Origin: Nitrospirales bacterium | GTDB lineage: Bacteria > Nitrospirota > Nitrospiria > Nitrospirales > UBA8639 | DNA length: 49,235 bases | Reading direction: 5' to 3' | Assembly: GCA_022824735.1 (NCBI GenBank) | Contig: JAJDZI010000136.1 | Location: 1 to 49,235 of the forward strand | In this document: in pieces, positions 1 to 49,235 of the stretch | Layout: every line of letters starts with the position of its first letter | How positions within the stretch are numbered: the first letter of the stretch is position 1 | The notes under the pieces: generated by a model | Databases searched by the model: none | Told to the model about the DNA's origin: nothing | Seen by the model: the letters and a program-made list of their open reading frames with translations, nothing else | Made by a program: the position numbers and the translations under genes

Positions 1-161
1 TGCGTCAACAGTTGCTGGACGGCATCGGGAGTAAGAGCAATCCACTTTTGATCGCGGAACCTGAAAGAGGCTAACGCCCGCCTTGGCGAACTGCCGGTGC
101 CGGATGCTGAAATTCACAAGAACGGCGGCTGCCCCCAACCCCTGCGTTATGACCCCAGAGC

Positions 162-198
162 TTGACAACGCCTATAAAGTAGCTACAATGGCTACTTT
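162..198 (+). promoter_or_regulatory. Putative sigma70-like promoter plus operator palindrome upstream of the toxin-antitoxin pair
   Basis: TTGACA (162-167), 16-nt spacer, TACAAT (184-189). A perfect 8-bp inverted repeat AAAGTAGC (176-183) / GCTACTTT (191-198) brackets the -10 box, just upstream of a GAGG Shine-Dalgarno and the ATG at 205. Confidence 0.4.
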
Positions 199-204
199 GA
201 GGTT

Positions 205-489
205 ATGATGTGCGCGGTTGGCGTTAAAGAATTAAAGAATCGTCTCACGCATTACCTGCACCGAACCAAGCAAGGGGAAGAGGTAATCGTCACGGAACGC
301 GGCAAACCGATTGCGCTCCTCCAACCCATCAAAGCCGCCGACCAAGCCACCTCGCTCGAAGCTCGCTTGTCTCGATTGGCTTCCCTGGGTCTCCTCACCC
401 TGCCCACTCGACGAACCCGTCAAAAACCGAAACCGATAAAAGTCTCCGGACCGCCTGTTTCAGAAGCTATTCTCGACGATCGACTGTGA
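205..489 (+). CDS. Type II antitoxin, Phd/YefM (prevent-host-death) family
   Basis: 94-aa ORF. N-terminus VGVKELKNRLTHYLHRTKQGEEVIVTERGKPIALLQPI matches the Phd/YefM antitoxin fold signature. Its stop overlaps the GTG start of the downstream PIN gene (GTGA), a typical TA arrangement. Confidence 0.85.
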   Translation: MMCAVGVKELKNRLTHYLHRTKQGEEVIVTERGKPIALLQPIKAADQATSLEARLSRLASLGLLTLPTRRTRQKPKPIKVSGPPVSEAILDDRL

Positions 490-920
490 TTTATTTCGAC
501 ACGAGCGCTCTCATCAAGCTGTTTGTCCTGGAACAAGGGAGCGAAGACGCACAACGCCTTTCCCGTGATCATCTTCCCGTAGCAACGGCGACGATTGCCT
601 ATACTGAGATGTATTCGGGATTCAATCGAAGAAAGCGGGAAAAGTATCTCTCAGGGCAGCAATATACAAGACTAACCAGACGTTTCGAGGAACACTGGAC
701 CACATATATCCACATCGAACTCACTGGGGAAGTGCTGGCTTTAGCCAAATTTCTCCTTGAACGTCACCCGCTCCGAGCCTTCGATGCCATCCATCTGGCT
801 TCGGCAATCAGTCTCCAAAAAGGCACCCAGGAACCGTTGCAATTTGCCGCTGCCGATAGCCGCTTACTCAATGCCTCTTCAGCCGAACAGCTTACTCCTT
901 GGCGAATAGGAATCCCATGA
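486..920 (+). CDS. vapC: PIN-domain ribonuclease toxin VapC
   Basis: 144-aa ORF beginning MIYFDTSALIKL (first acidic PIN residue), with a later AFDAIHLASA motif. 4-nt overlap with the upstream antitoxin. Confidence 0.85.
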   Translation: MIYFDTSALIKLFVLEQGSEDAQRLSRDHLPVATATIAYTEMYSGFNRRKREKYLSGQQYTRLTRRFEEHWTTYIHIELTGEVLALAKFLLERHPLRAFDAIHLASAISLQKGTQEPLQFAAADSRLLNASSAEQLTPWRIGIP

Positions 921-1022
921 TCGTCATAAACACCCTTAGCGGGGACCCAAAGTTTTTCCCAAGCGGGGCCGTATGAATAGAGGAGCAAGAGGGAAAGACG
1001 CTGGATTCCCGATTAAAAATAG

Positions 1023-3062
<2,040 letters not shown>

Positions 3063-3082
3063 ACTTCACCATCCTCACCTTA

Positions 3083-3165
3083 ATCCTCTCCCATCAAGGG
3101 AGAGGATATTCTCTTCACTCCCTCGCCCCTTGCGGGAGAGGGGCCGGGGTGAGGGGGAAAAAGAA
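3083..3165. repeat. REP-like palindromic elements; possible transcription stop after the topoisomerase gene
   Basis: Perfect 10-bp hairpin ATCCTCTCCC-atcaa-GGGAGAGGAT (3083-3107). It is followed by an imperfect GC-rich palindrome CCCTCGCCCCTTGCGGGAGAGGGGCCGGGGTGAGGGGG and an A-rich run. Confidence 0.5.
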
Positions 3166-3216
3166 AAAACGCGCCCCGATCCATGGCCTGGCTACGGCCC
3201 ACTATTCACATGACGG

Positions 3217-3245
3217 TTGACTGTCAGGCAAAACCACACGATAAT
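3217..3245 (+). promoter_or_regulatory. Putative sigma70-like promoter for the PKS gene
   Basis: TTGACT (3217-3222), 17-nt spacer, GATAAT (3240-3245), about 60 nt upstream of the PKS start. Confidence 0.35.
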
Positions 3246-3308
3246 GCCTGAACAGTCCATAGGAAAATGCGTTGCACTATTGCCCCATGACTAAGAAAGC
3301 GTGTTTTG

Positions 3309-6300
3309 ATGAAGAAAAAATCTTCCGAATCTCCCGATCCTTCCAAAAAACAACGTAGCGAACCTGAAATTCAAAAACAGGCCAACTCCGGCTCCAACCA
3401 GCCCATTGCAATCGTGGGCATGGCGTGCCGGTTTCCGGGCGCGCCGAACATCTCTGCCTTCTGGCGTCTGCTCGAAGCCGGTGAGAACGCGGTGACCAGG
3501 GGTTCGCCGGGCGAGAGCAACGGGCGCGTGGGCCAGATGTTCCCGAACGACGTGCCCGTGCACGACGCCTCCCGGTTCGGTGCGTTTCTCTCCGGAATCG
3601 ACCAGTTCGACGCGGAATTCTTCCGCATCTCTCCTCTTGAGGCCGCATCCCTGGACCCGCAGCAGCGGCTGCTCCTGGAACTGAGCTGGGAGGCGCTGGA
3701 GGATGCCGGCATTGCGCCGGAACGGCTCGTGGGGAGTCGCACGGGGGTCTATGCGGGAATCGGCAGCTACGAGTACCAGGAATTGGCGTGCGCAGGGAGT
3801 GAGTCCATCGGCCCGGACGCGACGCTGTATATGGTAACCGGGAACCGTTTCAGCACGGCGAGCGGACGTGTGTCATTCTTTCTCGGTCTACAAGGTCCAT
3901 CGGTGGCGATTGACACCGCATGCTCGTCGTCGCTGGTGGCAATGCATCAAGCGATAACGGGCCTCGAGCGCGGCGAGACCGATCTCGCGATCGCGGGCGG
4001 CGTCTGCGTGATCCTGTCGCCCCTGACAACCGAAGTGATGGCCAATGCCGGGATGCTATCGCCGACGGGACAATGCTGGACATTCGACGAGCGGGCGGAC
4101 GGATTCGTGCGCAGCGAAGGCTGCGGGATGCTGGTCCTCAAGCGCCTCGACGAGGCGGAGGCGGCCGGCGACCGGATTTGGGGAGTCATTCGCGGTTCGG
4201 CGATCAACCAGGACGGAGTGCGTCCGGGGCTGTCGGTGCCGATACGACTCACGCAGGAGCAAGTCATTGAGGATGCGCTGGCGCGCGCGTCCGTGGCTCC
4301 GTCACAGGTCGATTACCTTGAGGCACATGGGACCGGAACAAAGCTGGGCGACCCCGTCGAAATCGCCGCCGCCGCATCCGTCTATGGTCGGGGACGGAAC
4401 GACGAACGCCCCCTGCTCGTCGGGTCGGTCAAGACCAATATCGGCCATCTAGCGGCGGCCGCAGGGACGGCTGGTCTTATCAAGGTCCTGCTCGCGATGC
4501 GCCAAGGGGTGATTCCCAAGCATCTCAACTTCCGGAATCCGAACCCGCAGATCCCCTGGAATCCGCGGGTCGTACAAGTGACGTCGGAGATGATGGATTG
4601 GCCAGGTACCCCTGATCGACCGCCTCGGGCGGCGGTGAATTCGTTCGGTTTTTCCGGCACGAACGCGCACGTGGTGGTGGAAGGGTATCCTGCTCCGGAC
4701 ACTACCGGAGCCGATGAAAAACAGTGGCCCACCGGTGCCGCGCAACCCGTGGCCGTGGCACTCCCGGAATTTGCAGCGGACCTGCCGGTCAAAACCGGGG
4801 AACTCACCGCGCGTGCCACCCGGTTCCTGCCCTTATCAGGGAAATCGGACGACGCCTTGCGGGATCTGGCCAAACGATACCTGTCCTGGCTGGACGAACG
4901 AGGGCTTTCATCAGGGGACGCGGTCGAGCCGCTGCTTGCAGACATGGCGTGGACCGCCGGCACCGGACGGAGCCATTTCGATCACCGCGCGGGCGCGGTC
5001 TTCCACGATGTCGCGTCACTGCGGGACCGGCTTAAGGCGCTGGCTGAAGCGGGCCAGGACGCGGAGCCGAGGATGGCGACCACGGTGGCGTTCGCCTATA
5101 CGGGCCAGGCCAGCCAATGGGTCGGGATGGGAGAGGCGCTCTATGCGAGCGAGCCGATGGTGCGGGCGGTGCTGGACCGTTGTGACGCGGTCCTGCGGGA
5201 AACGCGGGGCGCCTCGTTGCTTGACGTGATGTTTGGGCGGGCCGCGACACAGGGTGACTTATACGACGTGGCGTGGACGCAGCCGGCCATCTATGCCCTC
5301 GAGTGTGCACTCACGGCGCTGTGGGCGAGCGCAGGCATTCGACCTGACGTGGTGGTGGGTCACAGCCTTGGTGAATTGGCCGCGGCACAGGCAGCGGGCG
5401 TGTTCGGCCTGGAGGACGGATTGCGATTTGCCGCAACGCGGGGAGCGCTGATGGCGGCTTTGCCGGAAGCCGGCGCGATGGCCGCGGTGTTTGCGCCGGC
5501 GCCGCAAGTGGCAGAGGCCGTACGTGAGCAGAATGCGGCAACCGGATACGCAGGCGTGAGTGTTGCCGCAGACAACGGATCGCATCAGGTGGTTAGCGGC
5601 ACGATCGAGGCGGTTGAGGCGATATCGGAACGCTTTCTCTCCGAGAACCTCCTGGTCAACCGGTTGAACACGACATTGGGGGCGCACAGTGCCCTCGTGG
5701 AGCCGGCGCTGGACGATCTGGAAGCGGCTCTTGCGAATACTGCGATCGCGCCGCCGTCGCTTGCCTTGGTGAGCAACGTAACGGGCCGGGTGATGGGGCC
5801 GGGGGAAACGCTGGATGCGGCGTACTGGCGACGCCAGGCGCGCGAACCGGTGGCGTTCGCCTCCGGTGTCAGAACGTTGGCGGACCGCGGGGTGGACCTG
5901 GTGCTGGAGATCGGGCCGCATGCAGTACTCGGACCGATGGTTTCCCTGGCTTGGCCGAAGTCCGACCGGACGCCGGCACCGGCGGTGCTGTGGAGTTTGC
6001 GTCAACCATCCGACAATGCCCCGGCAGGCAACTCGACGTTCGTCAAAGCGGTCGCCGGGGCGTACACCGCGGGACTTCCAATCCGTTTTGCAGGGCTGTT
6101 CGCGGGAGAAACGCGGCGCCGTATTGCACTCCCGGCTTACCCGTTCCAGCGCCGCCGTCACTGGGTTGACGCACAGAAGCGACGCTCGTCCGATGCGGGA
6201 CACCCGCTTCTGGGGACACGGCAGGATTCGGCCCATGGCGACACCGTGTTTGCCTCAGAGGTCCGCGCAACGGACCCCGAATGGCTGAACGATCACCGGG

Positions 6301-9300
6301 TATTCGATCAGGTGGTGGCGCCGGGCGCGCTGTTCGGCGCCATGGCGGCAGGAGCACTCTGGAGCGAGGGCGTCCGGTCGGTAACTCTGGAAGAATGCCA
6401 GCTACACAGTCCCATGATCCTTCGGGATGAGAAAGCGGAAGGGAACGGGAAGTCGCGCGAAGCGAGCCGAAAGCTGCAACTGCTGTGCGAAGGCCCGAAG
6501 ACGCAATCTTCGCGGCGCTTCGAAGTGTTCAGCAAAGGAAGTGAAGACGACTGGATTCTGCACATGAATGGCCGGATGCTGCCGGACGTGTCCCCCGATG
6601 CAGTCCCGGCACGAATGGATCTCGATGCCGTCAGGGCCGGCCTGACGCGCGGCGACGTCGCAACGCTCTATCGCAACAAAGCCAGCACCAAGGTCGTGCT
6701 CGGTCCGGCGTTTCGCCTGCTGCAAACAATCTGTTTCGGCCCAGGCGAGGCGATCGGCGATATCGTTCTGCCGCAAGGCCTGGAGCAAAGCGGCATGGAC
6801 ATGCATCCCATTCTCCTCGACGGATGTTTCCAGGTCCTGATGGCGGCGCGCGACCAGGCCAGACGCGCCGGCCAGTCAACCTATATGCCGTTCGGGTGGG
6901 AACGGTTGTGGCTGCTCGGACCGCCCCCGCAACACGTCGTCTGCCACGTGCGCATGCGCGGGAGCGGCGCCGGTGCCGAGGCAATCCGGGACGATTCGGC
7001 GGAAGTCCTGAAGGCAGACCTGTGGATCTATGCGCCGGATGGTGAACCCATCGGAGGCGTGGAAGGGTTCACGATGAAGCGGGCGACGCGCGCGGCAATG
7101 CTCGCGACAATGACCGAAGTTCACGACCTGCTTTACGAAGTGGCCTGGCGGGAGCGGGCGCCTGCAAAGGGGCCCGGTTCCACACGGTTGCCCGCCGGCG
7201 CGGCGACCGGGGCGGCTCGATGCGCGTCGTTCTCCGACTATCTGCACATGGAGGGCGTGTCGCCGGCGCAACTGGTCGAGTTACTCACCGATTTGGATTG
7301 CCTGTCGCGATCATACGCTGTCGCGGCGTTCCAACGACTTGATTGCCGGCGGCACGCGGGTGCTGCAGTCGAGCCGCAGGCGCTGGCAGACGTACTCGGC
7401 GTCGGAGCCGAACATCGCAAGCTGTTCACCCGCTTGATCCTGATGCTGAACGAGGCGGGAGTGCTTACCCCCGGGGCGGACGGCAAACTTGCCGTCGCGG
7501 TTGGACGCGGCGAGCCGTTGCCGGACGGAGGACTTGGTGATCCGCAGCGACTGGCCGCCGACCTGGAGGCGAAACATCCATATGGCAGGAACGAGATCGG
7601 GCTGTTGCGCCGTTGTGGCGAAGCGCTGGCCGACGTGCTGCTGGGCAGGACCGAGCCGCTGACGTTATTGTTCGGTAGTGGCGAGCCGTCGGCGGCCGAC
7701 GTCTATCGCCATTCCGTCGCGGCGCACGCCAGCCATCGGCTGCTGGCAGACGCGCTCCTGCCGCTGTGCAAGGCGCTTCCTGAGGGCAGGACGCTGCGTG
7801 TGCTTGAGGTCGGCGCCGGCACGGGCTCCGCGACCGAGGCGGTGCGCTCCGTGCTTCCGGACGGGCGCTTCGACTACGTCTTTACAGACGTCTCCGCAGG
7901 CTTCTTCGCCGCGGCCGAGGAACGCTTCGGCGGCGCAGAAGCCTCATTCGATTACCGGGTTCTGAACATTGAAGTGGATCCGTCAACGCAGGGGTTCGAC
8001 CGGCAGGGGTACGATCTGGTCATCGCGTCAAATGTGCTGCATGCCACACGGCACCTGGGGGAGACGCTGACGCACTGCGGTTCGCTGCTCGCCCCGGGAG
8101 GCCGGCTCGTTGTACTCGAGATCATGCGCGCCCGGCACTGGCAGGACCTCACTTTTGGGCTGCTTGAAGGGTGGTGGCGTTTTGCCGATCCCTACCGGCC
8201 CGCGAGTGCAATCGCCGGCCCTGCGGTATGGCGGCAGGCGCTTGGCGACGCGGGCTTCAGCGACGTGACGATCCTGGGAGGCGGAGACGACAGCGCCGGC
8301 ACACAGGTCGAGCGCGCACTGATCCTGGCCCGTGCTCCCACTGAGACACAGCCGCCTGGCGTGTGGGTGTTGGTATGCGATCGCAGCGGTGTCGGCGATG
8401 CGCTCACGCGTGAGCTTGCCGTGCGCAACCAGACGGTGGTGGTCGCGTGCGAGAATGACGCCGTGGGTCCGGATCTCCATGAGGTCGTGAAGACTCGTGT
8501 TTCACTGCAGCGCCGGGAGTCGTGGAAATCGTTGTTCGACGGTCTGCCCCCGGCACCGGCGTTGCAGGGGATCGTGCACTTGGCGTCGCTCGACGGCCAT
8601 GGGAGACGAGCGACGTCCGGCGAGATCGCGCAGGACGTGAAACACGCGCAGGCAAGCGCACTCGCGTTGGCACAGGGCGCCATGGATGCCGGCGTGACGC
8701 TCGCCAAGGGCCTATGGCTGGTAACGCGCGGCGCCCAGGTCCTCGAACGTGAACGAGAGGGGACACCGGCCGGGGCGACGCTTTGGGGGTTCGGCAAGGT
8801 CCTGGCTTGCGAAGTGTCGCATCTGATGCCACGGATGATTGATCTTGATCCGGAAGTCCCTGTGGACTGTTCCGTTCTCGCCGATGAACTGCTGTGGCCC
8901 GATGGTGAGAACCACATAGCCTGGCGAGGTGGACGGAGACATGCCGCGCGCCTGGTCCGGTCCGGTGTCGCACGACCGCGCATGTCGCTCCCGGACGAAC
9001 GCGGCTGGCGGCTTGAGCCCGGCGCGGGAAGAACGCTCGATTCGCTACACGTGGCGACGGTACCGGCACGTCCCCTGCAACCGGGCGAGGTTCGGGTCGC
9101 AATCGAGGCGGCTGGCCTGAACTTTCGCGACGTGCTGCGCACGCTGGGCATGCTGGAATCAGGGGAACTTGGGTGCGAGTTGTGCGGCAGGGTCGTCGAC
9201 GTCGGCGCGCAGGTCTCGCACTTGTCGGTCGGCGACCGGGTCGTTGGCATGACCTTCGGCACATTCGCAACGGAGGTGGTGACACGGGCCGAGTTGCTGG

Positions 9301-12300
9301 TGCTTGCACCGGCGGGGATCCCATCCGCAGTACTCGCCGGAGTGTCCACCGCGTTTGTGTCAGCCGACTTGTCATTCGAACTCGCCGGGATAAAGCCGGG
9401 CGAGCGCGTGCTGATCCATGCCGGTGCCGGTGGAGTTGGACTCGCCGCTATCCAGTTGGCACAAGCAGCCGGCGCGCGGATATTCGCAACGGCCAGCGCG
9501 CCGAAGCAGGGGTTTCTTCGTTCACTCGGAGTGGATGCGGTGTATGACAGTCGCACGTTGGCTTTCGGGAGGGCGGTCCTCGAAGATACCGGTGGCGACG
9601 GGGTTGATATCGTACTGAACAGCCTGACCGGCAGGGGTTTCATAGAGACAAGCTTGTCCTGCCTTGCGCGCGGCGGCCGTTTTGTTGAACTCGGTGTACG
9701 CGATATCTGGAGCGCGGAGGACGTGGCGATGGCACGGCCTGACGTAGGGTATTCCGTTTTTTATCTGGACAACTTCAAGGAACGTGATTTTGTCCGTGCG
9801 GGCCGGGCGCTTGCGAGCGTCATGAGGCGTATCGAAGCGGGCGATCTGACTCCGATTCCGCATTTGTGTTGGTCAATGGCAGAGACTTCTTCGGCAATGG
9901 CCTTCATGCGTTCTTCCAAACATATCGGTAAAATTGTGCTGACGCAACCGCCGTGTGCGCACGGACGCGTGCGTGGCGATGCGACCTATCTCGTGACCGG
10001 TGGGTTCGGGGGAATCGGCTGCGCGCTGGCCGGTTGGCTTGCCGACCACGGCGCGGGCACGATCGTGCTCAATGGACGCCGCCCCCCGGATGCGGCCGCG
10101 CGGGAGACGATACGTGCGCTGGAATCACGCGGCGTCACTGTACGCAGTGAGATTGCGGACGTGACGGTAGCTGCGGAAGTGGCCGCGATGCTGGGTCGGA
10201 TCGACGCCGAGCTGCCGCCCCTCGCCGGCATCGTCCACAGCGTGGGCGTGCTTGCAGACGCCTCGCTCGTGAACCAGAGCTGGGAGAGCTTCGAGACGGT
10301 GGTCTGGCCGAAGGTACTCGGCGCATGGAACCTGCACCGGGCGACCGAGCATCGCGATCTTGACCTCTTTGTCCTGTTCTCCAGCGCGGCCGGTGTCATG
10401 GGCACTCCCGGGCAAGCGAATCATGCCGCGGCCAATGCATTCCTTGACCAGCTCGCCGCCCACCGGCGGGCGCTCGGCCTTCCCGGCCAGACCATTGCGT
10501 GGGGTGCATGGTCGGAACTCGGCGAGGCGGAGGAGCACCGCGAACGTATCGCCGGACACCTTTCGGCCCGGGGCGTCCGCTGGATGACGCCACGACAAGG
10601 GTTGCAGGTCTTCGAGCGGCTGCTGCGCGAGGACGCGGGGAATGCGGTGGTGATGGCGGCGGACTGGCCGGTGTACGGGGCGGCGCCGACGGCGCCCTTG
10701 CCGCTGATCGAGGAGTTGCTCTCTCTCGGATCGCGGGAAACGGCGCCGGTGCCCGAAATGCCGAAACGGCAGGACGACCTGCTGACGCGCTTGCGAAGCG
10801 CTGCCTTATCCGAGCGCGAAGGGCTGCTGTGCACCTTTGTGCTGGACGAGTTGCAATCGATCATGCGACTCCCCGCGCGACCTGCGCCGCGCGCGCGTTT
10901 CTTTGATCTCGGCATGGACTCCCTAATGGCAGTCGAATTGAGAAATCGCCTGAACCGGGCCTTCGCCGGCGCTTACGTGGCTTCCAACACGTTGGTGTTC
11001 GATTACCCTGACGCTCACACCCTCACTCGATTCCTTGTCGATGAGCTCGCCGAGGCGCTCGGCGGGGAAAGCGAGTCCAAGCCGGTATCGGCTCCCGCCG
11101 AGCAGATTGTCCGCGAGAGGCCGCACCACGGCCCGGGCAGCGACGAGTCGATCGCGATAGTCGGCATGGCTTGCCGGTATCCAGGCGCGCCGGACCTCAC
11201 CGCATACTGGAATCGACTCGCATCGGGCGTCGATCTCATCTCTGACGGACGCCCGGATTTCGAATCCTGGAGCCATGGCGTTGGAGATCCCGGGGCGGTT
11301 CATGCGTCGTTGCGACGCGGCGGGTTCGTGTCGGGTATCGACTGCTTCGATGCAGGCTTCTTCGGTATCCGGCCGATCGAAGCCAAAGCGATGGATCCAC
11401 AGCACCGGATGCTGCTGGAGACGAGCTGGCACGCGCTGGAAGATGCGGCTATCGATCCCTCTCGACTGCAGGGAGCGCGCGCAGGCGTGTACGTGGGTCT
11501 GGGACCGGGTGAGTATCGTGACCTCATAAACGCAGGTGGCGAGCACGGCGGCTATTTCGGCACGATGGGCAGCATTGCGGTGAGTCGTATCGCTTTCGCG
11601 CTCGGACTTGTCGGCCCCGCGATTCCCCTGGATTTGAACTGCGCCTCGTCGCTGGTTGCGGTTCACGAGGCAGCAATGGCGCTGCAGCGCGGTGAGATAG
11701 AACTCGCGCTGGCCGGCGGTGTCAACGCTATCCTGTCGTCCGGGGTCATGGGGTTTCTGATAGAGCATGGCCTGCTCTCCCCGACCGGTCATTGTGCTTC
11801 CTTCGACGCGTCGGCAGACGGGTACGTGCGCGGCGAAGGATGTGGCGTCATTGTCCTGAAACGCTACAGGGACGCGCAGTCTGACGGCGACCGGATTTGG
11901 GGCGTGATCCGTGGCTCGGCCGTCAATCACAGTGGGACAGGTGCCGGGTTGACGATGCCCAACGGGCCGGCCCAGCAGCAGGTCATGCAAGACGCGCTTG
12001 CTCGGGCGGGAGTGGCGCCGTCGGACGTGGACTACGTGGAGGCGAACGCAGTCGGCTCGGCGCTCGGCGACCCCATCGAGGTGCAGGCGACAGCCATGGT
12101 ATACGGCAACGGACGGGAGCAGGAGCGACCGCTGCTCGTTGGATCGGTGAAGTCAAACATGGGCCATCTGGAGGCTGCCGCAGGCATCGCCGGATTGATC
12201 AAGGTCGTACTATCGATGCGCTACGGCACCATTCCGAAGCAACTCCATTTCGAGACGCCGAGCCCGCATGTGGACTGGAACCTGTTGCCGGTTCGGATCG

Positions 12301-13637
12301 CCTCGCAATCGATCGATTGGCCACGCAAGCAGGACCGGACTGCGCATGCCGGCGTCAGCGCGTTCGGACTCTCGGGCACGAACGCACACGTGGTGGTGGA
12401 AGGGTACGGCGACCCGGACGCTGCGGGATTCGATGGAGGACATTGGCCGGCCGGTGCCGCGCAACCCGTGGCCGTTACTCTGCCGGAGTCAGTGGCAACC
12501 CTGTCATTGGCCGAGGAAGAATTCGCTTCTCGCAAGACGCGGGTCCTGCCGCTGTCCGGGAAATCAGGCGTCGCGCTACGGGAGATGGCGAAGCAATACC
12601 TGGCGTGGCTTGACGGACTCGCGCTTTCTTCCGGGGACGCGACCGATCACCTGCTGGCCGACGTGGCCTGGACCGCCGGCATCGGTCGTAGTCACTTCGA
12701 ACACCGGGCCGGGGTCGTATTCCGCGACGCCGCTTCGCTACGGGAAGGGCTCGAGAAGCTGGTAGAGGGGGGAGGACAGGTACCACGGCCAACGACCAAA
12801 ACGGCGTTCACGTACACGGGTCAGGCCGGACGATGGATTCGCATGGGAGAGGCGCTCTATGCGAGCGAGCCGGTGGTACGGGCGGTGCTGGACCGTTGCG
12901 ATGAGGTGTTACGGGAAGCCCGAGGTGCCTCATTACTGGACGCGATGTTCGGGCAGGCCGCAACAAAAGGTGACTTGCACGACGTGGCGTGGACGCAGCC
13001 GGCCGTCTATGCCCTTGAGTGTGCGCTCACGGCCCTGTGGGTAAGCGTGGGGATTCGTCCGAACGTGGTATTAGGACGTGGTCTCGGAGAATTGGCCGCG
13101 GCCCAGGCGGCCGGGGTGTTCGGCTTGGAGGATGGTTTGCGATTTGCCGCGGCGCGGGGTGCGCTGACCGGAGGATTGCCCGAAAGAGGCGCGCAGGCGG
13201 CGGGTCTCGACGATCTGGAAACGGCGCTGAAAGACGTCGCATTTGCAACGCCGTCACGTACTCTGGTGAGTAGCATGACGGGTCGAGTGGTGGAGACGGG
13301 AGAGACACTTGACGCAACATACTGGCGCAGCCAGGCAAACGAGCCGGAAACCTTCGACCGTTGCGCGGAGGCCTTGGCGGATCTGGGAGTGGAGACCGTG
13401 GTGGAAATTGGTCCATGCGCGATACAGGATTCGGCCACCGATGTTGACGAGACGCCAGTCGTGCTGTCGAGCCTGCGAGAACCCGGCGCATTCGCGGAGG
13501 CGGTTGCGGAGGCGTACTCGGCAGGACTCCCGGTTTCGTTCGCCGGTCTGTTCGCAGGAGAAACCCGTCGCCGGATTTCGCTGCCGGGTTATCCGTTCCA
13601 ACGCCGGCGTCATTGGGTCCGGATGCCGAAACGGTAA
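3309..13637 (+). CDS. Type I polyketide synthase, highly-reducing-type module plus a degenerate terminal KS-AT didomain (KS-AT-DH-cMT-ER-KR-ACP-KS-AT); no thioesterase
   Basis: Single 3,442-codon ORF (ATG 3309; in-frame TTG at 3306). Approximate domains: KS1 3402-4690 (DTACSSS Cys codon 3921, EAHGTGT 4326, NIGH 4446). AT1 5085-5935 (GHSLG, Ser codon 5364). DH 6201-7090 (HPLLG, HRVFDQVVAP, LLDGCFQ). C-methyltransferase about 7560-8330 (LEVGAGTGSAT). ER about 9000-9945 (LIHAGAGGVGLAA). KR about 9985-10690 (TGGFGGIG). ACP about 10840-11040 (LGMDSL, Ser codon 10920). KS2 about 11150-12400 (LNCASS Cys codon 11640). AT2 about 12800-13440. Confidence 0.95.
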   Translation: MKKKSSESPDPSKKQRSEPEIQKQANSGSNQPIAIVGMACRFPGAPNISAFWRLLEAGENAVTRGSPGESNGRVGQMFPNDVPVHDASRFGAFLSGIDQFDAEFFRISPLEAASLDPQQRLLLELSWEALEDAGIAPERLVGSRTGVYAGIGSYEYQELACAGSESIGPDATLYMVTGNRFSTASGRVSFFLGLQGPSVAIDTACSSSLVAMHQAITGLERGETDLAIAGGVCVILSPLTTEVMANAGMLSPTGQCWTFDERADGFVRSEGCGMLVLKRLDEAEAAGDRIWGVIRGSAINQDGVRPGLSVPIRLTQEQVIEDALARASVAPSQVDYLEAHGTGTKLGDPVEIAAAASVYGRGRNDERPLLVGSVKTNIGHLAAAAGTAGLIKVLLAMRQGVIPKHLNFRNPNPQIPWNPRVVQVTSEMMDWPGTPDRPPRAAVNSFGFSGTNAHVVVEGYPAPDTTGADEKQWPTGAAQPVAVALPEFAADLPVKTGELTARATRFLPLSGKSDDALRDLAKRYLSWLDERGLSSGDAVEPLLADMAWTAGTGRSHFDHRAGAVFHDVASLRDRLKALAEAGQDAEPRMATTVAFAYTGQASQWVGMGEALYASEPMVRAVLDRCDAVLRETRGASLLDVMFGRAATQGDLYDVAWTQPAIYALECALTALWASAGIRPDVVVGHSLGELAAAQAAGVFGLEDGLRFAATRGALMAALPEAGAMAAVFAPAPQVAEAVREQNAATGYAGVSVAADNGSHQVVSGTIEAVEAISERFLSENLLVNRLNTTLGAHSALVEPALDDLEAALANTAIAPPSLALVSNVTGRVMGPGETLDAAYWRRQAREPVAFASGVRTLADRGVDLVLEIGPHAVLGPMVSLAWPKSDRTPAPAVLWSLRQPSDNAPAGNSTFVKAVAGAYTAGLPIRFAGLFAGETRRRIALPAYPFQRRRHWVDAQKRRSSDAGHPLLGTRQDSAHGDTVFASEVRATDPEWLNDHRVFDQVVAPGALFGAMAAGALWSEGVRSVTLEECQLHSPMILRDEKAEGNGKSREASRKLQLLCEGPKTQSSRRFEVFSKGSEDDWILHMNGRMLPDVSPDAVPARMDLDAVRAGLTRGDVATLYRNKASTKVVLGPAFRLLQTICFGPGEAIGDIVLPQGLEQSGMDMHPILLDGCFQVLMAARDQARRAGQSTYMPFGWERLWLLGPPPQHVVCHVRMRGSGAGAEAIRDDSAEVLKADLWIYAPDGEPIGGVEGFTMKRATRAAMLATMTEVHDLLYEVAWRERAPAKGPGSTRLPAGAATGAARCASFSDYLHMEGVSPAQLVELLTDLDCLSRSYAVAAFQRLDCRRHAGAAVEPQALADVLGVGAEHRKLFTRLILMLNEAGVLTPGADGKLAVAVGRGEPLPDGGLGDPQRLAADLEAKHPYGRNEIGLLRRCGEALADVLLGRTEPLTLLFGSGEPSAADVYRHSVAAHASHRLLADALLPLCKALPEGRTLRVLEVGAGTGSATEAVRSVLPDGRFDYVFTDVSAGFFAAAEERFGGAEASFDYRVLNIEVDPSTQGFDRQGYDLVIASNVLHATRHLGETLTHCGSLLAPGGRLVVLEIMRARHWQDLTFGLLEGWWRFADPYRPASAIAGPAVWRQALGDAGFSDVTILGGGDDSAGTQVERALILARAPTETQPPGVWVLVCDRSGVGDALTRELAVRNQTVVVACENDAVGPDLHEVVKTRVSLQRRESWKSLFDGLPPAPALQGIVHLASLDGHGRRATSGEIAQDVKHAQASALALAQGAMDAGVTLAKGLWLVTRGAQVLEREREGTPAGATLWGFGKVLACEVSHLMPRMIDLDPEVPVDCSVLADELLWPDGENHIAWRGGRRHAARLVRSGVARPRMSLPDERGWRLEPGAGRTLDSLHVATVPARPLQPGEVRVAIEAAGLNFRDVLRTLGMLESGELGCELCGRVVDVGAQVSHLSVGDRVVGMTFGTFATEVVTRAELLVLAPAGIPSAVLAGVSTAFVSADLSFELAGIKPGERVLIHAGAGGVGLAAIQLAQAAGARIFATASAPKQGFLRSLGVDAVYDSRTLAFGRAVLEDTGGDGVDIVLNSLTGRGFIETSLSCLARGGRFVELGVRDIWSAEDVAMARPDVGYSVFYLDNFKERDFVRAGRALASVMRRIEAGDLTPIPHLCWSMAETSSAMAFMRSSKHIGKIVLTQPPCAHGRVRGDATYLVTGGFGGIGCALAGWLADHGAGTIVLNGRRPPDAAARETIRALESRGVTVRSEIADVTVAAEVAAMLGRIDAELPPLAGIVHSVGVLADASLVNQSWESFETVVWPKVLGAWNLHRATEHRDLDLFVLFSSAAGVMGTPGQANHAAANAFLDQLAAHRRALGLPGQTIAWGAWSELGEAEEHRERIAGHLSARGVRWMTPRQGLQVFERLLREDAGNAVVMAADWPVYGAAPTAPLPLIEELLSLGSRETAPVPEMPKRQDDLLTRLRSAALSEREGLLCTFVLDELQSIMRLPARPAPRARFFDLGMDSLMAVELRNRLNRAFAGAYVASNTLVFDYPDAHTLTRFLVDELAEALGGESESKPVSAPAEQIVRERPHHGPGSDESIAIVGMACRYPGAPDLTAYWNRLASGVDLISDGRPDFESWSHGVGDPGAVHASLRRGGFVSGIDCFDAGFFGIRPIEAKAMDPQHRMLLETSWHALEDAAIDPSRLQGARAGVYVGLGPGEYRDLINAGGEHGGYFGTMGSIAVSRIAFALGLVGPAIPLDLNCASSLVAVHEAAMALQRGEIELALAGGVNAILSSGVMGFLIEHGLLSPTGHCASFDASADGYVRGEGCGVIVLKRYRDAQSDGDRIWGVIRGSAVNHSGTGAGLTMPNGPAQQQVMQDALARAGVAPSDVDYVEANAVGSALGDPIEVQATAMVYGNGREQERPLLVGSVKSNMGHLEAAAGIAGLIKVVLSMRYGTIPKQLHFETPSPHVDWNLLPVRIASQSIDWPRKQDRTAHAGVSAFGLSGTNAHVVVEGYGDPDAAGFDGGHWPAGAAQPVAVTLPESVATLSLAEEEFASRKTRVLPLSGKSGVALREMAKQYLAWLDGLALSSGDATDHLLADVAWTAGIGRSHFEHRAGVVFRDAASLREGLEKLVEGGGQVPRPTTKTAFTYTGQAGRWIRMGEALYASEPVVRAVLDRCDEVLREARGASLLDAMFGQAATKGDLHDVAWTQPAVYALECALTALWVSVGIRPNVVLGRGLGELAAAQAAGVFGLEDGLRFAAARGALTGGLPERGAQAAGLDDLETALKDVAFATPSRTLVSSMTGRVVETGETLDATYWRSQANEPETFDRCAEALADLGVETVVEIGPCAIQDSATDVDETPVVLSSLREPGAFAEAVAEAYSAGLPVSFAGLFAGETRRRISLPGYPFQRRRHWVRMPKR
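12399..13619 (+). repeat. Diverged intragenic direct repeat: second copy of the post-KS linker plus AT region (first copy 4680-6167)
   Basis: Long identical runs shared between the copies. Examples: a 23-mer GGTGCCGCGCAACCCGTGGCCGT at 4734-4756 and 12453-12475, and a 30-mer ATGGGAGAGGCGCTCTATGCGAGCGAGCCG at 5127-5156 and 12843-12872. The protein segments are co-linear and highly similar. Copy 2 is about 270 nt shorter. Confidence 0.75.
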
Positions 13638-13647
13638 CCGCTCAATC

Positions 13648-13695
13648 TGTCATTCCTGCATGTGTAGCCGCGCCATCCCGGATCAAAATCCGGGA
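13648..13695. repeat. REP-like element with perfect hairpin, downstream of the PKS stop
   Basis: TGTCATTCCTGC box at 13648-13659, then the hairpin TCCCGGAT-caaa-ATCCGGGA (13676-13695). The TGTCATTCC box recurs at 30194-30202. Confidence 0.45.
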
Positions 13696-13868
13696 CATGC
13701 CTTATGGCGCTTCTTGCCCTTGGCCTCTCCAAGCCGCATGAGGCACGTCCCTGCCCCCGAGCAGGGATGTGGCAGCTACAGCGACAAAAAAACAACCCTG
13801 GATCAGTCCCCGACATTCTTAATCGGGGATCCAGTTCATATTGTCGAGGATGACAAAAAAGGATCGTT

Positions 13869-14774
13869 CTATAACAGGCTGTTCTGTTCCAGAAACTCGC
13901 GGAGGAGCGCCACGCATTCCTCCGGTTTTTCGAGTTGAAGGTAGTGGGTCGTCTCCGGCAGGAAATCATATTCCACAGCCACGATGTCACCCAGATCAGC
14001 CGTCGGCAAATAGGCAAACGGCAGGGTGGGATCGGCTCCGATGATTTTTGTCGGGCATGACAACGTTCCAAAATCCACCAACGGTGAAAACCCCCTGATG
14101 TAATCCACGATCTGGGCCTCGTATTCACGAGGGCACCGGAGTTCATAATCCTGTCCGTTCGCGGATGGTCGAAGCGTCGTCCTTGCCATGAGTTCCAATA
14201 CGCCGGGGACGACTCTGGCAAAAGCCGGCAGATAGCGAAGGAGGTCGACAAAGTCCGCCTGTGCTTGAAACCGGTGCCCGCGTCGCCGGGTCATTGAAGC
14301 AGCGCGTTCGGCGACATCATCAAATTCAACATGGCTTTTGCCGGGCTTGTACAGCGGGGGATCAAAGAGGACCTGCGCCGCCAGACTGTTGCTCCGGGGG
14401 GATACAAAAAGGCTCACCAAGGCTGCGACGGAATGAAAGACCCCGATTGTGGGTTTATTCCCGTAGTGCCGGTCGATCGCTTCCAGAATACGTTCCTGGT
14501 CGCGGATCAGGGTCGGAACGTTATGCTTTTGGCGAGAACCAACGGTATTCCACCCGTGGTTCCTGAGGTCGTAGACGATGAGATCGAATTCATCGAGGAG
14601 CAATGACCAGAACGGGTAATAGAGATCAATCGCCAGCCCGTTCCCATGGCTCAACACGAGACGGGGACCGTCCGGATTCCCGTGCCGTCTCAGGACCGTG
14701 ACCGTGTCCTCGTCGAGGCGGACTTCGCACACCGACAGGGGCTCGGGTATCTCCCACACGTTTTCTGAAGTCAT
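13869..14774 (-). CDS. Alpha/beta-fold hydrolase (candidate thioesterase or release enzyme)
   Basis: ORF open to a TTG at 14810. I prefer the ATG at 14774 (MTSENVW). Contains LVLSHGNG (oxyanion-type HG motif) and a nucleophile-elbow-like GVFHSVAA. Lies immediately downstream of, and co-oriented with, the ACP gene. Confidence 0.7.
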   Translation of the reverse strand: MTSENVWEIPEPLSVCEVRLDEDTVTVLRRHGNPDGPRLVLSHGNGLAIDLYYPFWSLLLDEFDLIVYDLRNHGWNTVGSRQKHNVPTLIRDQERILEAIDRHYGNKPTIGVFHSVAALVSLFVSPRSNSLAAQVLFDPPLYKPGKSHVEFDDVAERAASMTRRRGHRFQAQADFVDLLRYLPAFARVVPGVLELMARTTLRPSANGQDYELRCPREYEAQIVDYIRGFSPLVDFGTLSCPTKIIGADPTLPFAYLPTADLGDIVAVEYDFLPETTHYLQLEKPEECVALLREFLEQNSLL

Positions 14775-14844
14775 GGAAGGATCGGGACCACTTGCCGGGT
14801 TCTCTACCAAACCCGCTGAAAAGCGGCGGTGAATCCAACAACGT

Positions 14845-15093
14845 TCAGCCGGTGCGGCTCTCGATAAAGTCGACGAATTTCCTTACCGTGTCAACCTTCG
14901 CACAATCCTCAGGGGCCATCGCCGCCACGTTGAACTCCTGCGCGACCACTTTCCCGAACGCGACAATATCCAGCGAGGACACACCAAGGGCGGAAAAGCT
15001 GGTATTCAGATCTTCCGGCAGGTTCAATGGCTGTCCATCGACTTTCAGGTTTTCGTTAATGAGCGTTTTGATGCGTTCTTCTGTTGATGCCAT
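14845..15093 (-). CDS. Free-standing acyl/peptidyl carrier protein
   Basis: 82-aa acidic ORF with the phosphopantetheine attachment motif LGVSSLDIVAF in the expected position for a 4-helix carrier protein. Confidence 0.85.
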   Translation of the reverse strand: MASTEERIKTLINENLKVDGQPLNLPEDLNTSFSALGVSSLDIVAFGKVVAQEFNVAAMAPEDCAKVDTVRKFVDFIESRTG

Positions 15094-15294
15094 AACGTTG
15101 TACCTCCCCCAGCAAGTAATGGATAATTGATTTGTGCGAGCGAATAAAAAGCCAGAGCCTGGTATTACGCGAATTTACCGAGCATGTCAACATGAGTCCA
15201 CTGCCGGCAATCCAGTGCGACTCATACCTGGCCATCTCACACCGGGAATCCCATGCTTTGTCCTGGAGCGCGGGGGGCGGTAGAATCCAATTCA

Positions 15295-17082
15295 ATGGAA
15301 CCCTTCGACGTCGTAAAACAGTACCATGAGCAGACCAAACATGACTTCAACCGGTATGCCCGCGCGTTGGGATACATGGACTGGGCTAATCAGCCTGATC
15401 CCTTCCGGCGCTATGAAGGGGCCCCGCTCTACGCATTACCGCTGCTCGAAGCCAACGACAAACCCGTTTCTCCTCCTTACGAATCGCTCTTTTCTTCACC
15501 ACCAATCCCTGCCCAACCCCTGACCCTGAACAGTCTTTCCCGATTCTTCGAATACAGTCTCTCCATCACGGCGTGGAAAGAATATGGGGGGAATCGCTGG
15601 GCATTGCGCAGCAATCCGTCCAGCGGCAATTTGCATCCCACGGAAGGGTATCTGCTGATCCGGGAAACCGCTGAGCTTCCGTTGAAGCCGGGACTCTATC
15701 ACTATGCCCCCAAAGAACATGGTTTGGAGCACCGTTGGCACGGCTCGAATGAGATCATCGAAGCTCTCCTGCAACCTTTTCCCGCACAATCTTTTTTCGT
15801 GGGGCTGAGTTCGATCCATTGGCGGGAAGCGTGGAAGTATGGAGAACGCGCGTTTCGCTACTGCCAGCACGACGTCGGTCATGCGCTGGGCACGTTGCGG
15901 ATTGCGGGAGCCGTGCTCGGGTGGGAAGTCTTTCTTCTCGCCGGACTCAATGACCGGACAATCGGGACCCTGCTCGGCCTGGACCGGTTGCATGAATTCG
16001 ATCGTGCCGAACCCGAATTTCCCGAACTGCTGTGCGTGGTCTGTCCCATGCCAACGCTTCTACCTCCCCTACCCCCTCCTCACCCTTCGACTTCGCTCAG
16101 GGCAGGCAAAGGAGGGGAACAAGAAGCACCCCTGCCATTTACCGTTGATCAGGACCTAATCCGGCATTGGGAACACGGAGACTGGCGAGGCAAGGCCAAC
16201 CGATTGAGCCGGGATAATCCCGTTCCCTGGGAAATTATCGACGATGTGACCAAGGCGTCATGGAAAACCTCGACGGAATCATCGGAGCTTCCATGGTTTT
16301 CCTCCCCTGCCCCGATCCGGGAATTGGCTGAAACGGAACCGGCGTCTGTTCCCGATTCCCGTCCGGGCATGGTTTCCGCGCACCGGATCATCCATCAACG
16401 ACGAAGCGCGGTGGCGTTCGACGGGAACACGTCGATTTCCGCACAACAATTCTTCACGATGCTGGAGCGGGTCATGCCTCACGCGGATCGACCGGTCGCT
16501 CAACGGCCCATGCCGTGGGATTCGCTGCCCTGGCTCCCCACCATTCACTTGGCCCTGTTCGTGCATCGAGTCGACGGGCTCCTACCCGGCATGTACATGC
16601 TCCTGCGAAATGGCGACCCGGCGCTTAAGGGCGCCTTTCAACAAGCCATGCATGAGCAATTCGTCTGGACCGTTCCCAATCAGTGTCCGGCATCGCTTCC
16701 GCTCTATCTGTTGGAAGACGGAGACACCCAACGCATCGCCATGCAGTTGAGTTGCCATCAGGAAATCGCCGGCGACAGCGCCTTCTCATTGGGCATGATT
16801 GCGGAATTCGAGGCGTCTTTGGAGAAACATGGACCGTGGTTCTACAAGCGTCTGTTTTGGGAAACCGGACTCATCGGACAGGTGCTGTACCTCGAAGCGG
16901 AAGCGGCCGGTGTTCGTTCAACCGGTATCGGGTGTTTTTTCGACGACCCCGTGCATCGCGTGCTGGGGTGGCATCCCGACACGCGATTTCAATCCCTGTA
17001 TCACTTCACCGTCGGCGGCCCGGTCGAGGATCATCGCCTCACGACCCTGCCGCCCTATGGCGAACTGAGGCCGCTCCCTTGA
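15295..17082 (+). CDS. SagB/ThcOx-type dehydrogenase, two-lobed nitroreductase-family protein
   Basis: N-terminus MEPFDVVKQYHEQTKHDFNRYARALGYMDWANQPDPFRRYEG is the characteristic SagB-type dehydrogenase opening. The C-terminal half ends in the nitroreductase-like GIGCFFDD...YHFTVGGP. An upstream in-frame ATG at 15253 is also possible. Confidence 0.8.
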   Translation: MEPFDVVKQYHEQTKHDFNRYARALGYMDWANQPDPFRRYEGAPLYALPLLEANDKPVSPPYESLFSSPPIPAQPLTLNSLSRFFEYSLSITAWKEYGGNRWALRSNPSSGNLHPTEGYLLIRETAELPLKPGLYHYAPKEHGLEHRWHGSNEIIEALLQPFPAQSFFVGLSSIHWREAWKYGERAFRYCQHDVGHALGTLRIAGAVLGWEVFLLAGLNDRTIGTLLGLDRLHEFDRAEPEFPELLCVVCPMPTLLPPLPPPHPSTSLRAGKGGEQEAPLPFTVDQDLIRHWEHGDWRGKANRLSRDNPVPWEIIDDVTKASWKTSTESSELPWFSSPAPIRELAETEPASVPDSRPGMVSAHRIIHQRRSAVAFDGNTSISAQQFFTMLERVMPHADRPVAQRPMPWDSLPWLPTIHLALFVHRVDGLLPGMYMLLRNGDPALKGAFQQAMHEQFVWTVPNQCPASLPLYLLEDGDTQRIAMQLSCHQEIAGDSAFSLGMIAEFEASLEKHGPWFYKRLFWETGLIGQVLYLEAEAAGVRSTGIGCFFDDPVHRVLGWHPDTRFQSLYHFTVGGPVEDHRLTTLPPYGELRPLP

Positions 17083-17215
17083 AGTCTGCCCATGGAATAG
17101 GATAGGGTAATTGCCAGCCGCGGCGGCTTTTCCCATCGGTTTCGCGAGAACGAACGGCCGCCCTTCTCCGACACGGTAAGAACACAAGAATCGCCCCAAT
17201 ACAAAGGAGGACACC

Positions 17216-17305
17216 ATGAATCCACTCGACTCGATCCCCGGAACGATCACCGCCGGATTCGTGCTGACCGTCGTTCTGTATTTTGTGGTGAAAATGCTTG
17301 TCTAG
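17216..17305 (+). CDS. Possible 29-aa single-pass membrane peptide (MNPLDSIPGTITAGFVLTVVLYFVVKMLV)
   Basis: Absent from the ORF track because it is under 60 aa. Strong Shine-Dalgarno AAAGGAGGA 6 nt upstream of the ATG. Has a hydrophobic core and lies 46 nt upstream of the next membrane-protein gene. Confidence 0.3.
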   Translation: MNPLDSIPGTITAGFVLTVVLYFVVKMLV

Positions 17306-17351
17306 TTGTCTGCGAACGTTCTGACTTGAACTCAACCCAAAGAGGATAGAG

Positions 17352-17831
17352 ATGGAAACCTTATTGGCATGGGGACATTTTCTGGCAGGTATCACCTGGA
17401 TCGGTATTTTGTATTATTTCAATTTCATTCAAGTTCCCTTTCTGGGAAAAGTCACCCCGGAGACCAAGGCAGAGGCCTTTCAACACCTGGTCCCGAACGC
17501 GCTCTGGTGGTTCCGTTGGGGCGCCTTGGCCACGTGGTTGTTCGGAGCGGTTCTCCTGATGAACCAGGGCCGGTTCGGTTCGGCCTTCGCCCTGCAGGGC
17601 CAGGATGCCGTCATCGGGATGGGAGCGTGGCTGGGTACCATTATGCTCTTCAACGTCTGGGGCATTATCTGGCCCAACCAGAAAAAAGTACTGGGCATCA
17701 AGCAAGCTTCAGCGGATGAAAAGAAGCAGTCCGCCCGCCTGGCCTTGCTGGCGTCACGGACCAACACGATGCTGTCCATTCCCATGTTGTTCTTCATGGC
17801 CTCGTCCGGACACGCCTCCGGGCTGTTTTAA
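17352..17831 (+). CDS. Integral membrane protein, about 4 TM, similar to the N-terminal membrane domain of PuuD-type urate hydroxylases (family assignment tentative)
   Basis: 159 aa with four hydrophobic segments. The opening HFLAGITWIGILYYFNF resembles the HxxAGIAWIGxSFYF signature of the PuuD membrane domain. Confidence 0.55.
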   Translation: METLLAWGHFLAGITWIGILYYFNFIQVPFLGKVTPETKAEAFQHLVPNALWWFRWGALATWLFGAVLLMNQGRFGSAFALQGQDAVIGMGAWLGTIMLFNVWGIIWPNQKKVLGIKQASADEKKQSARLALLASRTNTMLSIPMLFFMASSGHASGLF

Positions 17832-17857
17832 ACAGATGGGGCATAGGAGCAATTGCC

Positions 17858-18691
17858 ATGATTTCTTCATGCTTTGACGTGATGCGTTCGCGTCTTCACC
17901 ACCTTCTCTTTTTCTTCCTTCTTGCGGCGTCGTGGGGTTTCGCGCCGGGCGCGTGGGCAAACGACACGGAAGGCTGGTTCGCCGGCGTCCGGTTCGGCCA
18001 TGAACTTGCCGAGGCGACTTACACCAAAAGCGTGCACTACAACGCCGGTGTGCTCCCCCCACCTCTGGACGATGGCAGTGTAATCGCGGACGAGGACAGC
18101 GCCAATGACGGATTCAACGCGTTCTCCGCAAACCTGGGCTATCGCGCGTTCCTGTCCGACCAGGTATATCTTTCCGGCGAAGTTGAAGGCACGGTCTACT
18201 CCAACGCGATCCAAGGCTTTTTTGAAGGAACGTACACGGGTCACGAAGAACCCATTCCCTCTCAACACATCTTCCCCGGAGCATGGGAAGTGAGCAAGAA
18301 CCACAGTCTCGGGTTCAACGCACGCCTGGGATACGTGCCCCGGGGATTTGCCTTCCTGGGCGAAGGGCGCTCGGTGTACCTGATTTCCGGAGTGAAATGG
18401 CTGGACGCGACTTCTGAAGTCGCCATTGACAACTTCGGGGTTGGTGCGCAGGCGATTCGCGGCGTGACCCGCAAAAGACGTGATGCAACGCCCTGGCTCA
18501 TCGGAGGCGGCCTGGAGTTCGGGAGCAGCAAAAATCGCTTTGACGTGCGCATCCAATATTCCAGTTGGAGCATCGATTATGCCAGCGGGGATGGGGCGAC
18601 GGAACAGACCGCCTATGTGCCAAACACGTTTGACGTTGACGAAGTCGGCATCTCAGTGGGATATACCAGATCGTTCAGCCTGGGCATGTAA
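17858..18691 (+). CDS. Outer-membrane beta-barrel protein (porin/OmpA-barrel-like)
   Basis: AGGAG 8 nt upstream of the ATG. Signal peptide ...LLFFFLLAASWGFAPGAWA/ND. Alternating aromatic/Gly-rich strand pattern (GYRAF, GFNARLGY, GGGLEFG, ISVGYTRSF). Confidence 0.65.
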   Translation: MISSCFDVMRSRLHHLLFFFLLAASWGFAPGAWANDTEGWFAGVRFGHELAEATYTKSVHYNAGVLPPPLDDGSVIADEDSANDGFNAFSANLGYRAFLSDQVYLSGEVEGTVYSNAIQGFFEGTYTGHEEPIPSQHIFPGAWEVSKNHSLGFNARLGYVPRGFAFLGEGRSVYLISGVKWLDATSEVAIDNFGVGAQAIRGVTRKRRDATPWLIGGGLEFGSSKNRFDVRIQYSSWSIDYASGDGATEQTAYVPNTFDVDEVGISVGYTRSFSLGM

Positions 18692-18734
18692 GTTCTTATA
18701 TTTCATTACATCATTTCTTACAAAAGAGGATCTT

Positions 18735-19163
18735 ATGAGCAAGAGTCTCAAGGGCACACAAAGTCACGACAATCTGAAAGCGGCGTTTGCCGGCGAATCC
18801 CAGGCGAATCGCCGGTACCTGTATTTTGCGCGCCGCGCGGATATCGAAGGGTATCCGGACGTCGGCGGATTGTTCCGCGACACCTCCGAAGCCGAAACCG
18901 GCCATGCCTTCGGCCACTTGGACTTCCTGAAGGAAGTCGGCGACCCCGCGACGGGCGAACCCATCGGGAACACCGAATCCAACCTCAAGGCAGCCATCGA
19001 AGGCGAAACGTACGAGTACACGCAAATGTACCCGGGCATGGCTAAAACCGCGCGGGAAGAAGGTTTTGAAGAATTGGCGGAATGGTTCGAGACCCTGGCG
19101 AAAGCGGAACGCTCCCACGCCAACCGTTTCACCAAAGGGCTGGAATCGTTAGGCAACGCGTAA
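18735..19163 (+). CDS. Rubrerythrin-family di-iron protein (ferritin-like domain only, no rubredoxin domain)
   Basis: 142 aa from the ATG at 18735 (the ORF-track entry 18480 is an upstream extension). Motifs: [49 protein letters not shown], which are the ExxH di-iron ligand pairs. Confidence 0.85.
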
Positions 19164-19187
19164 CGTGAGCGCGCGGCGCCTCCTTCG

Positions 19188-20462
19188 TTGAAAAGCATTC
19201 ACCTCATTTCCACTGACTGGACGCGCGACGATCTTGTTCGGGAGACGAACCGGATCTTCGACGTGTGCGACGGCTGTCGCCGGTGCTTCAACCTGTGTCC
19301 GTCCTTCAACACGCTGCTGGACCGGATCGACGAGTACGAGAGCGACGTCTCCCTGCTGACCGCCGCGGATTACGAACGGGTCGAGAAGGAATGTTATTAC
19401 TGCAAGCTCTGTTACAACCACTGCCCGTACACGCCGCCCCATGACTACCAGATTGATTTTCCGCGACTCATGGCCGCGTGGAAAAAGCAGCGGGTCAAGG
19501 AACAGGGAGCGTCCTGGCGTGATCGCCTGCTGATCAAAACGGACCTGATCGGCAAACTGGGAAGCCTGACGGCCTCGCTGACCAACCGGGTACTCTCGAC
19601 GCCGTGGGTCCGGAGCCTGTTAGAGGCAATCATCGGCCTGCACCGGGACCGGCGCGTGCTCGCCTTTTCCCGGGAAAACTTTCCCGCGTGGTGGCGCAAA
19701 CAGGGTCCGGCGCTGCAACCCGCGGTCCCCAAGCATAAGGTCGTCGTGTTTCCGAGTTGCCTGGTGAATTATCAGGCCACCGATATCGGAAAAGCCACGG
19801 TCCAGGTCCTCGTCAAGAATAACGTGGAGGTCGTCGTCCCCGAGGGCCAACGCTGTTGCAGTATGCCCTCCTTTGATCTCGGCGATACCGAAACCATGGC
19901 GCAGACCGCCACGTACCATTTGCGATTGTTTCTGCCGTACCTCCGGCAAGGGTATGACCTCGTCGTTCCCACTCCCAGTTGCAGTCTCATGTTCAAACGG
20001 GAATATCCGTACCTGGTGCCGACGCGAGACATGGCCTTGTTGGCCGAACGCACGTTCGACGTCTGTGAATACCTGATGCGGCTCAAAAAAGACGGGGCGT
20101 TGTCCACGGAGTTCAGGCAGACGTCGCAACGCATCGCATATCAGGTCCCCTGTCATTTGCGTGACCAGAACATCGGTTTTAAATCCAAGGAACTCATGGA
20201 ACTCACGGGTGCCCGGGTCGAAGTCATTGAAAAATGTTCCGGCCACGACGGTTCATGGAGCGCCAAGGTGGAATTTTTCGATCAGTCCATGAAGATCGCC
20301 GGGAAGGCCGTCCGCGCGGTTTCCGATTGCGAGCCCGACCTGGTGGCATCGGATTGCCCGCTTTCGGCGCTGCAACTCGATCAGGCGGGAGCAACGCCGT
20401 CGAAACACGGAACCCGGCATCCCATTCAAATCGTTCGCGACGCCTACGACCTCCCATCATGA
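19188..20462 (+). CDS. Fe-S oxidoreductase with 2x[4Fe-4S] ferredoxin motifs and two CCG domains (HdrD/GlpC/GlcF-like)
   Basis: TTG start. [12 protein letters not shown] and [13 protein letters not shown] cluster motifs. CCG-type cysteines: [29 protein letters not shown]. Confidence 0.8.
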
Positions 20463-21043
20463 ACCCGTTGACCCCATCAGATCTTCTTTCCCACGAGGAA
20501 TACGAAGCCCAACGCGCGACGTTTCGACGGGAGACGATCGCCCTCAAAAAACGACGCCGGATCGAGGTCGGCCCCCTGGTGACGCTGGTCTTTGAGAATC
20601 GACAAACGCTGCTGTTTCAGGTTCAGGAAATGATTCGCGCCGAACGCATTTTCGAGCCGTCCAAAATTCAGGATGAGCTTGACGTCTACAATGCCCTGCT
20701 TCCCCGAACGGGCGAACTCAGCGCCACCGTGATGATTGAAATTACAGCCCAGGAGCGCATCAAGGAAATTCTGGACTCTTTCCAGCGGTTCGACCGGCCG
20801 AATACCCTGGCGCTTACCGTCAAAGAGCAAGCCGTGTTTGCCGACTTCGAAGCCGGACACAGCAAGGAAGACAAAATCAGCGCGGTCCATTTTGTGCGGT
20901 TTATGGTTCCGCCGGCTTTTGTGAACGTGCTTGGCGAGGATGAGTCTCATGCCGGTATCCGGATTACCCATGAGAACTACAAGGCAGAGGCGAACGTCCC
21001 ACCCGCCATGCGGGAAGAGTGGCTGAAAGACCTGCGCGCCTGA
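20459..21043 (+). CDS. DUF3501-family protein
   Basis: 194 aa. The ATG overlaps the upstream stop (ATGA). [62 protein letters not shown] matches my recollection of DUF3501, a family usually adjacent to rubrerythrin and HdrD-like genes. Confidence 0.7.
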   Translation: MNPLTPSDLLSHEEYEAQRATFRRETIALKKRRRIEVGPLVTLVFENRQTLLFQVQEMIRAERIFEPSKIQDELDVYNALLPRTGELSATVMIEITAQERIKEILDSFQRFDRPNTLALTVKEQAVFADFEAGHSKEDKISAVHFVRFMVPPAFVNVLGEDESHAGIRITHENYKAEANVPPAMREEWLKDLRA

Positions 21044-21073
21044 ATGTTTTTCATATTTTTCCTTTGACGGAAA

Positions 21074-21102
21074 TTGACAACCGCCAAGGGGGTGGTTATT
21101 AT
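21074..21102 (+). promoter_or_regulatory. Putative sigma70-like promoter for erpA
   Basis: TTGACA (21074-21079), 17-nt spacer, TATTAT (21097-21102). Confidence 0.35.
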
Positions 21103-21187
21103 TCACGTGCAAGAGGAAACGACCCCGGATTTTCGGGAATCCGGAAAACACGAGACCTGTTCATTTCATATTTGATTGGAGGGATCC

Positions 21188-21511
21188 ATGGTTACCATTA
21201 CCCCAATTGCCGAAGAGAAAATCAAAGAATTGATCCACGATGAGGAAGAAGAAGTCGTCGGGTTGCGAATCTACGTGAAGGGCGGCGGTTGCAGCGGCTA
21301 CCAATACGGGATGTCCTTTGAATCCAAAATGGACGACGACGACACGGTGATTGAAAAAGGCGAGGTCAAAGTCATTGTGGATTCGCAAAGCGCCCCCATG
21401 CTGAGCGGCGCGGAAGTCGATTACGTCGACAGCCTGCAAGGCTCCGGGTTTGCAATCAAGAACCCGCAAGCGAAAAGCACGTGCGGTTGCGGCAGTTCCT
21501 TCAGTACCTGA
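21188..21511 (+). CDS. erpA: A-type iron-sulfur cluster carrier/insertion protein (ErpA/IscA/HesB family)
   Basis: GGAGGG Shine-Dalgarno. YVKGGGCSGYQYGMSFE and the C-terminal NPQAKSTCGCGSSF are close to the E. coli ErpA pattern. Confidence 0.85.
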   Translation: MVTITPIAEEKIKELIHDEEEEVVGLRIYVKGGGCSGYQYGMSFESKMDDDDTVIEKGEVKVIVDSQSAPMLSGAEVDYVDSLQGSGFAIKNPQAKSTCGCGSSFST

Positions 21512-21533
21512 TCGCAGCCTCTTCGAGTTCAAC

Positions 21534-21580
21534 AAGGCCAGGACTTCTGCCTCTCGGCGGAACTCCTGGCCTTTTTCTTA
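21534..21580 (+). terminator. Rho-independent terminator after erpA
   Basis: 10-bp stem AAGGCCAGGA (21534-21543) / TCCTGGCCTT (21564-21573), followed by TTTCTT. Confidence 0.6.
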
Positions 21581-21605
21581 GGATCCCGATTCCGTTCATT
21601 TGCGC

Positions 21606-22391
21606 ATGACACGATCGACCCTCACGAAACGCATAGAATTTTCCGCTTCGCACCGGTACTTCAAGGCCGAGTGGGACGAGGAGCGCAACAGACGGGTCTT
21701 CGGCCCCTGCTTCCGGGAGCATGGGCACAATTACCTGCTTGAAGTGACCCTCGGAGGGCGGGTCGATCCCATCACGGGCATGATCATCAATCTGTACGAC
21801 CTGAAGCACATCGTCACGAACGTGCTCGAAGAGTTCGACCACAAACACCTCAACTACGATATGCCCTATTTTGAACGGATCGTGCCCACCACTGAAAATC
21901 TGGCCCTGGTGCTATGGCGGAAGTTTTGTGAGCGCCCGGAGACCCGGGACATTGCATCGATACGGCTTTGCGAAGGAGAAGACCTGTGGGTCGAGCTCTT
22001 TCAGCCGAATAACCCTGCCTCGCAGGACAATGCGGAACCGGCCGAGGCCCTGCTGACTCGCCGATACGCCCTGACGGTGCGGCGAGATGCCGATACTTCC
22101 CACGTGGAAACGTGGCCCCTTTCCCTGAACGTCACGACTCAAGGCCCGATAGACCCCGTCACGGGTCGCGTCACGAATATCGCAGCATTGGATGAGCGGG
22201 TCCAAGGGCAAATCCTCAACAGCCTCGCGGACACGAATGTGTCGCAACTTCAGGAATTGGCCGGCCGGCCGGTTACCCTATCCACCTTGGCCAAAATCCT
22301 TTGGTCCAGGCTGCGCAACATTGCCGATGCCCGCCTCGCACGACTCCGGCTCACGGACCACCACGACCTGACCCTGGATTATTCTGAATAA
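21606..22391 (+). CDS. queD: 6-carboxytetrahydropterin / 6-pyruvoyl-tetrahydropterin synthase family protein, tandem double T-fold domain
   Basis: The N-terminal domain has FSASHRY, GPCFREHGHNYLLEV and ITGMIINLYDLK (Zn-His triad plus catalytic Cys). The C-terminal about 110 aa repeat the fold pattern (DPVTGRVTNIAALD) without the HGH motif. Confidence 0.75.
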   Translation: MTRSTLTKRIEFSASHRYFKAEWDEERNRRVFGPCFREHGHNYLLEVTLGGRVDPITGMIINLYDLKHIVTNVLEEFDHKHLNYDMPYFERIVPTTENLALVLWRKFCERPETRDIASIRLCEGEDLWVELFQPNNPASQDNAEPAEALLTRRYALTVRRDADTSHVETWPLSLNVTTQGPIDPVTGRVTNIAALDERVQGQILNSLADTNVSQLQELAGRPVTLSTLAKILWSRLRNIADARLARLRLTDHHDLTLDYSE

Positions 22392-22525
22392 GCCGGCGGG
22401 CCGTTGGTCGGTTGTCGTAGTGCGAATTCCCCGGCTTTCGCTGAATTGCCTCACTATTACAATCTAAGCACAAAATTTAAATAGCAAGGTTTGTTATTGC
22501 GAAACTCTGAATAAGGACTGTCGTC

Positions 22526-22738
22526 ATGAAACGTGGGGAAAGCGGCAGATATGAGGTAACAAACATCAGCGGTGAACACGTTCGCGCCTTTGTGCCAGCG
22601 CCGCTTCCGCCGAAACCCAATCTCGTTCTGGACGGCTCGCCGCAACAGATGCTCGAAGCGGCGGTGCTTGCCCTGGGCCGCCTCGACGGCGTAGCAACCC
22701 TCCTGCCGGATGAGACGCTTTTTCTGTATGCCCGAGGC
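22526..22738 (+). pseudogene. Fic-family protein fragment (N-terminal Fic_N region only)
   Basis: GRYEVTNISGEHVRAFVPAPLPPKPNLVLDGSPQQMLEAAVLALGRLDGVATLLPDETLFLY matches the conserved Fic N-terminal domain. It breaks off before the expected EAxxSSxIEG and HPFxxGNGR motifs. The ORF then runs on to 22915 in unrelated sequence. Confidence 0.6.
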
Positions 22739-22778
22739 GTCGTGAAATTAAGTGTCTTGTATATCCGGCCGTCAGGCA

Positions 22779-22859
22779 CACGATACCGAGTACATCCACC
22801 GCCACAGCAAGAACGGCTACGAGGTGGAGCACATCTGGGCCAACAAACCCGAACGCCAA
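22779..22859 (+). pseudogene. Short remnant of a DUF1524 / GmrSD-like nuclease gene
   Basis: TEYIHRHSKNGYEVEHIWANKPER in another frame resembles the YEVEHIWA..PER block of DUF262/DUF1524 proteins. Only about 27 codons are recognisable. Confidence 0.35.
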
Positions 22860-22948
22860 AGCCTGTCATCGAGATTTGGCATTGGAGAATGGTGTCCATG
22901 GCGGCCATATTGTAAATTGAATTGCACTATGCTAGGCTCGCAAAGCCG

Positions 22949-22984
22949 CATAAGGTGCCTTTACATAAGGTGCCTTTACATAAA
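22949..22984 (+). repeat. Tandem 15-nt repeat (CATAAGGTGCCTTTA x2 plus a partial third copy) directly upstream of the RiPP precursor gene
   Basis: Units at 22949-22963 and 22964-22978 are identical, and CATAAA follows. The AGGTGCCT core recurs a third time at 22997-23004, overlapping the Shine-Dalgarno of the precursor. Confidence 0.85.
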
Positions 22985-23005
22985 TTCTTGTAGGGGAGGT
23001 GCCTC

Positions 23006-23272
23006 ATGGTTTCTATGAAAGAAGCGCGGGACCGTCTGATTGAAAAAGCTTCATCGGACGATGCATTTCGGACTCTCTTGATCAACGATCCCAGAAAGGC
23101 CGTTGAAGAAGAATTTGGGGTGACGTTACCCGATAGCTTTTCCGTCACGGTGCATGAACAAAGTCCAACTGAAGCACATCTGGTTCTGCCACCGGCAGTA
23201 AAACTGGAGGAAAGGGATTTAAAGCTCGTTTCTGGTGGGTTACCCTGGTGTAGTAGTGGGGGTTGTTGGTAA
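23006..23272 (+). CDS. NHLP (nitrile-hydratase-like leader peptide) family RiPP precursor; predicted core LPWCSSGGCW
   Basis: 88 aa. The leader (DAFRTLLINDPRKAVEEEFGVTLPDSFSVTVHEQSPTEAHLVLPP) follows the NHLP pattern. A double-Gly site (LKLVSGG, 23234-23239) precedes a 10-residue Cys/Trp core (23240-23269). The dedicated NHLP exporter trio is encoded alongside. Confidence 0.85.
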   Translation: MVSMKEARDRLIEKASSDDAFRTLLINDPRKAVEEEFGVTLPDSFSVTVHEQSPTEAHLVLPPAVKLEERDLKLVSGGLPWCSSGGCW

Positions 23273-23289
23273 AGAAAAGAGGCGTTTAC

Positions 23290-23721
23290 ATGGATATCGA
23301 TCAGGCGATGACACAGGTTGCCTCACTGGACTTTACAATGCTGAAGCGAAAGCTTGAGGTCGCAGGAGGCTGGTCCGCCGATACCGTGGCGGAAGGTGAA
23401 CACCTGTACCGCAAATATCTTGCCCTCAAGATGGTATATCCGAAAAAGACGATAAGCCCGACTCAACTCATCGACGAGTTCTGGCATGCGCATATTCTCG
23501 ATACGAAAGCCTACACAACCGATTGTCAAAAGCTATTCGGGAGATACTTACATCACTACCCTTATGGCGGCAGACTGAGCGAGGACGTCCTCGATCATGC
23601 GCTTGGTGAAGCCCGAAAGGAAGAAACTCGCAAGTTGTTCCTGCGGCACTTCCATATTGATCTGCAATTCTCTCTCCCCGACAATCCACCTGACGGCGAC
23701 AGGCCCCAGTCGCAAGAATAA
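23290..23721 (+). CDS. Small His-rich protein, GRDP-like (DUF1399-type) motif; candidate RiPP tailoring or accessory protein
   Basis: 143 aa from the ATG at 23290, 18 nt after the precursor stop. EFWHAHILDTKAYTTDCQKLFGRYLHHYPYGG resembles the WHxHxL...Y..DC...G..LHH signature I associate with glycine-rich-domain-protein-like (PF07173) proteins. Confidence 0.55.
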   Translation: MDIDQAMTQVASLDFTMLKRKLEVAGGWSADTVAEGEHLYRKYLALKMVYPKKTISPTQLIDEFWHAHILDTKAYTTDCQKLFGRYLHHYPYGGRLSEDVLDHALGEARKEETRKLFLRHFHIDLQFSLPDNPPDGDRPQSQE

Positions 23722-23810
23722 CCGACTGGGACCTGAGCTGTGGACCGGCTTCCACGAATCTCGCCCTTGCCCTTCCCAATGCATCCATCCCCAAAGGCCG
23801 AGTTGCCGTC

Positions 23811-24914
23811 ATGACTGACCCAGACAGTCATTTTCACGTCGACTCGGAGCGTCAAACCGCAGAAATACATGATTGCGGGACGGTCTTGCGCAGCCTGCGT
23901 TCGCTTGTACCGGACGGACTCGTCGATAGTCTCGAATGGGAACGTCTCGCAGGTCGTGCAGATGGTCTCTCTGCATCGATTGTCGGCCTGGAATTTCGGC
24001 TTGGCGACCCCACGCCAAACGCCGATTTCCTGCTCGGCCTTGTGCCGGGAAGCTGGGCTGAACAGACCTGCATCCGTCGAGGGCAAGAGGCGCCACCTGA
24101 TTCTCCGGAAGCTTTTCTCGCCAACTATTTGGCTCAAATCCGGGATGCCGAATTTCCGGAGGCAGCCCTGATCGCGACAACCATACTCGAATACGATGTG
24201 GGACTTGTCCCCGGTGACGACCGGTGGCCTCCTCCCGGAGTGTTTCAAAAGCTCAAGAATCCCTTTTCACAGAATGTGGGCATTCGTGAGGCAGAGGTCG
24301 CCGCTCGCATAGCCTCCGCGATCAGTTGGGCCGTCGGGCGATCCGACGATGCACAAGAAAGCGCCGCCATTCGGAAAATGGTTGCCGCACTACCAGTGGA
24401 CAGCCAATTGACATGGATCGGCGCAATGCCTGGACGGGACCCCAGAATGATTCGACTGTTGTTCGATGTTCCTGACGCCGATGGGCTGATGGACGATCTG
24501 CAACGGATCGGATGGCCTGGACCGACTGAAATGGTCGCCTCAACTCTTGACGCCATCAACGGTCAGTTCGAGCGACTTGCGATTCAATTGGAGGTATCGG
24601 CGCAAGGCGTGTTGCCCAGACTGGGCCTTGAGGTTTACGTACTTCCTAAGCACCCGTACGGTTTCGCTGATTGGAGCAGGGCACCAAACCCTGGCTTATG
24701 GCGCCCAATTCTTTCCCGATTGGAGGACACCGGCTGGTGCTTGCCGCAGAAGGCGAGCTGTTTGCTGGCGTTCCCCGGACGAGAATACATCTTCGATAAT
24801 GGAATCTTCCTCGTACACAAAAACATCAATCACGTCAAAATTTCCATTGAAGCCAGTCAGGCGCGCGAGGCCAAGGCCTACGTCTTCATGAAGTTTCAAC
24901 CGGCCACTGCGTGA
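23811..24914 (+). CDS. Hypothetical 367-aa protein, no family recognised; candidate RiPP tailoring enzyme (possible five-fold alpha-beta-beta-alpha barrel)
   Basis: Intact ORF in the same operon orientation as the precursor. Five strand-pair-like segments are separated by amphipathic helices: VGLEFRLGD..DFLLGL, TILEYDVG..GVFQKL, LTWIGA..MIRLLFDV, LAIQLEV..LGLEVYV, GIFLVHK..HVKISIE..AKAYVFMKF. Confidence 0.6.
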   Translation: MTDPDSHFHVDSERQTAEIHDCGTVLRSLRSLVPDGLVDSLEWERLAGRADGLSASIVGLEFRLGDPTPNADFLLGLVPGSWAEQTCIRRGQEAPPDSPEAFLANYLAQIRDAEFPEAALIATTILEYDVGLVPGDDRWPPPGVFQKLKNPFSQNVGIREAEVAARIASAISWAVGRSDDAQESAAIRKMVAALPVDSQLTWIGAMPGRDPRMIRLLFDVPDADGLMDDLQRIGWPGPTEMVASTLDAINGQFERLAIQLEVSAQGVLPRLGLEVYVLPKHPYGFADWSRAPNPGLWRPILSRLEDTGWCLPQKASCLLAFPGREYIFDNGIFLVHKNINHVKISIEASQAREAKAYVFMKFQPATA

Positions 24915-24999
24915 GCGGGCAGGACGACACCCCACACCATACATTGCACCCGGCGTATGAGAAGGCAGTTGGTGCGCCCGCAGATGAGGATCGTTTCGC

Positions 25000-27936
25000 T
25001 CAGGTGGTCTGCCGAAGCATCAGGCGGCGGAACAAGCCTTCAGCCTCGAACAATTCATCGAATCCACCCTGTTGGATGACCTTGCCCCCATCCAGCACAT
25101 AGATTCGGTCCGCCTTGCGGATGGTAGAAAGCCGATGAGCAATAACAATTCGCGTGGCCGAGAGGTTTTCGATGCCGCGCATGACCCTGGCCTGGCTGTC
25201 GGTATCGAGCCAGTTGGTCGCCTCGTCAAGAAAGACGATTCGCGGGCGCCGGGCAAGAGCCGATGCAACTCGGATTCGTTGCGCTTGACCGCCCGAAAAA
25301 ATCGCGTCACTGGCGCCCACAAGCGTGTACATCTGCATAGGCATGGCCGTGATTTCGTCATCAACGGCAGCGAGATGGGCAGCACGCCAAGCGTCCTCTT
25401 CAGTCAAGTCACCCAACGATCCGGTGATATTACTCAGAATGTTCCCAGGCAACAACACCCCATCCTGCATCACCACGCCGATCTGTCGGCGAACGGCACG
25501 CTGGTTGAGGTGCTTGAGATTACGCCCATCATACTCAACAGCTCCGATCACGGGTTGTTCAAGCCCGAGCGCAAGCTGCAGCAACGTCGTCTTGCCGGCT
25601 CCGGACTCCCCCACGATGGCAACAAATTCACCGGGATTGACGTGGAGCGAGACGTCATCAAGAATCAGCGGAGAATATTGCGAATAGCGGAAGCTGACAT
25701 GGTCGAAATGGATCTCACCCCGGAGTTTGGAGGACGGGTTTCCCGCCGAAGGCGTTTCCGGAACGGCTTCCAGGATTGGCTGGATCTGTTTGTAATCCAG
25801 GATTGGCTGGATCTGTTCGTAACCGGGGATGATCATGGCCACCGCCTCGAAGGACTGTCCCAGCCTGGCAACGGCTTCGTAAAAGATCATCGAGGCTGCA
25901 AAGACAGCCAGAAAATCTCCAGTCTCGATGCCACCGGGACCGCGAGACACTGCCACCCCAATGATAATCCCTCCGGCCAGCAAAGGAATTGCCCCACTGG
26001 CAGCCACCAGATGATCGCTCAGCCGACCGGTTTCAAGTTCGGCATTTTTCTGCTCACAATACCTGCGCGACCAAGCCGCGGTGGCAGCCTTTTCGGCTCG
26101 GCTGAGCCGCAGTTTGTGTATCCCGTTGATGAAAGCCAGCAAGCCGCCTGTCAGCCGACGCGAAGCCTCATGCAACCGTCGCTGTGGATTCTTCTGGCGC
26201 AGGCCGAACGTGACCGCGGCGGCGGCACCACACACACCAATGACGAAGCTGACCCAGCCCAAAACCAGATCGTAGAGAAAAATCAACGAAAATGCAGGCA
26301 ACAAGAACAGGGTCGACAGGGCGGCATTGGCCACCATACCGGCAATCAAGTCGCGCAGGGCTTGGAACGTCATGACCCGCACGGCAAGGTCGCCGGCCGT
26401 GAAGCGTCTGAAGAATGCCAGTGGCAGCCCGAGAAGACGGTCCCAGAGCGCAGCACCTGCCGACGTGACTACCCGGCCTTCGATACGCATCAACGCCGTG
26501 CCCTGCAGCATCTGAAACAGCGAACCGATCAGCGCTGCTGCAATCATGGCCGTGATCGTGGAAATGAGGGACGCAAGAGAACCACTCGGTATGATCTCGC
26601 CCGTCACCAATCCCACCGCCACGGCCGGGGCAAGCGTCAGGAACCCGCCAAGCAATCCGACCGTGACAAAGCGACACATGCTGCCAACCAAGCCGCGCGC
26701 TGCAAAACGAGTCAGACTTTTCAGCCCGATCTGACCGTCCGGAAACGGTCGGTAAAACATCCACGCTTGACCGTCCAAGGTTTGCGCTGTGGTTGCATTG
26801 GCGGGCTCAGAATGTCCCGTAACGGGATCGATGATTCGGTAGCGGGTCGCACCGGGAACCAACGCCACGGCGCTTCGGTCGCTTTTGCGAAAGCCCAACA
26901 TGGCGCCACTGTCGCCAATCCACCACCGCTCTTCCGGAATCAATTTGACCGAACGGCAACGTACGCCGGAGGCATGCAGAATCGCCTGCAAGGAAGAAAC
27001 AACACTGCTATCCTCACCCGCCGGCGCGGTAGGCATTCGGAACGTCAATCCTTCATGACGACCGACCACCTCAAGGGCCGCCTCCAGGGCCGACGCCTGA
27101 CTCCGATCGGTCGCATCTGCGCTGGCCTGCAGCGAACGGTACAGGGCCGTGCGTGCTTGCGCCTCGTCACGTTCGCGGAAATCGGCAAGGGCGACGTCCT
27201 GATTGGCCACGTCGACCAGCAAAAGCAGGCGATTGGTATGCTCAGCGCGAAGAAGCAGGTGATGGTATTGAGCAAGAGACGGGAACAACAAAGATTTTTG
27301 GTGCAGCGTTTCCGAGTCGGCACCGGCAACGTGCCCTGGGCTCGTGACAGCCAACCAGCTCTCCGGTGTCAAGGGCAACCATCCTGTCCCGTCCTGGCCC
27401 AGCTCTTCGGTATCAAGGAAGGTCGCGGACAGGCCTTGGGTGGCGGCCCATACCACGCCATGCCGGCTTGCAAGAATGCTCCCGGCAGCAAGGTTTTGAG
27501 TCGCTCCGGGGTGAAGCATGGCGTTGGGATCGCGATGCAACGTGATATCACGGTGAACGGCCGCCGTCATGTCTATGATCCATTGCTCCACTTGATTGAT
27601 CAATGCTTCGGCAGGAACGGCTTTCTGCAACGCCTCAAGCGGAAGAACGCGAACGGTCGAGTTGGGTAGGCCTTTCGCCATGACAATCAGTGAATCCGCC
27701 GTATTCCCGGCAATGCCGAAAACGAGACGACCCGGACCGGCACGAAGCATGTGCTTCAGGCTTGAATCCGGCAAGCCCTCCCGGGAATCTGCGATAAAGA
27801 CGTCCAGTGCGCCGGATTCAACAAACCATGCCGTTCCCGGGTCGTCGAGCCGGATGGGCCGGTTGTTGCCGCCGGTGAACAACGTGCCAAGCGTGCTGAT
27901 GACCTGCGACATATTGCTGGGCGGTTGGGTGGACAT
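25000..27936 (-). CDS. NHLP-type bacteriocin export ABC transporter, permease/ATPase subunit with N-terminal cyclic-nucleotide-binding-like domain
   Basis: 978 aa. N-terminal cNMP-like beta-roll (AWFVESGALDVFIADS). A 6-TM exporter domain. NBD with GESGAGKTT (Walker A), FSGGQAQR (signature) and IVFLDEAT (Walker B). The architecture matches the second ABC component of NHLP/Nif11 export systems. Confidence 0.85.
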   Translation of the reverse strand: MSTQPPSNMSQVISTLGTLFTGGNNRPIRLDDPGTAWFVESGALDVFIADSREGLPDSSLKHMLRAGPGRLVFGIAGNTADSLIVMAKGLPNSTVRVLPLEALQKAVPAEALINQVEQWIIDMTAAVHRDITLHRDPNAMLHPGATQNLAAGSILASRHGVVWAATQGLSATFLDTEELGQDGTGWLPLTPESWLAVTSPGHVAGADSETLHQKSLLFPSLAQYHHLLLRAEHTNRLLLLVDVANQDVALADFRERDEAQARTALYRSLQASADATDRSQASALEAALEVVGRHEGLTFRMPTAPAGEDSSVVSSLQAILHASGVRCRSVKLIPEERWWIGDSGAMLGFRKSDRSAVALVPGATRYRIIDPVTGHSEPANATTAQTLDGQAWMFYRPFPDGQIGLKSLTRFAARGLVGSMCRFVTVGLLGGFLTLAPAVAVGLVTGEIIPSGSLASLISTITAMIAAALIGSLFQMLQGTALMRIEGRVVTSAGAALWDRLLGLPLAFFRRFTAGDLAVRVMTFQALRDLIAGMVANAALSTLFLLPAFSLIFLYDLVLGWVSFVIGVCGAAAAVTFGLRQKNPQRRLHEASRRLTGGLLAFINGIHKLRLSRAEKAATAAWSRRYCEQKNAELETGRLSDHLVAASGAIPLLAGGIIIGVAVSRGPGGIETGDFLAVFAASMIFYEAVARLGQSFEAVAMIIPGYEQIQPILDYKQIQPILEAVPETPSAGNPSSKLRGEIHFDHVSFRYSQYSPLILDDVSLHVNPGEFVAIVGESGAGKTTLLQLALGLEQPVIGAVEYDGRNLKHLNQRAVRRQIGVVMQDGVLLPGNILSNITGSLGDLTEEDAWRAAHLAAVDDEITAMPMQMYTLVGASDAIFSGGQAQRIRVASALARRPRIVFLDEATNWLDTDSQARVMRGIENLSATRIVIAHRLSTIRKADRIYVLDGGKVIQQGGFDELFEAEGLFRRLMLRQTT
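25770..25823 (-). repeat. 27-nt in-frame tandem duplication inside the ABC transporter gene
   Basis: Units 25770-25796 and 25797-25823 differ at 2 positions. They encode ...EQIQPILDYKQIQPILE... in the TMD-NBD linker. Confidence 0.9.
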
Positions 27937-27960
27937 GGGCTCCTTCGCCTTGCCGTGTGG

Positions 27961-30186
27961 TTACAAATCAGCCACGTGAACCAGACGGTGATACATCCCA
28001 CCGTCGTCCGCAAACAATTCCTCATGTGTGCCGCGCTGTATTTCCCGGCCACGGTCCAGAACGATGATCTGGTCGCAGTCACGGATGGTGCTGAGACGAT
28101 GCGCGACAATGATGCTCGTACACCCGCGTCGCCTGACCGCATCATCGACGCGTTGCTCGCTCAGCACGTCCAAGGCGCTGGTTGCCTCGTCGAGCAGAAG
28201 CACGGACGGGTCCCGGACCAAGGCGCGGGCAATTTCGAGGCGCTGTCGCTCTCCTCCGCTGAAGTTTCGTCCGTCCTGTTCAACCGGCGAATCGTATCCT
28301 CCCGGACGCGACATGACGACGTCGTGCATGAGGGCGTCCTGTGCGGCACTGACAAGTTGCGGTCTGGCAATTGTCGGATCCCAGAGGGTCACATTATCAC
28401 GAACCGTGCCTTCGAAGAGGCTGATTCGCTGATCGACCATGGAAACTGAGCCCGCCAGAATTTGCCGAGGGATCACGTTGACCGGCGCGCCATCAATCAG
28501 AATTTCGCCGGACCAAGGCGCGTACATTCCGCTTAAGAGGAGTAGCAAGGTTGATTTTCCTGACCCGGATGTTCCAATCACGGCGACTCGTTGACCGACG
28601 TCAACCGTCAGGCTGACCCCGTTGATGAGCGGCGGGGCATTGCGCTGGTAGCCGAAGACGACGTCACGCATTTCAATGCGCCCTTTCAGACGCAGCCGGC
28701 CACGGAACTTTGCCAGCGAGCCCGAGATTGACTTGTGATCCTCGATGACCATCGGATCCTCAGATGCCGACAGGACGTCATCGAGTCGTTGAAGGTCAGC
28801 TTCCATTGTCTGGAACAAATCGGCGAACAGGACAAGCCGGCCAACCGGGCGCAGAAAGTTTCCGGCAATGACGTAAAAGCCCATCAACTGACCAAGCGTC
28901 ATCTCCCCGGACATGGCGTGCCAACCACCAAAACCCAGAACGGCCGCGCCGCCGATAGCCAGCGCGAGGTTCGGCAACGAGGACGTGACGTGTCCCAATT
29001 CCGAGAAACGCTGGCGGGCGAGAAATTCACGGGCCTGATAACCGGTCCAGCGAGCGAAGAACTCGTCTTCGTGGCCAGTTGCCTTGAGCGATCTGATGTT
29101 TCTTAAACCAAACATCGCCGTGCCGTTCAGGAGCCCCTGCTCATGCTTCATCTGCCGGTTCTCGTCGGTCCTGCGTACGGAAATGAACTTCATTAATCCG
29201 GCTGAAGCCACACCAATGCCCGCCACGGCCAGGGCCAGGGCCGGGGCAAAGGCGACCATTAATCCCAGGAAGAGCACGCCCATGACCAATTCGACTGTGA
29301 TCCCCACCACTTGTATCGAGCCAACCGTCGCAACCTGATCGATCAGACGAGCCCGCTGAATCAGGTCGCCCGGGTAGCGGTAACAAAAGTATTCTATGGG
29401 TAGCCGGAACAGACGCGTGAGAAAGTGGTCGGAGTGAATAATCGAAAGACGCACGGCGAGCCGGCGCAGACACCGTCGATGCATCCACGTTAGAACATAG
29501 ACAAAGAGAGCGGCAATAAGGGCAGCAGCGACCAGGGAGGGGGCCCAGCCGACTTCGCCACCGCCTAGTACGTGGTCGATGAAGATAATCAGCAGCAAGG
29601 GCAGAACGAGTCCCGACAAAGCCAAAAAAAATCCGCTCAGGGCGGCAAAACCGAGTGACTGCAGGTCATGACTCAGCCACGGCCAGAACCTCCGCAAGAC
29701 TCCTGGCCGTGTGCCGCCGGTGCGGAACTCGGCACCTGGCTGCAACGACAGGACAACGCCGGTAAAGTCGCGATCGAAGGTGTCGGCGCTGACGGTCCGC
29801 CGACCAATTGCCGGGTCATTCAGATAAAAACAATCATTGCCCACCCCTTCAAGAACCACGAAGTGGCTGAAACTCCAAAACAGGATAAGGGGAAGCGGCA
29901 TACGCGAAAGGTCTCTCGGCTCCTTGCGCCATCCTTCAACTTCCAAACCATACGATCTCGCCGCGCGGACAAGGTCTGCCGCGTTGCAACCATCTCGCCC
30001 AACGGCGCAGGCCTCGCGCAGTTCCTCAAGCGAAGCATAGCGCCCAAAATAGGCAAGGACGCTGCACAGGCAAGCGGCGGCGCATTCGGTAGCCTGGACT
30101 TGTAAAAACAGTGGCGTGCGCAATCGTGGGCGGAAGAGCATGCGCAACCATTCGCTGAGTCTTGATACGAAAATAGCCAACGACAC
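27961..30186 (-). CDS. NHLP-type bacteriocin export ABC transporter with N-terminal C39 double-glycine peptidase domain
   Basis: 741 aa. C39 motif LQVQATECAAACLCSVLAYFGRY (catalytic Cys). Exporter TMD. NBD with GTSGSGKST, FSGGERQR and VLLLDEATS. Confidence 0.9.
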   Translation of the reverse strand: MSLAIFVSRLSEWLRMLFRPRLRTPLFLQVQATECAAACLCSVLAYFGRYASLEELREACAVGRDGCNAADLVRAARSYGLEVEGWRKEPRDLSRMPLPLILFWSFSHFVVLEGVGNDCFYLNDPAIGRRTVSADTFDRDFTGVVLSLQPGAEFRTGGTRPGVLRRFWPWLSHDLQSLGFAALSGFFLALSGLVLPLLLIIFIDHVLGGGEVGWAPSLVAAALIAALFVYVLTWMHRRCLRRLAVRLSIIHSDHFLTRLFRLPIEYFCYRYPGDLIQRARLIDQVATVGSIQVVGITVELVMGVLFLGLMVAFAPALALAVAGIGVASAGLMKFISVRRTDENRQMKHEQGLLNGTAMFGLRNIRSLKATGHEDEFFARWTGYQAREFLARQRFSELGHVTSSLPNLALAIGGAAVLGFGGWHAMSGEMTLGQLMGFYVIAGNFLRPVGRLVLFADLFQTMEADLQRLDDVLSASEDPMVIEDHKSISGSLAKFRGRLRLKGRIEMRDVVFGYQRNAPPLINGVSLTVDVGQRVAVIGTSGSGKSTLLLLLSGMYAPWSGEILIDGAPVNVIPRQILAGSVSMVDQRISLFEGTVRDNVTLWDPTIARPQLVSAAQDALMHDVVMSRPGGYDSPVEQDGRNFSGGERQRLEIARALVRDPSVLLLDEATSALDVLSEQRVDDAVRRRGCTSIIVAHRLSTIRDCDQIIVLDRGREIQRGTHEELFADDGGMYHRLVHVADL

Positions 30187-30194
30187 CCCAATTT

Positions 30195-30219
30195 GTCATT
30201 CCGCGCGAAGCGAGGAATC
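30195..30219. repeat. REP-like element GTCATTCCGCGCGAAGCGAGGAATC between the HlyD and ABC genes
   Basis: Imperfect palindrome (ATTCC..GGAAT). Shares the TGTCATTCC box with the element at 13648. Confidence 0.4.
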
Positions 30220-30251
30220 TCTTCCTAGTCCGGTTCTGCTTTCCGTCGACA

Positions 30252-31148
30252 TCAGCTCGCGTCTTCTTTGAATAGCATACGTAACAGGGAGATTGGCGGC
30301 CTGATAAACCAAGCATGGCAATGGGTGCCATTCGGGATGGAAAGTCCTGGAACTTCTTGCAGTGGTGCACGTACGAAGTGGCTGCGGGACGCGGCGACAA
30401 AACCGTGCTCAGAGAGCCACGGCGGCACCGCGACAGGTTGTGGCGATACGGCTGCAACTTCGGCTCCCAGCCAGTCGGTATCGCTCCGTCCTGGCACGAC
30501 CGCAATTCGCGCACGCATGCCGGGCGTGATGACGTCTGCGCTTTCAGGCGGCACAAAGGCCAACGCCTCCAAACGATGATCCGAGCCGGTTCGAATTCGG
30601 CCAACCACCGACCCGGCCTCGACTACCTGTCCCGGCACCAGCGACAGAGTCGCGACCTCGCCGGATTCAGGACTGGTCAGCACCGCGCTCGTTTCCAGCA
30701 GGGCTTCCACTGCGAGCAACTCCGCGCGAGCGACGGCAAGCCCGCCCTTGTCAGGGTTCGCGGCAATGCCTGGCGTCTGCTCCAGCAACGCGATTCGTGC
30801 CCGTGCCACCCGTGCCCGATGTATCAGTTGCGTGGGGTTGATCCTTGCGATCCGCTGTTCGTGTTCGACCCGTTCGCCGTTACGGACCAATACTTCGACA
30901 ACGGTACCGGATTCCGGTGAGATGATTGCATGGCGCTGACCAGGCATTGCAAGGATGCAGGTCGCTGCGACTTTCCGCTCGATGCTGCCCAAAATCACCC
31001 AAGCCGCGACGGACAGCAAGGCGATTGCCAAGGCGCAAAGAATGATCCATTCTCGCGGCGCAGTCACTCGAAGCAGGGAATCAAGAGGTTCCGCCTTCCC
31101 CCTAAGGGTCATGGCCTTCTCTCGAAACAGGCGGTTCTTAAACAGCAC
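30252..31148 (-). CDS. NHLP bacteriocin system secretion protein (HlyD-family membrane fusion protein)
   Basis: GTG start preceded by AGGGGA. N-terminus LFREKAMTLRGKAEPLDSLLRVTAPREW followed by a TM helix, then coiled-coil and beta-barrel segments typical of HlyD-type adaptors. First gene of the exporter operon. Confidence 0.85.
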   Translation of the reverse strand: MLFKNRLFREKAMTLRGKAEPLDSLLRVTAPREWIILCALAIALLSVAAWVILGSIERKVAATCILAMPGQRHAIISPESGTVVEVLVRNGERVEHEQRIARINPTQLIHRARVARARIALLEQTPGIAANPDKGGLAVARAELLAVEALLETSAVLTSPESGEVATLSLVPGQVVEAGSVVGRIRTGSDHRLEALAFVPPESADVITPGMRARIAVVPGRSDTDWLGAEVAAVSPQPVAVPPWLSEHGFVAASRSHFVRAPLQEVPGLSIPNGTHCHAWFIRPPISLLRMLFKEDAS

Positions 31149-31358
31149 TGCTACTGTCCCCTACAGATCCGGTTGTCTCTCCCAGCGGGAAACAACCTGC
31201 AAAAAGAAGCAAGGGATTCGCCCATGGACTCATTTCCGCTTCCACCAACCCGGAAGAACGGCATCGAACAACGGGCCTCTCATTGAGGGGCTGAAGTCTA
31301 GCATACGCAGTTCCAATATCCAAGCGCAGGGACCCGTTACTCTCGGTACAACAAACTC

Positions 31359-31387
31359 TTGACATTGTTTGATTTTCGTATTATGTA
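31359..31387 (+). promoter_or_regulatory. Putative sigma70-like promoter of the tra (MPF-F) operon
   Basis: TTGACA (31359-31364), 17-nt spacer, TATGTA (31382-31387), in an AT-rich patch of the divergent intergenic region. Confidence 0.4.
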
Positions 31388-31419
31388 CTGTTAGGTCTAA
31401 TATTGCTTGCGCACCCGTC

Positions 31420-32265
31420 ATGTTCATCATCCTCACTATTGTCGCTGTTTTCGAGTTGTCCGGGTGTTCGGCTCCTCTCGCACCTGGTTCCGTCACACAA
31501 CAGGACCATTCGGGTCAAACGCCGTCCCTTGCTCGTAATCAACAGGTGTTGTGCCGCACAAACAGTCATCTTTATCCCTGCATCATCACTTCCCCAAAAA
31601 CGCCTCTCACGCCGGCGTCCCGGGTGCCCGCCGCTTCTTCCGGCGGACCTTCAACGTCACCACTCATAACTCATCATGACCCACCGGAGACGGAGGCGCA
31701 CTTGGCAGAACATGAAAACATTGCGATCCGGCTCCAGGAAATCACATCGACACTCGAACCCCTTCTCGCCAATCTGTCAAAGCCTGAATCTCCGCATCCG
31801 CTGCCTGACGCGCACCAGCCGGCTGCCGGCAAGTCATCCAAAAAAGAGGTCGTCCCTGCCCGGGATTCAGATCGCCCGGTTCCACAACAGAAGCTCAGGG
31901 GCAGGCTCCTGGCGTCCGTGTATTTCTCCTCGAACAGCACCGAACTCGCGCCCTCGGAGAAGATCGTTTTAATCGATCTTCTCCCTGTAGTCCGCGACAA
32001 ACAACTCCTGTTTGTCGGCTACTCCGACCGCGCCGGTGACGACAATGCCGATGCACGCTTGTCCTACAAGCGAGCGCGGACCGTCAAAGCCTTCTTTGCG
32101 CAAACCGGACACGACCCGGGCAAGCTCTTCGCCGGAGGGAAGGGTTCATGCTGTGACAAAACCGAGGGGAACACCCCCACCGGACGGCAACGGAACCGGC
32201 GCGTTGAAATCTATCACGCCCTCGAACGGCTTCGGCTTCAATCGCCACCTTTCAGCAAGGAGTAA
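31420..32265 (+). CDS. OmpA-family peptidoglycan-binding lipoprotein
   Basis: Preferred start MFIILTIVAVFELSGC (lipobox LSGC); the ORF is also open from 31369. C-terminal OmpA-like domain: VYFSSNSTELAP...LLFVGYSDRAGDDNADARLSYKRARTVKAFF...NRRVEIY. Confidence 0.75.
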   Translation: MFIILTIVAVFELSGCSAPLAPGSVTQQDHSGQTPSLARNQQVLCRTNSHLYPCIITSPKTPLTPASRVPAASSGGPSTSPLITHHDPPETEAHLAEHENIAIRLQEITSTLEPLLANLSKPESPHPLPDAHQPAAGKSSKKEVVPARDSDRPVPQQKLRGRLLASVYFSSNSTELAPSEKIVLIDLLPVVRDKQLLFVGYSDRAGDDNADARLSYKRARTVKAFFAQTGHDPGKLFAGGKGSCCDKTEGNTPTGRQRNRRVEIYHALERLRLQSPPFSKE

Positions 32266-32269
32266 CGCC

Positions 32270-32563
32270 ATGAAAGCCATCCATCTTTACTGTTTTTTCC
32301 TTTTTCTGTTCTTCTTCCTCATCCCTGCCACCGCCATTGCGGCTACGACGGGAGCCGACTTTCAAGACTTGTATGACTTCTTCTACGAGGCCGCCACCGG
32401 ATATCTCGGGCGCGCCATTGCCATCGTCGGCGGACTCATGGGCCTCGGCGTCGGGGCCGCCACCGGCAAACCCATTCCGGCCTTGATGGGTATCGTACTT
32501 GCCGTCTTCGGGACACTTGGTCCCACGTTGATCAATAACCTGTTCAGCAGCGCGACAATCTAG
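32270..32563 (+). CDS. traA: Conjugative pilin precursor (TraA/VirB2-like)
   Basis: AAGGAG Shine-Dalgarno. 97 aa. Signal peptide ending ATAIA/A. The mature part is about 73 aa with two Gly/Ala-rich hydrophobic helices. Sits immediately upstream of traL, as in F. Confidence 0.6.
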   Translation: MKAIHLYCFFLFLFFFLIPATAIAATTGADFQDLYDFFYEAATGYLGRAIAIVGGLMGLGVGAATGKPIPALMGIVLAVFGTLGPTLINNLFSSATI

Positions 32564-32565
32564 TC

Positions 32566-32865
32566 ATGGATAACGAGAACATGGAAGATTACTGGATTGG
32601 CCGGAACCTCGACGCTCCCCAATTATTTTTCATGTGGGAAGCCGATCGCGCGTATTTTGCGATGCTGTGGGTCCTGGGCGGCATGCTCCTGGGCTCGACG
32701 GTTCTCGGCGTCGTGGCGGCCATGATCTTCGGACGCCTCTACGCACAGATCAAGGAGGAAGGGGGCAAAGGACTCTTGCCGCGCATCCTGTACTGGCACA
32801 CCCCCTCCTCTTTATGGCTTTCCTCTTATCTACCATCCTACTCACGGGAATTCCTCGGACGGTGA
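32566..32865 (+). CDS. traL: Type-F conjugative transfer protein TraL
   Basis: 99 aa. LDAPQLFFMWEADRA, one TM helix, then KEEGGKGLLPRILYWHTP...PSYSREFLG. This is co-linear with F TraL (..KKGRGSSWLRDLIYWYMP..). Confidence 0.8.
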   Translation: MDNENMEDYWIGRNLDAPQLFFMWEADRAYFAMLWVLGGMLLGSTVLGVVAAMIFGRLYAQIKEEGGKGLLPRILYWHTPSSLWLSSYLPSYSREFLGR

Positions 32866-33470
32866 ACAAGGAAAAATATCTTTCAGCGCTTACCAGCGCC
32901 AACTATAAAACCGCCGTCTGGATGCTCGTTGCCGGCGTCCTCCTGATGACGAATCTCCTTCAAGCGCTCTTTCTCTTCACCGCTGATCTCACGGAAAAGA
33001 CCATCGTTGTTCCCCCTGATCTCGTCAAGCCGTTTTCCATCCACAAGAGCAAGGTCAGCCCCGCCTACGTCGAGCAGATGACCCATTATCTCAGCCAGCT
33101 CCTGCTCACCTACCACGACGATAACGTGACGGCTCAATTCGACTCCGTCCTTCGACACGTTGACCCCGCGGCTTACGCACACCTCAAAGCTGAATTCCAT
33201 GCGCAAGCCGAGCGCATCCGGCGCCACCTGATCGGCTCCGTGTTCTATCCCATGGGCATCCACGTCGCCAAATTGACTGCCACCATCAATGGCGAGCTCG
33301 TCAGTATGATTGGGCAAAAAATCGTCTCGCGCAAACAGAAGTACTACCAATTCGACTACGCCTACCGGAACGGCTCATTCTATCTGGTGAAATTCCAAGA
33401 ACTCGAAAAGGGACCGGGGGAAGAACTCAAACCCATTGAACCCAAGGAAGATGAGGAGGTGACTTTCTGA
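32862..33470 (+). CDS. traE: Type-F conjugative transfer protein TraE
   Basis: The GTG overlaps the traL stop (GTGA); an alternative ATG is at 32814. N-terminal TM helix followed by a periplasmic domain co-linear with F TraE (about 190 aa). Position between traL and traK. Confidence 0.7.
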   Translation: MNKEKYLSALTSANYKTAVWMLVAGVLLMTNLLQALFLFTADLTEKTIVVPPDLVKPFSIHKSKVSPAYVEQMTHYLSQLLLTYHDDNVTAQFDSVLRHVDPAAYAHLKAEFHAQAERIRRHLIGSVFYPMGIHVAKLTATINGELVSMIGQKIVSRKQKYYQFDYAYRNGSFYLVKFQELEKGPGEELKPIEPKEDEEVTF

Positions 33471-34198
33471 TGATTCGTCTTGCCCTCCCCTGTCTCTCTA
33501 CCCTTCTGCTCTTTCCGGGCGCAGCAGCCGGCATTCAGAATTTCACGGTCCGTGACGGTGCCAGTATCACCGCCATTATCTCGTCACATGAACTGACCCG
33601 GGTGACGGTCGCCGGCAGCCAACGCCTGGAAAAGGTCTGGGCGCCGGCCGGGACGTTATGGGTTCAGCCCGATGAGGCACAAGGCGATATCTTTATCAAG
33701 CCCGTGGCCGGCGCTCCGGCGACCATGAGCTTCTTCGTCCGTGACGGTGCCGGTGGCACGTATACGATCATCGCTCAGCAGCGCGACGTCCCATCTGAAA
33801 CGATTCTTCTGAACCCCGAGTTACCGGCGCGCCGGGCGAATCCGCGCCAAACCGGACGGCAGTCTTTCTCCTACGTCCGGGAAATCAAGCGTCTCATGCT
33901 CGCCATGGCACTCGACCGGGAGACCAAGGGGTTCACGAAAGACACGCACGACGTTCCTGTGCCGTTCTGGAAGGAAACCCGGATCGTCCACACCGGCACC
34001 TACACCGGCTCTCGCTTCATTGGCCAAGTCTATGAAATCGAAAATCTCACCAGCCAGCCGCTCACGTTCCATGAACAGGAATTCCTTGCCTTCATTCCCG
34101 ATACCCGAGCGGTCGCCCTCCGCCACTTCACGCTCCCTGCGGGCACGTCCACGTCGCTCTATATTGTTCGCGACAATGCCATGAGGATCGAACCATGA
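33470..34198 (+). CDS. traK: Type-F conjugative transfer secretin-like protein TraK
   Basis: 242 aa (the same length as F TraK, as I recall it). Has a signal peptide, overlapping start and stop codons, and the conserved position between traE and traB. Confidence 0.7.
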   Translation: MIRLALPCLSTLLLFPGAAAGIQNFTVRDGASITAIISSHELTRVTVAGSQRLEKVWAPAGTLWVQPDEAQGDIFIKPVAGAPATMSFFVRDGAGGTYTIIAQQRDVPSETILLNPELPARRANPRQTGRQSFSYVREIKRLMLAMALDRETKGFTKDTHDVPVPFWKETRIVHTGTYTGSRFIGQVYEIENLTSQPLTFHEQEFLAFIPDTRAVALRHFTLPAGTSTSLYIVRDNAMRIEP

Positions 34199-35508
34199 AA
34201 CTCCTGAGTGCCAACGAAACCAAACGTAAGCAAATGCTGCTGGCCGGCGGCGCGGGTGTCGGCCTGATCAGCCTCCTGGTCTTCGGCCTTTGGTTCACCG
34301 ACCCCAATAAGGATCAACCCTCTCTTCGCGAAAAGCAGCGCGAACAAGCAGCCGAAGTCACCAAAAGCTTCCGGACCAAGAAGGCTGTCTCGGCTGAGGA
34401 AACCTGGATTGCCAAATCAGAAGAGAAAATTGCGGAACTTGAAAACAAAAACCGTGACGTCACAACGGCCATGAGGAACATCCGAACCAGCCTCGCTGAA
34501 CTCGGTATCGACGTCGGCGCTCTTGCTAAACAATCGCAAGAGAAGCCGGGGGCGGGGACGCCGGGGGCGGAAGAAGAAGAAGCTGGTCTCCCAATACCCA
34601 ACCTGAAACCCAAACCTCCCGATCCTCTTCCGCTGTTAAAGACGCCCGAGCCACCGACGGTCAATCCACCTCTTCCGGCAATACCGGCACTCCCCAGCCC
34701 CTTGCCGCCGGGACAGGGTACGCGCTTAATCACGCCGGCGCGGAACGTCGCCGGCCAGCCTGATAAAACGTCCCCTCAGCAACAAAACGGCGAGATCCAC
34801 ATGGTCACCGTAGGGAATCGCCCGGCCGGGGACGGCGATGCCAAGAACGTCAAGCAATATATTCCCGCGGGAAGCTTTGCCTCGGTCCGTCTCCTCTCCG
34901 GGGTCGATGCCCCCACCGGGGGCGCTGCCAATGCCAATCCTATTCCCGTTCTCCTTCGGGTGATGACTGATGGCACACTCCCCAATTTCTTTCATTCGAA
35001 CGTGTCAAGCTGCCACGTCGTGGCCTCAGCCCACGGCGAAATATCCAGCGAGCGCGCTCACATCCAACTTGAGAGAATCTCCTGCGTACTCCTCAACGGC
35101 AACGCCATCGAAACTCAAGTAAAGGGGTATATCACGGGTGAGGATGGGAAGGCCGGCATGCGAGGACGCCTTGTCTCCAAACAAGGCTCCCTCATTGCGC
35201 GCTCGCTCCTGACGGGTCTCGCTTCCGGTTTCGGGAGAACGCTCCAGCAACAATCCCAGCAACTCGCAACCAGTCCGCTCGGGGCCGTGGCGACCGTCGA
35301 TCCCAACCGTGTTCTGCAAGCCGGAGCGGGTGCCGGAATCTCCACTGCGCTCGAGAAGATTGCCGACTATTATCTCCAGCGCGCGAATGAAATCTACCCG
35401 ATTATCGAAATCGCCGCGAACCGCGAAGGCGAAGCCATCCTCCAGGAAGGTGTTTCGCTCGATCAACCCATCCTTCACAACACTCGTGAGGGAGAGGACC
35501 TCTTATGA
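34195..35508 (+). CDS. traB: Type-F conjugative transfer protein TraB (VirB10-like)
   Basis: 437 aa. N-terminal TM helix, coiled-coil, Pro-rich linker (PNLKPKPPDPLPLLKTPEPPTVNPPLP). C-terminal beta-barrel region with IPAGSF..VRLLSGVDAP...PIPVLLRV, typical of TraB/VirB10. Confidence 0.8.
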   Translation: MKLLSANETKRKQMLLAGGAGVGLISLLVFGLWFTDPNKDQPSLREKQREQAAEVTKSFRTKKAVSAEETWIAKSEEKIAELENKNRDVTTAMRNIRTSLAELGIDVGALAKQSQEKPGAGTPGAEEEEAGLPIPNLKPKPPDPLPLLKTPEPPTVNPPLPAIPALPSPLPPGQGTRLITPARNVAGQPDKTSPQQQNGEIHMVTVGNRPAGDGDAKNVKQYIPAGSFASVRLLSGVDAPTGGAANANPIPVLLRVMTDGTLPNFFHSNVSSCHVVASAHGEISSERAHIQLERISCVLLNGNAIETQVKGYITGEDGKAGMRGRLVSKQGSLIARSLLTGLASGFGRTLQQQSQQLATSPLGAVATVDPNRVLQAGAGAGISTALEKIADYYLQRANEIYPIIEIAANREGEAILQEGVSLDQPILHNTREGEDLL

Positions 35509-35864
35509 AACTTCTCCTGCTCAGCGTTTTCGCCGGCCTGGCGGCTTGTGGGCCGACGTACACCTGCGGGGACGTTCCGGACGCCGTCTGCCAATCGGTT
35601 TCAGAAACCTACGATCAGGTCCGGGGCGACGCGGGGCAGGACTCTCACGCGATTTTCACTCCTGACCCTCCCGGCCACGTCACCCCCACGACACCGGATA
35701 TGGCGTCTTCACCAAAAGACGCCGGTTTTGGTGAGCCGTTCCTGACACGGCCACGCCTGCTCAGAATCCTGCTGACGCCTTGGGAGGACAAACAGAAAGA
35801 CCTTCACGCCGGCGGGTACGTCTATATCCGTCTGGAGGAATCACAATGGGTGATACCCAGGTAA
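35505..35864 (+). CDS. traV: Type-F conjugative transfer lipoprotein TraV
   Basis: 119 aa. Lipobox LAAC with paired cysteines shortly after it (CGPTYTCG...VC). Position between traB and traC. Confidence 0.65.
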   Translation: MKLLLLSVFAGLAACGPTYTCGDVPDAVCQSVSETYDQVRGDAGQDSHAIFTPDPPGHVTPTTPDMASSPKDAGFGEPFLTRPRLLRILLTPWEDKQKDLHAGGYVYIRLEESQWVIPR

Positions 35865-38437
35865 GTCCATTTCAAAAAGTAAAGGGCGCCATCGACCGGT
35901 TCACCAACGTCGTCAAAATGTCGCTCTTGAGCGACGTCCCGCCCGGCGTCGCTTGGCAAAACGGACAGGCCCTCCCGACCGCGGCCCAGTTCCGTGCCCT
36001 TTCGGAGCGCTACCCCCTTGCCACCGTGTTTCCGTATGAATCCCATGACCCCGAAACCAACCTGTATTACAACCACGACACCGTCGGGTTCATGCTCTAC
36101 GCGAACCCTGCCACGGGCCTTGGAGTCAATGAACTGAAAATCCTCAATCAGTTCTTTGTGCAGCAACACCGGTCGGATGCGCTCATTCAAATCTCCCTGA
36201 TTGCGGATAACAATGTCGACGGAATCCTCCAGCCCTGGTCTGATCTTAAGAACAAGAGCGCCGGCACGGCCAATCATCATATTTTTGCCACGCTCGCCCA
36301 AAATCGTCTCGACTATTTCCTCAAAGGGAAGTGGGATTCCCTGTTCCAGGACCAGGCGTTCCTCGTCCGCACGTTTCACCTTATCATCTCCTACACGATG
36401 CCCGGCAATTACGATCTTTCCGAAGATGATCTCAGCTACCTCTTGAAGACGCGAGAAGCCATCCAGGGCACGTTGAAGTCCGCGCGCATGGATTCCGTCA
36501 GTCTCCACCCCGAGCGCTTCATCAACATCATGAGCAGCATCCTGAATCCCACGCATGAGCCACGACCGACGCTGACCTACGACCCCGACAATCTCCTCAA
36601 TGCCCAGATCGTCGACGGCGACACGGCCTTGCTCATCGACGCCGGCGCCGGGAGCTTCGTCCATAACAATGCCGCCTACACCATGCTCCCTTTTCACGTC
36701 AAACAGTATCCGCAATATTGGGCGGGCTTTAACAATGCAAAGCTCCTCGGCGACCCCACGAACAACATTCTTCGGCTTCCCTGCCCTTTTATCATTACGA
36801 TGACCGTCAATATTCCCGATCAAATCTACATTAAAGGGAAAATCAAACGGCAGAGTGCCAGGGCCACCCAGATGGTGGACTCGCCGGCGTCCAAATACGT
36901 CCCGCAGTGGAAGGAGAGAAAACGCGACTGGGATTACGTCAATCGGAAAGTTGAAGACGGCAATACATTGCTCGAGGCCTCCTACCAGATTCTTCTCTTC
37001 ACACCTCAGGGGCGCGAGCAGACCTGCGAGCAGGCCCTCAGGGGGCTCTACAATTCCTTCGGCTGGCTCCTGTCACGCAGCCGCTACAGCCCCATGCACG
37101 CGCTCCTTGGGGCCCTACCCATGGCGATCAATACCGAATGTAAACGCGCGCTCAAAATGTTCGGGTATTTCCAAACCCGGTTGTCCTGGACCTGCACCAA
37201 TATCGCCCCCTGGATTGCCGAGTGGAAAGGCACACAAACCCCGATGATGCTCTTTACCGGCCGGCGCGGGCAGTTGACCTATTTCGATCCCTTCGACAAT
37301 ACCCAAGGAAATTACAATATGGCCTGCTGCGCGACGTCCGGGTCCGGAAAATCCTTCCTGACCCAGGAATGGGTCTGTAATTGTCTTGGTGCCGGGGGGC
37401 GCGTCTTCGTCATTGACGCCGGACACAGCTACCGGAATCTTTGTCAGCTCCTGGGTGGCACCTACATCGACTTCGGCGATGACGATCTCGACATTCGTCT
37501 CAACCCCTTTTCCTTTATCAACGCGGATGACCCGAAACATTTCGCCGAGCAGGTGCCCCTCATCAAAATGCTCGTCGCGCAGATGGCCTCTCCGGACGCG
37601 CCCCTCACACCCGTTCAGAAAGGGCTCCTGGAAAACGCCATCCTGCATACGTGGGAGGAACACAAAAATGCGGCCACGATTACGCGGATTGTCGGGGCCC
37701 TTGAAACCCTCAATGAAAACGACCCGGATCTCCAGCGCCAGGCCAAAGATCTTGCCGTCATGCTCCAGTCCTTCACGAAGACCGGCATGTATGGCGCCTA
37801 CTTCGAAGGGACCGCAACCGTTGACCTCGACAATCAATTCGTCGTGCTCGAACTCGATGCCCTCAATGCCAAACCCGACCTTCAAAGCGTCGTGCTGCTG
37901 ATCCTCATGCTTCGGATCACTCAAGTCATGTACCTGTCGAAGAATAAATCCCAGCGCAAGCTCTGTATTATCGACGAAGCCTGGCGGCTCTTGTCCAAAG
38001 GACAGGCCGGCGACTTCATCCAGGAAGGATTCCGCGTGGCCCGCAAGCACGGCGGCAGCTTCATGACCATCACCCAGCGCCTCTCGGATTATCATAGTTC
38101 GCCAACCGCCGAAGCCGCGCTCAGCAACTCCGATTACACGCTCTTCTTGCGACAAAAAGACGACGAACTGGCGCTCGCGGCCGAGAAGGGCTGGCTGGAT
38201 AAACACAACGGCAGCGTTGATCTTCTCCGTTCTCTCGAAACGCTACAAGGTAAATATTCTGAATTGGTGATCCAATCGCCGAAAGGCTTTGTCCCCGTCC
38301 GCTTCATTGTGGATCCACTCACGGAGAAGCTGTTTTCGACGAAAGCCAATGAAGTTGAGGCCATTCAAACGGCCTTAGCCCATGGTCGTAACATCATGGA
38401 CGCGGTCAAGGAACTCAGTGAACAGCAACGACGATAA
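35846..38437 (+). CDS. traC: Type-F conjugative transfer ATPase TraC (VirB4 family)
   Basis: GGAGGA Shine-Dalgarno before the ATG at 35846. About 863 aa. Walker A ATSGSGKSF, Walker B CIIDEAW. The length and order match F TraC. Confidence 0.9.
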   Translation: MGDTQVSPFQKVKGAIDRFTNVVKMSLLSDVPPGVAWQNGQALPTAAQFRALSERYPLATVFPYESHDPETNLYYNHDTVGFMLYANPATGLGVNELKILNQFFVQQHRSDALIQISLIADNNVDGILQPWSDLKNKSAGTANHHIFATLAQNRLDYFLKGKWDSLFQDQAFLVRTFHLIISYTMPGNYDLSEDDLSYLLKTREAIQGTLKSARMDSVSLHPERFINIMSSILNPTHEPRPTLTYDPDNLLNAQIVDGDTALLIDAGAGSFVHNNAAYTMLPFHVKQYPQYWAGFNNAKLLGDPTNNILRLPCPFIITMTVNIPDQIYIKGKIKRQSARATQMVDSPASKYVPQWKERKRDWDYVNRKVEDGNTLLEASYQILLFTPQGREQTCEQALRGLYNSFGWLLSRSRYSPMHALLGALPMAINTECKRALKMFGYFQTRLSWTCTNIAPWIAEWKGTQTPMMLFTGRRGQLTYFDPFDNTQGNYNMACCATSGSGKSFLTQEWVCNCLGAGGRVFVIDAGHSYRNLCQLLGGTYIDFGDDDLDIRLNPFSFINADDPKHFAEQVPLIKMLVAQMASPDAPLTPVQKGLLENAILHTWEEHKNAATITRIVGALETLNENDPDLQRQAKDLAVMLQSFTKTGMYGAYFEGTATVDLDNQFVVLELDALNAKPDLQSVVLLILMLRITQVMYLSKNKSQRKLCIIDEAWRLLSKGQAGDFIQEGFRVARKHGGSFMTITQRLSDYHSSPTAEAALSNSDYTLFLRQKDDELALAAEKGWLDKHNGSVDLLRSLETLQGKYSELVIQSPKGFVPVRFIVDPLTEKLFSTKANEVEAIQTALAHGRNIMDAVKELSEQQRR

Positions 38438-38453
38438 CATTGAACAGGACACC

Positions 38454-38894
38454 ATGACTGCTGAACCCGCAACAACACAGGAAATCCAAGGAACGCCGGC
38501 AGCCGCGGCGCCACAGCCACAAATCCCAAACGCGATACCGGCCGGCGCGATGAGTACGACAAAACTTCTTGCTTTCGCCTCCTTGGCCGGCGCGTTCGCC
38601 GCCCTGCTCGTCATCGCTATTCACTTCGTCGGCAAAGAACCTCCGGTCCGATTCGGCGTTGTCAATATCCAGGACATTCTCGAACGCCATATCAAGGAGT
38701 ATGCTGCGCGCAATCTCACCAAGGAACAGCAACAAGAAGCCGCCGCGACCTTCTCAAAATCTCTCGAATTCGAGATTCGCCAACTCGCCAAGAAAGAACG
38801 GCTCCACCTTCTGGTCGCACCGGCGGTCCTGTCCGACGTGCCCGACTATACCGGATACATTGAGCAGCAATTACAGGTGCCCGATGGCCTGTAA
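38454..38894 (+). CDS. trbI: Type-F conjugative transfer protein TrbI
   Basis: One TM helix, then VRFGVVNIQDILERHIKEYAARNLTKEQQQEAAATFSKSLEFEI...LLVAPAVLSDVPDYTGYI. This is co-linear with the TrbI pattern. Position after traC, as in F. Confidence 0.6.
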   Translation: MTAEPATTQEIQGTPAAAAPQPQIPNAIPAGAMSTTKLLAFASLAGAFAALLVIAIHFVGKEPPVRFGVVNIQDILERHIKEYAARNLTKEQQQEAAATFSKSLEFEIRQLAKKERLHLLVAPAVLSDVPDYTGYIEQQLQVPDGL

Positions 38895-39375
38895 CCTGAC
38901 ACCGCGACAGATGCGGCGCATACTCCGCTGGGGGTTCGCCGGCGTCTTGTTCGTTATAGCCATATGGGCGCTTTCGTTCTTTTATCTCATCGGTTTCAAT
39001 ACGACCAATAGCTTGCCCGGATACGTGTACCTGGTCATCAGGTCTCACTACCCCGCGAAGAACGAGCTCGTTGCGTTCCATCCCCCGCCCAATGACTTCT
39101 ATCCGCATCGCTGGTTCATCAAATACGTAAAAGGAGCAGCCGGTGACGTCGTCCGCTGGGACGGCCAGACTTTCTCCATCAATGATCAACCTCTGGGTTC
39201 AGCCAAAGTTCGTTCTGAAAACGGGATCGCGTTGGCGCGCGGAACCGCAGGACAGATTCCTCCTCATTATTATTTCGTCTGGAGTGAACATGCTGACAGT
39301 TTCGACAGCCGCTATGCACAAATCGACCTGGTTCATCGGGATCGCATTATCGGCCGCGCTTATCGGCTCTTCTAG
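38884..39375 (+). CDS. trhF: Conjugative transfer signal peptidase (S26 family; RP4 TraF / IncH TrhF-like)
   Basis: NTTNSLPGYVY (Ser nucleophile box), IKYVKGAAGD (Lys box) and SFDSRY, which are the LepB/TraF-peptidase signatures. Confidence 0.75.
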   Translation: MACNLTPRQMRRILRWGFAGVLFVIAIWALSFFYLIGFNTTNSLPGYVYLVIRSHYPAKNELVAFHPPPNDFYPHRWFIKYVKGAAGDVVRWDGQTFSINDQPLGSAKVRSENGIALARGTAGQIPPHYYFVWSEHADSFDSRYAQIDLVHRDRIIGRAYRLF

Positions 39376-39940
39376 CCACGGGCGTGACCTGGGGGCCATC
39401 GGTCCCTCCTATGCAATCCCTGAGCGCAATATCCTGGAGGTGATCCGGGAGCGTCTTCAGGAGCGCATGAAAGACGGATTCCTGGAAAAACAGCGCCGCA
39501 AGCTCGCCGAACGTTCCAAGCGGTACATCACGCGGCCTCGCGGCCTCCCGCTTCCTCGAACGCAAACGTATCGAGCCTACGACGTCAGCCTGGAATTCGT
39601 CACCACCGAGGACATCACCGACGGCCATGGCCACGTCCTCTACCCGGCGGGCACCCGCGTCAATCCCCTGGTTTTTCAGTCGCTCACAAAAATACTCTGC
39701 TTCGCGGATGGAGACGACCCGGACCAGGTCCGGTGGCTCAATCGCCACTGCCCGGACCCCCTGAAACATAAACTGATCCTCGTCCGGGGGAATTATCCGA
39801 ACGTCGCGGAGCAACTCGGCCGGCGGCTCTATTTCGATCAACACGGATACCTCGCCGGTCGTTTCGGATTACGGACTGTCCCGGCCACGGTTCGCCAAAA
39901 GGAACAGGTGCTGTATGTCGAAGAAATCCCGATACCATAA
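39314..39940 (+). CDS. traW: Type-F conjugative transfer protein TraW
   Basis: Signal peptide MHKSTWFIGIALSAALIGSSSHG, then RDLGAIGPSYAIPERNILEVI (F TraW has ADLGTWGDLWPVKEPDMLTVI). An alternative ATG is at 39290. Confidence 0.75.
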   Translation: MHKSTWFIGIALSAALIGSSSHGRDLGAIGPSYAIPERNILEVIRERLQERMKDGFLEKQRRKLAERSKRYITRPRGLPLPRTQTYRAYDVSLEFVTTEDITDGHGHVLYPAGTRVNPLVFQSLTKILCFADGDDPDQVRWLNRHCPDPLKHKLILVRGNYPNVAEQLGRRLYFDQHGYLAGRFGLRTVPATVRQKEQVLYVEEIPIP

Positions 39941-40949
39941 AGCTCTGACGATTCTCGTTGCCGTCTTTCTCGGTGTGGCGTTTCTTCTCTCCGCGGGGCT
40001 GACTCTCGATCGCGCTCACGCCGCGCCGTGTAACGGCACGTTCCCGAATCCGATGACGGATATCTGCTGGTCCTGTCTCTTTCCCATGTCTATCGGTCCG
40101 GTCGAGATCGCCTTCGGACAACCGAGTAACGGCGATTCCGCGCCGCCGATGCTCTGCACTTGTCCCGCACCGGCACCGCTTTTTATCCGCATTGGGATTG
40201 GCTTCGCTTTCTGGGAACCTGCCCGGGTTGCCGAGGTTGTCCGGACGCCTTTCTGCTCACCGACCCTCGGCGGCGTGAAGCTTGCCGATCTCACCGTGCC
40301 TCATGGCACTCACCATGAACACGACGGCGAACAGGGCAATGCCTTCTATCAGGTTCACTGGTTCCAATACCCGGCTCTTTCCTGGCTCGGTATGGCGCTC
40401 ACGACCGTCATGTGCTTTGCCTCCGAACCGTTCGACCTCGTCTATCTGTCCGAGCTCGACCCCTTGTGGGATGACGACCAGCTCACCTTTCTTCTCAATC
40501 CGGAGGCGATCCTGTTCAGCAATAAAATTGCCCAGGCCGCGTGTATTGCCGATACCATCGCCGCCCGCCTCAATTCTTTTGGTCTCGATACATTGTTCTG
40601 GTGTTCCGGGTCGCAGGGCTCCGTCTACCCGCTCTCCGGCAATCATGCGAATCACGTGGGCGGCGTCGATTCCAGTCTCGTCATCGTGCACAAACACATT
40701 TTCAAAATGCACCGGCAGCTTCTCGCTCGAGACACGTCGACCAGCGGTGCCATGTGCGGTCCGCAACCACAACCGATTCTCCGGAAAAAGCAATATAAAC
40801 AGCAGATGCTGTTCCCAACCCCACAAACCGACCAAGGCTACGGTTTCGGCGCACCCTCAATCTTATGGGGCGCCGGCCGCGAGTATCCGTACAAAGGCGA
40901 AGACTTCTCGTACCTGATCTGGAGGAAACGCAAATGCTGCGCGTTTTAA
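39915..40949 (+). CDS. traU: Type-F conjugative transfer pilus assembly protein TraU
   Basis: CNGTFPNPMTDICWSCLFPMSIG is the hallmark TraU motif. 344 aa, Cys-rich, with a signal peptide. Confidence 0.9.
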   Translation: MSKKSRYHKALTILVAVFLGVAFLLSAGLTLDRAHAAPCNGTFPNPMTDICWSCLFPMSIGPVEIAFGQPSNGDSAPPMLCTCPAPAPLFIRIGIGFAFWEPARVAEVVRTPFCSPTLGGVKLADLTVPHGTHHEHDGEQGNAFYQVHWFQYPALSWLGMALTTVMCFASEPFDLVYLSELDPLWDDDQLTFLLNPEAILFSNKIAQAACIADTIAARLNSFGLDTLFWCSGSQGSVYPLSGNHANHVGGVDSSLVIVHKHIFKMHRQLLARDTSTSGAMCGPQPQPILRKKQYKQQMLFPTPQTDQGYGFGAPSILWGAGREYPYKGEDFSYLIWRKRKCCAF

Positions 40950-41689
40950 GATTTTGCTGTTTCCTCCTCGCCTTCATGCCGACGGGCCTTGCGTTTTCAC
41001 AACCTGCCTACCAGGAACCCGATCCGGCAGCCGTCCAACGTCAGCGAGAACACATCGACCGTGCCCTGCACGACGCTCAATCTCTCCTCCAGGAAGGGGC
41101 TCTTGCAGACCATCTCGAGCCGGCCGCCGGCGCGCTTGACCATACAGACGCACCAGGGAGCGGTTTTGGCTTCTCTCTTCCGGATAGCCTCTCTCAAGGT
41201 TATCCGTTCATCGATGAGCACGTCGGCAAGGCCGTGGGGGCCCAACAGGCACCACGGCCTACTTCGCGCGATGACCGCATCAGGCCCCTTATTCTCATCA
41301 GCTTCGGGATGCCGGACAGCCAAATACGCGCGCTGCTGGCAGAAGCCCACCGCTTGAAAGCGGCGGTCGTCATTCGTGGCCTCGTCAATGACGACTGGGG
41401 AGAAACCATCGCCGCCATTCACCGGCTCAGTGACGACGGGCTCAGCGGCATCAGCATCGATCCCACGGTCTTTGTCCGCTTCGGAGTCTCGCGCGTCCCG
41501 ACGTTCGTGCTGCCCCTTGAACGTCTTGAGCCTTGTACCCAGGATGGCTGCCGGCCGGTGAAACACGTGCGCGCCACGGGGTCTGCCTCGCTCTCCTACT
41601 TCCTTGATTTTGTCGCACGGGTCGGCAGCCCCGAGGAACGGCACAAGGCGCAAAACTGGCTCGCCCGTCACAAGGGAGAAAAGCCATGA
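40934..41689 (+). CDS. trbC: Type-F conjugative transfer pilin assembly protein TrbC
   Basis: GGAGGA Shine-Dalgarno. Signal peptide. LILISFGMPDSQIRALLAEAHRLKAAVVIRGL...ISIDPTVFVRFGVSRVPTFVL matches the TrbC core. Confidence 0.75.
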   Translation: MLRVLRFCCFLLAFMPTGLAFSQPAYQEPDPAAVQRQREHIDRALHDAQSLLQEGALADHLEPAAGALDHTDAPGSGFGFSLPDSLSQGYPFIDEHVGKAVGAQQAPRPTSRDDRIRPLILISFGMPDSQIRALLAEAHRLKAAVVIRGLVNDDWGETIAAIHRLSDDGLSGISIDPTVFVRFGVSRVPTFVLPLERLEPCTQDGCRPVKHVRATGSASLSYFLDFVARVGSPEERHKAQNWLARHKGEKP

Positions 41690-42750
41690 AACCCTCAGAC
41701 GTACTCTTATTCTGGTTTTTCGTTCTGGCCGGCATCGCCGGCGCCGGTGCCGTTCTTGCCGGAGACAGGGGCGATGCCATTCAAGACGGCAAAAACTTCG
41801 CCGTTCAAGAAAATGCCGTGATCCGCGATGTCCCGCACAATCTTGATCCCGACACCATGCCCAATTACCACGGCACGAATATCCCTGAAAAGAATTACTA
41901 CTCGGCCGGTTCCACCCTGCAAAGCCAAGCCGAATCTCATGCCGCCTCAGATCCCAATGCACAATACATCACCAATGCCAGGACCAGCCGGCCGGTCCAG
42001 ATCATCGATCCAAAGACAGACCCGCTCCTGACACATAAACCGGCCAATGAGATTCGTATGACTGCCCTTACACAAACCTATACCGGTTGTGATTCCGTCA
42101 ATATACCCAATGCCTCCGTCTCCGTCTGCGGCAGCCAACTCATCTGTCCGGATGGCACCTGCACGGCGGACGTTGGACAGACCCACACGCCCTCTACGGC
42201 GGACTTCGCCCGAGCGGCCTCCTATCTCTCGGTCCTTCAAGAAATGACCGACACCCTCGACACCAGTACCCTCGAAGTCTTTCGTGGAAACAATAAACGA
42301 TGCAAAGACAATAATTTCGGCCTCTTTACCTGTTGTCAAAATCCCGGCAATGCTCAATGCAATGCAATGGAACGCGAACTTCGCATCGACCGCGACGAGC
42401 AACGCACCCACTACGTCGGTCGCTATAAAAATTGCGACGTCCGGCTCCTCTTCTTCTGCGCTCTCTGGCGGGACTATAAATCTTATTGCGCCTTCCCCTC
42501 GAAACTCGCCAGGATCGTCGTCGTCCAGGGACGCGCCCAGATTGGTAAAGCCTATGGCGGTCCCAGAAATCCGGATTGCTCGGGCTTCACGCTCCAGGAG
42601 CTCCCGACCGTTGACTTTGAATCTATCGACCTCTCTGAATACCATGCCGACGTCATAGCCGAAGCCAATGCCGGAACGACACCGGCTGTCGTCGATGCCG
42701 TCGATGGCATGAAACAAAAACTCCGACAACGGCACCCCAATATCCCATGA
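41686..42750 (+). CDS. traN: Mating-pair stabilisation protein TraN (short form)
   Basis: Signal peptide. Cys-rich (about 20 Cys) with CCQNPGNAQC and similar blocks. Position between trbC and traF. 354 aa, against roughly 600 aa in F as I recall it. Confidence 0.7.
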   Translation: MKPSDVLLFWFFVLAGIAGAGAVLAGDRGDAIQDGKNFAVQENAVIRDVPHNLDPDTMPNYHGTNIPEKNYYSAGSTLQSQAESHAASDPNAQYITNARTSRPVQIIDPKTDPLLTHKPANEIRMTALTQTYTGCDSVNIPNASVSVCGSQLICPDGTCTADVGQTHTPSTADFARAASYLSVLQEMTDTLDTSTLEVFRGNNKRCKDNNFGLFTCCQNPGNAQCNAMERELRIDRDEQRTHYVGRYKNCDVRLLFFCALWRDYKSYCAFPSKLARIVVVQGRAQIGKAYGGPRNPDCSGFTLQELPTVDFESIDLSEYHADVIAEANAGTTPAVVDAVDGMKQKLRQRHPNIP

Positions 42751-43592
42751 TCATTCGTCTCCTGTACCTTCTCCTCACCGTTTTTGTCCTGCTCCCTGCC
42801 GTCCAAGGGCGAGGACAGGACTCGGCTGCCTCTCCCACGGGGAAGTTTTCTTCCTCCTTAGTCTTCCCCTCCTATGACAAAGAGGCCGGCCGCGGGCGGC
42901 ATTGGTATCAATTGCCACCACCGCCACCAGAAGAGCGAGATCCGGAGCCGGAACCGGCCTCTCCGGCTCTTCCGGTGCCGGCGCCGCTCACGCCACGTGA
43001 GATCCTTCAAAAACAAGGGGAAGCCTGGGAAGACGCGCTGGCTCGCGCGGTCCTGCATCCCTCTGCAGAAAACTATCTCGAGTACTTGCGGCTCACCGCC
43101 GCCATTCAAGCGCAAGCCCAGCAATTCGCTATGGGGTTCAGGCAAGCCATCTGGAGCGCACCAGAATATGACTATACCCTTGTGAATCCCGTTCGCGCCG
43201 AGGCTATTTCCGCGAAAAATCAGGCCGCGCTTATTCAGGAGACGGCTGATCTCACCACATTGGCCGACCAGTATGGCTTGGTCTTCTTCCTGCGGGGCGA
43301 TTGCCCCTATTGTCAGCGTTTCGCGCCGATCCTGAAGGCCTTCGCCGACGCACACGGTTTTTCCGTGCTCCCCGTGTCACTTGACGGCAAGGGATTACCG
43401 GAATTTCCGGATCCCCAGCGCAACGCCCTCTTGGCGTCGAAGCTCCAGGTGGACGTCGTCCCAACTGTCTTCCTGGTGGACCCGGTTCGGGATCAACTCC
43501 TGCCCGTATCCTACGGCTTCACGGACGCTTCGACCTTGGCGAAAAAGATCTTATGGGCGTCGGATAACATGAAAAACGACAAAAACAAATAA
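42747..43592 (+). CDS. traF: Type-F conjugative transfer thioredoxin-fold protein TraF/TrbB-like, retaining a CPYC redox motif
   Basis: GRHWYQLPPPPPEE N-terminal motif. FFLRGDCPYCQRFAPILKAFADAHGFSVLPVSLDG thioredoxin-like core. Confidence 0.75.
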   Translation: MIIRLLYLLLTVFVLLPAVQGRGQDSAASPTGKFSSSLVFPSYDKEAGRGRHWYQLPPPPPEERDPEPEPASPALPVPAPLTPREILQKQGEAWEDALARAVLHPSAENYLEYLRLTAAIQAQAQQFAMGFRQAIWSAPEYDYTLVNPVRAEAISAKNQAALIQETADLTTLADQYGLVFFLRGDCPYCQRFAPILKAFADAHGFSVLPVSLDGKGLPEFPDPQRNALLASKLQVDVVPTVFLVDPVRDQLLPVSYGFTDASTLAKKILWASDNMKNDKNK

Positions 43593-43617
43593 GTCTAATT
43601 GGACTCCAAGATTTCCA

Positions 43618-45078
43618 ATGAACCCCGTTCTCTTCTTTCTTCTTGTGTTCCTCTTCTTCCAGCCTCATCCCGCGGGGGCGGGCATTGGCGACAAGCTCGA
43701 CGACTGGTTCAATAATCAGAATTTCAATACGTCCATCAGGCCGGGCGTGTATGAAACACAATCTGCCCGCTACGCCACCTTGGGCGGCATTTCCTACCGC
43801 GCGCCCATCACTGAGCCCTACCGCTTTCTCACGATTCAGACGCCACGCTTCTCTGCCGGCTGCGGGGGAATTGATCTTTACACCGGGGGCTTCTCCGTGA
43901 TGAATGCCAGCCAATTTGTGGACGCCCTGCGTGCTATTGGGCAAAACGCCGTGTCGTTGGCATTCATGCTCGCGATTCAAATTGTCTCCCCGCAATTGTC
44001 CGGCATCATGGAGGATATTCAGTCCTGGGCCAATGAGTACCTCACACTGGGCCTGGACTCATGCGAAGCCGCGACCAAACTCGTCGGGGGCGCCCTCGAA
44101 TTCTTTGGTCAAAAAGAAGGGAATTGTACCGTAAAGCGGATGCAAACAACCGGCGAAGATTACAACACCGCCAATCACTACTGCACGACCGGCGGACGCA
44201 TCAAATCCACTGAAGCGTCAGGCGGGGGTGAAGAGGATCAAATCGAATTTACCAAAGGCAATTTAACCTGGTTCGTCCTCATGCAAAATCCCTTCTTCAC
44301 GACCGACACGCAGTTTGCGGAACTTATCATGAACGTCGTCGGTACCGTGATCTATCGTGACGCCGGGTCAGGCGACACTGATCCCACTGCGCTCAGTCAC
44401 ATTCCAGCCGCCCTTAATGAAGACGGCACGCCCAACCCCAGCTTTGAAAATATGATTGCCGCCTTAATGTACGGGTCGGATGCAGCCGTTCAACTGCAAA
44501 TCTATCGCTGCCGGCCGGCGACGGGCACCCCCATGGGCTGCCAAACCATCCACGCCGACAGGCAATCCATCAACCCGGCGACGTGGGGAACCGGTCTTCA
44601 CGGTAAAATCAAAACCTTGGTTGAAAGCATCGTTTCAAAAATCCGGAGCGATACGGCTTTGACCGCGACCGAGACGGGCCTAATCGGAGCCAGCAAAATC
44701 CCTCTGTACCGCTTTCTCACCGCCGCCAGTGCCGCGTTTCCCAATGCGCCCGGCAGCAGCATCGACGTGACTGAACTCACGGACAAATATACTAACCTGT
44801 TCGCTCGCAATATCTTGCTGACGTCGCTGAATAACGTCCTTGGGATGGTCGAATTTCAGATCCTCAATCTTCCCAATAAAATGGCCGAAGCCGACAACGT
44901 AAAGAAATTTCATCCCCAACTTAAGGGCGCGATCAAGGGCGTCGCGGCGATGACGAAGGAGACCGAGGATGAGGCGGAACAGTATTTTGAGTTACTCAAA
45001 CAGATTCGGGAGTACGAGAAGGAAATCATGACCAATTTGGGTAAGGGCTTTATGCAGGCGGCCAGGTGGGGGCGCTAG
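43618..45078 (+). CDS. traH: Type-F conjugative transfer pilus assembly protein TraH
   Basis: Signal peptide. GGISYRAPI...PRFSAGCGGIDLYTGGFSVMNASQFVDALRAIGQNA is the conserved TraH core. 486 aa. Confidence 0.9.
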   Translation: MNPVLFFLLVFLFFQPHPAGAGIGDKLDDWFNNQNFNTSIRPGVYETQSARYATLGGISYRAPITEPYRFLTIQTPRFSAGCGGIDLYTGGFSVMNASQFVDALRAIGQNAVSLAFMLAIQIVSPQLSGIMEDIQSWANEYLTLGLDSCEAATKLVGGALEFFGQKEGNCTVKRMQTTGEDYNTANHYCTTGGRIKSTEASGGGEEDQIEFTKGNLTWFVLMQNPFFTTDTQFAELIMNVVGTVIYRDAGSGDTDPTALSHIPAALNEDGTPNPSFENMIAALMYGSDAAVQLQIYRCRPATGTPMGCQTIHADRQSINPATWGTGLHGKIKTLVESIVSKIRSDTALTATETGLIGASKIPLYRFLTAASAAFPNAPGSSIDVTELTDKYTNLFARNILLTSLNNVLGMVEFQILNLPNKMAEADNVKKFHPQLKGAIKGVAAMTKETEDEAEQYFELLKQIREYEKEIMTNLGKGFMQAARWGR

Positions 45079-45104
45079 GGAGGTCATGAGCCATTAACTG
45101 GGAA

Positions 45105-48100
45105 GTGATTGCCTACGGCTCCGGCGATTTTCTTCGGATGGTCTTTACGGCAGTGGCCTCGATTTTCGGCAACGCCAATTACATCGCCGCCGTGCAGACC
45201 GCCTTCTTCCTCGGGTTCTTGACTCTGTTCATCAAGGGTGCGATCAATCAAGACATCATGTCCGGCGTAAAGTGGTTCATGATGGTCCTGGTGCTCAATT
45301 TCGCCTTGCTTGTCCCGAAAACCACCGTCGTCATCAACGACCGGGTCCTGCCGTCGGCGTCGGCCGTTGTCAATAATGTTCCCATCGGCCTTGCGGCGAC
45401 GGCCGGGTTCTTTTCTTATACCGGAGATTGGTTTTCGCGGGCATTTGAAACCGTCTTTACCGTTCCGAACGCCGTCCGCTACACCCAGAACGGCCTACTC
45501 TTCGGCCACAAGGTGCTTGAGGCCTCGCGAACGATGGTCATCCCCGACGAACGCACGTATCTGAATTTCACGGAATTCTTTTCCTCGTGCGTCGTTGTCG
45601 ACGGCGTCGGCCACGGCCGGTTTTCCTGGGAGGACGTGCTGGAGGCCAATGACCTGCTTGCCTTCTTTGGCACAAACGTGGCGCAACATGCGGCTCGGTT
45701 CAAATACGTGACCGGGTCCGGCATCCAGCAAATTCTCCCCTGCCGGTCCGGATTCGCCGGATCTTTACAGCCTGATCTCCAAGCCATCACCGACAATATC
45801 ATGCACACCGGCATCCGGGGGTTCATCGCCAATAACAGCACCGTCACCGCGGCGCTCACCAAATACAAGAATGATCTTCCTCCCGCGATCCTCTATCTCA
45901 CCGGCATGACGATTACTCCCGAAGCCCTTGTGCTGCAAAGCTCACTCAGCAACACCATGGGCAATGCGATCCTGAAAATGGCCCGTTCGGTGGATGACGC
46001 CACCTTCGCCACTCAATACGCCCGGCAATGGGCTGAAAACGAGCGTCGTACCACCTATCAGACCATGGGCCGGATCGCGGAGGAAAAATTGCCGCTCTTG
46101 CGGGCCCTGATCGAAGCCTTTCTCTATGCCATCTTTCCCATTATCACGCTGACTGCCCTGATCTTGCCCACCGCCGTCCCGTTCACGTACGTCACGACCC
46201 TGCTTTGGATCAATCTTTGGCCGCCGCTTTATGCCATCCTCAATTTCTTCATCTCGTATTACACCAAGGGTGTCCTCACGGAATTGAGCAGCATCTACGG
46301 AAACGGCTTTAATGCCATGGCCAATACGCAACTCACGGAGTACGTCAGCGACATGGTCGCCACGTCGGGCTATCTCGTCTCCTCTCTTCCGATCATCGCC
46401 TGGATGCTCGTCTCCCGATCCGGAGCCCTCGCGGCCATGGCCGTCTCCCGTATCATGCAGGGCTATGACACCTCCGTGGGCCATGCCGCCGAGCAGATCA
46501 CTCGAGGCGAAGGCGAAATGGGCGGAGTCCAATGGCGTGAAACGAATGCGCATGGCAGCTTTGGCCCGGTCGTTGCCGGTCTCTCACCGGACAATACTAT
46601 TCAAACCTCCGCTCTCTCGCCCAAGGGCGACTTTGTCACGTGGACCGCCAAGGGCCAACCCTACTTCAAACAAATTGAATCCGACGCCGTTGTCGACTTC
46701 AATCTCGGCAAGGAAATGACCGCTCAAACCTCCCAGGAACTGACCAGGGCCGTCAGCCAGGTTGCGCAATCGCGGGAGGCCTGGGTCGAATCCACAACCC
46801 ATCTTGGAGAAGAAGTCGCTTCGCTCGCCGATAAGACCGGGGAGCAAACCGTCGTTGGCGAGAATATCTCCGAGTCCCATGGTTCCATTCATGACCAATT
46901 CACCAAAACCGTCAATCACGCGGTTGAACAATTCTCGCACCGCAATTCGCTTGATCTTTCTGAAAGCGACAAAACCGGCATTTCCGCTGCCGTGCAAGCC
47001 GAACTCGGCTTCACCTTGGGAGTGGGCTCCGGCATTCACACGGACGGCGCGGGTTCCGGAAATCTTCACGTTGATTCCGAGGAAAGCCGGACCCGCTCTG
47101 ATATGCAGGACTATACCGACAAGTTCCTGCGGAGTGAGGAGTTCGGGAGTGCCGTGCGCACCAGTGCCAACTATGCCCTCGCTTACTCGAAGAATATCAC
47201 CGACTCCGAGGGCAAAGAATTCGTCTCTGCCGTCCGCAATGCGTTGCATGAACAGGAAGACCATCAAAAAGAATATGCTCAATCCACGATGGAACTTGAA
47301 GACGCCCGTGAGCGACACCAGCAAGCCGTCGCGCTCAAGGAACATATCACCGTCAATGGAATCGACGCGATCAAAAATCACGCCATCCACAATGAACGCA
47401 TGTCCCCCGACCGGTTTCTTCAACTCCTTCATGACGTGAGTGACGGCAACTATGCCGCTACTCAGCGACTTCTCCATATGGACGAAACCATGCGTCAACA
47501 TGGAGTCATGCCGCTCGTCGGCAATAACGTCAGCGGGCTCGCGGAGAACTTTGTTCCCGCAGGCAGCATTGAATCAATGCGCACTGATCCTCGCGAGTCT
47601 TATGAAGATAATCCCGTCACCGGTGAATTCAACGTGGCAGCCAAAGGCTTCATCCCCTCTGAAGTCACTGACCAAATTCGCCAGGATCAAAGCCACGTGG
47701 CCGACGCCATCGCCGCGTCACAGGAATCCGAGGGCGCACAACGCATCCAACAAGGGGAACACAACCTGAATGGCCCTCTTCACCACCACGAACAAATGCT
47801 GGATACCCTCCAGGATGTTCGCGCCGGAACCCTCGACACCATCGAAAGCCTGACTCACGGTCCATGGACTGTCTCCCAGGAGGCCGCCGGTTTTCTGGGC
47901 GGGGCCACCGGCCGCGCAGAAGCCATGCAATCGTTCTCCAATACCATACAATCGCTCTCTGGCTCTCCTGGCATGCTCCAAGACAGTTCTGCGCTCTACC
48001 AGGGCTCCGGCCAAACACCGTCAGTGAATGAACCGGCAACTCCGCCCCTCGATCATCAATCCACCACCCTATCGGCCGGCGAGGGACCCACAACCGACGT

Positions 48101-48977
48101 GGGAACCCCACCACCTGAACCGCCCCCGTTTCAGAGTATCAACCGGCCGGATGCCGGCATAGCTGAATCCCGGAATCCGGACACCGCATTCGGCGGCGGC
48201 AATCCCATGCCCGGAGGCATTTCTCCCAGCGGGATCGAGCAGGACACCGCCGGCCTTCTCGTGGGGAGCGCAAGTGAATCGCCGCCTATCATCAGAGATC
48301 CCATCGGTGCCGGAGCGGGCATTGCCGCGGACAGACCGACGCTCGACTCCCCTCACCCACGAATTCCGGACTCCGGGTTTTCTTCGGCTGCTCCCGGCAC
48401 CGCAGGCATCACGTCAGCCGGCATCGAGCAGGAATCGGGAGCCATCTACCAGGGTGCCGGCGTTGACCGTCCCACCCTTCGACCTCCCGAAGAAGCCGCT
48501 ACAGGACGAACGCAACTTCTCGCTTCAATCATGGGGCATGAAGACTTGAGCTTCACGCCCTATCCCGACGGAGGCGGTTTCTCGATCGGCTACGGACACA
48601 GCCTCACTCACAACGGCACCACGTTCGCCGACGGCACACCCATTCCCGATACATTGACTCCTGACCAAGCCGAACGTTTACTTCAAGAAGATCTCGCACA
48701 GGCCGAGCATGATGCTCGATCCTTGGTTAGCGATGAACGATGGGATTCTCTCAGCGAAGTCCGAAAGGGCGTCATGATCGAACTCGCTTATCAGCACGGT
48801 TACGACAATACAAAAGAATTTGAACAATTCTTTGACGCTATTGAACAAGCAGACTGGCAACGCGCGGCAGGGGAACTCATTGACAGTGATACCTTTAAAA
48901 CAGAAGCCACGTCTGCCCGCATGGCAACCCTTGCCACGCGTATGGCTACCGACGACTGGGAGAAAGGCTTAGCCTGA
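45105..48977 (+). CDS. traG: TraG (F-type mating-pair stabilisation protein, TraG_N membrane domain) fused to a long repeat-rich linker and a C-terminal T4-lysozyme-like (GH24) muramidase domain
   Basis: GTG start. The N-terminal about 470 aa is polytopic and TraG_N-like ([19 protein letters not shown]...). Pro/Gly/Ser-rich repeats lie at about 47990-48510. The C-terminal 48513-48974 aligns by eye along the whole of T4 lysozyme: [21 protein letters not shown] vs [32 protein letters not shown] vs [30 protein letters not shown] vs YDSLDAVRRAAIINMVFQMG. Confidence 0.85.
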   Translation: [1290 protein letters not shown]

Positions 48978-49235
48978 CGGTGCAATCTCAAAAAAATATC
49001 CTCGCCCACGGGGAACGATCGGGTAATCGACGATTTGATGGAAGTACTCGGGCCACACATGGAGATCATTCGCGGCAACCTCAATCGCCCTTCCCTTACT
49101 CTTCAAACGATCCGCTTGCAGAGCCAAGCAGAACGGCTCGCATGGTTGGCGGAACAATTGCCCGCTCTTCCGGGTCACGGGATCATTTATACACTCACGG
49201 TTCGTGATGCGGAACAAGTCAGTGAATGGCTTGGG
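48978..49235 (+). pseudogene. 5'-truncated RecQ-family DNA helicase fragment (runs off the window)
   Basis: The reading frame after the traG stop encodes ..SSPTGNDRVIDDLMEVLGPHMEIIRGNLNRPSLTLQTIRLQSQAERLAWLAEQLPALPGHGIIYTLTVRDAEQVSEWLG. This is co-linear with the RecQ segment TATA..-DI..LG-..FDRPNL..-GIIY..T...E..A.WL. There is no room upstream for helicase motifs I-II. The first in-frame start candidates are TTG 49035 and ATG 49038. Confidence 0.6.

Follow-up and report, generated by a model that had tools for sequence, protein, structure and literature searches.

Does the second ketosynthase (KS2) at the C-terminal end of a polyketide synthase (PKS) from a Nitrospirales bacterium still elongate the acyl chain, or does it only pass the chain on? 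The gene lies in a stretch of 49,235 nucleotides of contig JAJDZI010000136.1 (assembly GCA_022824735.1), hereafter called the window. The original prediction was that KS2 is a non-elongating KS0 domain with a transfer or off-loading role. The features on which our answer rests are collected in Table 1.

The PKS reading frame encodes 3443 amino acids and is stop-free in translation. Pfam assigned to it neither a dedicated loading domain nor a TE, R, or C release domain, and no ACP in cis after KS2; a conserved discrete ACP gene is adjacent. The same layout recurs in over 100 homologues of 3350–3600 amino acids, with two KS domains at the same positions, and our literature search did not find this exact architecture. 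Residue numbers take the TTG at 3306 as the start. An ATG follows directly, at 3309, and the protein has 3442 residues in the database; this ATG is probably the true start, which would make the real residue numbers one lower.

Table 1. Features of the PKS locus, in positions of the window
Feature	Position	Strand	Basis
Single-module type I PKS, KS1-AT1-DH-cMT-ER-KR-ACP-KS2-AT2	3306..13637	+	ORF list, translation, Pfam domains
Integrated ACP, aa 2512–2576, serine motif LGMDSL	10839..11033	+	Pfam PP-binding
KS2 domain, aa ~2610–3035, imported Asn-type segment	11133..12410	+	Pfam, AF2, Foldseek, windowed identity
Active-site Cys2779 codon TGC, in DLNCASS (11631–11651)	11640..11642	+	Script and reading of DNA
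Codon of His2875, in VNHSG (equivalent of the NQDG loop); possible nearby His	11928..11930	+	Family alignment rows
EANAVGS, HGTGT-motif equivalent, aa 2912–2918	12039..12059	+	Script and reading of DNA
Asn2914 codon AAC, in place of first catalytic His	12045..12047	+	Script and reading of DNA
KSNMGH, Lys2949 and second catalytic His2954	12150..12167	+	Script
His2954 codon CAT, in NMGH (12156–12167)	12165..12167	+	Script and reading of DNA
Approximate recombination breakpoint, aa ~3000–3020, Asn-type KS2/resident linker-AT2	12303..12365	+	Sliding-window identity, per-domain identity, dS
KS-AT linker and AT2 remnant	12411..13634	+	KS1-AT1 versus KS2-AT2 BLAST, alignment
Alpha/beta-fold hydrolase, convergent on PKS; candidate release enzyme	13869..14810	-	Pfam Abhydrolase_6
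Discrete ACP, 82 aa, serine motif GVSSLD; candidate chain acceptor from KS2	14845..15093	-	Pfam PP-binding, 1.8e-7

KS1 carries the motif EAHGTGT, as had been predicted, together with DTACSSS and NIGH. In KS2, both the script and our reading of the DNA placed an asparagine at the position of the first catalytic histidine and confirmed that the active-site cysteine and the second histidine are retained, exactly where the original prediction had them. Seven related proteins have the same asparagine (VEANGVGS), and so do three alphaproteobacterial loci; Asn2914 is therefore not an assembly slip. In addition, positions 11967–12117 are matched with zero differences by a 151-nucleotide contig that comes from another sponge-metagenome sample within the same study. 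In KS0 domains it is usually the first histidine that is absent (PMC7327777), and KS2 shares two features with these domains, namely the absence of the first HGTG histidine (Asn2914) and the retention of Cys2779.

To place these residues in the family, we compared 110 family C-termini (the KS2-AT2 end). The KS2 cysteine, lysine, and second histidine are present in every row. The first histidine is kept in ~101 of the 110 (~92% of the family) and replaced by asparagine in eight, which form one monophyletic sub-clade including the window (SH-aLRT support of 100). A single row outside this clade (P0037) has glutamine. The histidine was lost twice independently. The HGTGT motif is loose across the whole KS2 family, as its third-position threonine is found in ~27 of 110 rows, compared with nearly all KS1 domains. 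The change from histidine to asparagine is not peculiar to the window gene; it has been inherited and kept under selection within a small branch of a known synthase family. In two genomes (G241 and G243), Asn-type and His-type paralogues occur together, a hint that the two proteins may have different jobs. The PKS family, of roughly 2,300 proteins, spans several phyla, with many members from sponge MAGs. Only 16 of the 36 same-genus genomes searched contain the PKS; therefore, its loss within the genus is common.

Inspection of the family rows for a histidine near the active site pointed to His2875. This position is glutamine in 95 of 110 rows and histidine in the window; among the Asn-type rows it is histidine in seven of eight, the remaining one (P0052) having tyrosine. 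His2875 may partly substitute for the lost first histidine of KS2. Because seven His-type sister rows also have histidine here, His2875 is older than the asparagine.

Placement of KS2 relative to the trans-AT KS0 clades had been proposed as a check, and our results showed no affinity of KS2 to trans-AT KS domains. In a tree that contained no trans-AT KS0 sequences, KS2 clustered only with the KS2 domains of the family, in a clade of its own. A homology search with KS2 only returned mostly multimodular PKSs and added nothing to the family set. The AF2 model of KS2 alone was of good quality (pLDDT 83, pTM 0.89), whereas that of KS2-AT2, built from 16 sequences, was unusable (pLDDT 49.8). Foldseek identified the CurL KS-AT (PDB entry 4mz0) as the closest structure, with 48% identity and a TM score of 0.88. 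The best full-domain single matches were the cis-AT KS-AT didomains of CurL and DEBS, and the trans-AT KS of PksJ scored lower. In both sequence and fold, KS2 is a cis-AT-type KS. It resembles the trans-AT KS0s in keeping the cysteine and missing the HGTG histidine, so that no condensation is expected (PMC7327777), but differs from them in its cis-AT-type sequence and fold, in the AT remnant that follows, and in having no ACP in cis.

This remnant, AT2, has the motif GRGLG (13074–13088) where an active AT has GHSLG. It is also missing ~73 amino acids that comprise the small subdomain and the catalytic-histidine region, and none of the 15 KS2-AT2 rows in the alignment has this segment. The AT2 serine is lost in ~100 of the 110 family rows. 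The linker-AT2 segment evolves at a dN/dS of 0.24–0.29 and is probably a structural or docking piece. Since the serine has been lost and the subdomain deleted in a family that retains the KS2 residues, selection has acted on the chemistry of KS2 and not on that of AT2.

The window PKS is mosaic and combines at least two lineages: KS2 is an imported Asn-type segment, and the linker-AT2, hydrolase, and ACP are of the resident type. In most 40-residue windows, KS2 shares 75–98% identity with the Asn-type loci versus 42–72% with the same-genus His-type proteins, and the breakpoints fall at domain borders. Because the gene is a mosaic, KS2 now sits with an ACP and a hydrolase of the other lineage.

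Next, we assessed the constraint on KS2. Within the Asn clade, dN/dS was 0.11–0.19 for KS2 and 0.07–0.17 for KS1, and the KS2/KS1 distance ratio was 1.62 for Asn-type pairs versus 1.69 for His-type pairs of equal depth. Purifying selection on the Asn-type KS2 thus equals that on KS1. This unchanged constraint fits either a histidine that was never needed, because KS2 serves transfer throughout the family, or an asparagine that still works; loss of condensation is beyond proof by sequence alone. The tree suggested that KS2 had changed rapidly along the branch leading to the Asn clade, an idea that we rejected. The per-domain identities show that the sister P0043 is like the Asn clade in KS1 only, so the apparent burst is a recombination signal, and the distance ratios revealed no acceleration.

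We then examined the genes that accompany the PKS. Homologues of the hydrolase lie beside the PKS in seven same-genus genomes (79–85%) and, more distantly, in three Asn-type loci and genome G030 (53–58%). Its HGNG, G-x-x-H-S, and GADP motifs and a C-terminal histidine are invariant, and searches of the PDB and NCBIfam for a close solved or named relative yielded remote matches only. The discrete ACP matches the NCBIfam acyl carrier protein model with a score under the cut-off; its homologues occur at seven same-genus loci (74–79%) and, more distant in sequence, at L001–L003. Together, the hydrolase and the discrete ACP are found near the PKS in 11 of 11 loci (the window, seven same-genus, and three alphaproteobacterial), covering two phyla. 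No acyl-AMP ligase was present among the annotated neighbors in the window, and no permease gene was found beside the PKS. The adjacent gyrB, considered as a self-resistance copy, is 89–96% identical and syntenic in same-genus genomes and is therefore the housekeeping gene, not such a copy. A SagB-like gene (15253–17082) is syntenic within the genus; no counterpart turned up next to the Asn-type loci, and it was therefore not counted as part of the cassette.

We favor the interpretation, with a probability of roughly 0.55, that KS2 is a non-elongating, KS0-like transacylase that feeds the discrete ACP and the hydrolase at the C-terminal end of a Sup-type synthase. KS1-AT1-DH-cMT-ER-KR-ACP would iteratively build a reduced, methyl-branched acyl chain. 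The integrated ACP, whose LGMDSL motif does not vary among the 21 family members aligned, is the presumed donor of the finished chain. The chain would move from there onto Cys2779 of KS2, where the retained His2954 and Lys2949 would serve in thioester exchange. With the first histidine gone and AT2 dead and truncated, no extender would be decarboxylated. KS2 would hand the chain to the free-standing ACP, the adjacent hydrolase would release or transfer it, and AT2 with its linker would persist as a structural or docking platform. The proposed transfer or off-loading role thus stands as the best-supported reading, given the missing first histidine, the ACP/hydrolase cassette alongside a TE-less PKS, and the precedents described below. 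The residues and their conservation, the purifying selection, the conserved cassette, and the clade structure are direct observations; we infer that condensation is lost, which way the chain moves, and what the ACP and hydrolase do. Most KS2 domains of the family keep the first histidine, which counts against transfer and suggests that this residue matters for something. The two genomes with both paralogue types, the possible partial substitution by His2875, the remote similarity of the hydrolase to solved or named enzymes, and the pairing of the window KS2 with partners of another lineage also count against this reading.

KS0 domains are known to move acyl chains between carrier proteins, and KS0-AT0 pairs have been described (PMC7923214). 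ClyE of the chlorosphaerolactylate pathway is such a pair and has been likened to the KS2-AT2 of Bamb_5919 (enacyloxin “dual transacylation”) and of SlnA9 (salinomycin); the same pairing of a His-less KS and a Ser-less AT is seen here, and the role proposed or shown is acyl passage between carrier proteins with a separate release enzyme (PMC7923214). These three belong to multimodular or hybrid assembly lines, unlike the window PKS, and are likened to it by description. In enacyloxin biosynthesis, a PCP reportedly accepts the chain, which a condensation enzyme then releases. Monensin biosynthesis uses MonKSX to transfer the chain onto a discrete ACP, MonACPX, and MonCII to hydrolyze it (PMC3943991). 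The monensin system and that of nanchangmycin, with its NanE thioesterase, combine a TE-less PKS with a KS-like transferase for the full-length chain, a discrete ACP, and a discrete hydrolase (PMC3943991, PMC4147253). The likeness of the window locus to them is an analogy of architecture and neighbors, the window hydrolase having remote PDB matches only. Furthermore, the transferase in the window is instead a fused C-terminal KS2-AT0, and no tailoring enzymes for an ACP-bound chain are evident.

Among the alternatives, it is possible, but in our view unlikely, that KS2 still condenses. Asn2914, perhaps with His2875, would polarize the malonyl thioester and KS2 would add a final unreduced C2 unit; AT1 or FabD would load the extender in trans onto the discrete ACP, and the hydrolase would release a β-keto acid or methyl ketone. 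The strict retention of Lys2949 and His2954, the full Cys-His-Lys-His set in most of the family, the constant constraint after the exchange, and the presence of His2875 in nearly all Asn-type rows are compatible with such a reaction. Asparagine retains the capacity for hydrogen-bond donation, and a His/Asn pair serves in KAS III and type III PKS enzymes, so that residual or full condensation is conceivable. However, alanine at the first-histidine position (H346A) cut the output of DEBS KS1 to ~1% (PMC7327777), the remainder of the HGTGT motif is degenerate (NAVGS), and AT2 is dead in most of the family. His2875 predates the asparagine, and its position is tyrosine in one Asn-type member; a weak and indirect argument is that the conserved residues within 10 Å of the cysteine picked for mutation in EryKS1 exclude the NQDG-loop glutamine (PMC7327777). 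We consider it still less probable that transfer runs in reverse, with the discrete ACP bringing a starter, e.g. from fatty acid synthesis, and KS2 loading the synthase. The KS0 of ClyE does take its chain from a discrete ACP, ClyB (PMC7923214), the PKS has no dedicated loading domain, and the discrete ACP is conserved. KS2, on the other hand, follows the integrated ACP toward the C-terminus, where a downstream KS is normally located. The annotated neighbors in the window include no acyl-AMP ligase, and a hydrolase as conserved partner is in keeping with release.

That KS2-AT2 is only a non-catalytic scaffold for dimerization or docking seems very improbable. KS-AT didomains form the dimeric core of PKS modules, and AT2 is retained even though it is clearly non-catalytic; yet the KS2 catalytic residues are invariant (n = 110) in the same proteins in which those of AT2 have decayed, and the dN/dS of KS2 is as low as that of KS1. 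Least credible of all is a recent, non-functional recombinant in decay. The mosaic structure with breakpoints at domain borders and the patchy presence within the genus could be read in this way, but the 10.3-kb frame is intact, the catalytic motifs of the window PKS match the family pattern everywhere except in AT2, the asparagine is no new lesion but an ancestral state of the imported segment, and the second sample is identical.

Returning to transfer by KS2, a family-wide transacylase is the simplest extension, because His-type and Asn-type KS2 domains show equal constraint and share the same partners and the histidine was lost twice independently. More speculatively, and with considerable doubt, the Asn sub-clade may be a natural experiment showing that no Sup-type synthase elongates with its terminal KS, this domain being instead the initial half of a dual-transacylation release in which the chain passes from KS2 to the discrete ACP and on to the hydrolase. 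In a bolder form, the Cys-Asn-His site, whose residue identities are those of the thiolase set, would carry out a different, non-decarboxylative off-loading that separates Asn-type from His-type paralogues in one genome.

The Sup (“sponge symbiont ubiquitous”) PKS cluster, supA–supE, was reported by Fieseler et al. (2007), as cited in PMC3908369 and PMC4245539. These two papers portray Sup as a small, mono-modular, methylating, FAS-like PKS of sponge symbionts and the proposed maker of methyl-branched fatty acids; according to PMC4245539, Sup-type genes dominate among the PKS genes of high-microbial-abundance sponges, with >99% of KS amplicons in one survey. The window PKS is alike in its mono-modular, methylating, FAS-like layout, a comparison made with the published description and not with the SupA sequence. 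It differs in the asparagine of KS2, in the lack of an adjacent permease gene, and in being an inter-lineage mosaic. The window DNA was matched in two sponge-metagenome runs of one study, one of them probably its source, with no RNA run listed among the matches, and relatives of the PKS come from sponge MAG bins. In the literature searched, we found no experimental test of what the extra KS-AT tail of Sup-type synthases does. For the window alone, our results amount to an accurate annotation detail and do not define a new kind of system. For the family, whose product has so far only been proposed, the His-less sub-lineage offers a testable handle on the KS-AT tail, and the Asn-type and His-type KS2 domains, sometimes within one genome, provide a natural variant pair for biochemical comparison.

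The polyketide synthase (PKS) is encoded by a frame of 3443 codons that is open throughout. Its Pfam domains follow the order KS, AT, DH, C-methyltransferase, ER, KR, and PP-binding, then a second KS (KS2) and a second AT (AT2); a Pfam search of the whole 3443-aa ORF found no thioesterase, reductase, or condensation domain. According to script and raw DNA, KS1 carries the canonical motifs DTACSSS, EAHGTGT, and NIGH. The original prediction described KS2 as a non-elongating ketosynthase (KS0) for gatekeeping, transfer, or off-loading, with Asn at the first catalytic His position and with the Cys and second His retained; all of these residues and their coordinates were confirmed by script and raw DNA. 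The residue numbers are probably one too high, because an ATG directly follows the TTG taken as the start codon and the protein is 3442 aa long in the database. In the KR domain, a His replaces the catalytic Tyr, as it does in 21/21 aligned family members (GQ[AS]NHAAAN). A review notes that this Tyr is "sometimes replaced by histidine" (PMC7327777), and the substitution probably causes no inactivation.

Features of the PKS locus and its surroundings (nucleotide positions in the window)
Feature	Position	Strand	Details
gyrB	1056-3062		
PKS ORF	3306-13637	+	ORF translation
KR motif GQANHAAAN	10410-10436		
KS2 Cys2779 codon in DLNCASS	11640-42	+	Cys2779 (TGC); script and raw DNA
KS2 EANAVGS	12039-12059	+	HGTGT equivalent; Asn2914 (AAC, 12045-47); script and raw DNA
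KS2 His2954 codon in NMGH	12165-67	+	His2954 (CAT); script and raw DNA
Alpha/beta hydrolase	13869-14810		downstream of, convergent on PKS; Pfam
Discrete ACP	14845-15093		82 aa, GVSSLD; downstream of, convergent on PKS; Pfam PP-binding
SagB-like gene	15253-17082		609 aa; SagB-family dehydrogenase domain (NCBIfam TIGR03605, 1.6e-32)
F-type conjugation genes	32634-48977		TraE, TraK, TraB/TrbI, TraC, TraU, TraG with lysozyme domain

A search with the C-terminal region recovered over 100 proteins, ~3350-3600 aa long, whose two KS domains occupy matching positions; named members include sponge-bin MAGs of Nitrospira, Bryobacterales, and Bacteroidetes. When the C-terminal 870 residues of 110 family members were aligned, the KS2 Cys, Lys, and second His were present in every row. 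The first His is kept in ~101 rows and replaced by Gln in one (P0037) and by Asn in eight (the window, P0051, P0052, P0063, P0094, P0100, P0103, and P0116). The third-position Thr of HGTGT occurs in ~27 of the 110 KS2 domains, compared with nearly all KS1 domains. In a maximum-likelihood tree of 109 KS domains, all KS2 domains formed a single clade separate from KS1 and modular KS (SH-aLRT 100), and the eight Asn-type KS2 domains likewise formed a single clade (SH-aLRT 100). P0037 was placed outside the latter, so the His was lost a second time, independently, in this protein. H2914N is the only universally invariant position setting the Asn clade apart from all other KS. An apparent burst of change on a long stem branch was rejected, as the branch length stems from the recombinant KS1 of the sister sequence P0043.

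KS2-AT2 is paralogous to KS1-AT1, with 60% identity. AT2 reads GRGLG where AT1 has GHSLG, and its serine is replaced in ~100/110 rows. It also lacks ~73 residues that would span the small subdomain and the region of the catalytic His, a deletion common to every aligned KS2-AT2 row, including those bearing GHSLG. In three genomes of the same genus (G010, G017, and G032; loci L097-L099), the PKS is shorter (3228-3237 aa) and the C-terminal match breaks off at residue 577 of the 845-residue query; AT2 seems to be truncated further in these genomes. Among single PDB sequence matches over the full domain, the best for KS2 were the CurL and DEBS KS-AT structures. An AF2 model of KS2 alone, built from a 69-sequence alignment (pLDDT 83, pTM 0.89), gave CurL KS-AT (4mz0) as its top Foldseek match, with TM 0.88 and 48% identity. 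By sequence and predicted fold, KS2 is thus a cis-AT-type ketosynthase. The Asn-type KS2 does not belong with the trans-AT KS0 clades.

His2875, in VNHSG, a candidate nearby compensating His, is present in seven of the eight Asn-type rows, the remaining member having Tyr, and in seven His-type sister sequences; 95/110 family rows have Gln at this position. His2875 is therefore older than the His-to-Asn change and not obligatory. In the mutagenesis of EryKS1, the Gln matching His2875 was absent from the conserved residues chosen within 10 Å of the Cys (PMC7327777), which argues weakly and indirectly against a compensating role.

The gene is a mosaic. KS1, DH, cMT, ER, KR, ACP, and KS2 are ~80% identical to Asn-type proteins of alphaproteobacterial MAGs; both linker-AT regions are only 42-64% identical to them and resemble more closely His-type proteins, among them P0011 and P0027, both named Nitrospira. 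The first ~40 aa likewise resemble more closely the resident lineage's His-type proteins. Synonymous distances (dS) follow the same pattern. Breakpoints lie near aa 400, 920, and 3000-3020, the last being sharp. Together, these data indicate that the Asn-bearing KS2 entered a syntenic resident locus through recombination; the linker-AT2, hydrolase, and ACP of that locus stayed of the resident type. The conjugation genes suggest an integrated conjugative element ~19 kb from the PKS.

The order gyrB, PKS, hydrolase, ACP, SagB-like gene is the same in seven same-genus genomes, where identities to the window are 89-96% for gyrB, 79-85% for the hydrolase, and 74-79% for the ACP. We rejected gyrB as a resistance paralogue, since this identity and synteny mark a housekeeping copy. 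Three alphaproteobacterial Asn-type loci (L001-L003) also have both the hydrolase (56-58%) and a discrete ACP, and one of them a PPTase; the SagB-like gene was not found next to the Asn-type loci examined. The hydrolase motifs HGNG, G-x-x-H-S, and GADP and a C-terminal His are invariant across loci.

Absence of the HGTG His is typical of KS0 domains, and the H346A mutant of DEBS KS1 retains ~1% product (PMC7327777). ClyE is a KS0-AT0 protein whose active-site residues were aligned by its authors with Bamb_5919 KS2-AT2 and SlnA9 KS2-AT2; the same paper cites KS0 domains as moving acyl chains from ACP to ACP or PCP (PMC7923214). In the monensin system, the KS-like transferase MonKSX passes the chain to a discrete ACP, MonACPX, and it is hydrolyzed by MonCII (PMC3943991, PMC4147253). 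Our synthase is comparable, as it has no TE and ends in a Cys-Asn-Lys-His KS2 and a dead AT, with the discrete ACP and hydrolase conserved. Because this layout fits KS0/KSX logic, we take KS2 to be an acyl-transfer domain that supplies the discrete ACP and the hydrolase, with a probability of roughly 0.55. KS2 would move the chain to the ACP and the hydrolase would act downstream, making the Asn-type KS2 a putative functional analogue of known KS0-AT0 and KSX systems. Retained condensation, for which the invariant Lys and second His leave room, is unlikely beside the DEBS mutant, and transfer in reverse, with KS2 loading a chain from the discrete ACP onto the synthase, is quite unlikely.

Selective constraint was estimated from three loci, the window's and the Asn-type L002 and L003: dN/dS was 0.11-0.19 for KS2, 0.07-0.17 for KS1, and 0.24-0.29 for AT2. 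The KS2/KS1 amino acid distance ratio was 1.62 for Asn-type pairs and 1.69 for His-type pairs of similar depth; hence, constraint stayed equally strong, and its pattern unchanged, after the His was replaced. Next to these values and the invariant KS2 residues, a purely structural KS2-AT2 is very unlikely despite the degenerate AT2. A decaying hybrid, which the mosaic might bring to mind, is the least likely reading. Since losing the His affects neither the constraint nor the set of partners, the acyl-transfer role proposed for KS2 probably extends to the whole family.

The PKS was found in 16 of the 36 same-genus genomes searched, always with a His-type KS2; in a phylum sample of 201 genomes from 81 genera, it was confined to the window's own genus (6/10 other sampled genomes). 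Two alphaproteobacterial genomes carry Asn-type and His-type Sup-like PKS paralogues (G241, contigs C1 and C4; G243, contig C1, two places; loci L124-L126 and L134), and the His-type copy adjoins a hydrolase in G241 and an ACP in G243. The window stretch is present in sponge-metagenome runs, with the Asn codon unchanged in a second sample. Runs X1 and X2 also contain contigs of other Sup-like KS2 reading EAHG at the motif (equivalent to window 11800-12100); therefore, His-type and Asn-type synthases share one host community. A second PKS of genome G000 (contig C90, ~8929-10917, minus strand) has a 2357-aa open frame, close in length to SwfA from sponge symbionts (proteins of 2349 and 2361 aa).

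The Sup clusters of sponge symbionts encode small mono-modular PKSs, the proposed makers of methyl-branched fatty acids (PMC3908369, PMC4245539), and by their published descriptions they appear to be the best match for this PKS family. The Asn-type KS2 is a sub-lineage variant of the Sup-matched family and is of some use as a naturally occurring test of terminal KS function.

Follow-up and report, generated by a model that had tools for sequence, protein, structure and literature searches.

MppC of Moorena producens is a leader-dependent ABBA prenyltransferase that acts on a lanthipeptide precursor (PMC12715784). A second enzyme, NctPC, is a fusion of an ABBA prenyltransferase and a terpene cyclase from a cyanobacterial RiPP system (Hubrich et al. 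2024, as summarised in PMC13290415). Since ABBA prenylation of NHLP/Nif11 peptides that depends on the leader was published with these two systems in 2024-2025, the locus described here is not a new class, and the original prediction went too far in calling it a candidate new RiPP class; what is new is ORF2 together with a minimal (GG)CW core. The locus occupies positions 23006-31148 of the window, i.e., the whole stretch of 49,235 nucleotides of Nitrospirales DNA that was analyzed, and its six genes were found where they had originally been placed. We consider it likely that the locus makes a small prenylated RiPP, with ORF3 prenylating the Cys-Trp tail, ORF2 acting as an accessory protein, and cleavage and export following.

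The first gene (23006..23272, + strand) encodes a precursor of 88 aa and has a GGGGAGG ribosome-binding site on its 5' side. The precursor matched the NHLP leader model TIGR03793 with 67.9 bits against a cut-off of 50.9, over residues 5-78 and profile positions 3-77 of 77. The leader (23006-23239) ends in VSGG, and the predicted cleavage site, LKLVSGG/LPWCSSGGCW, places the Gly-Gly motif before the short core LPWCSSGGCW (23240-23269, stop codon 23270-23272). These results confirmed the full NHLP-type leader and the double-Gly site. The three exporter genes are all on the - strand: a second ABC permease/ATPase of NHLP export (978 aa, 25000..27936, with ABC_membrane and ABC_tran domains), a C39-peptidase ABC transporter (741 aa, 27961..30186) and a HlyD-type periplasmic adaptor (298 aa, 30252..31148). 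Because these genes are convergent with the precursor operon and on the opposite strand, they are not co-transcribed with the precursor. The L001 locus has the same gene order as the window, and its HlyD orthologue is 81% identical. Each exporter protein had its NHLP export model as the best-scoring model, and only TIGR03796 passed its cut-off (C39-ABC, 867 bits vs 853; Peptidase_C39, 9e-32). The second ABC protein scored 695 bits with TIGR03797, below the cut-off of 709, and HlyD scored 103.6 bits with TIGR03794, below 156.2 (HlyD_3, 5e-14), being 298 aa long against a profile of 421 positions. Residues 1-281 of the second ABC protein gave no Pfam match, and a cNMP-binding domain was not detected there even at E≤10. 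Of the HlyD/C39-ABC/cNMP-ABC trio, two members fell short of the cut-offs, and the cNMP part was not found. Judged by family membership, the C39-ABC protein is predicted to cut after Gly-Gly, which removes the leader, and to act with the second ABC protein and HlyD in exporting the product.

ORF3 (367 aa, 23811..24914, + strand) had no Pfam or NCBIfam match at E≤0.1 and no PADLOC match; the Pfam scan found no polyprenyl_synt domain, and the protein has no sequence membership in the curated prenyltransferase families of Pfam and NCBIfam (Orf2/NphB, DMATS, cyanobactin F). A profile of the ORF3 family matched no chain among the PDB sequences at E≤10. The family is a large one of 3,817 clusters at 50% identity and carries no annotation, and the relatives are named "hypothetical protein" throughout in their sources. 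The claims that the 367-aa protein belongs to no family and that the locus has no recognisable maturase therefore hold for the HMM libraries, but not for structure. The AF2 model of ORF3 (pLDDT 91.1, pTM 0.91) consists of repeated strand-strand-helix-helix units, with five repeats of a strand pair and a helix pair. In a Foldseek search against the PDB, ranks 1-42 were all ABBA aromatic or peptide prenyltransferases, with a best E-value of 2e-6 and a probability of at least 0.99 for ranks 1-39. The matches included AnaPT, AmbP1, IptA, CloQ, NphB, PriB, PatF, LimF, KgpF and DciF, and many of the best ones were indole prenyltransferases; the TM-scores were moderate, 0.4-0.54, with an rmsd of about 7 Å. 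R209, K343 and Y357 are invariant and located on predicted strands. In the model the near-invariant residues E61, D72, E127, D129, H341 and K355 are also on predicted strands with i/i+2 spacing, and the conserved residues form alternating pairs on predicted barrel strands (E61/R63, E127/D129, H341/K343 and K355/Y357, plus R209 and R215). The Arg, Lys, His, Tyr, Glu and Asp residues of the barrel strands are strongly kept down to 21% identity, and these charged and aromatic positions would suit an enzyme that binds diphosphate and uses an acid or base in catalysis. By structure, ORF3 is probably a very divergent ABBA-fold prenyltransferase, and we propose it as the maturase.

To find relatives of ORF3 in genomes, an alignment of 20 closer sequences was used. 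Together, 31 loci were collected (19 genome loci, 11 further loci and the window), and an NHLP precursor was near the ORF3 relative in all 31, counts which are not independent since the loci represent few clades only. In the genome loci the precursor was within 10 kb in 19 of 19 cases and directly upstream in 15. The hosts are Nitrospirales, Nitrospinota, Arenicellales, Rhodobacteraceae and Azotimanducaceae, and on one further contig the ORF3 relative is named Methylobacterium sp. by NCBI. Both unassigned ORFs thus belong to the NHLP cluster as predicted, ORF3 throughout and ORF2 in a defined subset. Several loci related to the window carry class II terpene cyclases, and a recurrent cyclase-like family is fused to the prenyltransferase once; a polyprenyl synthase gene and a cytokinin-dehydrogenase-like FAD oxidase were each found in a related locus. 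YcaO was also observed among the partners of the ORF3 family in related loci. The cluster in the window has no terpene cyclase and no prenyl-donor gene; lacking a cyclase, it should leave the prenyl group linear.

Two candidates were rejected. P0275 was considered as a cyclase fusion, but its N-terminal half has ORF3-family motifs by eye and thus resembles another prenyltransferase-like domain more than a cyclase. P0275 has no Pfam domain, and blastp did not match it to the cyclase-like proteins. A YcaO/SagB route through the nitroreductase-family gene at 15253-17082 was discarded because the gene is 6 kb off, housekeeping genes lie between and no YcaO is present.

ABBA-fold RiPP proteins may be catalytically inactive, as in PatF. 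ORF3 could by analogy be an inactive PatF-like scaffold, a leader-binding chaperone or a barrel with other chemistry, as its TM-scores of only about 0.5 and its lack of detectable sequence similarity to characterised prenyltransferases would allow. We regard this as quite improbable, given the charged and polar barrel-strand residues retained across the family and the repeated terpene cyclase and polyprenyl synthase neighbors, including the cyclase-prenyltransferase fusion. It is very unlikely, too, that the peptide is exported essentially unmodified, with at most a Cys4-Cys9 disulfide, and that ORF2 and ORF3 are unrelated neighbors, immunity proteins or regulatory proteins. The two Cys residues of the window core and the lack of an HMM-recognisable maturase at the locus agree with such a disulfide-only peptide, which the original prediction had offered as one outcome. 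However, the linkage of ORF3 to NHLP precursors extends over several lineages, the fold of ORF3 is that of an enzyme and its charged barrel residues are conserved, and with just one Cys in each of the orthologous cores GGCWA, GGCWSY and GGCWPR, no internal disulfide is possible there. A scan of the locus for promoter and terminator consensus gave no clear signal above the shuffled background; a single precursor-ORF2-ORF3 transcript is therefore neither backed nor contradicted, and the result is neutral on this point.

The proposed pathway starts with translation of the 88-aa precursor with its NHLP leader. ORF3 would then move an isoprenoid from a prenyl diphosphate onto the C-terminal Cys-Trp of the core, and it would probably recognise the NHLP leader, by analogy with MppC and its own leader. 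For this step the fold and the genetic linkage of ORF3 are observed, and we infer the activity, the donor and the acceptor site. The Trp indole is the likeliest acceptor, with the Cys thiol as an alternative. Trp is present in at least one core at 29 of the 31 loci. Orthologous precursors adjoin the ORF3 relatives in L001-L003, with the cores GGCWSY and GGCWA. Two relatives have Trp-free cores, L025 (HLQTAGMYGGSRIVPHSH) and L109 (LCCCGV); therefore the acceptor is not uniform across the ORF3 family.

If the Cys thiol is the acceptor, ORF3 would be a prenyltransferase that performs S-prenylation with a CaaX-like logic, and ORF2 would process the prenyl-Cys or the neighboring Trp. In the GGCW clade of the window, L001-L003 and L107, Cys varies no more than Trp does. 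The distant relative L109 adjoins the Trp-free LCCCGV core, L111 has the core LCCCW, and C-terminal Cys-rich motifs are akin to eukaryotic prenylation signals (PMC10853753). We nevertheless judge S-prenylation unlikely: Trp occurs without Cys at fourteen loci of the Nitrospinota type (L004-L017), at L018 and in two of the three cores of L024, and indole prenyltransferases are frequent among the best fold matches of ORF3. We are not aware of any report of S-prenylation by an ABBA peptide prenyltransferase. We therefore retain the Trp indole as the favored acceptor.

ORF2 (143 aa, 23290..23721, + strand) starts 18 nt 3' of the precursor gene. The ATG at 23290 is taken as its true start because the homologues begin there and an AAGAGG site precedes it. 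The protein belongs to PF27765 ("UCP032817-like"), according to the precomputed annotation of the identical protein P0060 and of 89 of its 90 listed homologues; local Pfam, NCBIfam and PADLOC scans gave nothing usable. The GRDP-like assignment of the original prediction was correct only as a distant relation: the match to PF07173 (GRDP-like/DUF1399) had an E-value of 0.044 and 14.9 bits, below the cut-off of 22.7, and covered the last 46 profile positions only, suggesting that ORF2 is distantly related to GRDP/DUF1399. The AF2 model of ORF2 is all-helical (pLDDT 87). Its Foldseek search against PDB folds gave nothing below E=3, and the profile of the ORF2 family had no match among PDB sequences at E≤10. 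W65, H66, H68, D78, C79, H88 and H89 are invariant in the alignment, and the His, Asp and Cys residues among them point to a site for catalysis or metal binding. With this cluster ORF2 resembles a small metal-binding protein.

Among the loci with ORF3, ORF2 was present in 10, and in every one of these the core has C-W or C-I-W close to its C-terminus; ORF2 is confined to such cores and occurs in at least three ORF3 clades. L106 serves as an internal control, since the precursor adjoining ORF2 ends in ECIWVS and a second precursor, beside a cyclase-like gene, ends in GEWI. ORF2 was duplicated along with precursor paralogues in L020 and L108. ORF2 thus probably takes part in tailoring, specifically of Cys-Trp cores, and the co-occurrence suggests that it would be needed as an accessory factor only when Cys stands directly or one residue before Trp. 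The LCCCW core of L111 occurs without ORF2; therefore ORF2 is not needed for every CW core.

ORF2 might instead be a self-immunity, metal-handling or regulatory protein carried with CW-type clusters, which we consider possible but somewhat doubtful. Such a role would suit a protein for which neither fold nor sequence leads to a relative whose function is known, and it would account for the L111 locus. Most PF27765 members are in other contexts (TauD, methyltransferase, a UvrA-like gene), and literature searches that paired NHLP with glycine-rich-domain protein or covered DUF1399/UCP032817 turned up no biochemical study, only plant stress and growth phenotypes for the DUF1399/GRDP domain. A metagenome scan of the wider PF27765 family gave 80 loci, mostly from soil, and none (0/80) was beside ORF3 or NHLP genes, so the wider family is uninformative on a RiPP role. 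On the other side, the strict association with C-W or C-I-W cores, the short gap to the precursor gene, the invariant His/Asp/Cys set and the co-duplication with precursor paralogues argue for tailoring. The suggestion of an undescribed tailoring system accordingly survives for ORF2, and ORF3 is by structure of a known kind.

Thousands of "hypothetical" proteins beside NHLP precursors are probably prenyltransferases recognisable by structure, and since current HMM libraries miss them, antiSMASH or RODEO would score their clusters as maturase-free. The ORF3 family offers candidate catalysts for leader-guided peptide lipidation of very short linear cores, with terpene cyclases, an oxidase and YcaO as ready-made partners in related loci. 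The hosts are for the most part MAGs of uncultured Nitrospirales, Nitrospinota and Gammaproteobacteria, so the products are natural products that have yet to be explored. The link between PF27765 and Cys-Trp cores provides a testable handle on a family without known biochemistry and with distant plant GRDP kin. Tentatively, and with rather low confidence, we suggest that PF27765 is a new metal-dependent RiPP tailoring family that works on a minimal Cys-Trp pharmacophore at the C-terminus together with ABBA prenyltransferases that depend on the leader and form a large clade lacking annotation so far; here ORF2 could possibly link the Cys thiol with either the prenyl chain or the prenylated indole. 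If so, the locus would yield a lipidated and cross-linked peptide of just 2-10 residues, unlike any type described to date, and the GRDP/DUF1399-related fold, which plants share, would gain its first biochemical function.

Compared with known systems, the cyanobactin F-family (PagF, LimF, KgpF, PatF) has the same fold as ORF3, with PatF, LimF and KgpF among the Foldseek matches, and likewise modifies peptide side chains. However, the cyanobactin enzymes are leader-independent and act after PatA/PatG processing. Neither PatA/PatG-type proteases nor a cyanobactin precursor was found among the genes at 13869-33470, where the precursor is NHLP-type, and the ORF3-family profile found no cyanobactin F chain by sequence (E≤10), nor did ORF3 match their Pfam/NCBIfam models. 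PalQ/ComQ systems share the product logic, prenylation at the C-terminal Trp of a small peptide (predicted for the window): PalX is an NHLP-leader precursor whose conserved C-terminal Trp is prenylated, and the leader raises turnover (PMC10853753). PalQ/ComQ enzymes are trans-IDS-like, with an all-helical isoprenoid-synthase fold and a FARM motif, and their cluster serves quorum sensing and includes a histidine kinase (PMC10853753), whereas ORF3 is a beta-barrel ABBA protein beside an ABC exporter trio. NctPC, as summarised in PMC13290415, is an ABBA prenyltransferase that acts on a RiPP Trp and shows little similarity to the prenyltransferases of cyanobactin pathways, and it resembles the ORF3 relatives that occur together with class II terpene cyclases, with a polyprenyl synthase and, once, as a fusion to a cyclase-like domain. 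Measured against that summary, the window cluster has PF27765 and no cyclase, fused or adjacent, and therefore no polycyclic isoprenoid is expected. ORF3 is likened to MppC and to the P-domain of NctPC by description, not by sequence. MppC is a soluble α-β-β-α prenyltransferase whose substrate has a long, structured Nif11/NHLP-type leader, whose acceptor is a Trp indole and whose clusters are of the export type with Gly-Gly leaders (PMC12715784). It acts after LanM macrocyclisation (PMC12715784), whereas the window has no lanthionine synthetase. The MppC/NctPC type of coupling, an ABBA prenyltransferase gene with an NHLP/Nif11-leader precursor, recurs in every one of the 31 loci, and in the window it is combined with a short, linear core ending in Cys-Trp and with a PF27765 partner.

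The original prediction described an NHLP-type RiPP locus without a recognisable maturase and regarded it as a candidate new RiPP class. The locus was confirmed as a run of six genes, in which three genes on the + strand face three convergent exporter genes on the − strand. The 88-aa precursor (23006-23272, +) scored 67.9 bits against the TIGR03793 cut-off of 50.9, and its sequence ends in ...LKLVSGG followed by the core LPWCSSGGCW. It is preceded by the ribosome-binding site GGGGAGG. ORF2 (143 aa, +) starts with the ATG at 23290, 18 nt past the precursor stop codon and behind an AAGAGG site, and ends at 23721; its Pfam search gave only a sub-threshold GRDP-like match. ORF3 (367 aa; 23811-24914, +) had no match in Pfam, NCBIfam or PADLOC. 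On the other strand, the C39-peptidase ABC transporter (741 aa; 27961-30186, −) passed TIGR03796 (867 vs 853). The best matches of the second ABC protein (978 aa; 25000-27936, −) and of the HlyD adaptor (298 aa; 30252-31148, −) were TIGR03797 (695 vs 709) and TIGR03794 (103.6 vs 156), respectively, both below the cut-offs. Judged from these matches, the identities of the exporter genes appear mostly firm. The label of cNMP-ABC for the second ABC protein was not supported: a cNMP-binding domain is expected in this exporter subunit, yet it was undetectable by HMM, and the N-terminal 281 aa (27094-27936, −) matched no Pfam family even at E≤10. With housekeeping genes upstream (HdrD-like, DUF3501 and PTPS) and an OmpA-like gene and F-type transfer genes downstream, the predicted boundaries of the cluster are right.

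Several other features were observed in the window. The 15-bp sequence ATAAGGTGCCTTTAC occurs twice as a perfect tandem direct repeat (22950-22979), with ATAAA after it, about 27 bp 5' of the precursor start codon; it could be a regulator-binding site. A second biosynthetic locus encodes a 3,443-aa modular type I polyketide synthase (3306-13637, +) with the order KS-AT-DH-cMT-ER-KR-ACP, a second KS and a CurL-like C-terminal domain, and the next gene encodes an alpha/beta hydrolase (13869-14810). The sole Pfam match of a 609-aa protein (15253-17082, +) was a nitroreductase-family domain, and we take its N-terminus to resemble SagB-type dehydrogenases; its gene is 6 kb from the precursor, on the upstream side, with housekeeping genes between them and no YcaO nearby. 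Genes for F-type conjugative transfer (TraE, TraK, TraB/TrbI, TraC and TraG_N with a lysozyme domain; 32634-48977, +) begin about 1.5 kb past the HlyD gene, and therefore the RiPP cluster abuts a conjugative element.

The AlphaFold2 model of ORF3, which was built from a 35-sequence alignment, had a pLDDT of 91.1 and a pTM of 0.91, and exhibited a repeated strand-strand-helix-helix pattern. When it was compared with the PDB by Foldseek, ranks 1-42 were all ABBA (alpha-beta-beta-alpha barrel) prenyltransferases, including AnaPT, AmbP1, IptA, CloQ, CdpNPT, 5-DMATS, PriB and NphB as well as the peptide enzymes PatF, LimF, KgpF and DciF. The lowest E-value was 2e-6, and ranks 1-39 had a probability of at least 0.99; TM-scores were 0.4-0.54 and identities 8-16%. 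The family profile matched no chain among the PDB sequences even at E≤10; the relationship of ORF3 to prenyltransferases is visible only in structure. Four residues (R209, W297, K343 and Y357) were invariant in the family down to 21% identity, and E61, D72, E127, D129, H341 and K355 were kept in at least 90% of the members. The conserved residues are spaced i/i+2 on the predicted strands, a pattern that has the look of a barrel-lined diphosphate and catalytic site. By its predicted fold, ORF3 is a prenyltransferase.

The family of ORF3 is very large. Exhaustive searching with its profile gave 3,817 representative clusters (defined at 50% identity) at E≤1e-3, and 721 of these reached E≤1e-30. 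The source names were "hypothetical protein" throughout, and one FAD_binding_4 fusion was the only Pfam domain among the members listed. In the homologous protein P0059 (534 aa), FAD_binding_4 is fused to a prenyltransferase part, which is cut short in the alignment. P0275 (679 aa) shows ORF3-family motifs by eye in its N-terminal half and looks like a tandem double prenyltransferase. An NHLP precursor was found within 10 kb of the ORF3 relative in all 19 genome loci, directly upstream in 15 of them, and likewise near the relative in eleven further assembly loci. The 19 genome loci came from MAGs of Nitrospirales, Arenicellales, Nitrospinota, Rhodobacteraceae and Azotimanducaceae; one assembly locus, with a contig protein named Methylobacterium sp. 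by NCBI, holds a member of a large 372-aa subfamily. In the closest relative (locus L001, a Nitrospirales MAG), all six genes recur in unchanged order and are 68-85% identical to those of the window.

Isoprenoid-related genes accompany several of these loci. The cyclase of locus L020 matched squalene-hopene cyclase (2e-12) and Pfam SQHop_cyclase_C (2.5e-13). A second cyclase-like family of 320-433 aa, which matched SHC and drimenol synthase weakly, was found in L020, L025, L106, L107 and L111, and in P0186 (449 aa, partial) the C-terminus of this family is joined to an ORF3-type domain. In L025 a polyprenyl diphosphate synthase lies two genes 3' of the ORF3 relative. In L024 the gene directly 5' of the relative encodes an FAD oxidase that contains a cytokinin-dehydrogenase domain, and L109 also carries a YcaO. 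Taken with the predicted fold, this set of neighbours leaves prenyl transfer as the sole function of ORF3 that is well supported. The 433-aa cyclase-like protein adjoining the ORF3 relative of L111 (6700-8001) bears an N-terminal NHLP-like domain of its own (MKKPINATERLLSRAGEDSGFRSRLLANPRDAIEREFGV...HVVLPP), i.e., a leader-like domain fused into an enzyme. Beside the precursor and ORF3 relative of L110 are four tandem genes encoding 316-326 aa (3380-7313), two of which match PF27522 "YDMC".

The cores adjoining ORF3 relatives are short and diverse. Besides GGCWSY, GGCWA and GGCWPR, we found (T/S)Q.W/M...FANAWNSLNQNS in the Nitrospinota-type loci, 10-11 hypervariable paralogues per locus in L020, L022 and L023, almost all of which end in CW or have it close to the C-terminus, and HHEGDW, CGGSGSNW, WAPTSDSY, MDDCSSTYWFG, GNQVFCSGWL, FGQMPGEWI and LCCCW. 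Since Trp is present in at least one core of 29 of the 31 loci, mostly near the C-terminus, the Trp indole is the most likely acceptor in the window, which we hold at slightly better than even confidence. The cores of the other two loci, L025 (HLQTAGMYGGSRIVPHSH) and L109 (LCCCGV), are without Trp. S-prenylation at Cys instead would agree with the LCCC(W/GV) cores and with Cys being as conserved as Trp in the clade of the window, and we regard it as rather improbable. Whether on the favoured Trp or on Cys, the prenyl group is expected to be linear and drawn from the cellular pool, because no cyclase and no prenyl synthase is encoded in the window.

The precursors also differ in number between loci. 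L020 (5013-16800), L022 and L023 each contain ten to eleven NHLP precursor paralogues and L108 at least four; their leaders are almost identical and their cores hypervariable. Interspersed among the precursor genes are 2-4 paralogous prenyltransferase genes, of which one is split or pseudogenised, and 2-3 PF27765 genes, accompanied by up to two terpene-cyclase-type genes and, in L020, L022 and L023, a HupE/UreJ membrane protein; the arrangement is that of a combinatorial library-like cluster. A conserved His directly follows the GG, AG or AA site, and so opens the core, in the precursors of several clades (L020, L024, L025 and L108; HV.., HH.., HL.., HY.. or HE..); the window core does not begin in this way.

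PF27765 "UCP032817-like" is carried by a protein identical to ORF2 and by 89 of 90 listed homologues. In the alignment W65, H66, H68, T72, Y75, D78, C79, H88, H89 and P91 were invariant. ORF2 is confidently predicted to form a bundle of helices (pLDDT 87). The PDB gave no relative of it by structure or by sequence, and a literature search on the related domain DUF1399/GRDP yielded plant phenotypes only. The original prediction proposed co-occurrence with NHLP precursors as a check on both ORFs. It held for ORF3 in 31 of 31 loci; ORF2 was present in ten of them (the window, L001-L003, L020, L022, L023, L106, L107 and L108), and the wider PF27765 family had neither ORF3 nor an NHLP precursor in any of 80 metagenome loci. 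All ten ORF2-bearing loci have Cys-Trp or Cys-Ile-Trp in the core; among the 21 without ORF2, a CW core was found in L111 (LCCCW) only. L106 serves as an internal control: ORF2 and a prenyltransferase are next to the precursor ...SGCHGECIWVS, and a cyclase-like gene and another prenyltransferase are next to the divergent second precursor ...FGQMPGEWI. Since ORF2 is carried by only about 3-4 clades, these counts are not independent phylogenetically, and the association with Cys-Trp is therefore suggestive rather than proven. Our leading, still tentative reading is that ORF2 is a recruited accessory tailoring protein, probably metal-dependent and specific for Cys-Trp cores; the main rival is an immunity or regulatory role.

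Across the 80 loci, a TauD-type dioxygenase recurs as a neighbour in 37, a methyltransferase in 32 and a UvrA-like protein of about 1,400-1,560 aa in 24. The wider family (about 161 aa; L021 8001-14337, L026-L105) has a strictly conserved C-terminal motif, C-x-x-Q-x-C-P, and its gene usually heads a same-strand cassette with these three. The cassette has the appearance of a small module for biosynthesis or resistance that has yet to be described, and the PF27765 protein might be its substrate.

The two ORFs thus stand as putative tailoring genes of the cluster, but the proposed new class does not, since ORF3 falls in a known superfamily with a known type of RiPP modification. What is new is a very large, unannotated NHLP-linked prenyltransferase clade missed by mining tools, and an association with Cys-Trp that makes the orphan family PF27765 testable. 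A further possibility is that uncultured Nitrospirales-like bacteria make very small, lipidated Cys-Trp peptides. Among the enzymes of known prenylated RiPPs, the F-type prenyltransferases of cyanobactins are ABBA-fold proteins whose action does not depend on the leader. ComQ and PalQ have an all-alpha isoprenoid-synthase (trans-IDS-like) fold, and PalQ modifies an NHLP precursor at its C-terminal Trp (PMC10853753). Two ABBA prenyltransferases acting on leader-bearing precursors have been described since 2024-2025: NctPC, a terpene cyclase fusion that transfers geranylgeranyl onto Trp (reviewed in PMC13290415), and MppC, which strictly requires the leader and attaches geranyl to C5 of Trp in a Nif11 lanthipeptide (PMC12715784). 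Judged from its genes and predicted fold, the window system would work like these two, combining a leader-bearing precursor with an ABBA prenyltransferase. It differs from them in having neither LanM nor a cyclase, a minimal conserved (GG)CW core, a PF27765 partner and a prenyltransferase matched by no curated HMM. We therefore classify the locus not as a new RiPP class but alongside NctPC and MppC, by likeness of fold and gene context.

Follow-up and report, generated by a model that had tools for sequence, protein, structure and literature searches.

The window analysed here, a single stretch of DNA of 49,235 nucleotides, contains a six-gene cluster that probably directs the synthesis of a leader-dependent, prenylated mini-RiPP of the nitrile-hydratase-like leader peptide (NHLP, proteusin-like) type, a reading to which we give a probability of roughly 0.6. 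The cluster consists of a precursor gene and two unannotated genes, for a GRDP-like protein and a putative ABBA-fold prenyltransferase, on the forward strand, and of genes for two ABC proteins and an HlyD adaptor, adjacent to one another on the opposite strand. The features of the locus, in window positions, are:

22949-23004, plus strand: upstream repeats, CATAAGGTGCCTTTA twice in tandem (22949-22978) and the octamer AGGTGCCT three times.
23006-23239, plus strand: leader part of the precursor (residues 1-78), NHLP-type, matched by TIGR03793.
23240-23269, plus strand: core LPWCSSGGCW (residues 79-88), with a GGCW end that fits the family motif and an LPWCSS segment found only in the window.
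23290-23721, plus strand: GRDP-like protein, 143 aa, PF27765 (UCP032817-like), related to PF07173/DUF1399.
23811-24914, plus strand: putative peptide prenyltransferase, 367 aa, predicted ABBA fold (alpha-beta-beta-alpha, five times).
25000-27936, minus strand: ABC permease/ATPase (ABC2), 978 aa, the peptidase-less component of an NHLP system, TIGR03797-like, with Pfam ABC_membrane and ABC_tran.
27961-30186, minus strand: NHLP-family exporter, 741 aa, with an N-terminal C39 peptidase domain, TIGR03796.
30252-31148, minus strand: HlyD-type periplasmic adaptor, 298 aa, Pfam HlyD_3.

The ORF at 23006-23272 (plus strand), which encodes the 88-residue precursor and closes with the stop codon TAA (23270-23272), is a real gene. 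Its ATG lies 6 nt behind a strong Shine-Dalgarno sequence (GGGGAGG, 22993-22999), its homologues are found in other loci in the same gene order, and its product scores 67.9 bits against the NHLP leader model TIGR03793 (curated cutoff 50.9), in agreement with the original prediction of a RiPP precursor. The alignment pairs precursor residues 5-78 with positions 3-77 of the 77-position model, and leader homology therefore ends exactly at Gly78. The segment 23234-23269 (plus strand) translates into GGLPWCSSGGCW, residues 77-88 of the ORF, and the precursor tail thus reads LVSGG followed by LPWCSSGGCW, with 10 residues remaining after the double glycine as had been predicted. Cleavage after Gly78 is the best-supported site judging from the sequence context: the junction motif L67-x3-D71-L72-x2-V75-S-G77-G78 places the double-glycine consensus residues at -12 (L67), -8 (D71), -7 (L72), -4 (V75), -2 and -1 (both Gly), with L67, L72 and V75 invariant in all eight aligned precursor homologues. 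A second Gly-Gly does lie within the core at residues 85-86, and the earlier preference for the first pair stands, since only Gly77-Gly78 has the L-12/D-8/L-7/V-4 context and coincides with the point where the NHLP model ends. Upstream of the gene, the octamer starts at 22953, 22968 and 22997, its third copy overlapping the ribosome-binding site, and the repeats are a possible operator or regulatory element; a consensus scan for a sigma-70-like promoter found none.

Dedicated NHLP export genes (C39-ABC, second ABC and HlyD) are co-located with the precursor. The 741-aa protein scores 867 bits against TIGR03796 (cutoff 853.3) and carries a Pfam Peptidase_C39 domain (E 9.4e-32) in which Q29, C35, H108 and D124 are all readable, so the C39 exporter on which the original prediction relied is catalytically complete. 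The 978-aa protein falls slightly below the TIGR03797 cutoff (695.3 bits vs 709.4), and the best NCBIfam match of the 298-aa adaptor is the NHLP bacteriocin secretion protein TIGR03794, below its cutoff (103.6 vs 156.2).

The 10-residue tail is indeed the core of a peptide that is made on ribosomes and secreted, and in the sequences compared it has in common with its relatives only a Trp that ends the core or lies close to its end, mostly within Cys-Trp or Cys-x-Trp. This Trp is among the last six residues in 29 of the 31 associated cores, among which CW occurs in 16 and CxW in five. DNA similarity to the relatives ends at 23238/23239 and restarts at 23270-23285, marking 23240-23269 as a hypervariable cassette. 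The nearest relatives, with enzymes 68-75% identical, have the single-Cys cores GGCWSN, GGCWSY and GGCWA; core length is 10 residues in the window and 5-6 in the sister loci, and the LPWCSS segment with its first Trp is absent from all related cores. In an ambiguous DNA alignment with four relatives, the codons of the C-terminal GGCW match those of the relatives at 9 of 12 bases (5 of 12 in the alternative register); whether LPWCSS arose through a simple duplication or an insertion was considered, and the ambiguity of this alignment permits no firm conclusion.

The same relatives decide the fate of the symmetry that first drew attention to this core. It had been described as an eight-residue palindrome, of which the outer W-C...C-W is indeed mirror-symmetric, whereas the inner SSGG reads GGSS when reversed, leaving four of the eight residues covered. 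The symmetry recurs in no homologue, is therefore not beyond chance, and is incidental; the homologue comparison proposed with it, for conservation of WCxxxxCW, found only the C-terminal Cys-Trp kept among the 31 cores. Nor can the suggested six-residue disulfide loop define the family, because each of the nearest relatives contains just one Cys. It is decidedly improbable that the product is an unprenylated 10-mer with a Cys82-Cys87 loop between its two Trp, a small bacteriocin or pheromone to which the two downstream genes are unrelated or accessory. Two Cys separated by four small residues can pair after export, some relatives also carry two Cys (C-AGD-C, C-VGTS-C, C-x5-CW), and unmodified class II bacteriocins likewise use a double-glycine leader and a C39 exporter; yet the Cys-Cys spacing of the two-Cys relatives varies from 2 to 12 residues with no conserved pair, the first Trp is confined to the window, and the 143-aa and 367-aa genes accompany the precursor in different phyla, a co-conservation which argues that their products act on it.

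The prenylated product of the preferred reading would depend on the 367-aa protein, which is predicted to be an ABBA-fold peptide prenyltransferase. Its confident AlphaFold model (pLDDT 91.6, pTM 0.91) contains five alpha-alpha-beta-beta repeats, the pattern that builds the ten-stranded antiparallel barrel of this fold. In a Foldseek search of the PDB with this model, the best 43 matches were all ABBA prenyltransferases, with a probability of 1.00 for almost every one of the top 40; many are indole-specific enzymes, namely AnaPT (E 1.7e-6, TM 0.51), 5-DMATS, AmbP1, IptA, CdpNPT, PriB and FgaPT2, and the peptide enzymes KgpF, LimF and DciF are also among them. The match is remote, at 8-16% identity and a TM of about 0.5. 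Pfam and NCBIfam scans of the protein gave no match, a profile built from 49 family members matched no PDB sequence at E <= 10, and these three resources gave no sequence match to a named family (DMATS-type, Orf2/CloQ-type or cyanobactin F-family). Conserved residues lie on the predicted barrel strands with i/i+2 spacing (E61/R63, E127/Y128/D129, R215, R270/E274, H341/K343, K355/Y357), and in the model these charged and aromatic side chains would be compatible with a diphosphate-binding barrel interior.

The family of this protein comprises 3792 representatives (clusters at 50% identity), is annotated 'hypothetical' and has no Pfam or NCBIfam model. In at least 12 independent loci a member adjoins an NHLP or Nif11 precursor; these loci come from Nitrospirales, Arenicellales, Alphaproteobacteria, Nostoc and Pseudanabaena, and a distant member lies within a LanM/Nif11 cluster of Pseudanabaena. 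The adjacent homologue of ABBA prenyltransferases supports prenylation among the modifications originally listed for the core; for the dehydration of Ser, listed with it, a candidate enzyme is absent here. As a Cys-modifying enzyme, a SagB-family dehydrogenase (15253-17082) was considered and set aside, as it lies 6 kb away with housekeeping genes between, and there is no YcaO in the window's ORF list.

Trp88 is the likeliest acceptor of the prenyl group, because a C-terminal or near-terminal Trp is the one residue that almost all cores travelling with the enzyme family have in common. The choice of acceptor does vary within the family, as shown by cores that lack Trp despite a family-member enzyme (two in locus L007 and two in Nostoc). 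A thiol is more nucleophilic than an indole, and the neighbouring Cys could be alkylated instead, in a CaaX-like S-prenylation with Trp as a recognition residue only and with the GRDP-like protein later processing the C-terminus or the thioether. The GRDP-like protein does track Cys-containing cores, and core ends with C+1 to C+4 (CW, CWA, CWSY, CAWV, CLWTG) resemble CaaX, CC or CXC boxes by the rules given in PMC10853753. Such S-prenylation is nevertheless unlikely: cores of loci L008 and L015 end in Trp with no neighbouring Cys (HHEGDW, FTSVGGPIW, YSFNEPW), making Trp, not Cys, the common denominator, and the characterised bacterial peptide prenyltransferases cited here modify Trp, Tyr, Ser/Thr, His, Arg or a peptide terminus (PMC10853753, PMC13290415).

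The all-helical 143-aa GRDP-like protein may account for the Cys of the Cys-Trp pair. Precomputed PF27765 matches cover the window protein and all but a few of the other 90 homologues collected; our own Pfam/NCBIfam library scan of the protein yielded no name, and a fold search with its model against solved structures returned nothing better than E 1.7. An alignment of 40 GRDP-like homologues shows the invariant motif WHxHxLDT..Y..DC..HH, in which W65, H66, H68, D78, C79 and H89 of the window protein are invariant. All 8 inspected loci with C(x)W cores have the gene, and none of the 4 without such cores does. The correlation spans only three enzyme clades with the protein and four without, and is therefore not phylogenetically independent; non-RiPP cassettes, too, contain GRDP-like proteins. 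On this evidence we suggest, tentatively and with more doubt than confidence, that the protein is a new metal-dependent RiPP maturase acting on the Cys-Trp pair, alongside an unnamed clade of leader-dependent ABBA prenyltransferases. Its chemistry would be, for example, a crosslink from Cys-S to the indole or to the prenyl group, or another cysteine transformation.

Comparison of loci shows how far the cluster is shared. Loci L002, L004, L019 and L020 keep the gene order precursor, ~143-aa protein, ~367-aa protein, and L005 and L010 have the three genes in another arrangement; in L004 the entire cluster of the window recurs, with ABC2, C39-ABC and HlyD, at 78-84% DNA identity. A JGI metagenome scan for further loci found none. 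In a profile search, most relatives, namely the seven loci L001, L004, L005, L007, L010, L015 and L016, contain a class II terpene-cyclase-like protein, an assignment that draws on a PPDxDDT motif, on a single protein (P0195) in which cyclase and prenyltransferase are fused, and on PDB and Pfam searches that gave squalene-hopene cyclase matches only, all sub-threshold. The same cyclase-like profile found nothing at E <= 1 in the 49-kb window. L007 additionally has a gene for a polyprenyl diphosphate synthase; the window contains no isoprenoid diphosphate synthase, with no polyprenyl-synthase-like gene in the cluster or among the Pfam-scanned ORFs of the window.

The missing cyclase-like gene is one of several features that could point to a decaying remnant, whose extended core would have mutated from a GGCW-type core and which, with its cyclase lost, would no longer make a functional product. 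The window core is a singleton among its relatives, Fic_N and GmrSD fragments lie directly upstream (22526-22915), the island bears deletion scars upstream that leave room for partial decay of the cluster, the sister locus L001 has lost most of its prenyltransferase gene, and ABC2 (slightly) and HlyD (clearly) score below the curated cutoffs. Yet all six genes are full-length ORFs with catalytic or conserved residues intact, the precursor retains its strong ribosome-binding site, variable cores behind conserved leaders are normal in RiPP families, and the cyclase-like gene is also missing from L002 and L008, within the sequence read, indicating that the cyclase is not obligatory. We consider decay very unlikely.

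If the prenylated mini-RiPP is what the cluster makes, the 78-residue structured leader would dock the precursor onto the 367-aa prenyltransferase, by analogy with MppC, and the enzyme would transfer an isoprenoid from a prenyl diphosphate to the core, most probably to the indole of Trp88. The GRDP-like protein, with its conserved His/Asp/Cys cluster, may carry out or aid a second step on the Cys beside this Trp, as its co-occurrence with Cys-Trp cores suggests. The C39 domain of the 741-aa protein, given its family membership and the motif match of the precursor, would then cut after Gly77-Gly78, and the ABC pair and HlyD adaptor would export the product, expected to be LPWCSSGGCW bearing a prenyl group. 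This would be a very small lipidated peptide, in which an extracellular Cys82-Cys87 disulfide is possible.

A literature search found no paper linking NHLP with ABBA prenylation, nor one linking GRDP/DUF1399 with RiPPs. Prenylated ribosomal peptides are wanted as easily engineered lipopeptides, and the peptide prenyltransferases of the leader-dependent kind that have been characterised are few (MppC, NctPC, PalQ and ComQ); naming the present family as ABBA-fold peptide prenyltransferases would let genome mining uncover many cryptic terpene-RiPP clusters, while the tiny cores (GGCWA, GGCWSN, LPWCSSGGCW) allow cheap synthesis and testing. The strict co-occurrence of the GRDP-like protein with Cys-Trp cores also gives the DUF1399/GRDP superfamily its first biochemical hypothesis that can be tested. 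Should its role as a maturase prove true, it would be the first biochemical function for that superfamily, which plants also possess, and the very small (5-10 residue) lipidated Cys-Trp peptides expected in marine Nitrospirales and other uncultured bacteria would constitute a new class.

Of the known systems, NctPC/steromaze, MppC and PalQ/PalX come nearest to the window cluster. The substrate of NctPC in the work of Hubrich et al. (Chem 2024) is reportedly a cyanobacterial proteusin, that is, a peptide with an NHLP leader. Experiments have established that MppC (PMC12715784), PalQ (PMC10853753) and, as described in PMC13290415, NctPC prenylate Trp in a leader-dependent manner, in peptides with a Nif11 or NHLP leader. 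Relatives of the window cluster follow the logic of NctPC and the steromaze-type terpene-RiPP hybrids (described in PMC13290415, cited in PMC13647313) in pairing the enzyme with a class II terpene-cyclase-like protein, once as a fusion. The window differs from NctPC as so described in that its enzyme stands alone, with no cyclase in 49 kb, and in that it adds a GRDP-like gene and a 10-residue core with a Cys-Trp end.

MppC, the lanthipeptide prenyltransferase of Moorena producens, is by its description a soluble alpha-beta-beta-alpha enzyme like that predicted for the window; it geranylates the Trp indole of a heptapeptide core and strictly requires a long structured leader of Nif11/NHLP type that includes an L(x)4L motif (PMC12715784). 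The window leader has the same motif, as L67-x4-L72. By contrast, the MppE leader is of the Nif11 type and that of the window NHLP, and MppC acts after a lanthionine ring has been made by LanM, whereas the window has no lanthionine synthetase. The cyanobactin F-family (PagF, KgpF, LimF) prenylates peptides and has the ABBA barrel that is predicted for the window enzyme, and KgpF and LimF are among the fold matches of that enzyme; these enzymes, however, are leader-independent and act on N-C macrocycles (PMC12715784), rank below indole/DMATS-type enzymes in the fold search, and have no sequence-level similarity to the window enzyme.

The export architecture described for NHLP/Nif11 systems (Haft, Basu and Mitchell 2010, as cited in PMC12715784) comprises a leader family, a Gly-Gly cleavage motif and paired ABC transporters plus HlyD exactly as in the window. 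The maturases named for such systems are cyclodehydratases, lanthionine synthetases and radical SAM enzymes, whereas the candidate maturases of the window are an ABBA-fold protein and a GRDP-like protein.

In its expected product the window also resembles PalX and ComX. The original prediction had compared the core with ComX-type signalling peptides, and the adjacent ABBA-fold prenyltransferase homologue makes the comparison with such small prenylated peptides reasonable; the signalling role is not borne out, as there is no sensor kinase or regulator beside the cluster. PalQ and ComQ have a trans-isoprenyl-diphosphate-synthase fold, whereas the window enzyme is predicted to be ABBA, and their clusters contain a histidine kinase and lack the C39 ABC exporter, the Cys-Trp motif and the GRDP-like gene. 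In Paenibacillus alvei, the NHLP-type precursor PalX carries a short core, DNVRRFFW, whose conserved C-terminal Trp is prenylated (PMC10853753, PMC13290415), and the window too combines an NHLP precursor with a core that ends in Trp88. The products of PalX/PalQ and of ComX/ComQ from Bacillus are small lipidated peptides (PMC10853753, PMC13290415), as is proposed for the window.

The precursor gene and the two ORFs 3' of it share a strand and are convergent with three export genes.

Features of the RiPP cluster
23006..23272, forward strand: precursor ORF, 88 aa (translation; TIGR03793 match)
23234..23269, forward strand: final 12 residues of the precursor, GGLPWCSSGGCW (translation)
23290..23721, forward strand: 143-aa ORF
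23811..24914, forward strand: 367-aa ORF
Opposite strand: 978-aa ABC protein, TIGR03797-like (695 bits, slightly below cutoff)
Opposite strand: 741-aa C39-peptidase ABC exporter (TIGR03796, 867 bits, above cutoff), with Q29, C35, H108 and D124 present
Opposite strand: HlyD-type adaptor, an export gene

The precursor ATG is preceded, 6 nt upstream, by a strong ribosome-binding site (GGGGAGG), and the precursor passes the NHLP leader model TIGR03793 (67.9 bits, curated cutoff 50.9). The 10-residue core LPWCSSGGCW and its leader boundary, as called in the original prediction, are well supported at the sequence level, because the model alignment terminates precisely at Gly78, the double-glycine consensus is matched by L67, D71, L72, V75, G77 and G78 (positions -12, -8, -7, -4, -2 and -1), and L67, L72 and V75 are unchanged in all eight precursor homologues retrieved from 5.8 billion proteins. 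Cleavage at the internal GG (residues 85-86), where the double-glycine upstream context is absent, was rejected. Directly 5' of the gene (22949..23004, forward strand) lie two tandem copies of the 15-nt CATAAGGTGCCTTTA and three copies of AGGTGCCT, the third overlapping the ribosome-binding site; these repeats may be a regulator binding site. Similarity to the sister locus L001 begins only at 22982, 3' of the tandem repeat.

In a direct scan, neither the 143-aa nor the 367-aa ORF matched Pfam or NCBIfam. An AlphaFold2 model of the 367-aa protein, built from 49 homologues, is confident (pLDDT 91.6, pTM 0.91) and contains five alpha-alpha-beta-beta repeats. The best 43 Foldseek matches in the PDB are all ABBA aromatic prenyltransferases, including AnaPT (E 1.7e-6, TM 0.51), 5-DMATS, AmbP1, EpzP, IptA, CloQ, NphB/Orf2, CdpNPT, PriB, AtaPT, NotF and FgaPT2, and the peptide prenyltransferases KgpF, LimF and DciF are also among the matches. 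Sequence identity to these is only 8-16%, and the family profile matched no PDB sequence; the protein is thus predicted to be a remote ABBA superfamily member, recognised by fold alone, which bears out an early hint at prenylation. Conserved charged and aromatic residues are spaced i/i+2 along the predicted barrel strands, a pattern that would resemble a diphosphate-binding barrel interior. The family is large (3792 representative clusters at E <= 1e-3 and 692 at E <= 1e-30 by profile search), and its members adjoin NHLP or Nif11 precursors in all inspected loci with readable surroundings, including one on a Nostoc megaplasmid and one in a LanM/Nif11 cluster of Pseudanabaena; in one locus a polyprenyl diphosphate synthase gene accompanies the family member. 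These ties to isoprenoid chemistry and RiPPs are contextual but consistent. Members also occur translationally coupled or fused to a FAD_binding_4 oxidase (L008 6622..9236; database protein P0067), as a tandem double domain (P0289), and fused to a 2OG-Fe(II) oxygenase in the Pseudanabaena cluster (L022 5971..7764).

In seven loci, family members are joined by a ~313-aa protein in which a PPDxDDT motif is invariant and similarity to squalene-hopene cyclases stays below threshold; in the database protein P0195, its C-terminus is fused to the prenyltransferase domain. These partners suggest C15-C20 donors in those relatives. A profile search found no cyclase-like gene in the window, so, barring a cyclase gene elsewhere, the prenyl group on its product would be linear.

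Core variation was assessed in 31 cores, from homologous precursors or from precursors beside homologues of the neighbouring enzymes.

Cores of related precursors
Nearest relatives (neighbouring enzymes 50-75% identical): GGCWSN, GGCWSY, GGCWSYG, GGCWA, GGCWA
Second clade: GGCAGDCLWTG, GGCAGDCAWV, GAGCVGTSCAWA, GGCSGACAWTS, SGCHGECIWVS
Third clade (11 precursors in the single locus L016, nearly all terminating in CW): e.g. HASHDEQHPGAVCW, HDGTNHCEAIDTCW
Distant loci: HHEGDW, CGGSGSNW, FTSVGGPIW, YSFNEPW

Compared with three relatives, the window's DNA loses similarity at 23238/23239 and regains it at 23270-23285; the core is therefore a hypervariable cassette between the conserved leader and conserved downstream genes. 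The core had been described as a palindrome able to close a disulfide loop. Only the outer W-C...C-W is mirrored, since SSGG lacks mirror order, and WCxxxxCW is not conserved in homologous precursors: no core outside the window has the first Trp, the LPWCSS segment or the symmetry, and a second Cys is not always present and varies in its spacing. The symmetric loop idea is thus abandoned; Cys82 and Cys87 may be joined by a disulfide once outside the cell, but this is not a family trait. That the product is simply an unmodified disulfide peptide is improbable. What recurs is a Trp at or a few residues from the C-terminus (29 of 31 cores), preceded in most by Cys (CW in 16/31, CxW in 5/31). That Cys could instead carry the prenyl group on its thiol (S-prenylation), which we consider unlikely, the terminal Trp being the more constant residue.

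The 143-aa protein belongs to PF27765 (UCP032817-like), related to PF07173 of the GRDP/DUF1399 family, with the invariant motif W65-H66-x-H68-I-L-D-T..Y75..D78-C79...H89. Its confident model (pLDDT 87) is all-helical and found no fold match in the PDB; among the papers searched, none connects the family with RiPPs, and those listed for DUF1399 deal for the most part with GRDP phenotypes and omics in plants. The gene is present in 8/8 loci with C(x)W cores (the window, L001, L002, L004, L005, L010, L016, L019) and absent from 4/4 loci without them (L007, L008, L015, L021), an association that is suggestive, not proven, because these loci amount to three enzyme clades versus four. Three further C-x-W precursors lie on contigs equal in length to contigs with GRDP-like matches, and so may be co-located with them. 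The same fold occurs in a non-RiPP cassette with a methyltransferase, a TauD dioxygenase and a ~1400-aa UvrA-like ATPase, in Chondromyces apiculatus, an Azospirillum plasmid and one metagenomic contig (L017 7001..13491; L018 7001..13337; L023 5962..12155); there the GRDP-like protein has 161 aa and a Cys-rich tail (...C-x-P-Q-R-C-P), and on the Azospirillum plasmid the cassette adjoins restriction-modification genes.

Genes for the precursor, the ~143-aa and the ~367-aa protein are found together again in L002, L004, L019 and L020, and in a different arrangement in L005 and L010. In L004, a Nitrospirales MAG, the entire six-gene layout reappears at 78-84% DNA identity to the window. L016, a 'super-locus' (1..15101, metagenomic contig ERZ21830300 ctg716686l), holds 11 NHLP precursors, two intact prenyltransferase homologues and a third split one, two GRDP-like genes and two cyclase-like genes; in L002 (710..7759, reverse strand) two RiPP pathways are adjacent, a second NHLP precursor (core FGQMPGEWI), accompanied by a YcaO protein, a DUF4135 (LanM-like) protein and a methyltransferase, adjoining the cassette.

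Other features of the window
3306..13637, forward strand: type I polyketide synthase, single 3443-aa ORF (KS-AT-DH-MT-ER-KR-ACP), with a second KS and CurL-like C-terminal region after the ACP
13869..14810, reverse strand: alpha/beta hydrolase, after the polyketide synthase
15253..17082, forward strand: SagB-family peptide dehydrogenase, 609 aa (TIGR03605, 112 bits, cutoff 78)
22526..22915, forward strand: non-family ORF and DNA remnants (Fic and GmrSD matches)
31369..48977, forward strand: OmpA-like gene, then TraE, TraK, TraB/TrbI, TraC, TraU, TraN, TraH, TraG (with lysozyme domain) and S26 peptidase, F-type conjugative transfer genes

The polyketide synthase region is unrelated to the RiPP cluster, and the window's ORF list holds no YcaO cyclodehydratase. 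The flanks (21359-22393 and 31332-37616) are ~91% identical to L010, another Nitrospirales MAG, as is the OmpA/transfer block at 31369..48977 (~91%). In L010 the island is differently arranged but occupies the same chromosomal site, with a PTPS gene on one side and the OmpA/F-type tra region on the other; this argues that the window probably stems from a Nitrospirales bacterium and that the RiPP cluster, which adjoins the conjugative element, is a variable island. In the remnants, one part resembles the N-terminal region of a Fic protein (43% over 83 aa) and another, of 55 nt, matches part of a GmrSD gene; L010 has both genes intact at the corresponding position. The remnants are scars of deletion on the left side of the island. 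Decay within the family is exemplified by L001 (core GGCWSYG), where the prenyltransferase gene has shrunk to a 55-aa C-terminal remnant (8900..9145) beside intact precursor and GRDP-like genes. That the window's own cluster, with its full-length 367-aa ORF, is decaying seems the least probable alternative.

Taken together, the analysis shows an NHLP precursor with its Gly-Gly site and conserved C-terminal (Cys-)Trp, a complete exporter system with a C39 domain, a conserved cassette and a predicted ABBA fold. We propose that the leader would dock onto the prenyltransferase, which would prenylate the core, with Trp88 as the most likely acceptor; a Cys87-related step would fall to the GRDP-like protein, and the C39 domain would cleave after Gly78, followed by export.

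Judged by their descriptions, three known systems would operate similarly. Leader-dependent Trp prenylation of a Nif11-led lanthipeptide by MppC, an alpha-beta-beta-alpha enzyme, is experimentally established (PMC12715784). NctPC, as outlined in a review (PMC13290415), unites an ABBA-fold prenyltransferase and an MstE-like cyclase in one fusion protein, which geranylgeranylates Trp before the chain is cyclised; its product is called steromaze in PMC13647313. In the third system, PalQ attaches a prenyl group to the C-terminal Trp of PalX, an NHLP precursor; its isoprenyl-diphosphate-synthase fold differs from the ABBA fold predicted here (PMC10853753). Unlike these systems, the window is without a cyclase, lanthionine synthetase or kinase, its enzyme is stand-alone and from an unnamed family, and it combines a Cys-Trp motif and tiny linear core with a GRDP-like partner. 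The one part that no known system explains is the GRDP-like protein with its link to Cys-Trp cores; the window system as a whole is probably a prenylated NHLP/Nif11-type RiPP, a known kind in variant form.

Follow-up and report, generated by a model that had tools for sequence, protein, structure and literature searches.

Lipidation of peptides by prenylation changes their membrane behavior and bioactivity, and there is demand in peptide engineering for enzymes that prenylate leader-bearing peptides at defined positions. MppC, an ABBA-fold enzyme of the mpp cluster, is a leader-dependent lanthipeptide geranyltransferase that modifies Trp82 at indole C5 and contacts the leader through Trp336 and Phe340; the supplement to the same study includes 9 MppC-like sequences that adjoin NHLPs (PMC12715784). 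In NctPC (Hubrich et al. 2024, as reviewed in PMC13290415), an ABBA prenyltransferase and an MstE-like class II cyclase form one protein, which both attaches geranylgeranyl to Trp and cyclizes it. Trp prenylation is also catalyzed by PalQ and ComQ, which are all-helical, trans-isoprenyl diphosphate synthase-like prenyltransferases with aspartate-rich motifs; PalX is an NHLP-type precursor with the short core DNVRRFFW, the conserved C-terminal Trp of which is prenylated in a reaction enhanced by the NHLP domain (PMC10853753).

The locus described here lies in a 49,235-nucleotide stretch of DNA from a Nitrospirales bacterium (contig JAJDZI010000136.1), referred to below as the window. It follows the same substrate logic as PalQ and ComQ, in that the precursor is of the NHLP type and its short core ends in Trp. 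The protein encoded next to this precursor is, however, a predicted beta-barrel lacking DDxxD and is unrelated in fold to those all-helical enzymes. We consider it probable that this 367-aa protein is a soluble, MppC-like ABBA peptide prenyltransferase that prenylates Trp of the neighboring precursor. The features of the locus are as follows.

23006..23272, + strand: NHLP-leader RiPP precursor, 88 aa, the presumed substrate (TIGR03793 leader_NHLP, E 5.1e-19, above cut-off)
23240..23269, + strand: core LPWCSSGGCW (10 residues), following leader residues 1-78, which end in VSGG
23290..23721, + strand: all-helical protein, 143 aa, PF27765 family (precomputed PF27765; weak PF07173 match)
23811..24914, + strand: 367-aa predicted ABBA (PT-barrel) prenyltransferase, MppC-like RiPP prenyltransferase family (ORF, AF2 fold, hhalign)
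25000..27936, - strand: NHLP bacteriocin export ABC transporter, permease/ATPase subunit (TIGR03797, E 9.4e-209)
27961..30186, - strand: NHLP-family export ABC transporter with an N-terminal C39 peptidase domain (TIGR03796, E 9.7e-261, above cut-off)
30252..31148, - strand: HlyD-type NHLP bacteriocin secretion adaptor (TIGR03794, E 1.1e-29)
31227..31228, no strand: end of synteny with the related locus L021 (blastn)

The precursor gene is located 540 bp upstream of the prenyltransferase ORF, and its product ends in LKLVSGG|LPWCSSGGCW, with the two core Trp residues that the initial annotation had pointed out. Cleavage behind the double glycine and export of the product are presumably both carried out by the C39-domain transporter. 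The cluster is compact, consisting of the precursor, a small protein, the prenyltransferase and the exporter, and should be easy to reconstitute in a heterologous host, providing an entry point to the role of the PF27765 protein.

The ORF at 23811..24914 on the + strand is intact, with an ATG start, 367 codons for amino acids and 0 internal stops, and its start codon is supported by homologues at 68-75% identity that have the same N-terminus. No Pfam or NCBIfam family matched the protein at E <= 1, which places it outside the DMATS and Orf2 (CloQ-type) families at the level of sequence, and sequence searches of the PDB with either the single sequence or a 53-sequence profile returned nothing meaningful. 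The MppC/NctPC-type family to which the protein belongs is nevertheless large, comprising ∼3,800 representative clusters at 50% identity that are unannotated, with 0 coverage by Pfam or NCBIfam; one of its members (P0096) is a cyclase-prenyltransferase fusion. Conserved across the family are E61, R63, D72, E127, Y128, D129, R209, R212, R215, R270, E274, K314, H341, K343, K355 and Y357. The likeness of two segments to the xRxKxYxxP strands of known prenyltransferases, proposed from the sequence in the initial annotation, held only in part; the motifs that the family conserves read GFEFRL, LEYD, GAMPGRxPRxIRL, PRLGLExY, INHxKI and AKAY.

An AlphaFold2 model of the 367-aa protein, built on an alignment of 53 sequences, reached a mean pLDDT of 91.9 and a pTM of 0.91. 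The model is a ten-stranded antiparallel barrel made of five beta-beta-alpha-alpha repeats, with two helices after each of the first four strand pairs according to DSSP. A five-fold alternation of strand pairs and helices had been noticed by eye in the sequence, and it is real rather than a product of chance, as the ten modeled strands correspond one to one to the ten segments then marked: VGLEFRLGD/DFLLGL (57-63/71-77), TILEYDVG/GVFQKL (121-128/143-149), LTWIGA/MIRLLFDV (199-205/214-220), LAIQLEV/PRLGLEVYVLP (255-263/266-276) and HVKISIE/AKAYVFMKF (332-346/353-364). Comparison with solved structures, which the initial annotation had itself named as the check on its PT-barrel proposal, gave Foldseek ranks 1-38 in the PDB exclusively to ABBA/PT-barrel prenyltransferases (probability 0.96-1.00, best E-value 2.8e-6), including AnaPT, AmbP1, EpzP, IptA, CdpNPT, 5-DMATS, CloQ, NphB, PriB, NotF, DMATS1, KgpF and FgaPT2; the TM-scores against solved ABBA enzymes are moderate, at 0.4-0.54 with an rmsd of about 7 Å. 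By its predicted structure, then, the protein has the ABBA/PT-barrel fold.

The best structural matches include the indole prenyltransferases IptA, 5-DMATS, PriB, AnaPT and FgaPT2, which share with the window protein the ten-stranded, five-repeat barrel and a similar size, in line with the earlier remark that 367 aa is close to the length of the bacterial indole enzymes. These enzymes show no detectable sequence similarity to the window protein and use free amino acids or small molecules, as opposed to the leader-bearing peptides proposed here. Since AnaPT, AmbP1, EpzP, IptA, CloQ and NphB are all small-molecule enzymes, the protein could in principle be an aromatic prenyltransferase of indole, phenazine or naphthalene substrates that merely resides beside RiPP genes. 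This reading appears very improbable given that no small-molecule pathway genes lie between the precursor and the exporter, that NHLP precursors are found in all 23 related loci examined, most of which also encode an NHLP exporter, and that MppC, to which the protein shows homology, acts on a peptide.

Two other assignments were tried and rejected. Membership in the ComQ/PalQ class is at odds with the beta-barrel model, with the lack of an (N/D)DxxD motif in the 367-aa protein (regular-expression scan) and with the lack of a polyprenyl_synt Pfam match. The cyanobactin enzymes PagF, KgpF and DciF resemble the window protein in combining the ABBA fold with peptide substrates; the cyanobactin F-family enzymes act on leaderless macrocycles. 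KgpF and DciF ranked only 35 and 40, respectively, in the Foldseek search, weaker than the indole prenyltransferases, and a cyanobactin-type assignment was discarded on these much weaker fold scores, the lack of a family match and the absence of cyanobactin proteases from the cluster.

For comparison with MppC, a 375-aa Moorena producens protein was used, the gene of which neighbors that of an MppE-like precursor with 87% identity to MppE. The order of genes at its locus is that of the published mpp cluster, namely, LanM, two arginases, precursor, prenyltransferase, terpene synthase and halogenase, and it is from this gene order that we infer the protein to be the MppC orthologue (PMC11791876). 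The window protein aligned to it over 315 columns with an hhalign probability of 99.8% (E 1.8e-28), and BLASTP detected 25% identity (E 1e-18). E61, D72, E127, D129, R209, R215, E274, Y276, K314, H341, K343, K355 and Y357 are common to both. On this alignment evidence, the 367-aa protein is a distant homologue of the MppC orthologue, and it is very probably a new member of an enzyme family first characterized in 2024-2025.

The resemblance to MppC extends from the ABBA fold, the length (375 aa in the orthologue and 367 aa here) and the conserved set of Glu, Asp, Arg, Lys, His and Tyr residues to the genetic setting. In both cases, the gene is located beside that of a precursor in which a long structured leader is followed, after a Gly-Gly cleavage site, by a short core with Trp, and both cores contain Cys-Trp (ACWRWSG in mpp and LPWCSSGGCW in the window). 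The two systems differ in several respects. The leader belongs to the NHLP type in the window and to the Nif11 type in mpp; the LanM, arginase and halogenase of mpp are missing from the window cluster, which has a PF27765 partner instead; and the producer is a Nitrospirales bacterium rather than a cyanobacterium. In addition, an insertion of ∼18 residues that carries Trp336 and Phe340 in MppC is absent from the window protein: the orthologue segment IHQRQNPQQWPSYLKWQASLLKRGY, which precedes the last two strands, aligns to a gap. The numbers 336/340 do not carry over directly to the orthologue, probably because the start codon differs or a tag was present. With this leader-contact insertion missing, leader recognition by the 367-aa protein, if there is any, must differ from that in MppC.

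R63, R209, R212, R215, R270, K314, H341, K343, K355 and Y357 are located on or beside the strands of the model with i/i+2 spacing, and, judged solely from this spacing, the conserved polar side chains would point into the barrel. The identity to characterized enzymes is low, and the ABBA scaffold might have been kept for a purpose other than transfer, for example, to bind or chaperone the precursor or an isoprenoid, or for some other reaction. Such a role seems highly unlikely: the invariant charged and aromatic residues on the strands (E61/R63, D72, E127/D129, R209/R215, E274, H341/K343 and K355/Y357), in common with the MppC orthologue, form the pattern that a conserved active site would be expected to show, and the terpene cyclases and polyprenyl synthase that co-occur in related loci call for an enzyme that attaches isoprenoids.

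With this ORF, the family reaches NHLP precursors whose cores are extremely short, in uncultured bacteria that are probably associated with sponges. In 22 of the 23 loci, the short cores have a Trp or Tyr at or near their end; those identified include LPWCSSGGCW, GGCWSY, GGCWSN, GGCWA, WAPTSSSY, IAPTSDGW, HHEGDW and VFSGSGNPSW, among others. The cores of one locus, L002, contain no Trp, and many cores end in Tyr, indicating that family members differ in their acceptor. Prenylation of Trp in the adjoining precursor is supported indirectly, by the homology to the orthologue of MppC, a peptide Trp C5-geranyltransferase, by the prevalence of NHLP cores with Trp or Tyr at or near the end and by the isoprenoid enzymes that adjoin relatives.

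Every locus of the subfamily closest to the window protein has a Cys 1 or 2 residues before a near-C-terminal Trp, and an ABBA peptide prenyltransferase could accordingly be imagined to modify the Cys thiol of Cys-Trp (S-prenylation) or another nucleophile. We regard this as unlikely, although less so than the small-molecule and nontransferase readings. Distant relatives adjoin cores that have no Cys and keep the terminal Trp or Tyr (WAPTSSSY, IAPTSDGW and HHEGDW), the Cys-Trp motif goes together with the PF27765 gene rather than with that of the prenyltransferase, and the two characterized relatives modify Trp (PMC12715784 and PMC13290415).

For the preferred reading, prenylation of Trp, we infer that the protein is catalytic, that it depends on the leader and uses Mg2+, and which residue and atom accept a donor of which length, along the following lines. 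The full-length NHLP precursor would be bound by the enzyme, probably via its structured leader, while the prenyl diphosphate would be held in the barrel lumen by the conserved Arg, Lys, His and Tyr residues and Mg2+ probably by the conserved acidic residues. Ionization of the donor would yield an allylic cation, and the prenyl group would be transferred to the indole of a Trp in LPWCSSGGCW, the likeliest acceptor being the C-terminal Trp in GGCW, a conserved motif. Removal of the leader by the C39 peptidase domain, with cleavage behind Gly-Gly, would then free a small lipidated peptide for export.

In relatives that are 50-70% identical to the window protein, the cluster also includes a class II terpene cyclase-like gene, separate from that of the prenyltransferase, which suggests a long donor of C15-C20. 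Such cyclase-like genes are present in L001/7, L002, L008, L009, L021, L023 and L024, and L002 additionally encodes a polyprenyl synthase (PF00348). The cyclase-like protein found a match in the PDB with a six-sequence profile and none with the single sequence. This arrangement is NctPC-like, except that the cyclase is separate, the fusion being represented by P0096; the window enzyme, compared here with NctPC as a review describes it (PMC13290415), differs from it in being stand-alone, whereas NctPC carries its cyclase as a fused domain. In the 49-kb window, tblastn detected neither the class II cyclase nor the GT25 gene that are seen in relatives, and the window contains no prenyl diphosphate synthase gene.

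The protein encoded at 23290..23721 between the precursor and the prenyltransferase is UCP032817-like and distantly GRDP-like, and 91 homologues were collected. Its AF2 model (pLDDT 87) consists of six helices. W65, H66, H68, Y75, D78, C79, H88 and H89 are invariant among the homologues. A literature search on the bacterial PF27765 family yielded nothing. Among the loci compared, the PF27765 gene occurs only where the cores carry Cys-Trp or Cys-x-Trp, and the protein may be a second maturase or a partner that binds the leader. A joint reading of the loci, which we put forward tentatively and hold to be less likely than not, would be that they represent a new subclass of isoprenoid-peptide hybrids of 4-10 residues in sponge-associated Nitrospirales and Proteobacteria, in which the PF27765 protein would be a new metal-dependent maturase acting on Cys-Trp (e.g., by cross-linking or oxidation) alongside the prenyltransferase, joined in most relatives by a stand-alone class II terpene cyclase. 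The motifs behind the maturase reading are the invariant WHxH, DC and HH, carried by a protein for which a fold search of the PDB found 0 structural relatives.

The surroundings of the cluster are shared in part with the related locus L021, which is syntenic with the window over 13865..31227 at 78-84% identity (blastn). Past the end of the synteny, L021 has a class II terpene cyclase-like gene coding for 313 aa and the window has OmpA and F-type conjugation genes (TraE/TraK/TrbI/TraC/TraU/TraH/TraG by Pfam); no tRNA gene was found at the breakpoint. A block of conjugation genes occupies the position of the cyclase in the window. On the near side of the breakpoint, the HlyD-type adaptor is 82% identical to its counterpart in L001.

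The open reading frame at 23811..24914 (+ strand) has an ATG start and encodes 367 residues, with an N terminus that is common to homologues at 68 to 75% identity. An AlphaFold2 model built with 53 homologues as input has a mean pLDDT of 91.9 and a pTM of 0.91 and contains ten strands that form five hairpins (57-63/71-77, 121-128/143-149, 199-205/214-220, 255-263/266-276, and 332-346/353-364), with two helices after each of hairpins 1 to 4. These ten strands are the ten segments in which the initial annotation had recognized a five-fold strand-pair/helix periodicity. The PT-barrel fold guessed from that periodicity was borne out by comparison of the model to the PDB using Foldseek, which yielded 31 matches at E ≤ 0.001. 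Ranks 1 to 38 are exclusively ABBA/PT-barrel prenyltransferases, and no other fold scores (probabilities of 0.96 to 1.00, TM-scores of 0.4 to 0.54, and sequence identity of 8 to 15%); among these are AnaPT, AmbP1/AmbP3, EpzP, IptA, CdpNPT, 5-DMATS, CloQ, NphB/Orf2, PriB, NotF, FamD1, DMATS1, KgpF, and FgaPT2. Judging by the model, the protein almost certainly adopts the ABBA/PT-barrel fold. The sequence contains no (N/D)DxxD motif. Pfam, NCBIfam, PDB sequence, and PDB profile searches found no family, which is why the protein looks like an "unknown protein."

A word-indexed search retrieved 59 relatives, none of them named, and a full profile search reached 3,803 representative clusters at E ≤ 0.001, 716 of these at E ≤ 1e-30. 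The named relatives come from metagenome-assembled genomes of Nitrospirales, Arenicellales, Paracoccaceae/Boseongicola, and Gammaproteobacteria; the closest, from Nitrospirales, is 68% identical. Conservation in the family centers on charged and aromatic strand residues, frequently with i/i+2 spacing: E61/R63, D72, E127/Y128/D129, R209/R212/R215, R270/E274, K314, H341/K343, and K355/Y357. If oriented toward the lumen, as their spacing suggests, these residues would fit the pattern expected for a diphosphate- and cation-binding barrel.

At the sequence level, the window protein is related to MppC, a soluble alpha-beta-beta-alpha prenyltransferase from a Moorena producens lanthipeptide cluster that geranylates the indole C5 of Trp82 in the core ACWRWSG and is active only with the Nif11-type leader attached (PMC12715784). 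The comparison sequence was a presumed orthologue reached through a search with the MppC precursor, MppE, that turned up a precursor 87% identical to it in M. producens. The gene order at that locus (LanM, two arginase-family genes, precursor, a 375-aa gene, an amine-oxidase/cyclase gene, and a Trp halogenase) is that of the published mpp cluster (PMC11791876), and the 375-aa gene, for which a Pfam search gave no match, was therefore treated as the orthologue of MppC. Its alignment with the window protein spans 315 columns (hhalign probability of 99.8%, E = 1.8e-28; BLASTP identity of 25%, E = 1e-18), and the two have in common E61, D72, E127, D129, R209, R215, E274, Y276, K314, H341, K343, K355, and Y357. 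In the alignment to the orthologue, the window protein has a gap where the stretch with the aromatic residues equivalent to the leader-contacting Trp336/Phe340 of MppC would lie; this leader-contacting element is therefore absent, and any leader recognition would have to proceed in another way. In its mode of action, the window protein may be likened to MppC and also to NctPC, a fusion of an ABBA prenyltransferase and an MstE-like cyclase that, according to a 2026 review, attaches geranylgeranyl to Trp and cyclizes it (PMC13290415, citing Hubrich et al. 2024). The fold is all that it has in common with DMATS/Orf2-type and cyanobactin enzymes, whereas PalQ/ComQ are unrelated in fold but follow the same substrate logic, in which the C-terminal Trp belongs to an NHLP precursor (PMC10853753). 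Co-localization of 9 MppC-like sequences with NHLPs had already been described in the MppC study (PMC12715784); thus, the window prenyltransferase is a new, uncharacterized member of a recently described kind.

The gene cluster in the window consists of the following:

23006..23272: NHLP precursor (TIGR03793, E = 5e-19), leader ending in VSGG, core LPWCSSGGCW
23290..23721, + strand: 143-aa PF27765 protein
23811..24914, + strand: prenyltransferase, 3' of the PF27765 gene
Opposite strand to the prenyltransferase: two NHLP-type ABC exporter subunits, one with a C39 peptidase domain
After the exporter subunits: HlyD adaptor

No LanM, cyclodehydratase, radical SAM enzyme, prenyl diphosphate synthase, or cyclase is encoded within the 49-kb window. 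Twenty-three related loci were read, some duplicating one another, and in all 23 (duplicates included) NHLP precursors adjoin the prenyltransferase. The cores are short, with an aromatic residue at or near the end, in all of these loci but one (L002).

Precursor cores in the related loci
L001/L007, L021: GGCWSY
L022: GGCWSN
L008, L009: GGCWA
L010-12, L013, L017: WAPTSSSY, WAPTDDSY, WAPTSDSY
L014-16: IAPTKDSY, IAPTSDGW, FAPTNDSY, IGDIDTW
L003/4: HHEGDW, HHGPSESDGW, CGGSGSNW
L005: LFGIGPGGSWG, VFSGSGNPSW, YPNQQHWPNW
L019/20/24: at least ten precursors, nearly all ending in CW, CWS, or CWV
L023: FGQMPGEWI, SGCHGECIWVS
L002 (the exception): cores with Tyr/His and no Trp

Isoprenoid enzymes adjoin members of the family and so provide independent support for a role in prenyl transfer. 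A polyprenyl synthase (PF00348) is encoded in L002, and a 313- to 346-aa cyclase-like protein with a DxDDT motif and weak SQHop_cyclase_C matches recurs in L001/7, L002, L008, L009, L021, L023, and L024. When six such proteins were combined into a profile, it matched class II terpene cyclases of known structure, with DxDDT aligned: drimenol synthase 9mhs (E = 2.7e-8), the monodomain squalene-hopene-type cyclases 8pak/8paj (E = 1e-5 and 2.5e-4), and squalene-hopene cyclase (E = 2.8e-4).

By analogy with characterized enzymes, the window protein very probably transfers a prenyl group to the neighboring precursor. Following MppC and the ABBA enzymes, it would bind the precursor and use the conserved basic and Tyr residues, probably together with Mg2+, to hold the prenyl diphosphate inside the barrel, and it would generate an allylic cation that alkylates a Trp indole; once modified, the peptide would be cut by the C39 domain after Gly-Gly and exported by the ABC/HlyD system. 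Trp is the probable acceptor. The C-terminal Trp88 would be the likeliest position, with about an even chance of being the one modified, because GGCW is the one element that the window core has in common with its closest relatives and because the GGCWA cores offer just one Trp; a second site could lie at Trp81. When aligned as DNA with the relatives, the core (23240..23269) gives GG-LPWCSS-GGCW against GG-GGCWSY, which amounts to LPWCSS and an extra GGCW, so that the window core looks extended and nearly palindromic (W-C-SSGG-C-W). Its two Cys might form a disulfide. The cyclase in relatives at 50 to 70% identity suggests a long (C15-C20) donor.

The stretch 13865..31227 is syntenic with the related locus L021 (78 to 84% nucleotide identity), in which the HlyD gene is succeeded directly by the cyclase-like gene and then by genes for thioredoxin and AhpC. 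In the window, this similarity ends at 31227, just beyond the HlyD gene, and from 31369 to the end lie an OmpA-family gene and the F-type conjugation genes TraE, TraK, TrbI/TraB, TraC, TraU, TraH, and TraG, the last with a lysozyme domain. No tRNA gene was found near the breakpoint. This arrangement suggests the insertion of a conjugative element into the cluster or at its edge; the cyclase gene is lost or displaced beyond the window. In the case of loss, the product would bear a linear prenyl chain. The stretch 22398..23015, which separates the PTPS gene from the precursor, has no counterpart in L021; a 129-aa ORF there (22526..22915), with a weak Fic_N match, is possibly a gene remnant.

The PF27765 (UCP032817-like) protein has invariant W65, H66, H68, Y75, D78, C79, H88, and H89 (motifs WHxH, DC, and HH) and is predicted to be all-helical, with six helices (pLDDT of 87); comparison to the PDB found no structural relative (best E = 4.4), and no literature was found on the bacterial family. 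Among the loci read, the gene is present in the window, L001, L008, L009, and L019 to L024, that is, in exactly those with Cys-Trp cores (Cys-Ile-Trp in L023), and absent elsewhere. The protein could function in metal-dependent modification of Cys-Trp or in leader binding. In Chondromyces, PF27765 occurs without a prenyltransferase, beside a methyltransferase and a TauD-family oxygenase.

Several loci show further variation. In L019, L020, and L024, all from metagenome ERZ21830300, the precursor arrays are interleaved with two PF27765 genes, 2 to 3 prenyltransferase paralogues, a HupE/UreJ-like membrane protein gene, and a squalene-hopene-cyclase-like gene. In a Nitrospirales relative (L001/L007), a glycosyltransferase family 25 gene (6227..7015) lies directly upstream of the precursor; tblastn found no counterpart in the window. 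Among individual family proteins, P0190 (679 aa) is a tandem double prenyltransferase, and P0096 begins with a segment resembling the C-terminal end of the cyclase-like proteins and continues into the prenyltransferase domain. In the L003, L004, and L005 subfamily, the end of an FAD-linked oxidase gene (PF01565 plus a weak cytokinin-dehydrogenase-type binding domain) and the prenyltransferase gene share 4 bases, and in P0059 the two are fused. Because cytokinin dehydrogenases act on N-prenyl groups, the oxidase may carry out a prenyl-modifying step. Finally, the window encodes a 3,443-aa type I polyketide synthase (3306..13637, + strand; KS-AT-DH-methyltransferase-ER-KR-ACP, a second KS, and a CurL-like C-terminal domain) in a stretch of 63 to 66% G+C, compared to 54 to 60% in the rest of the window.
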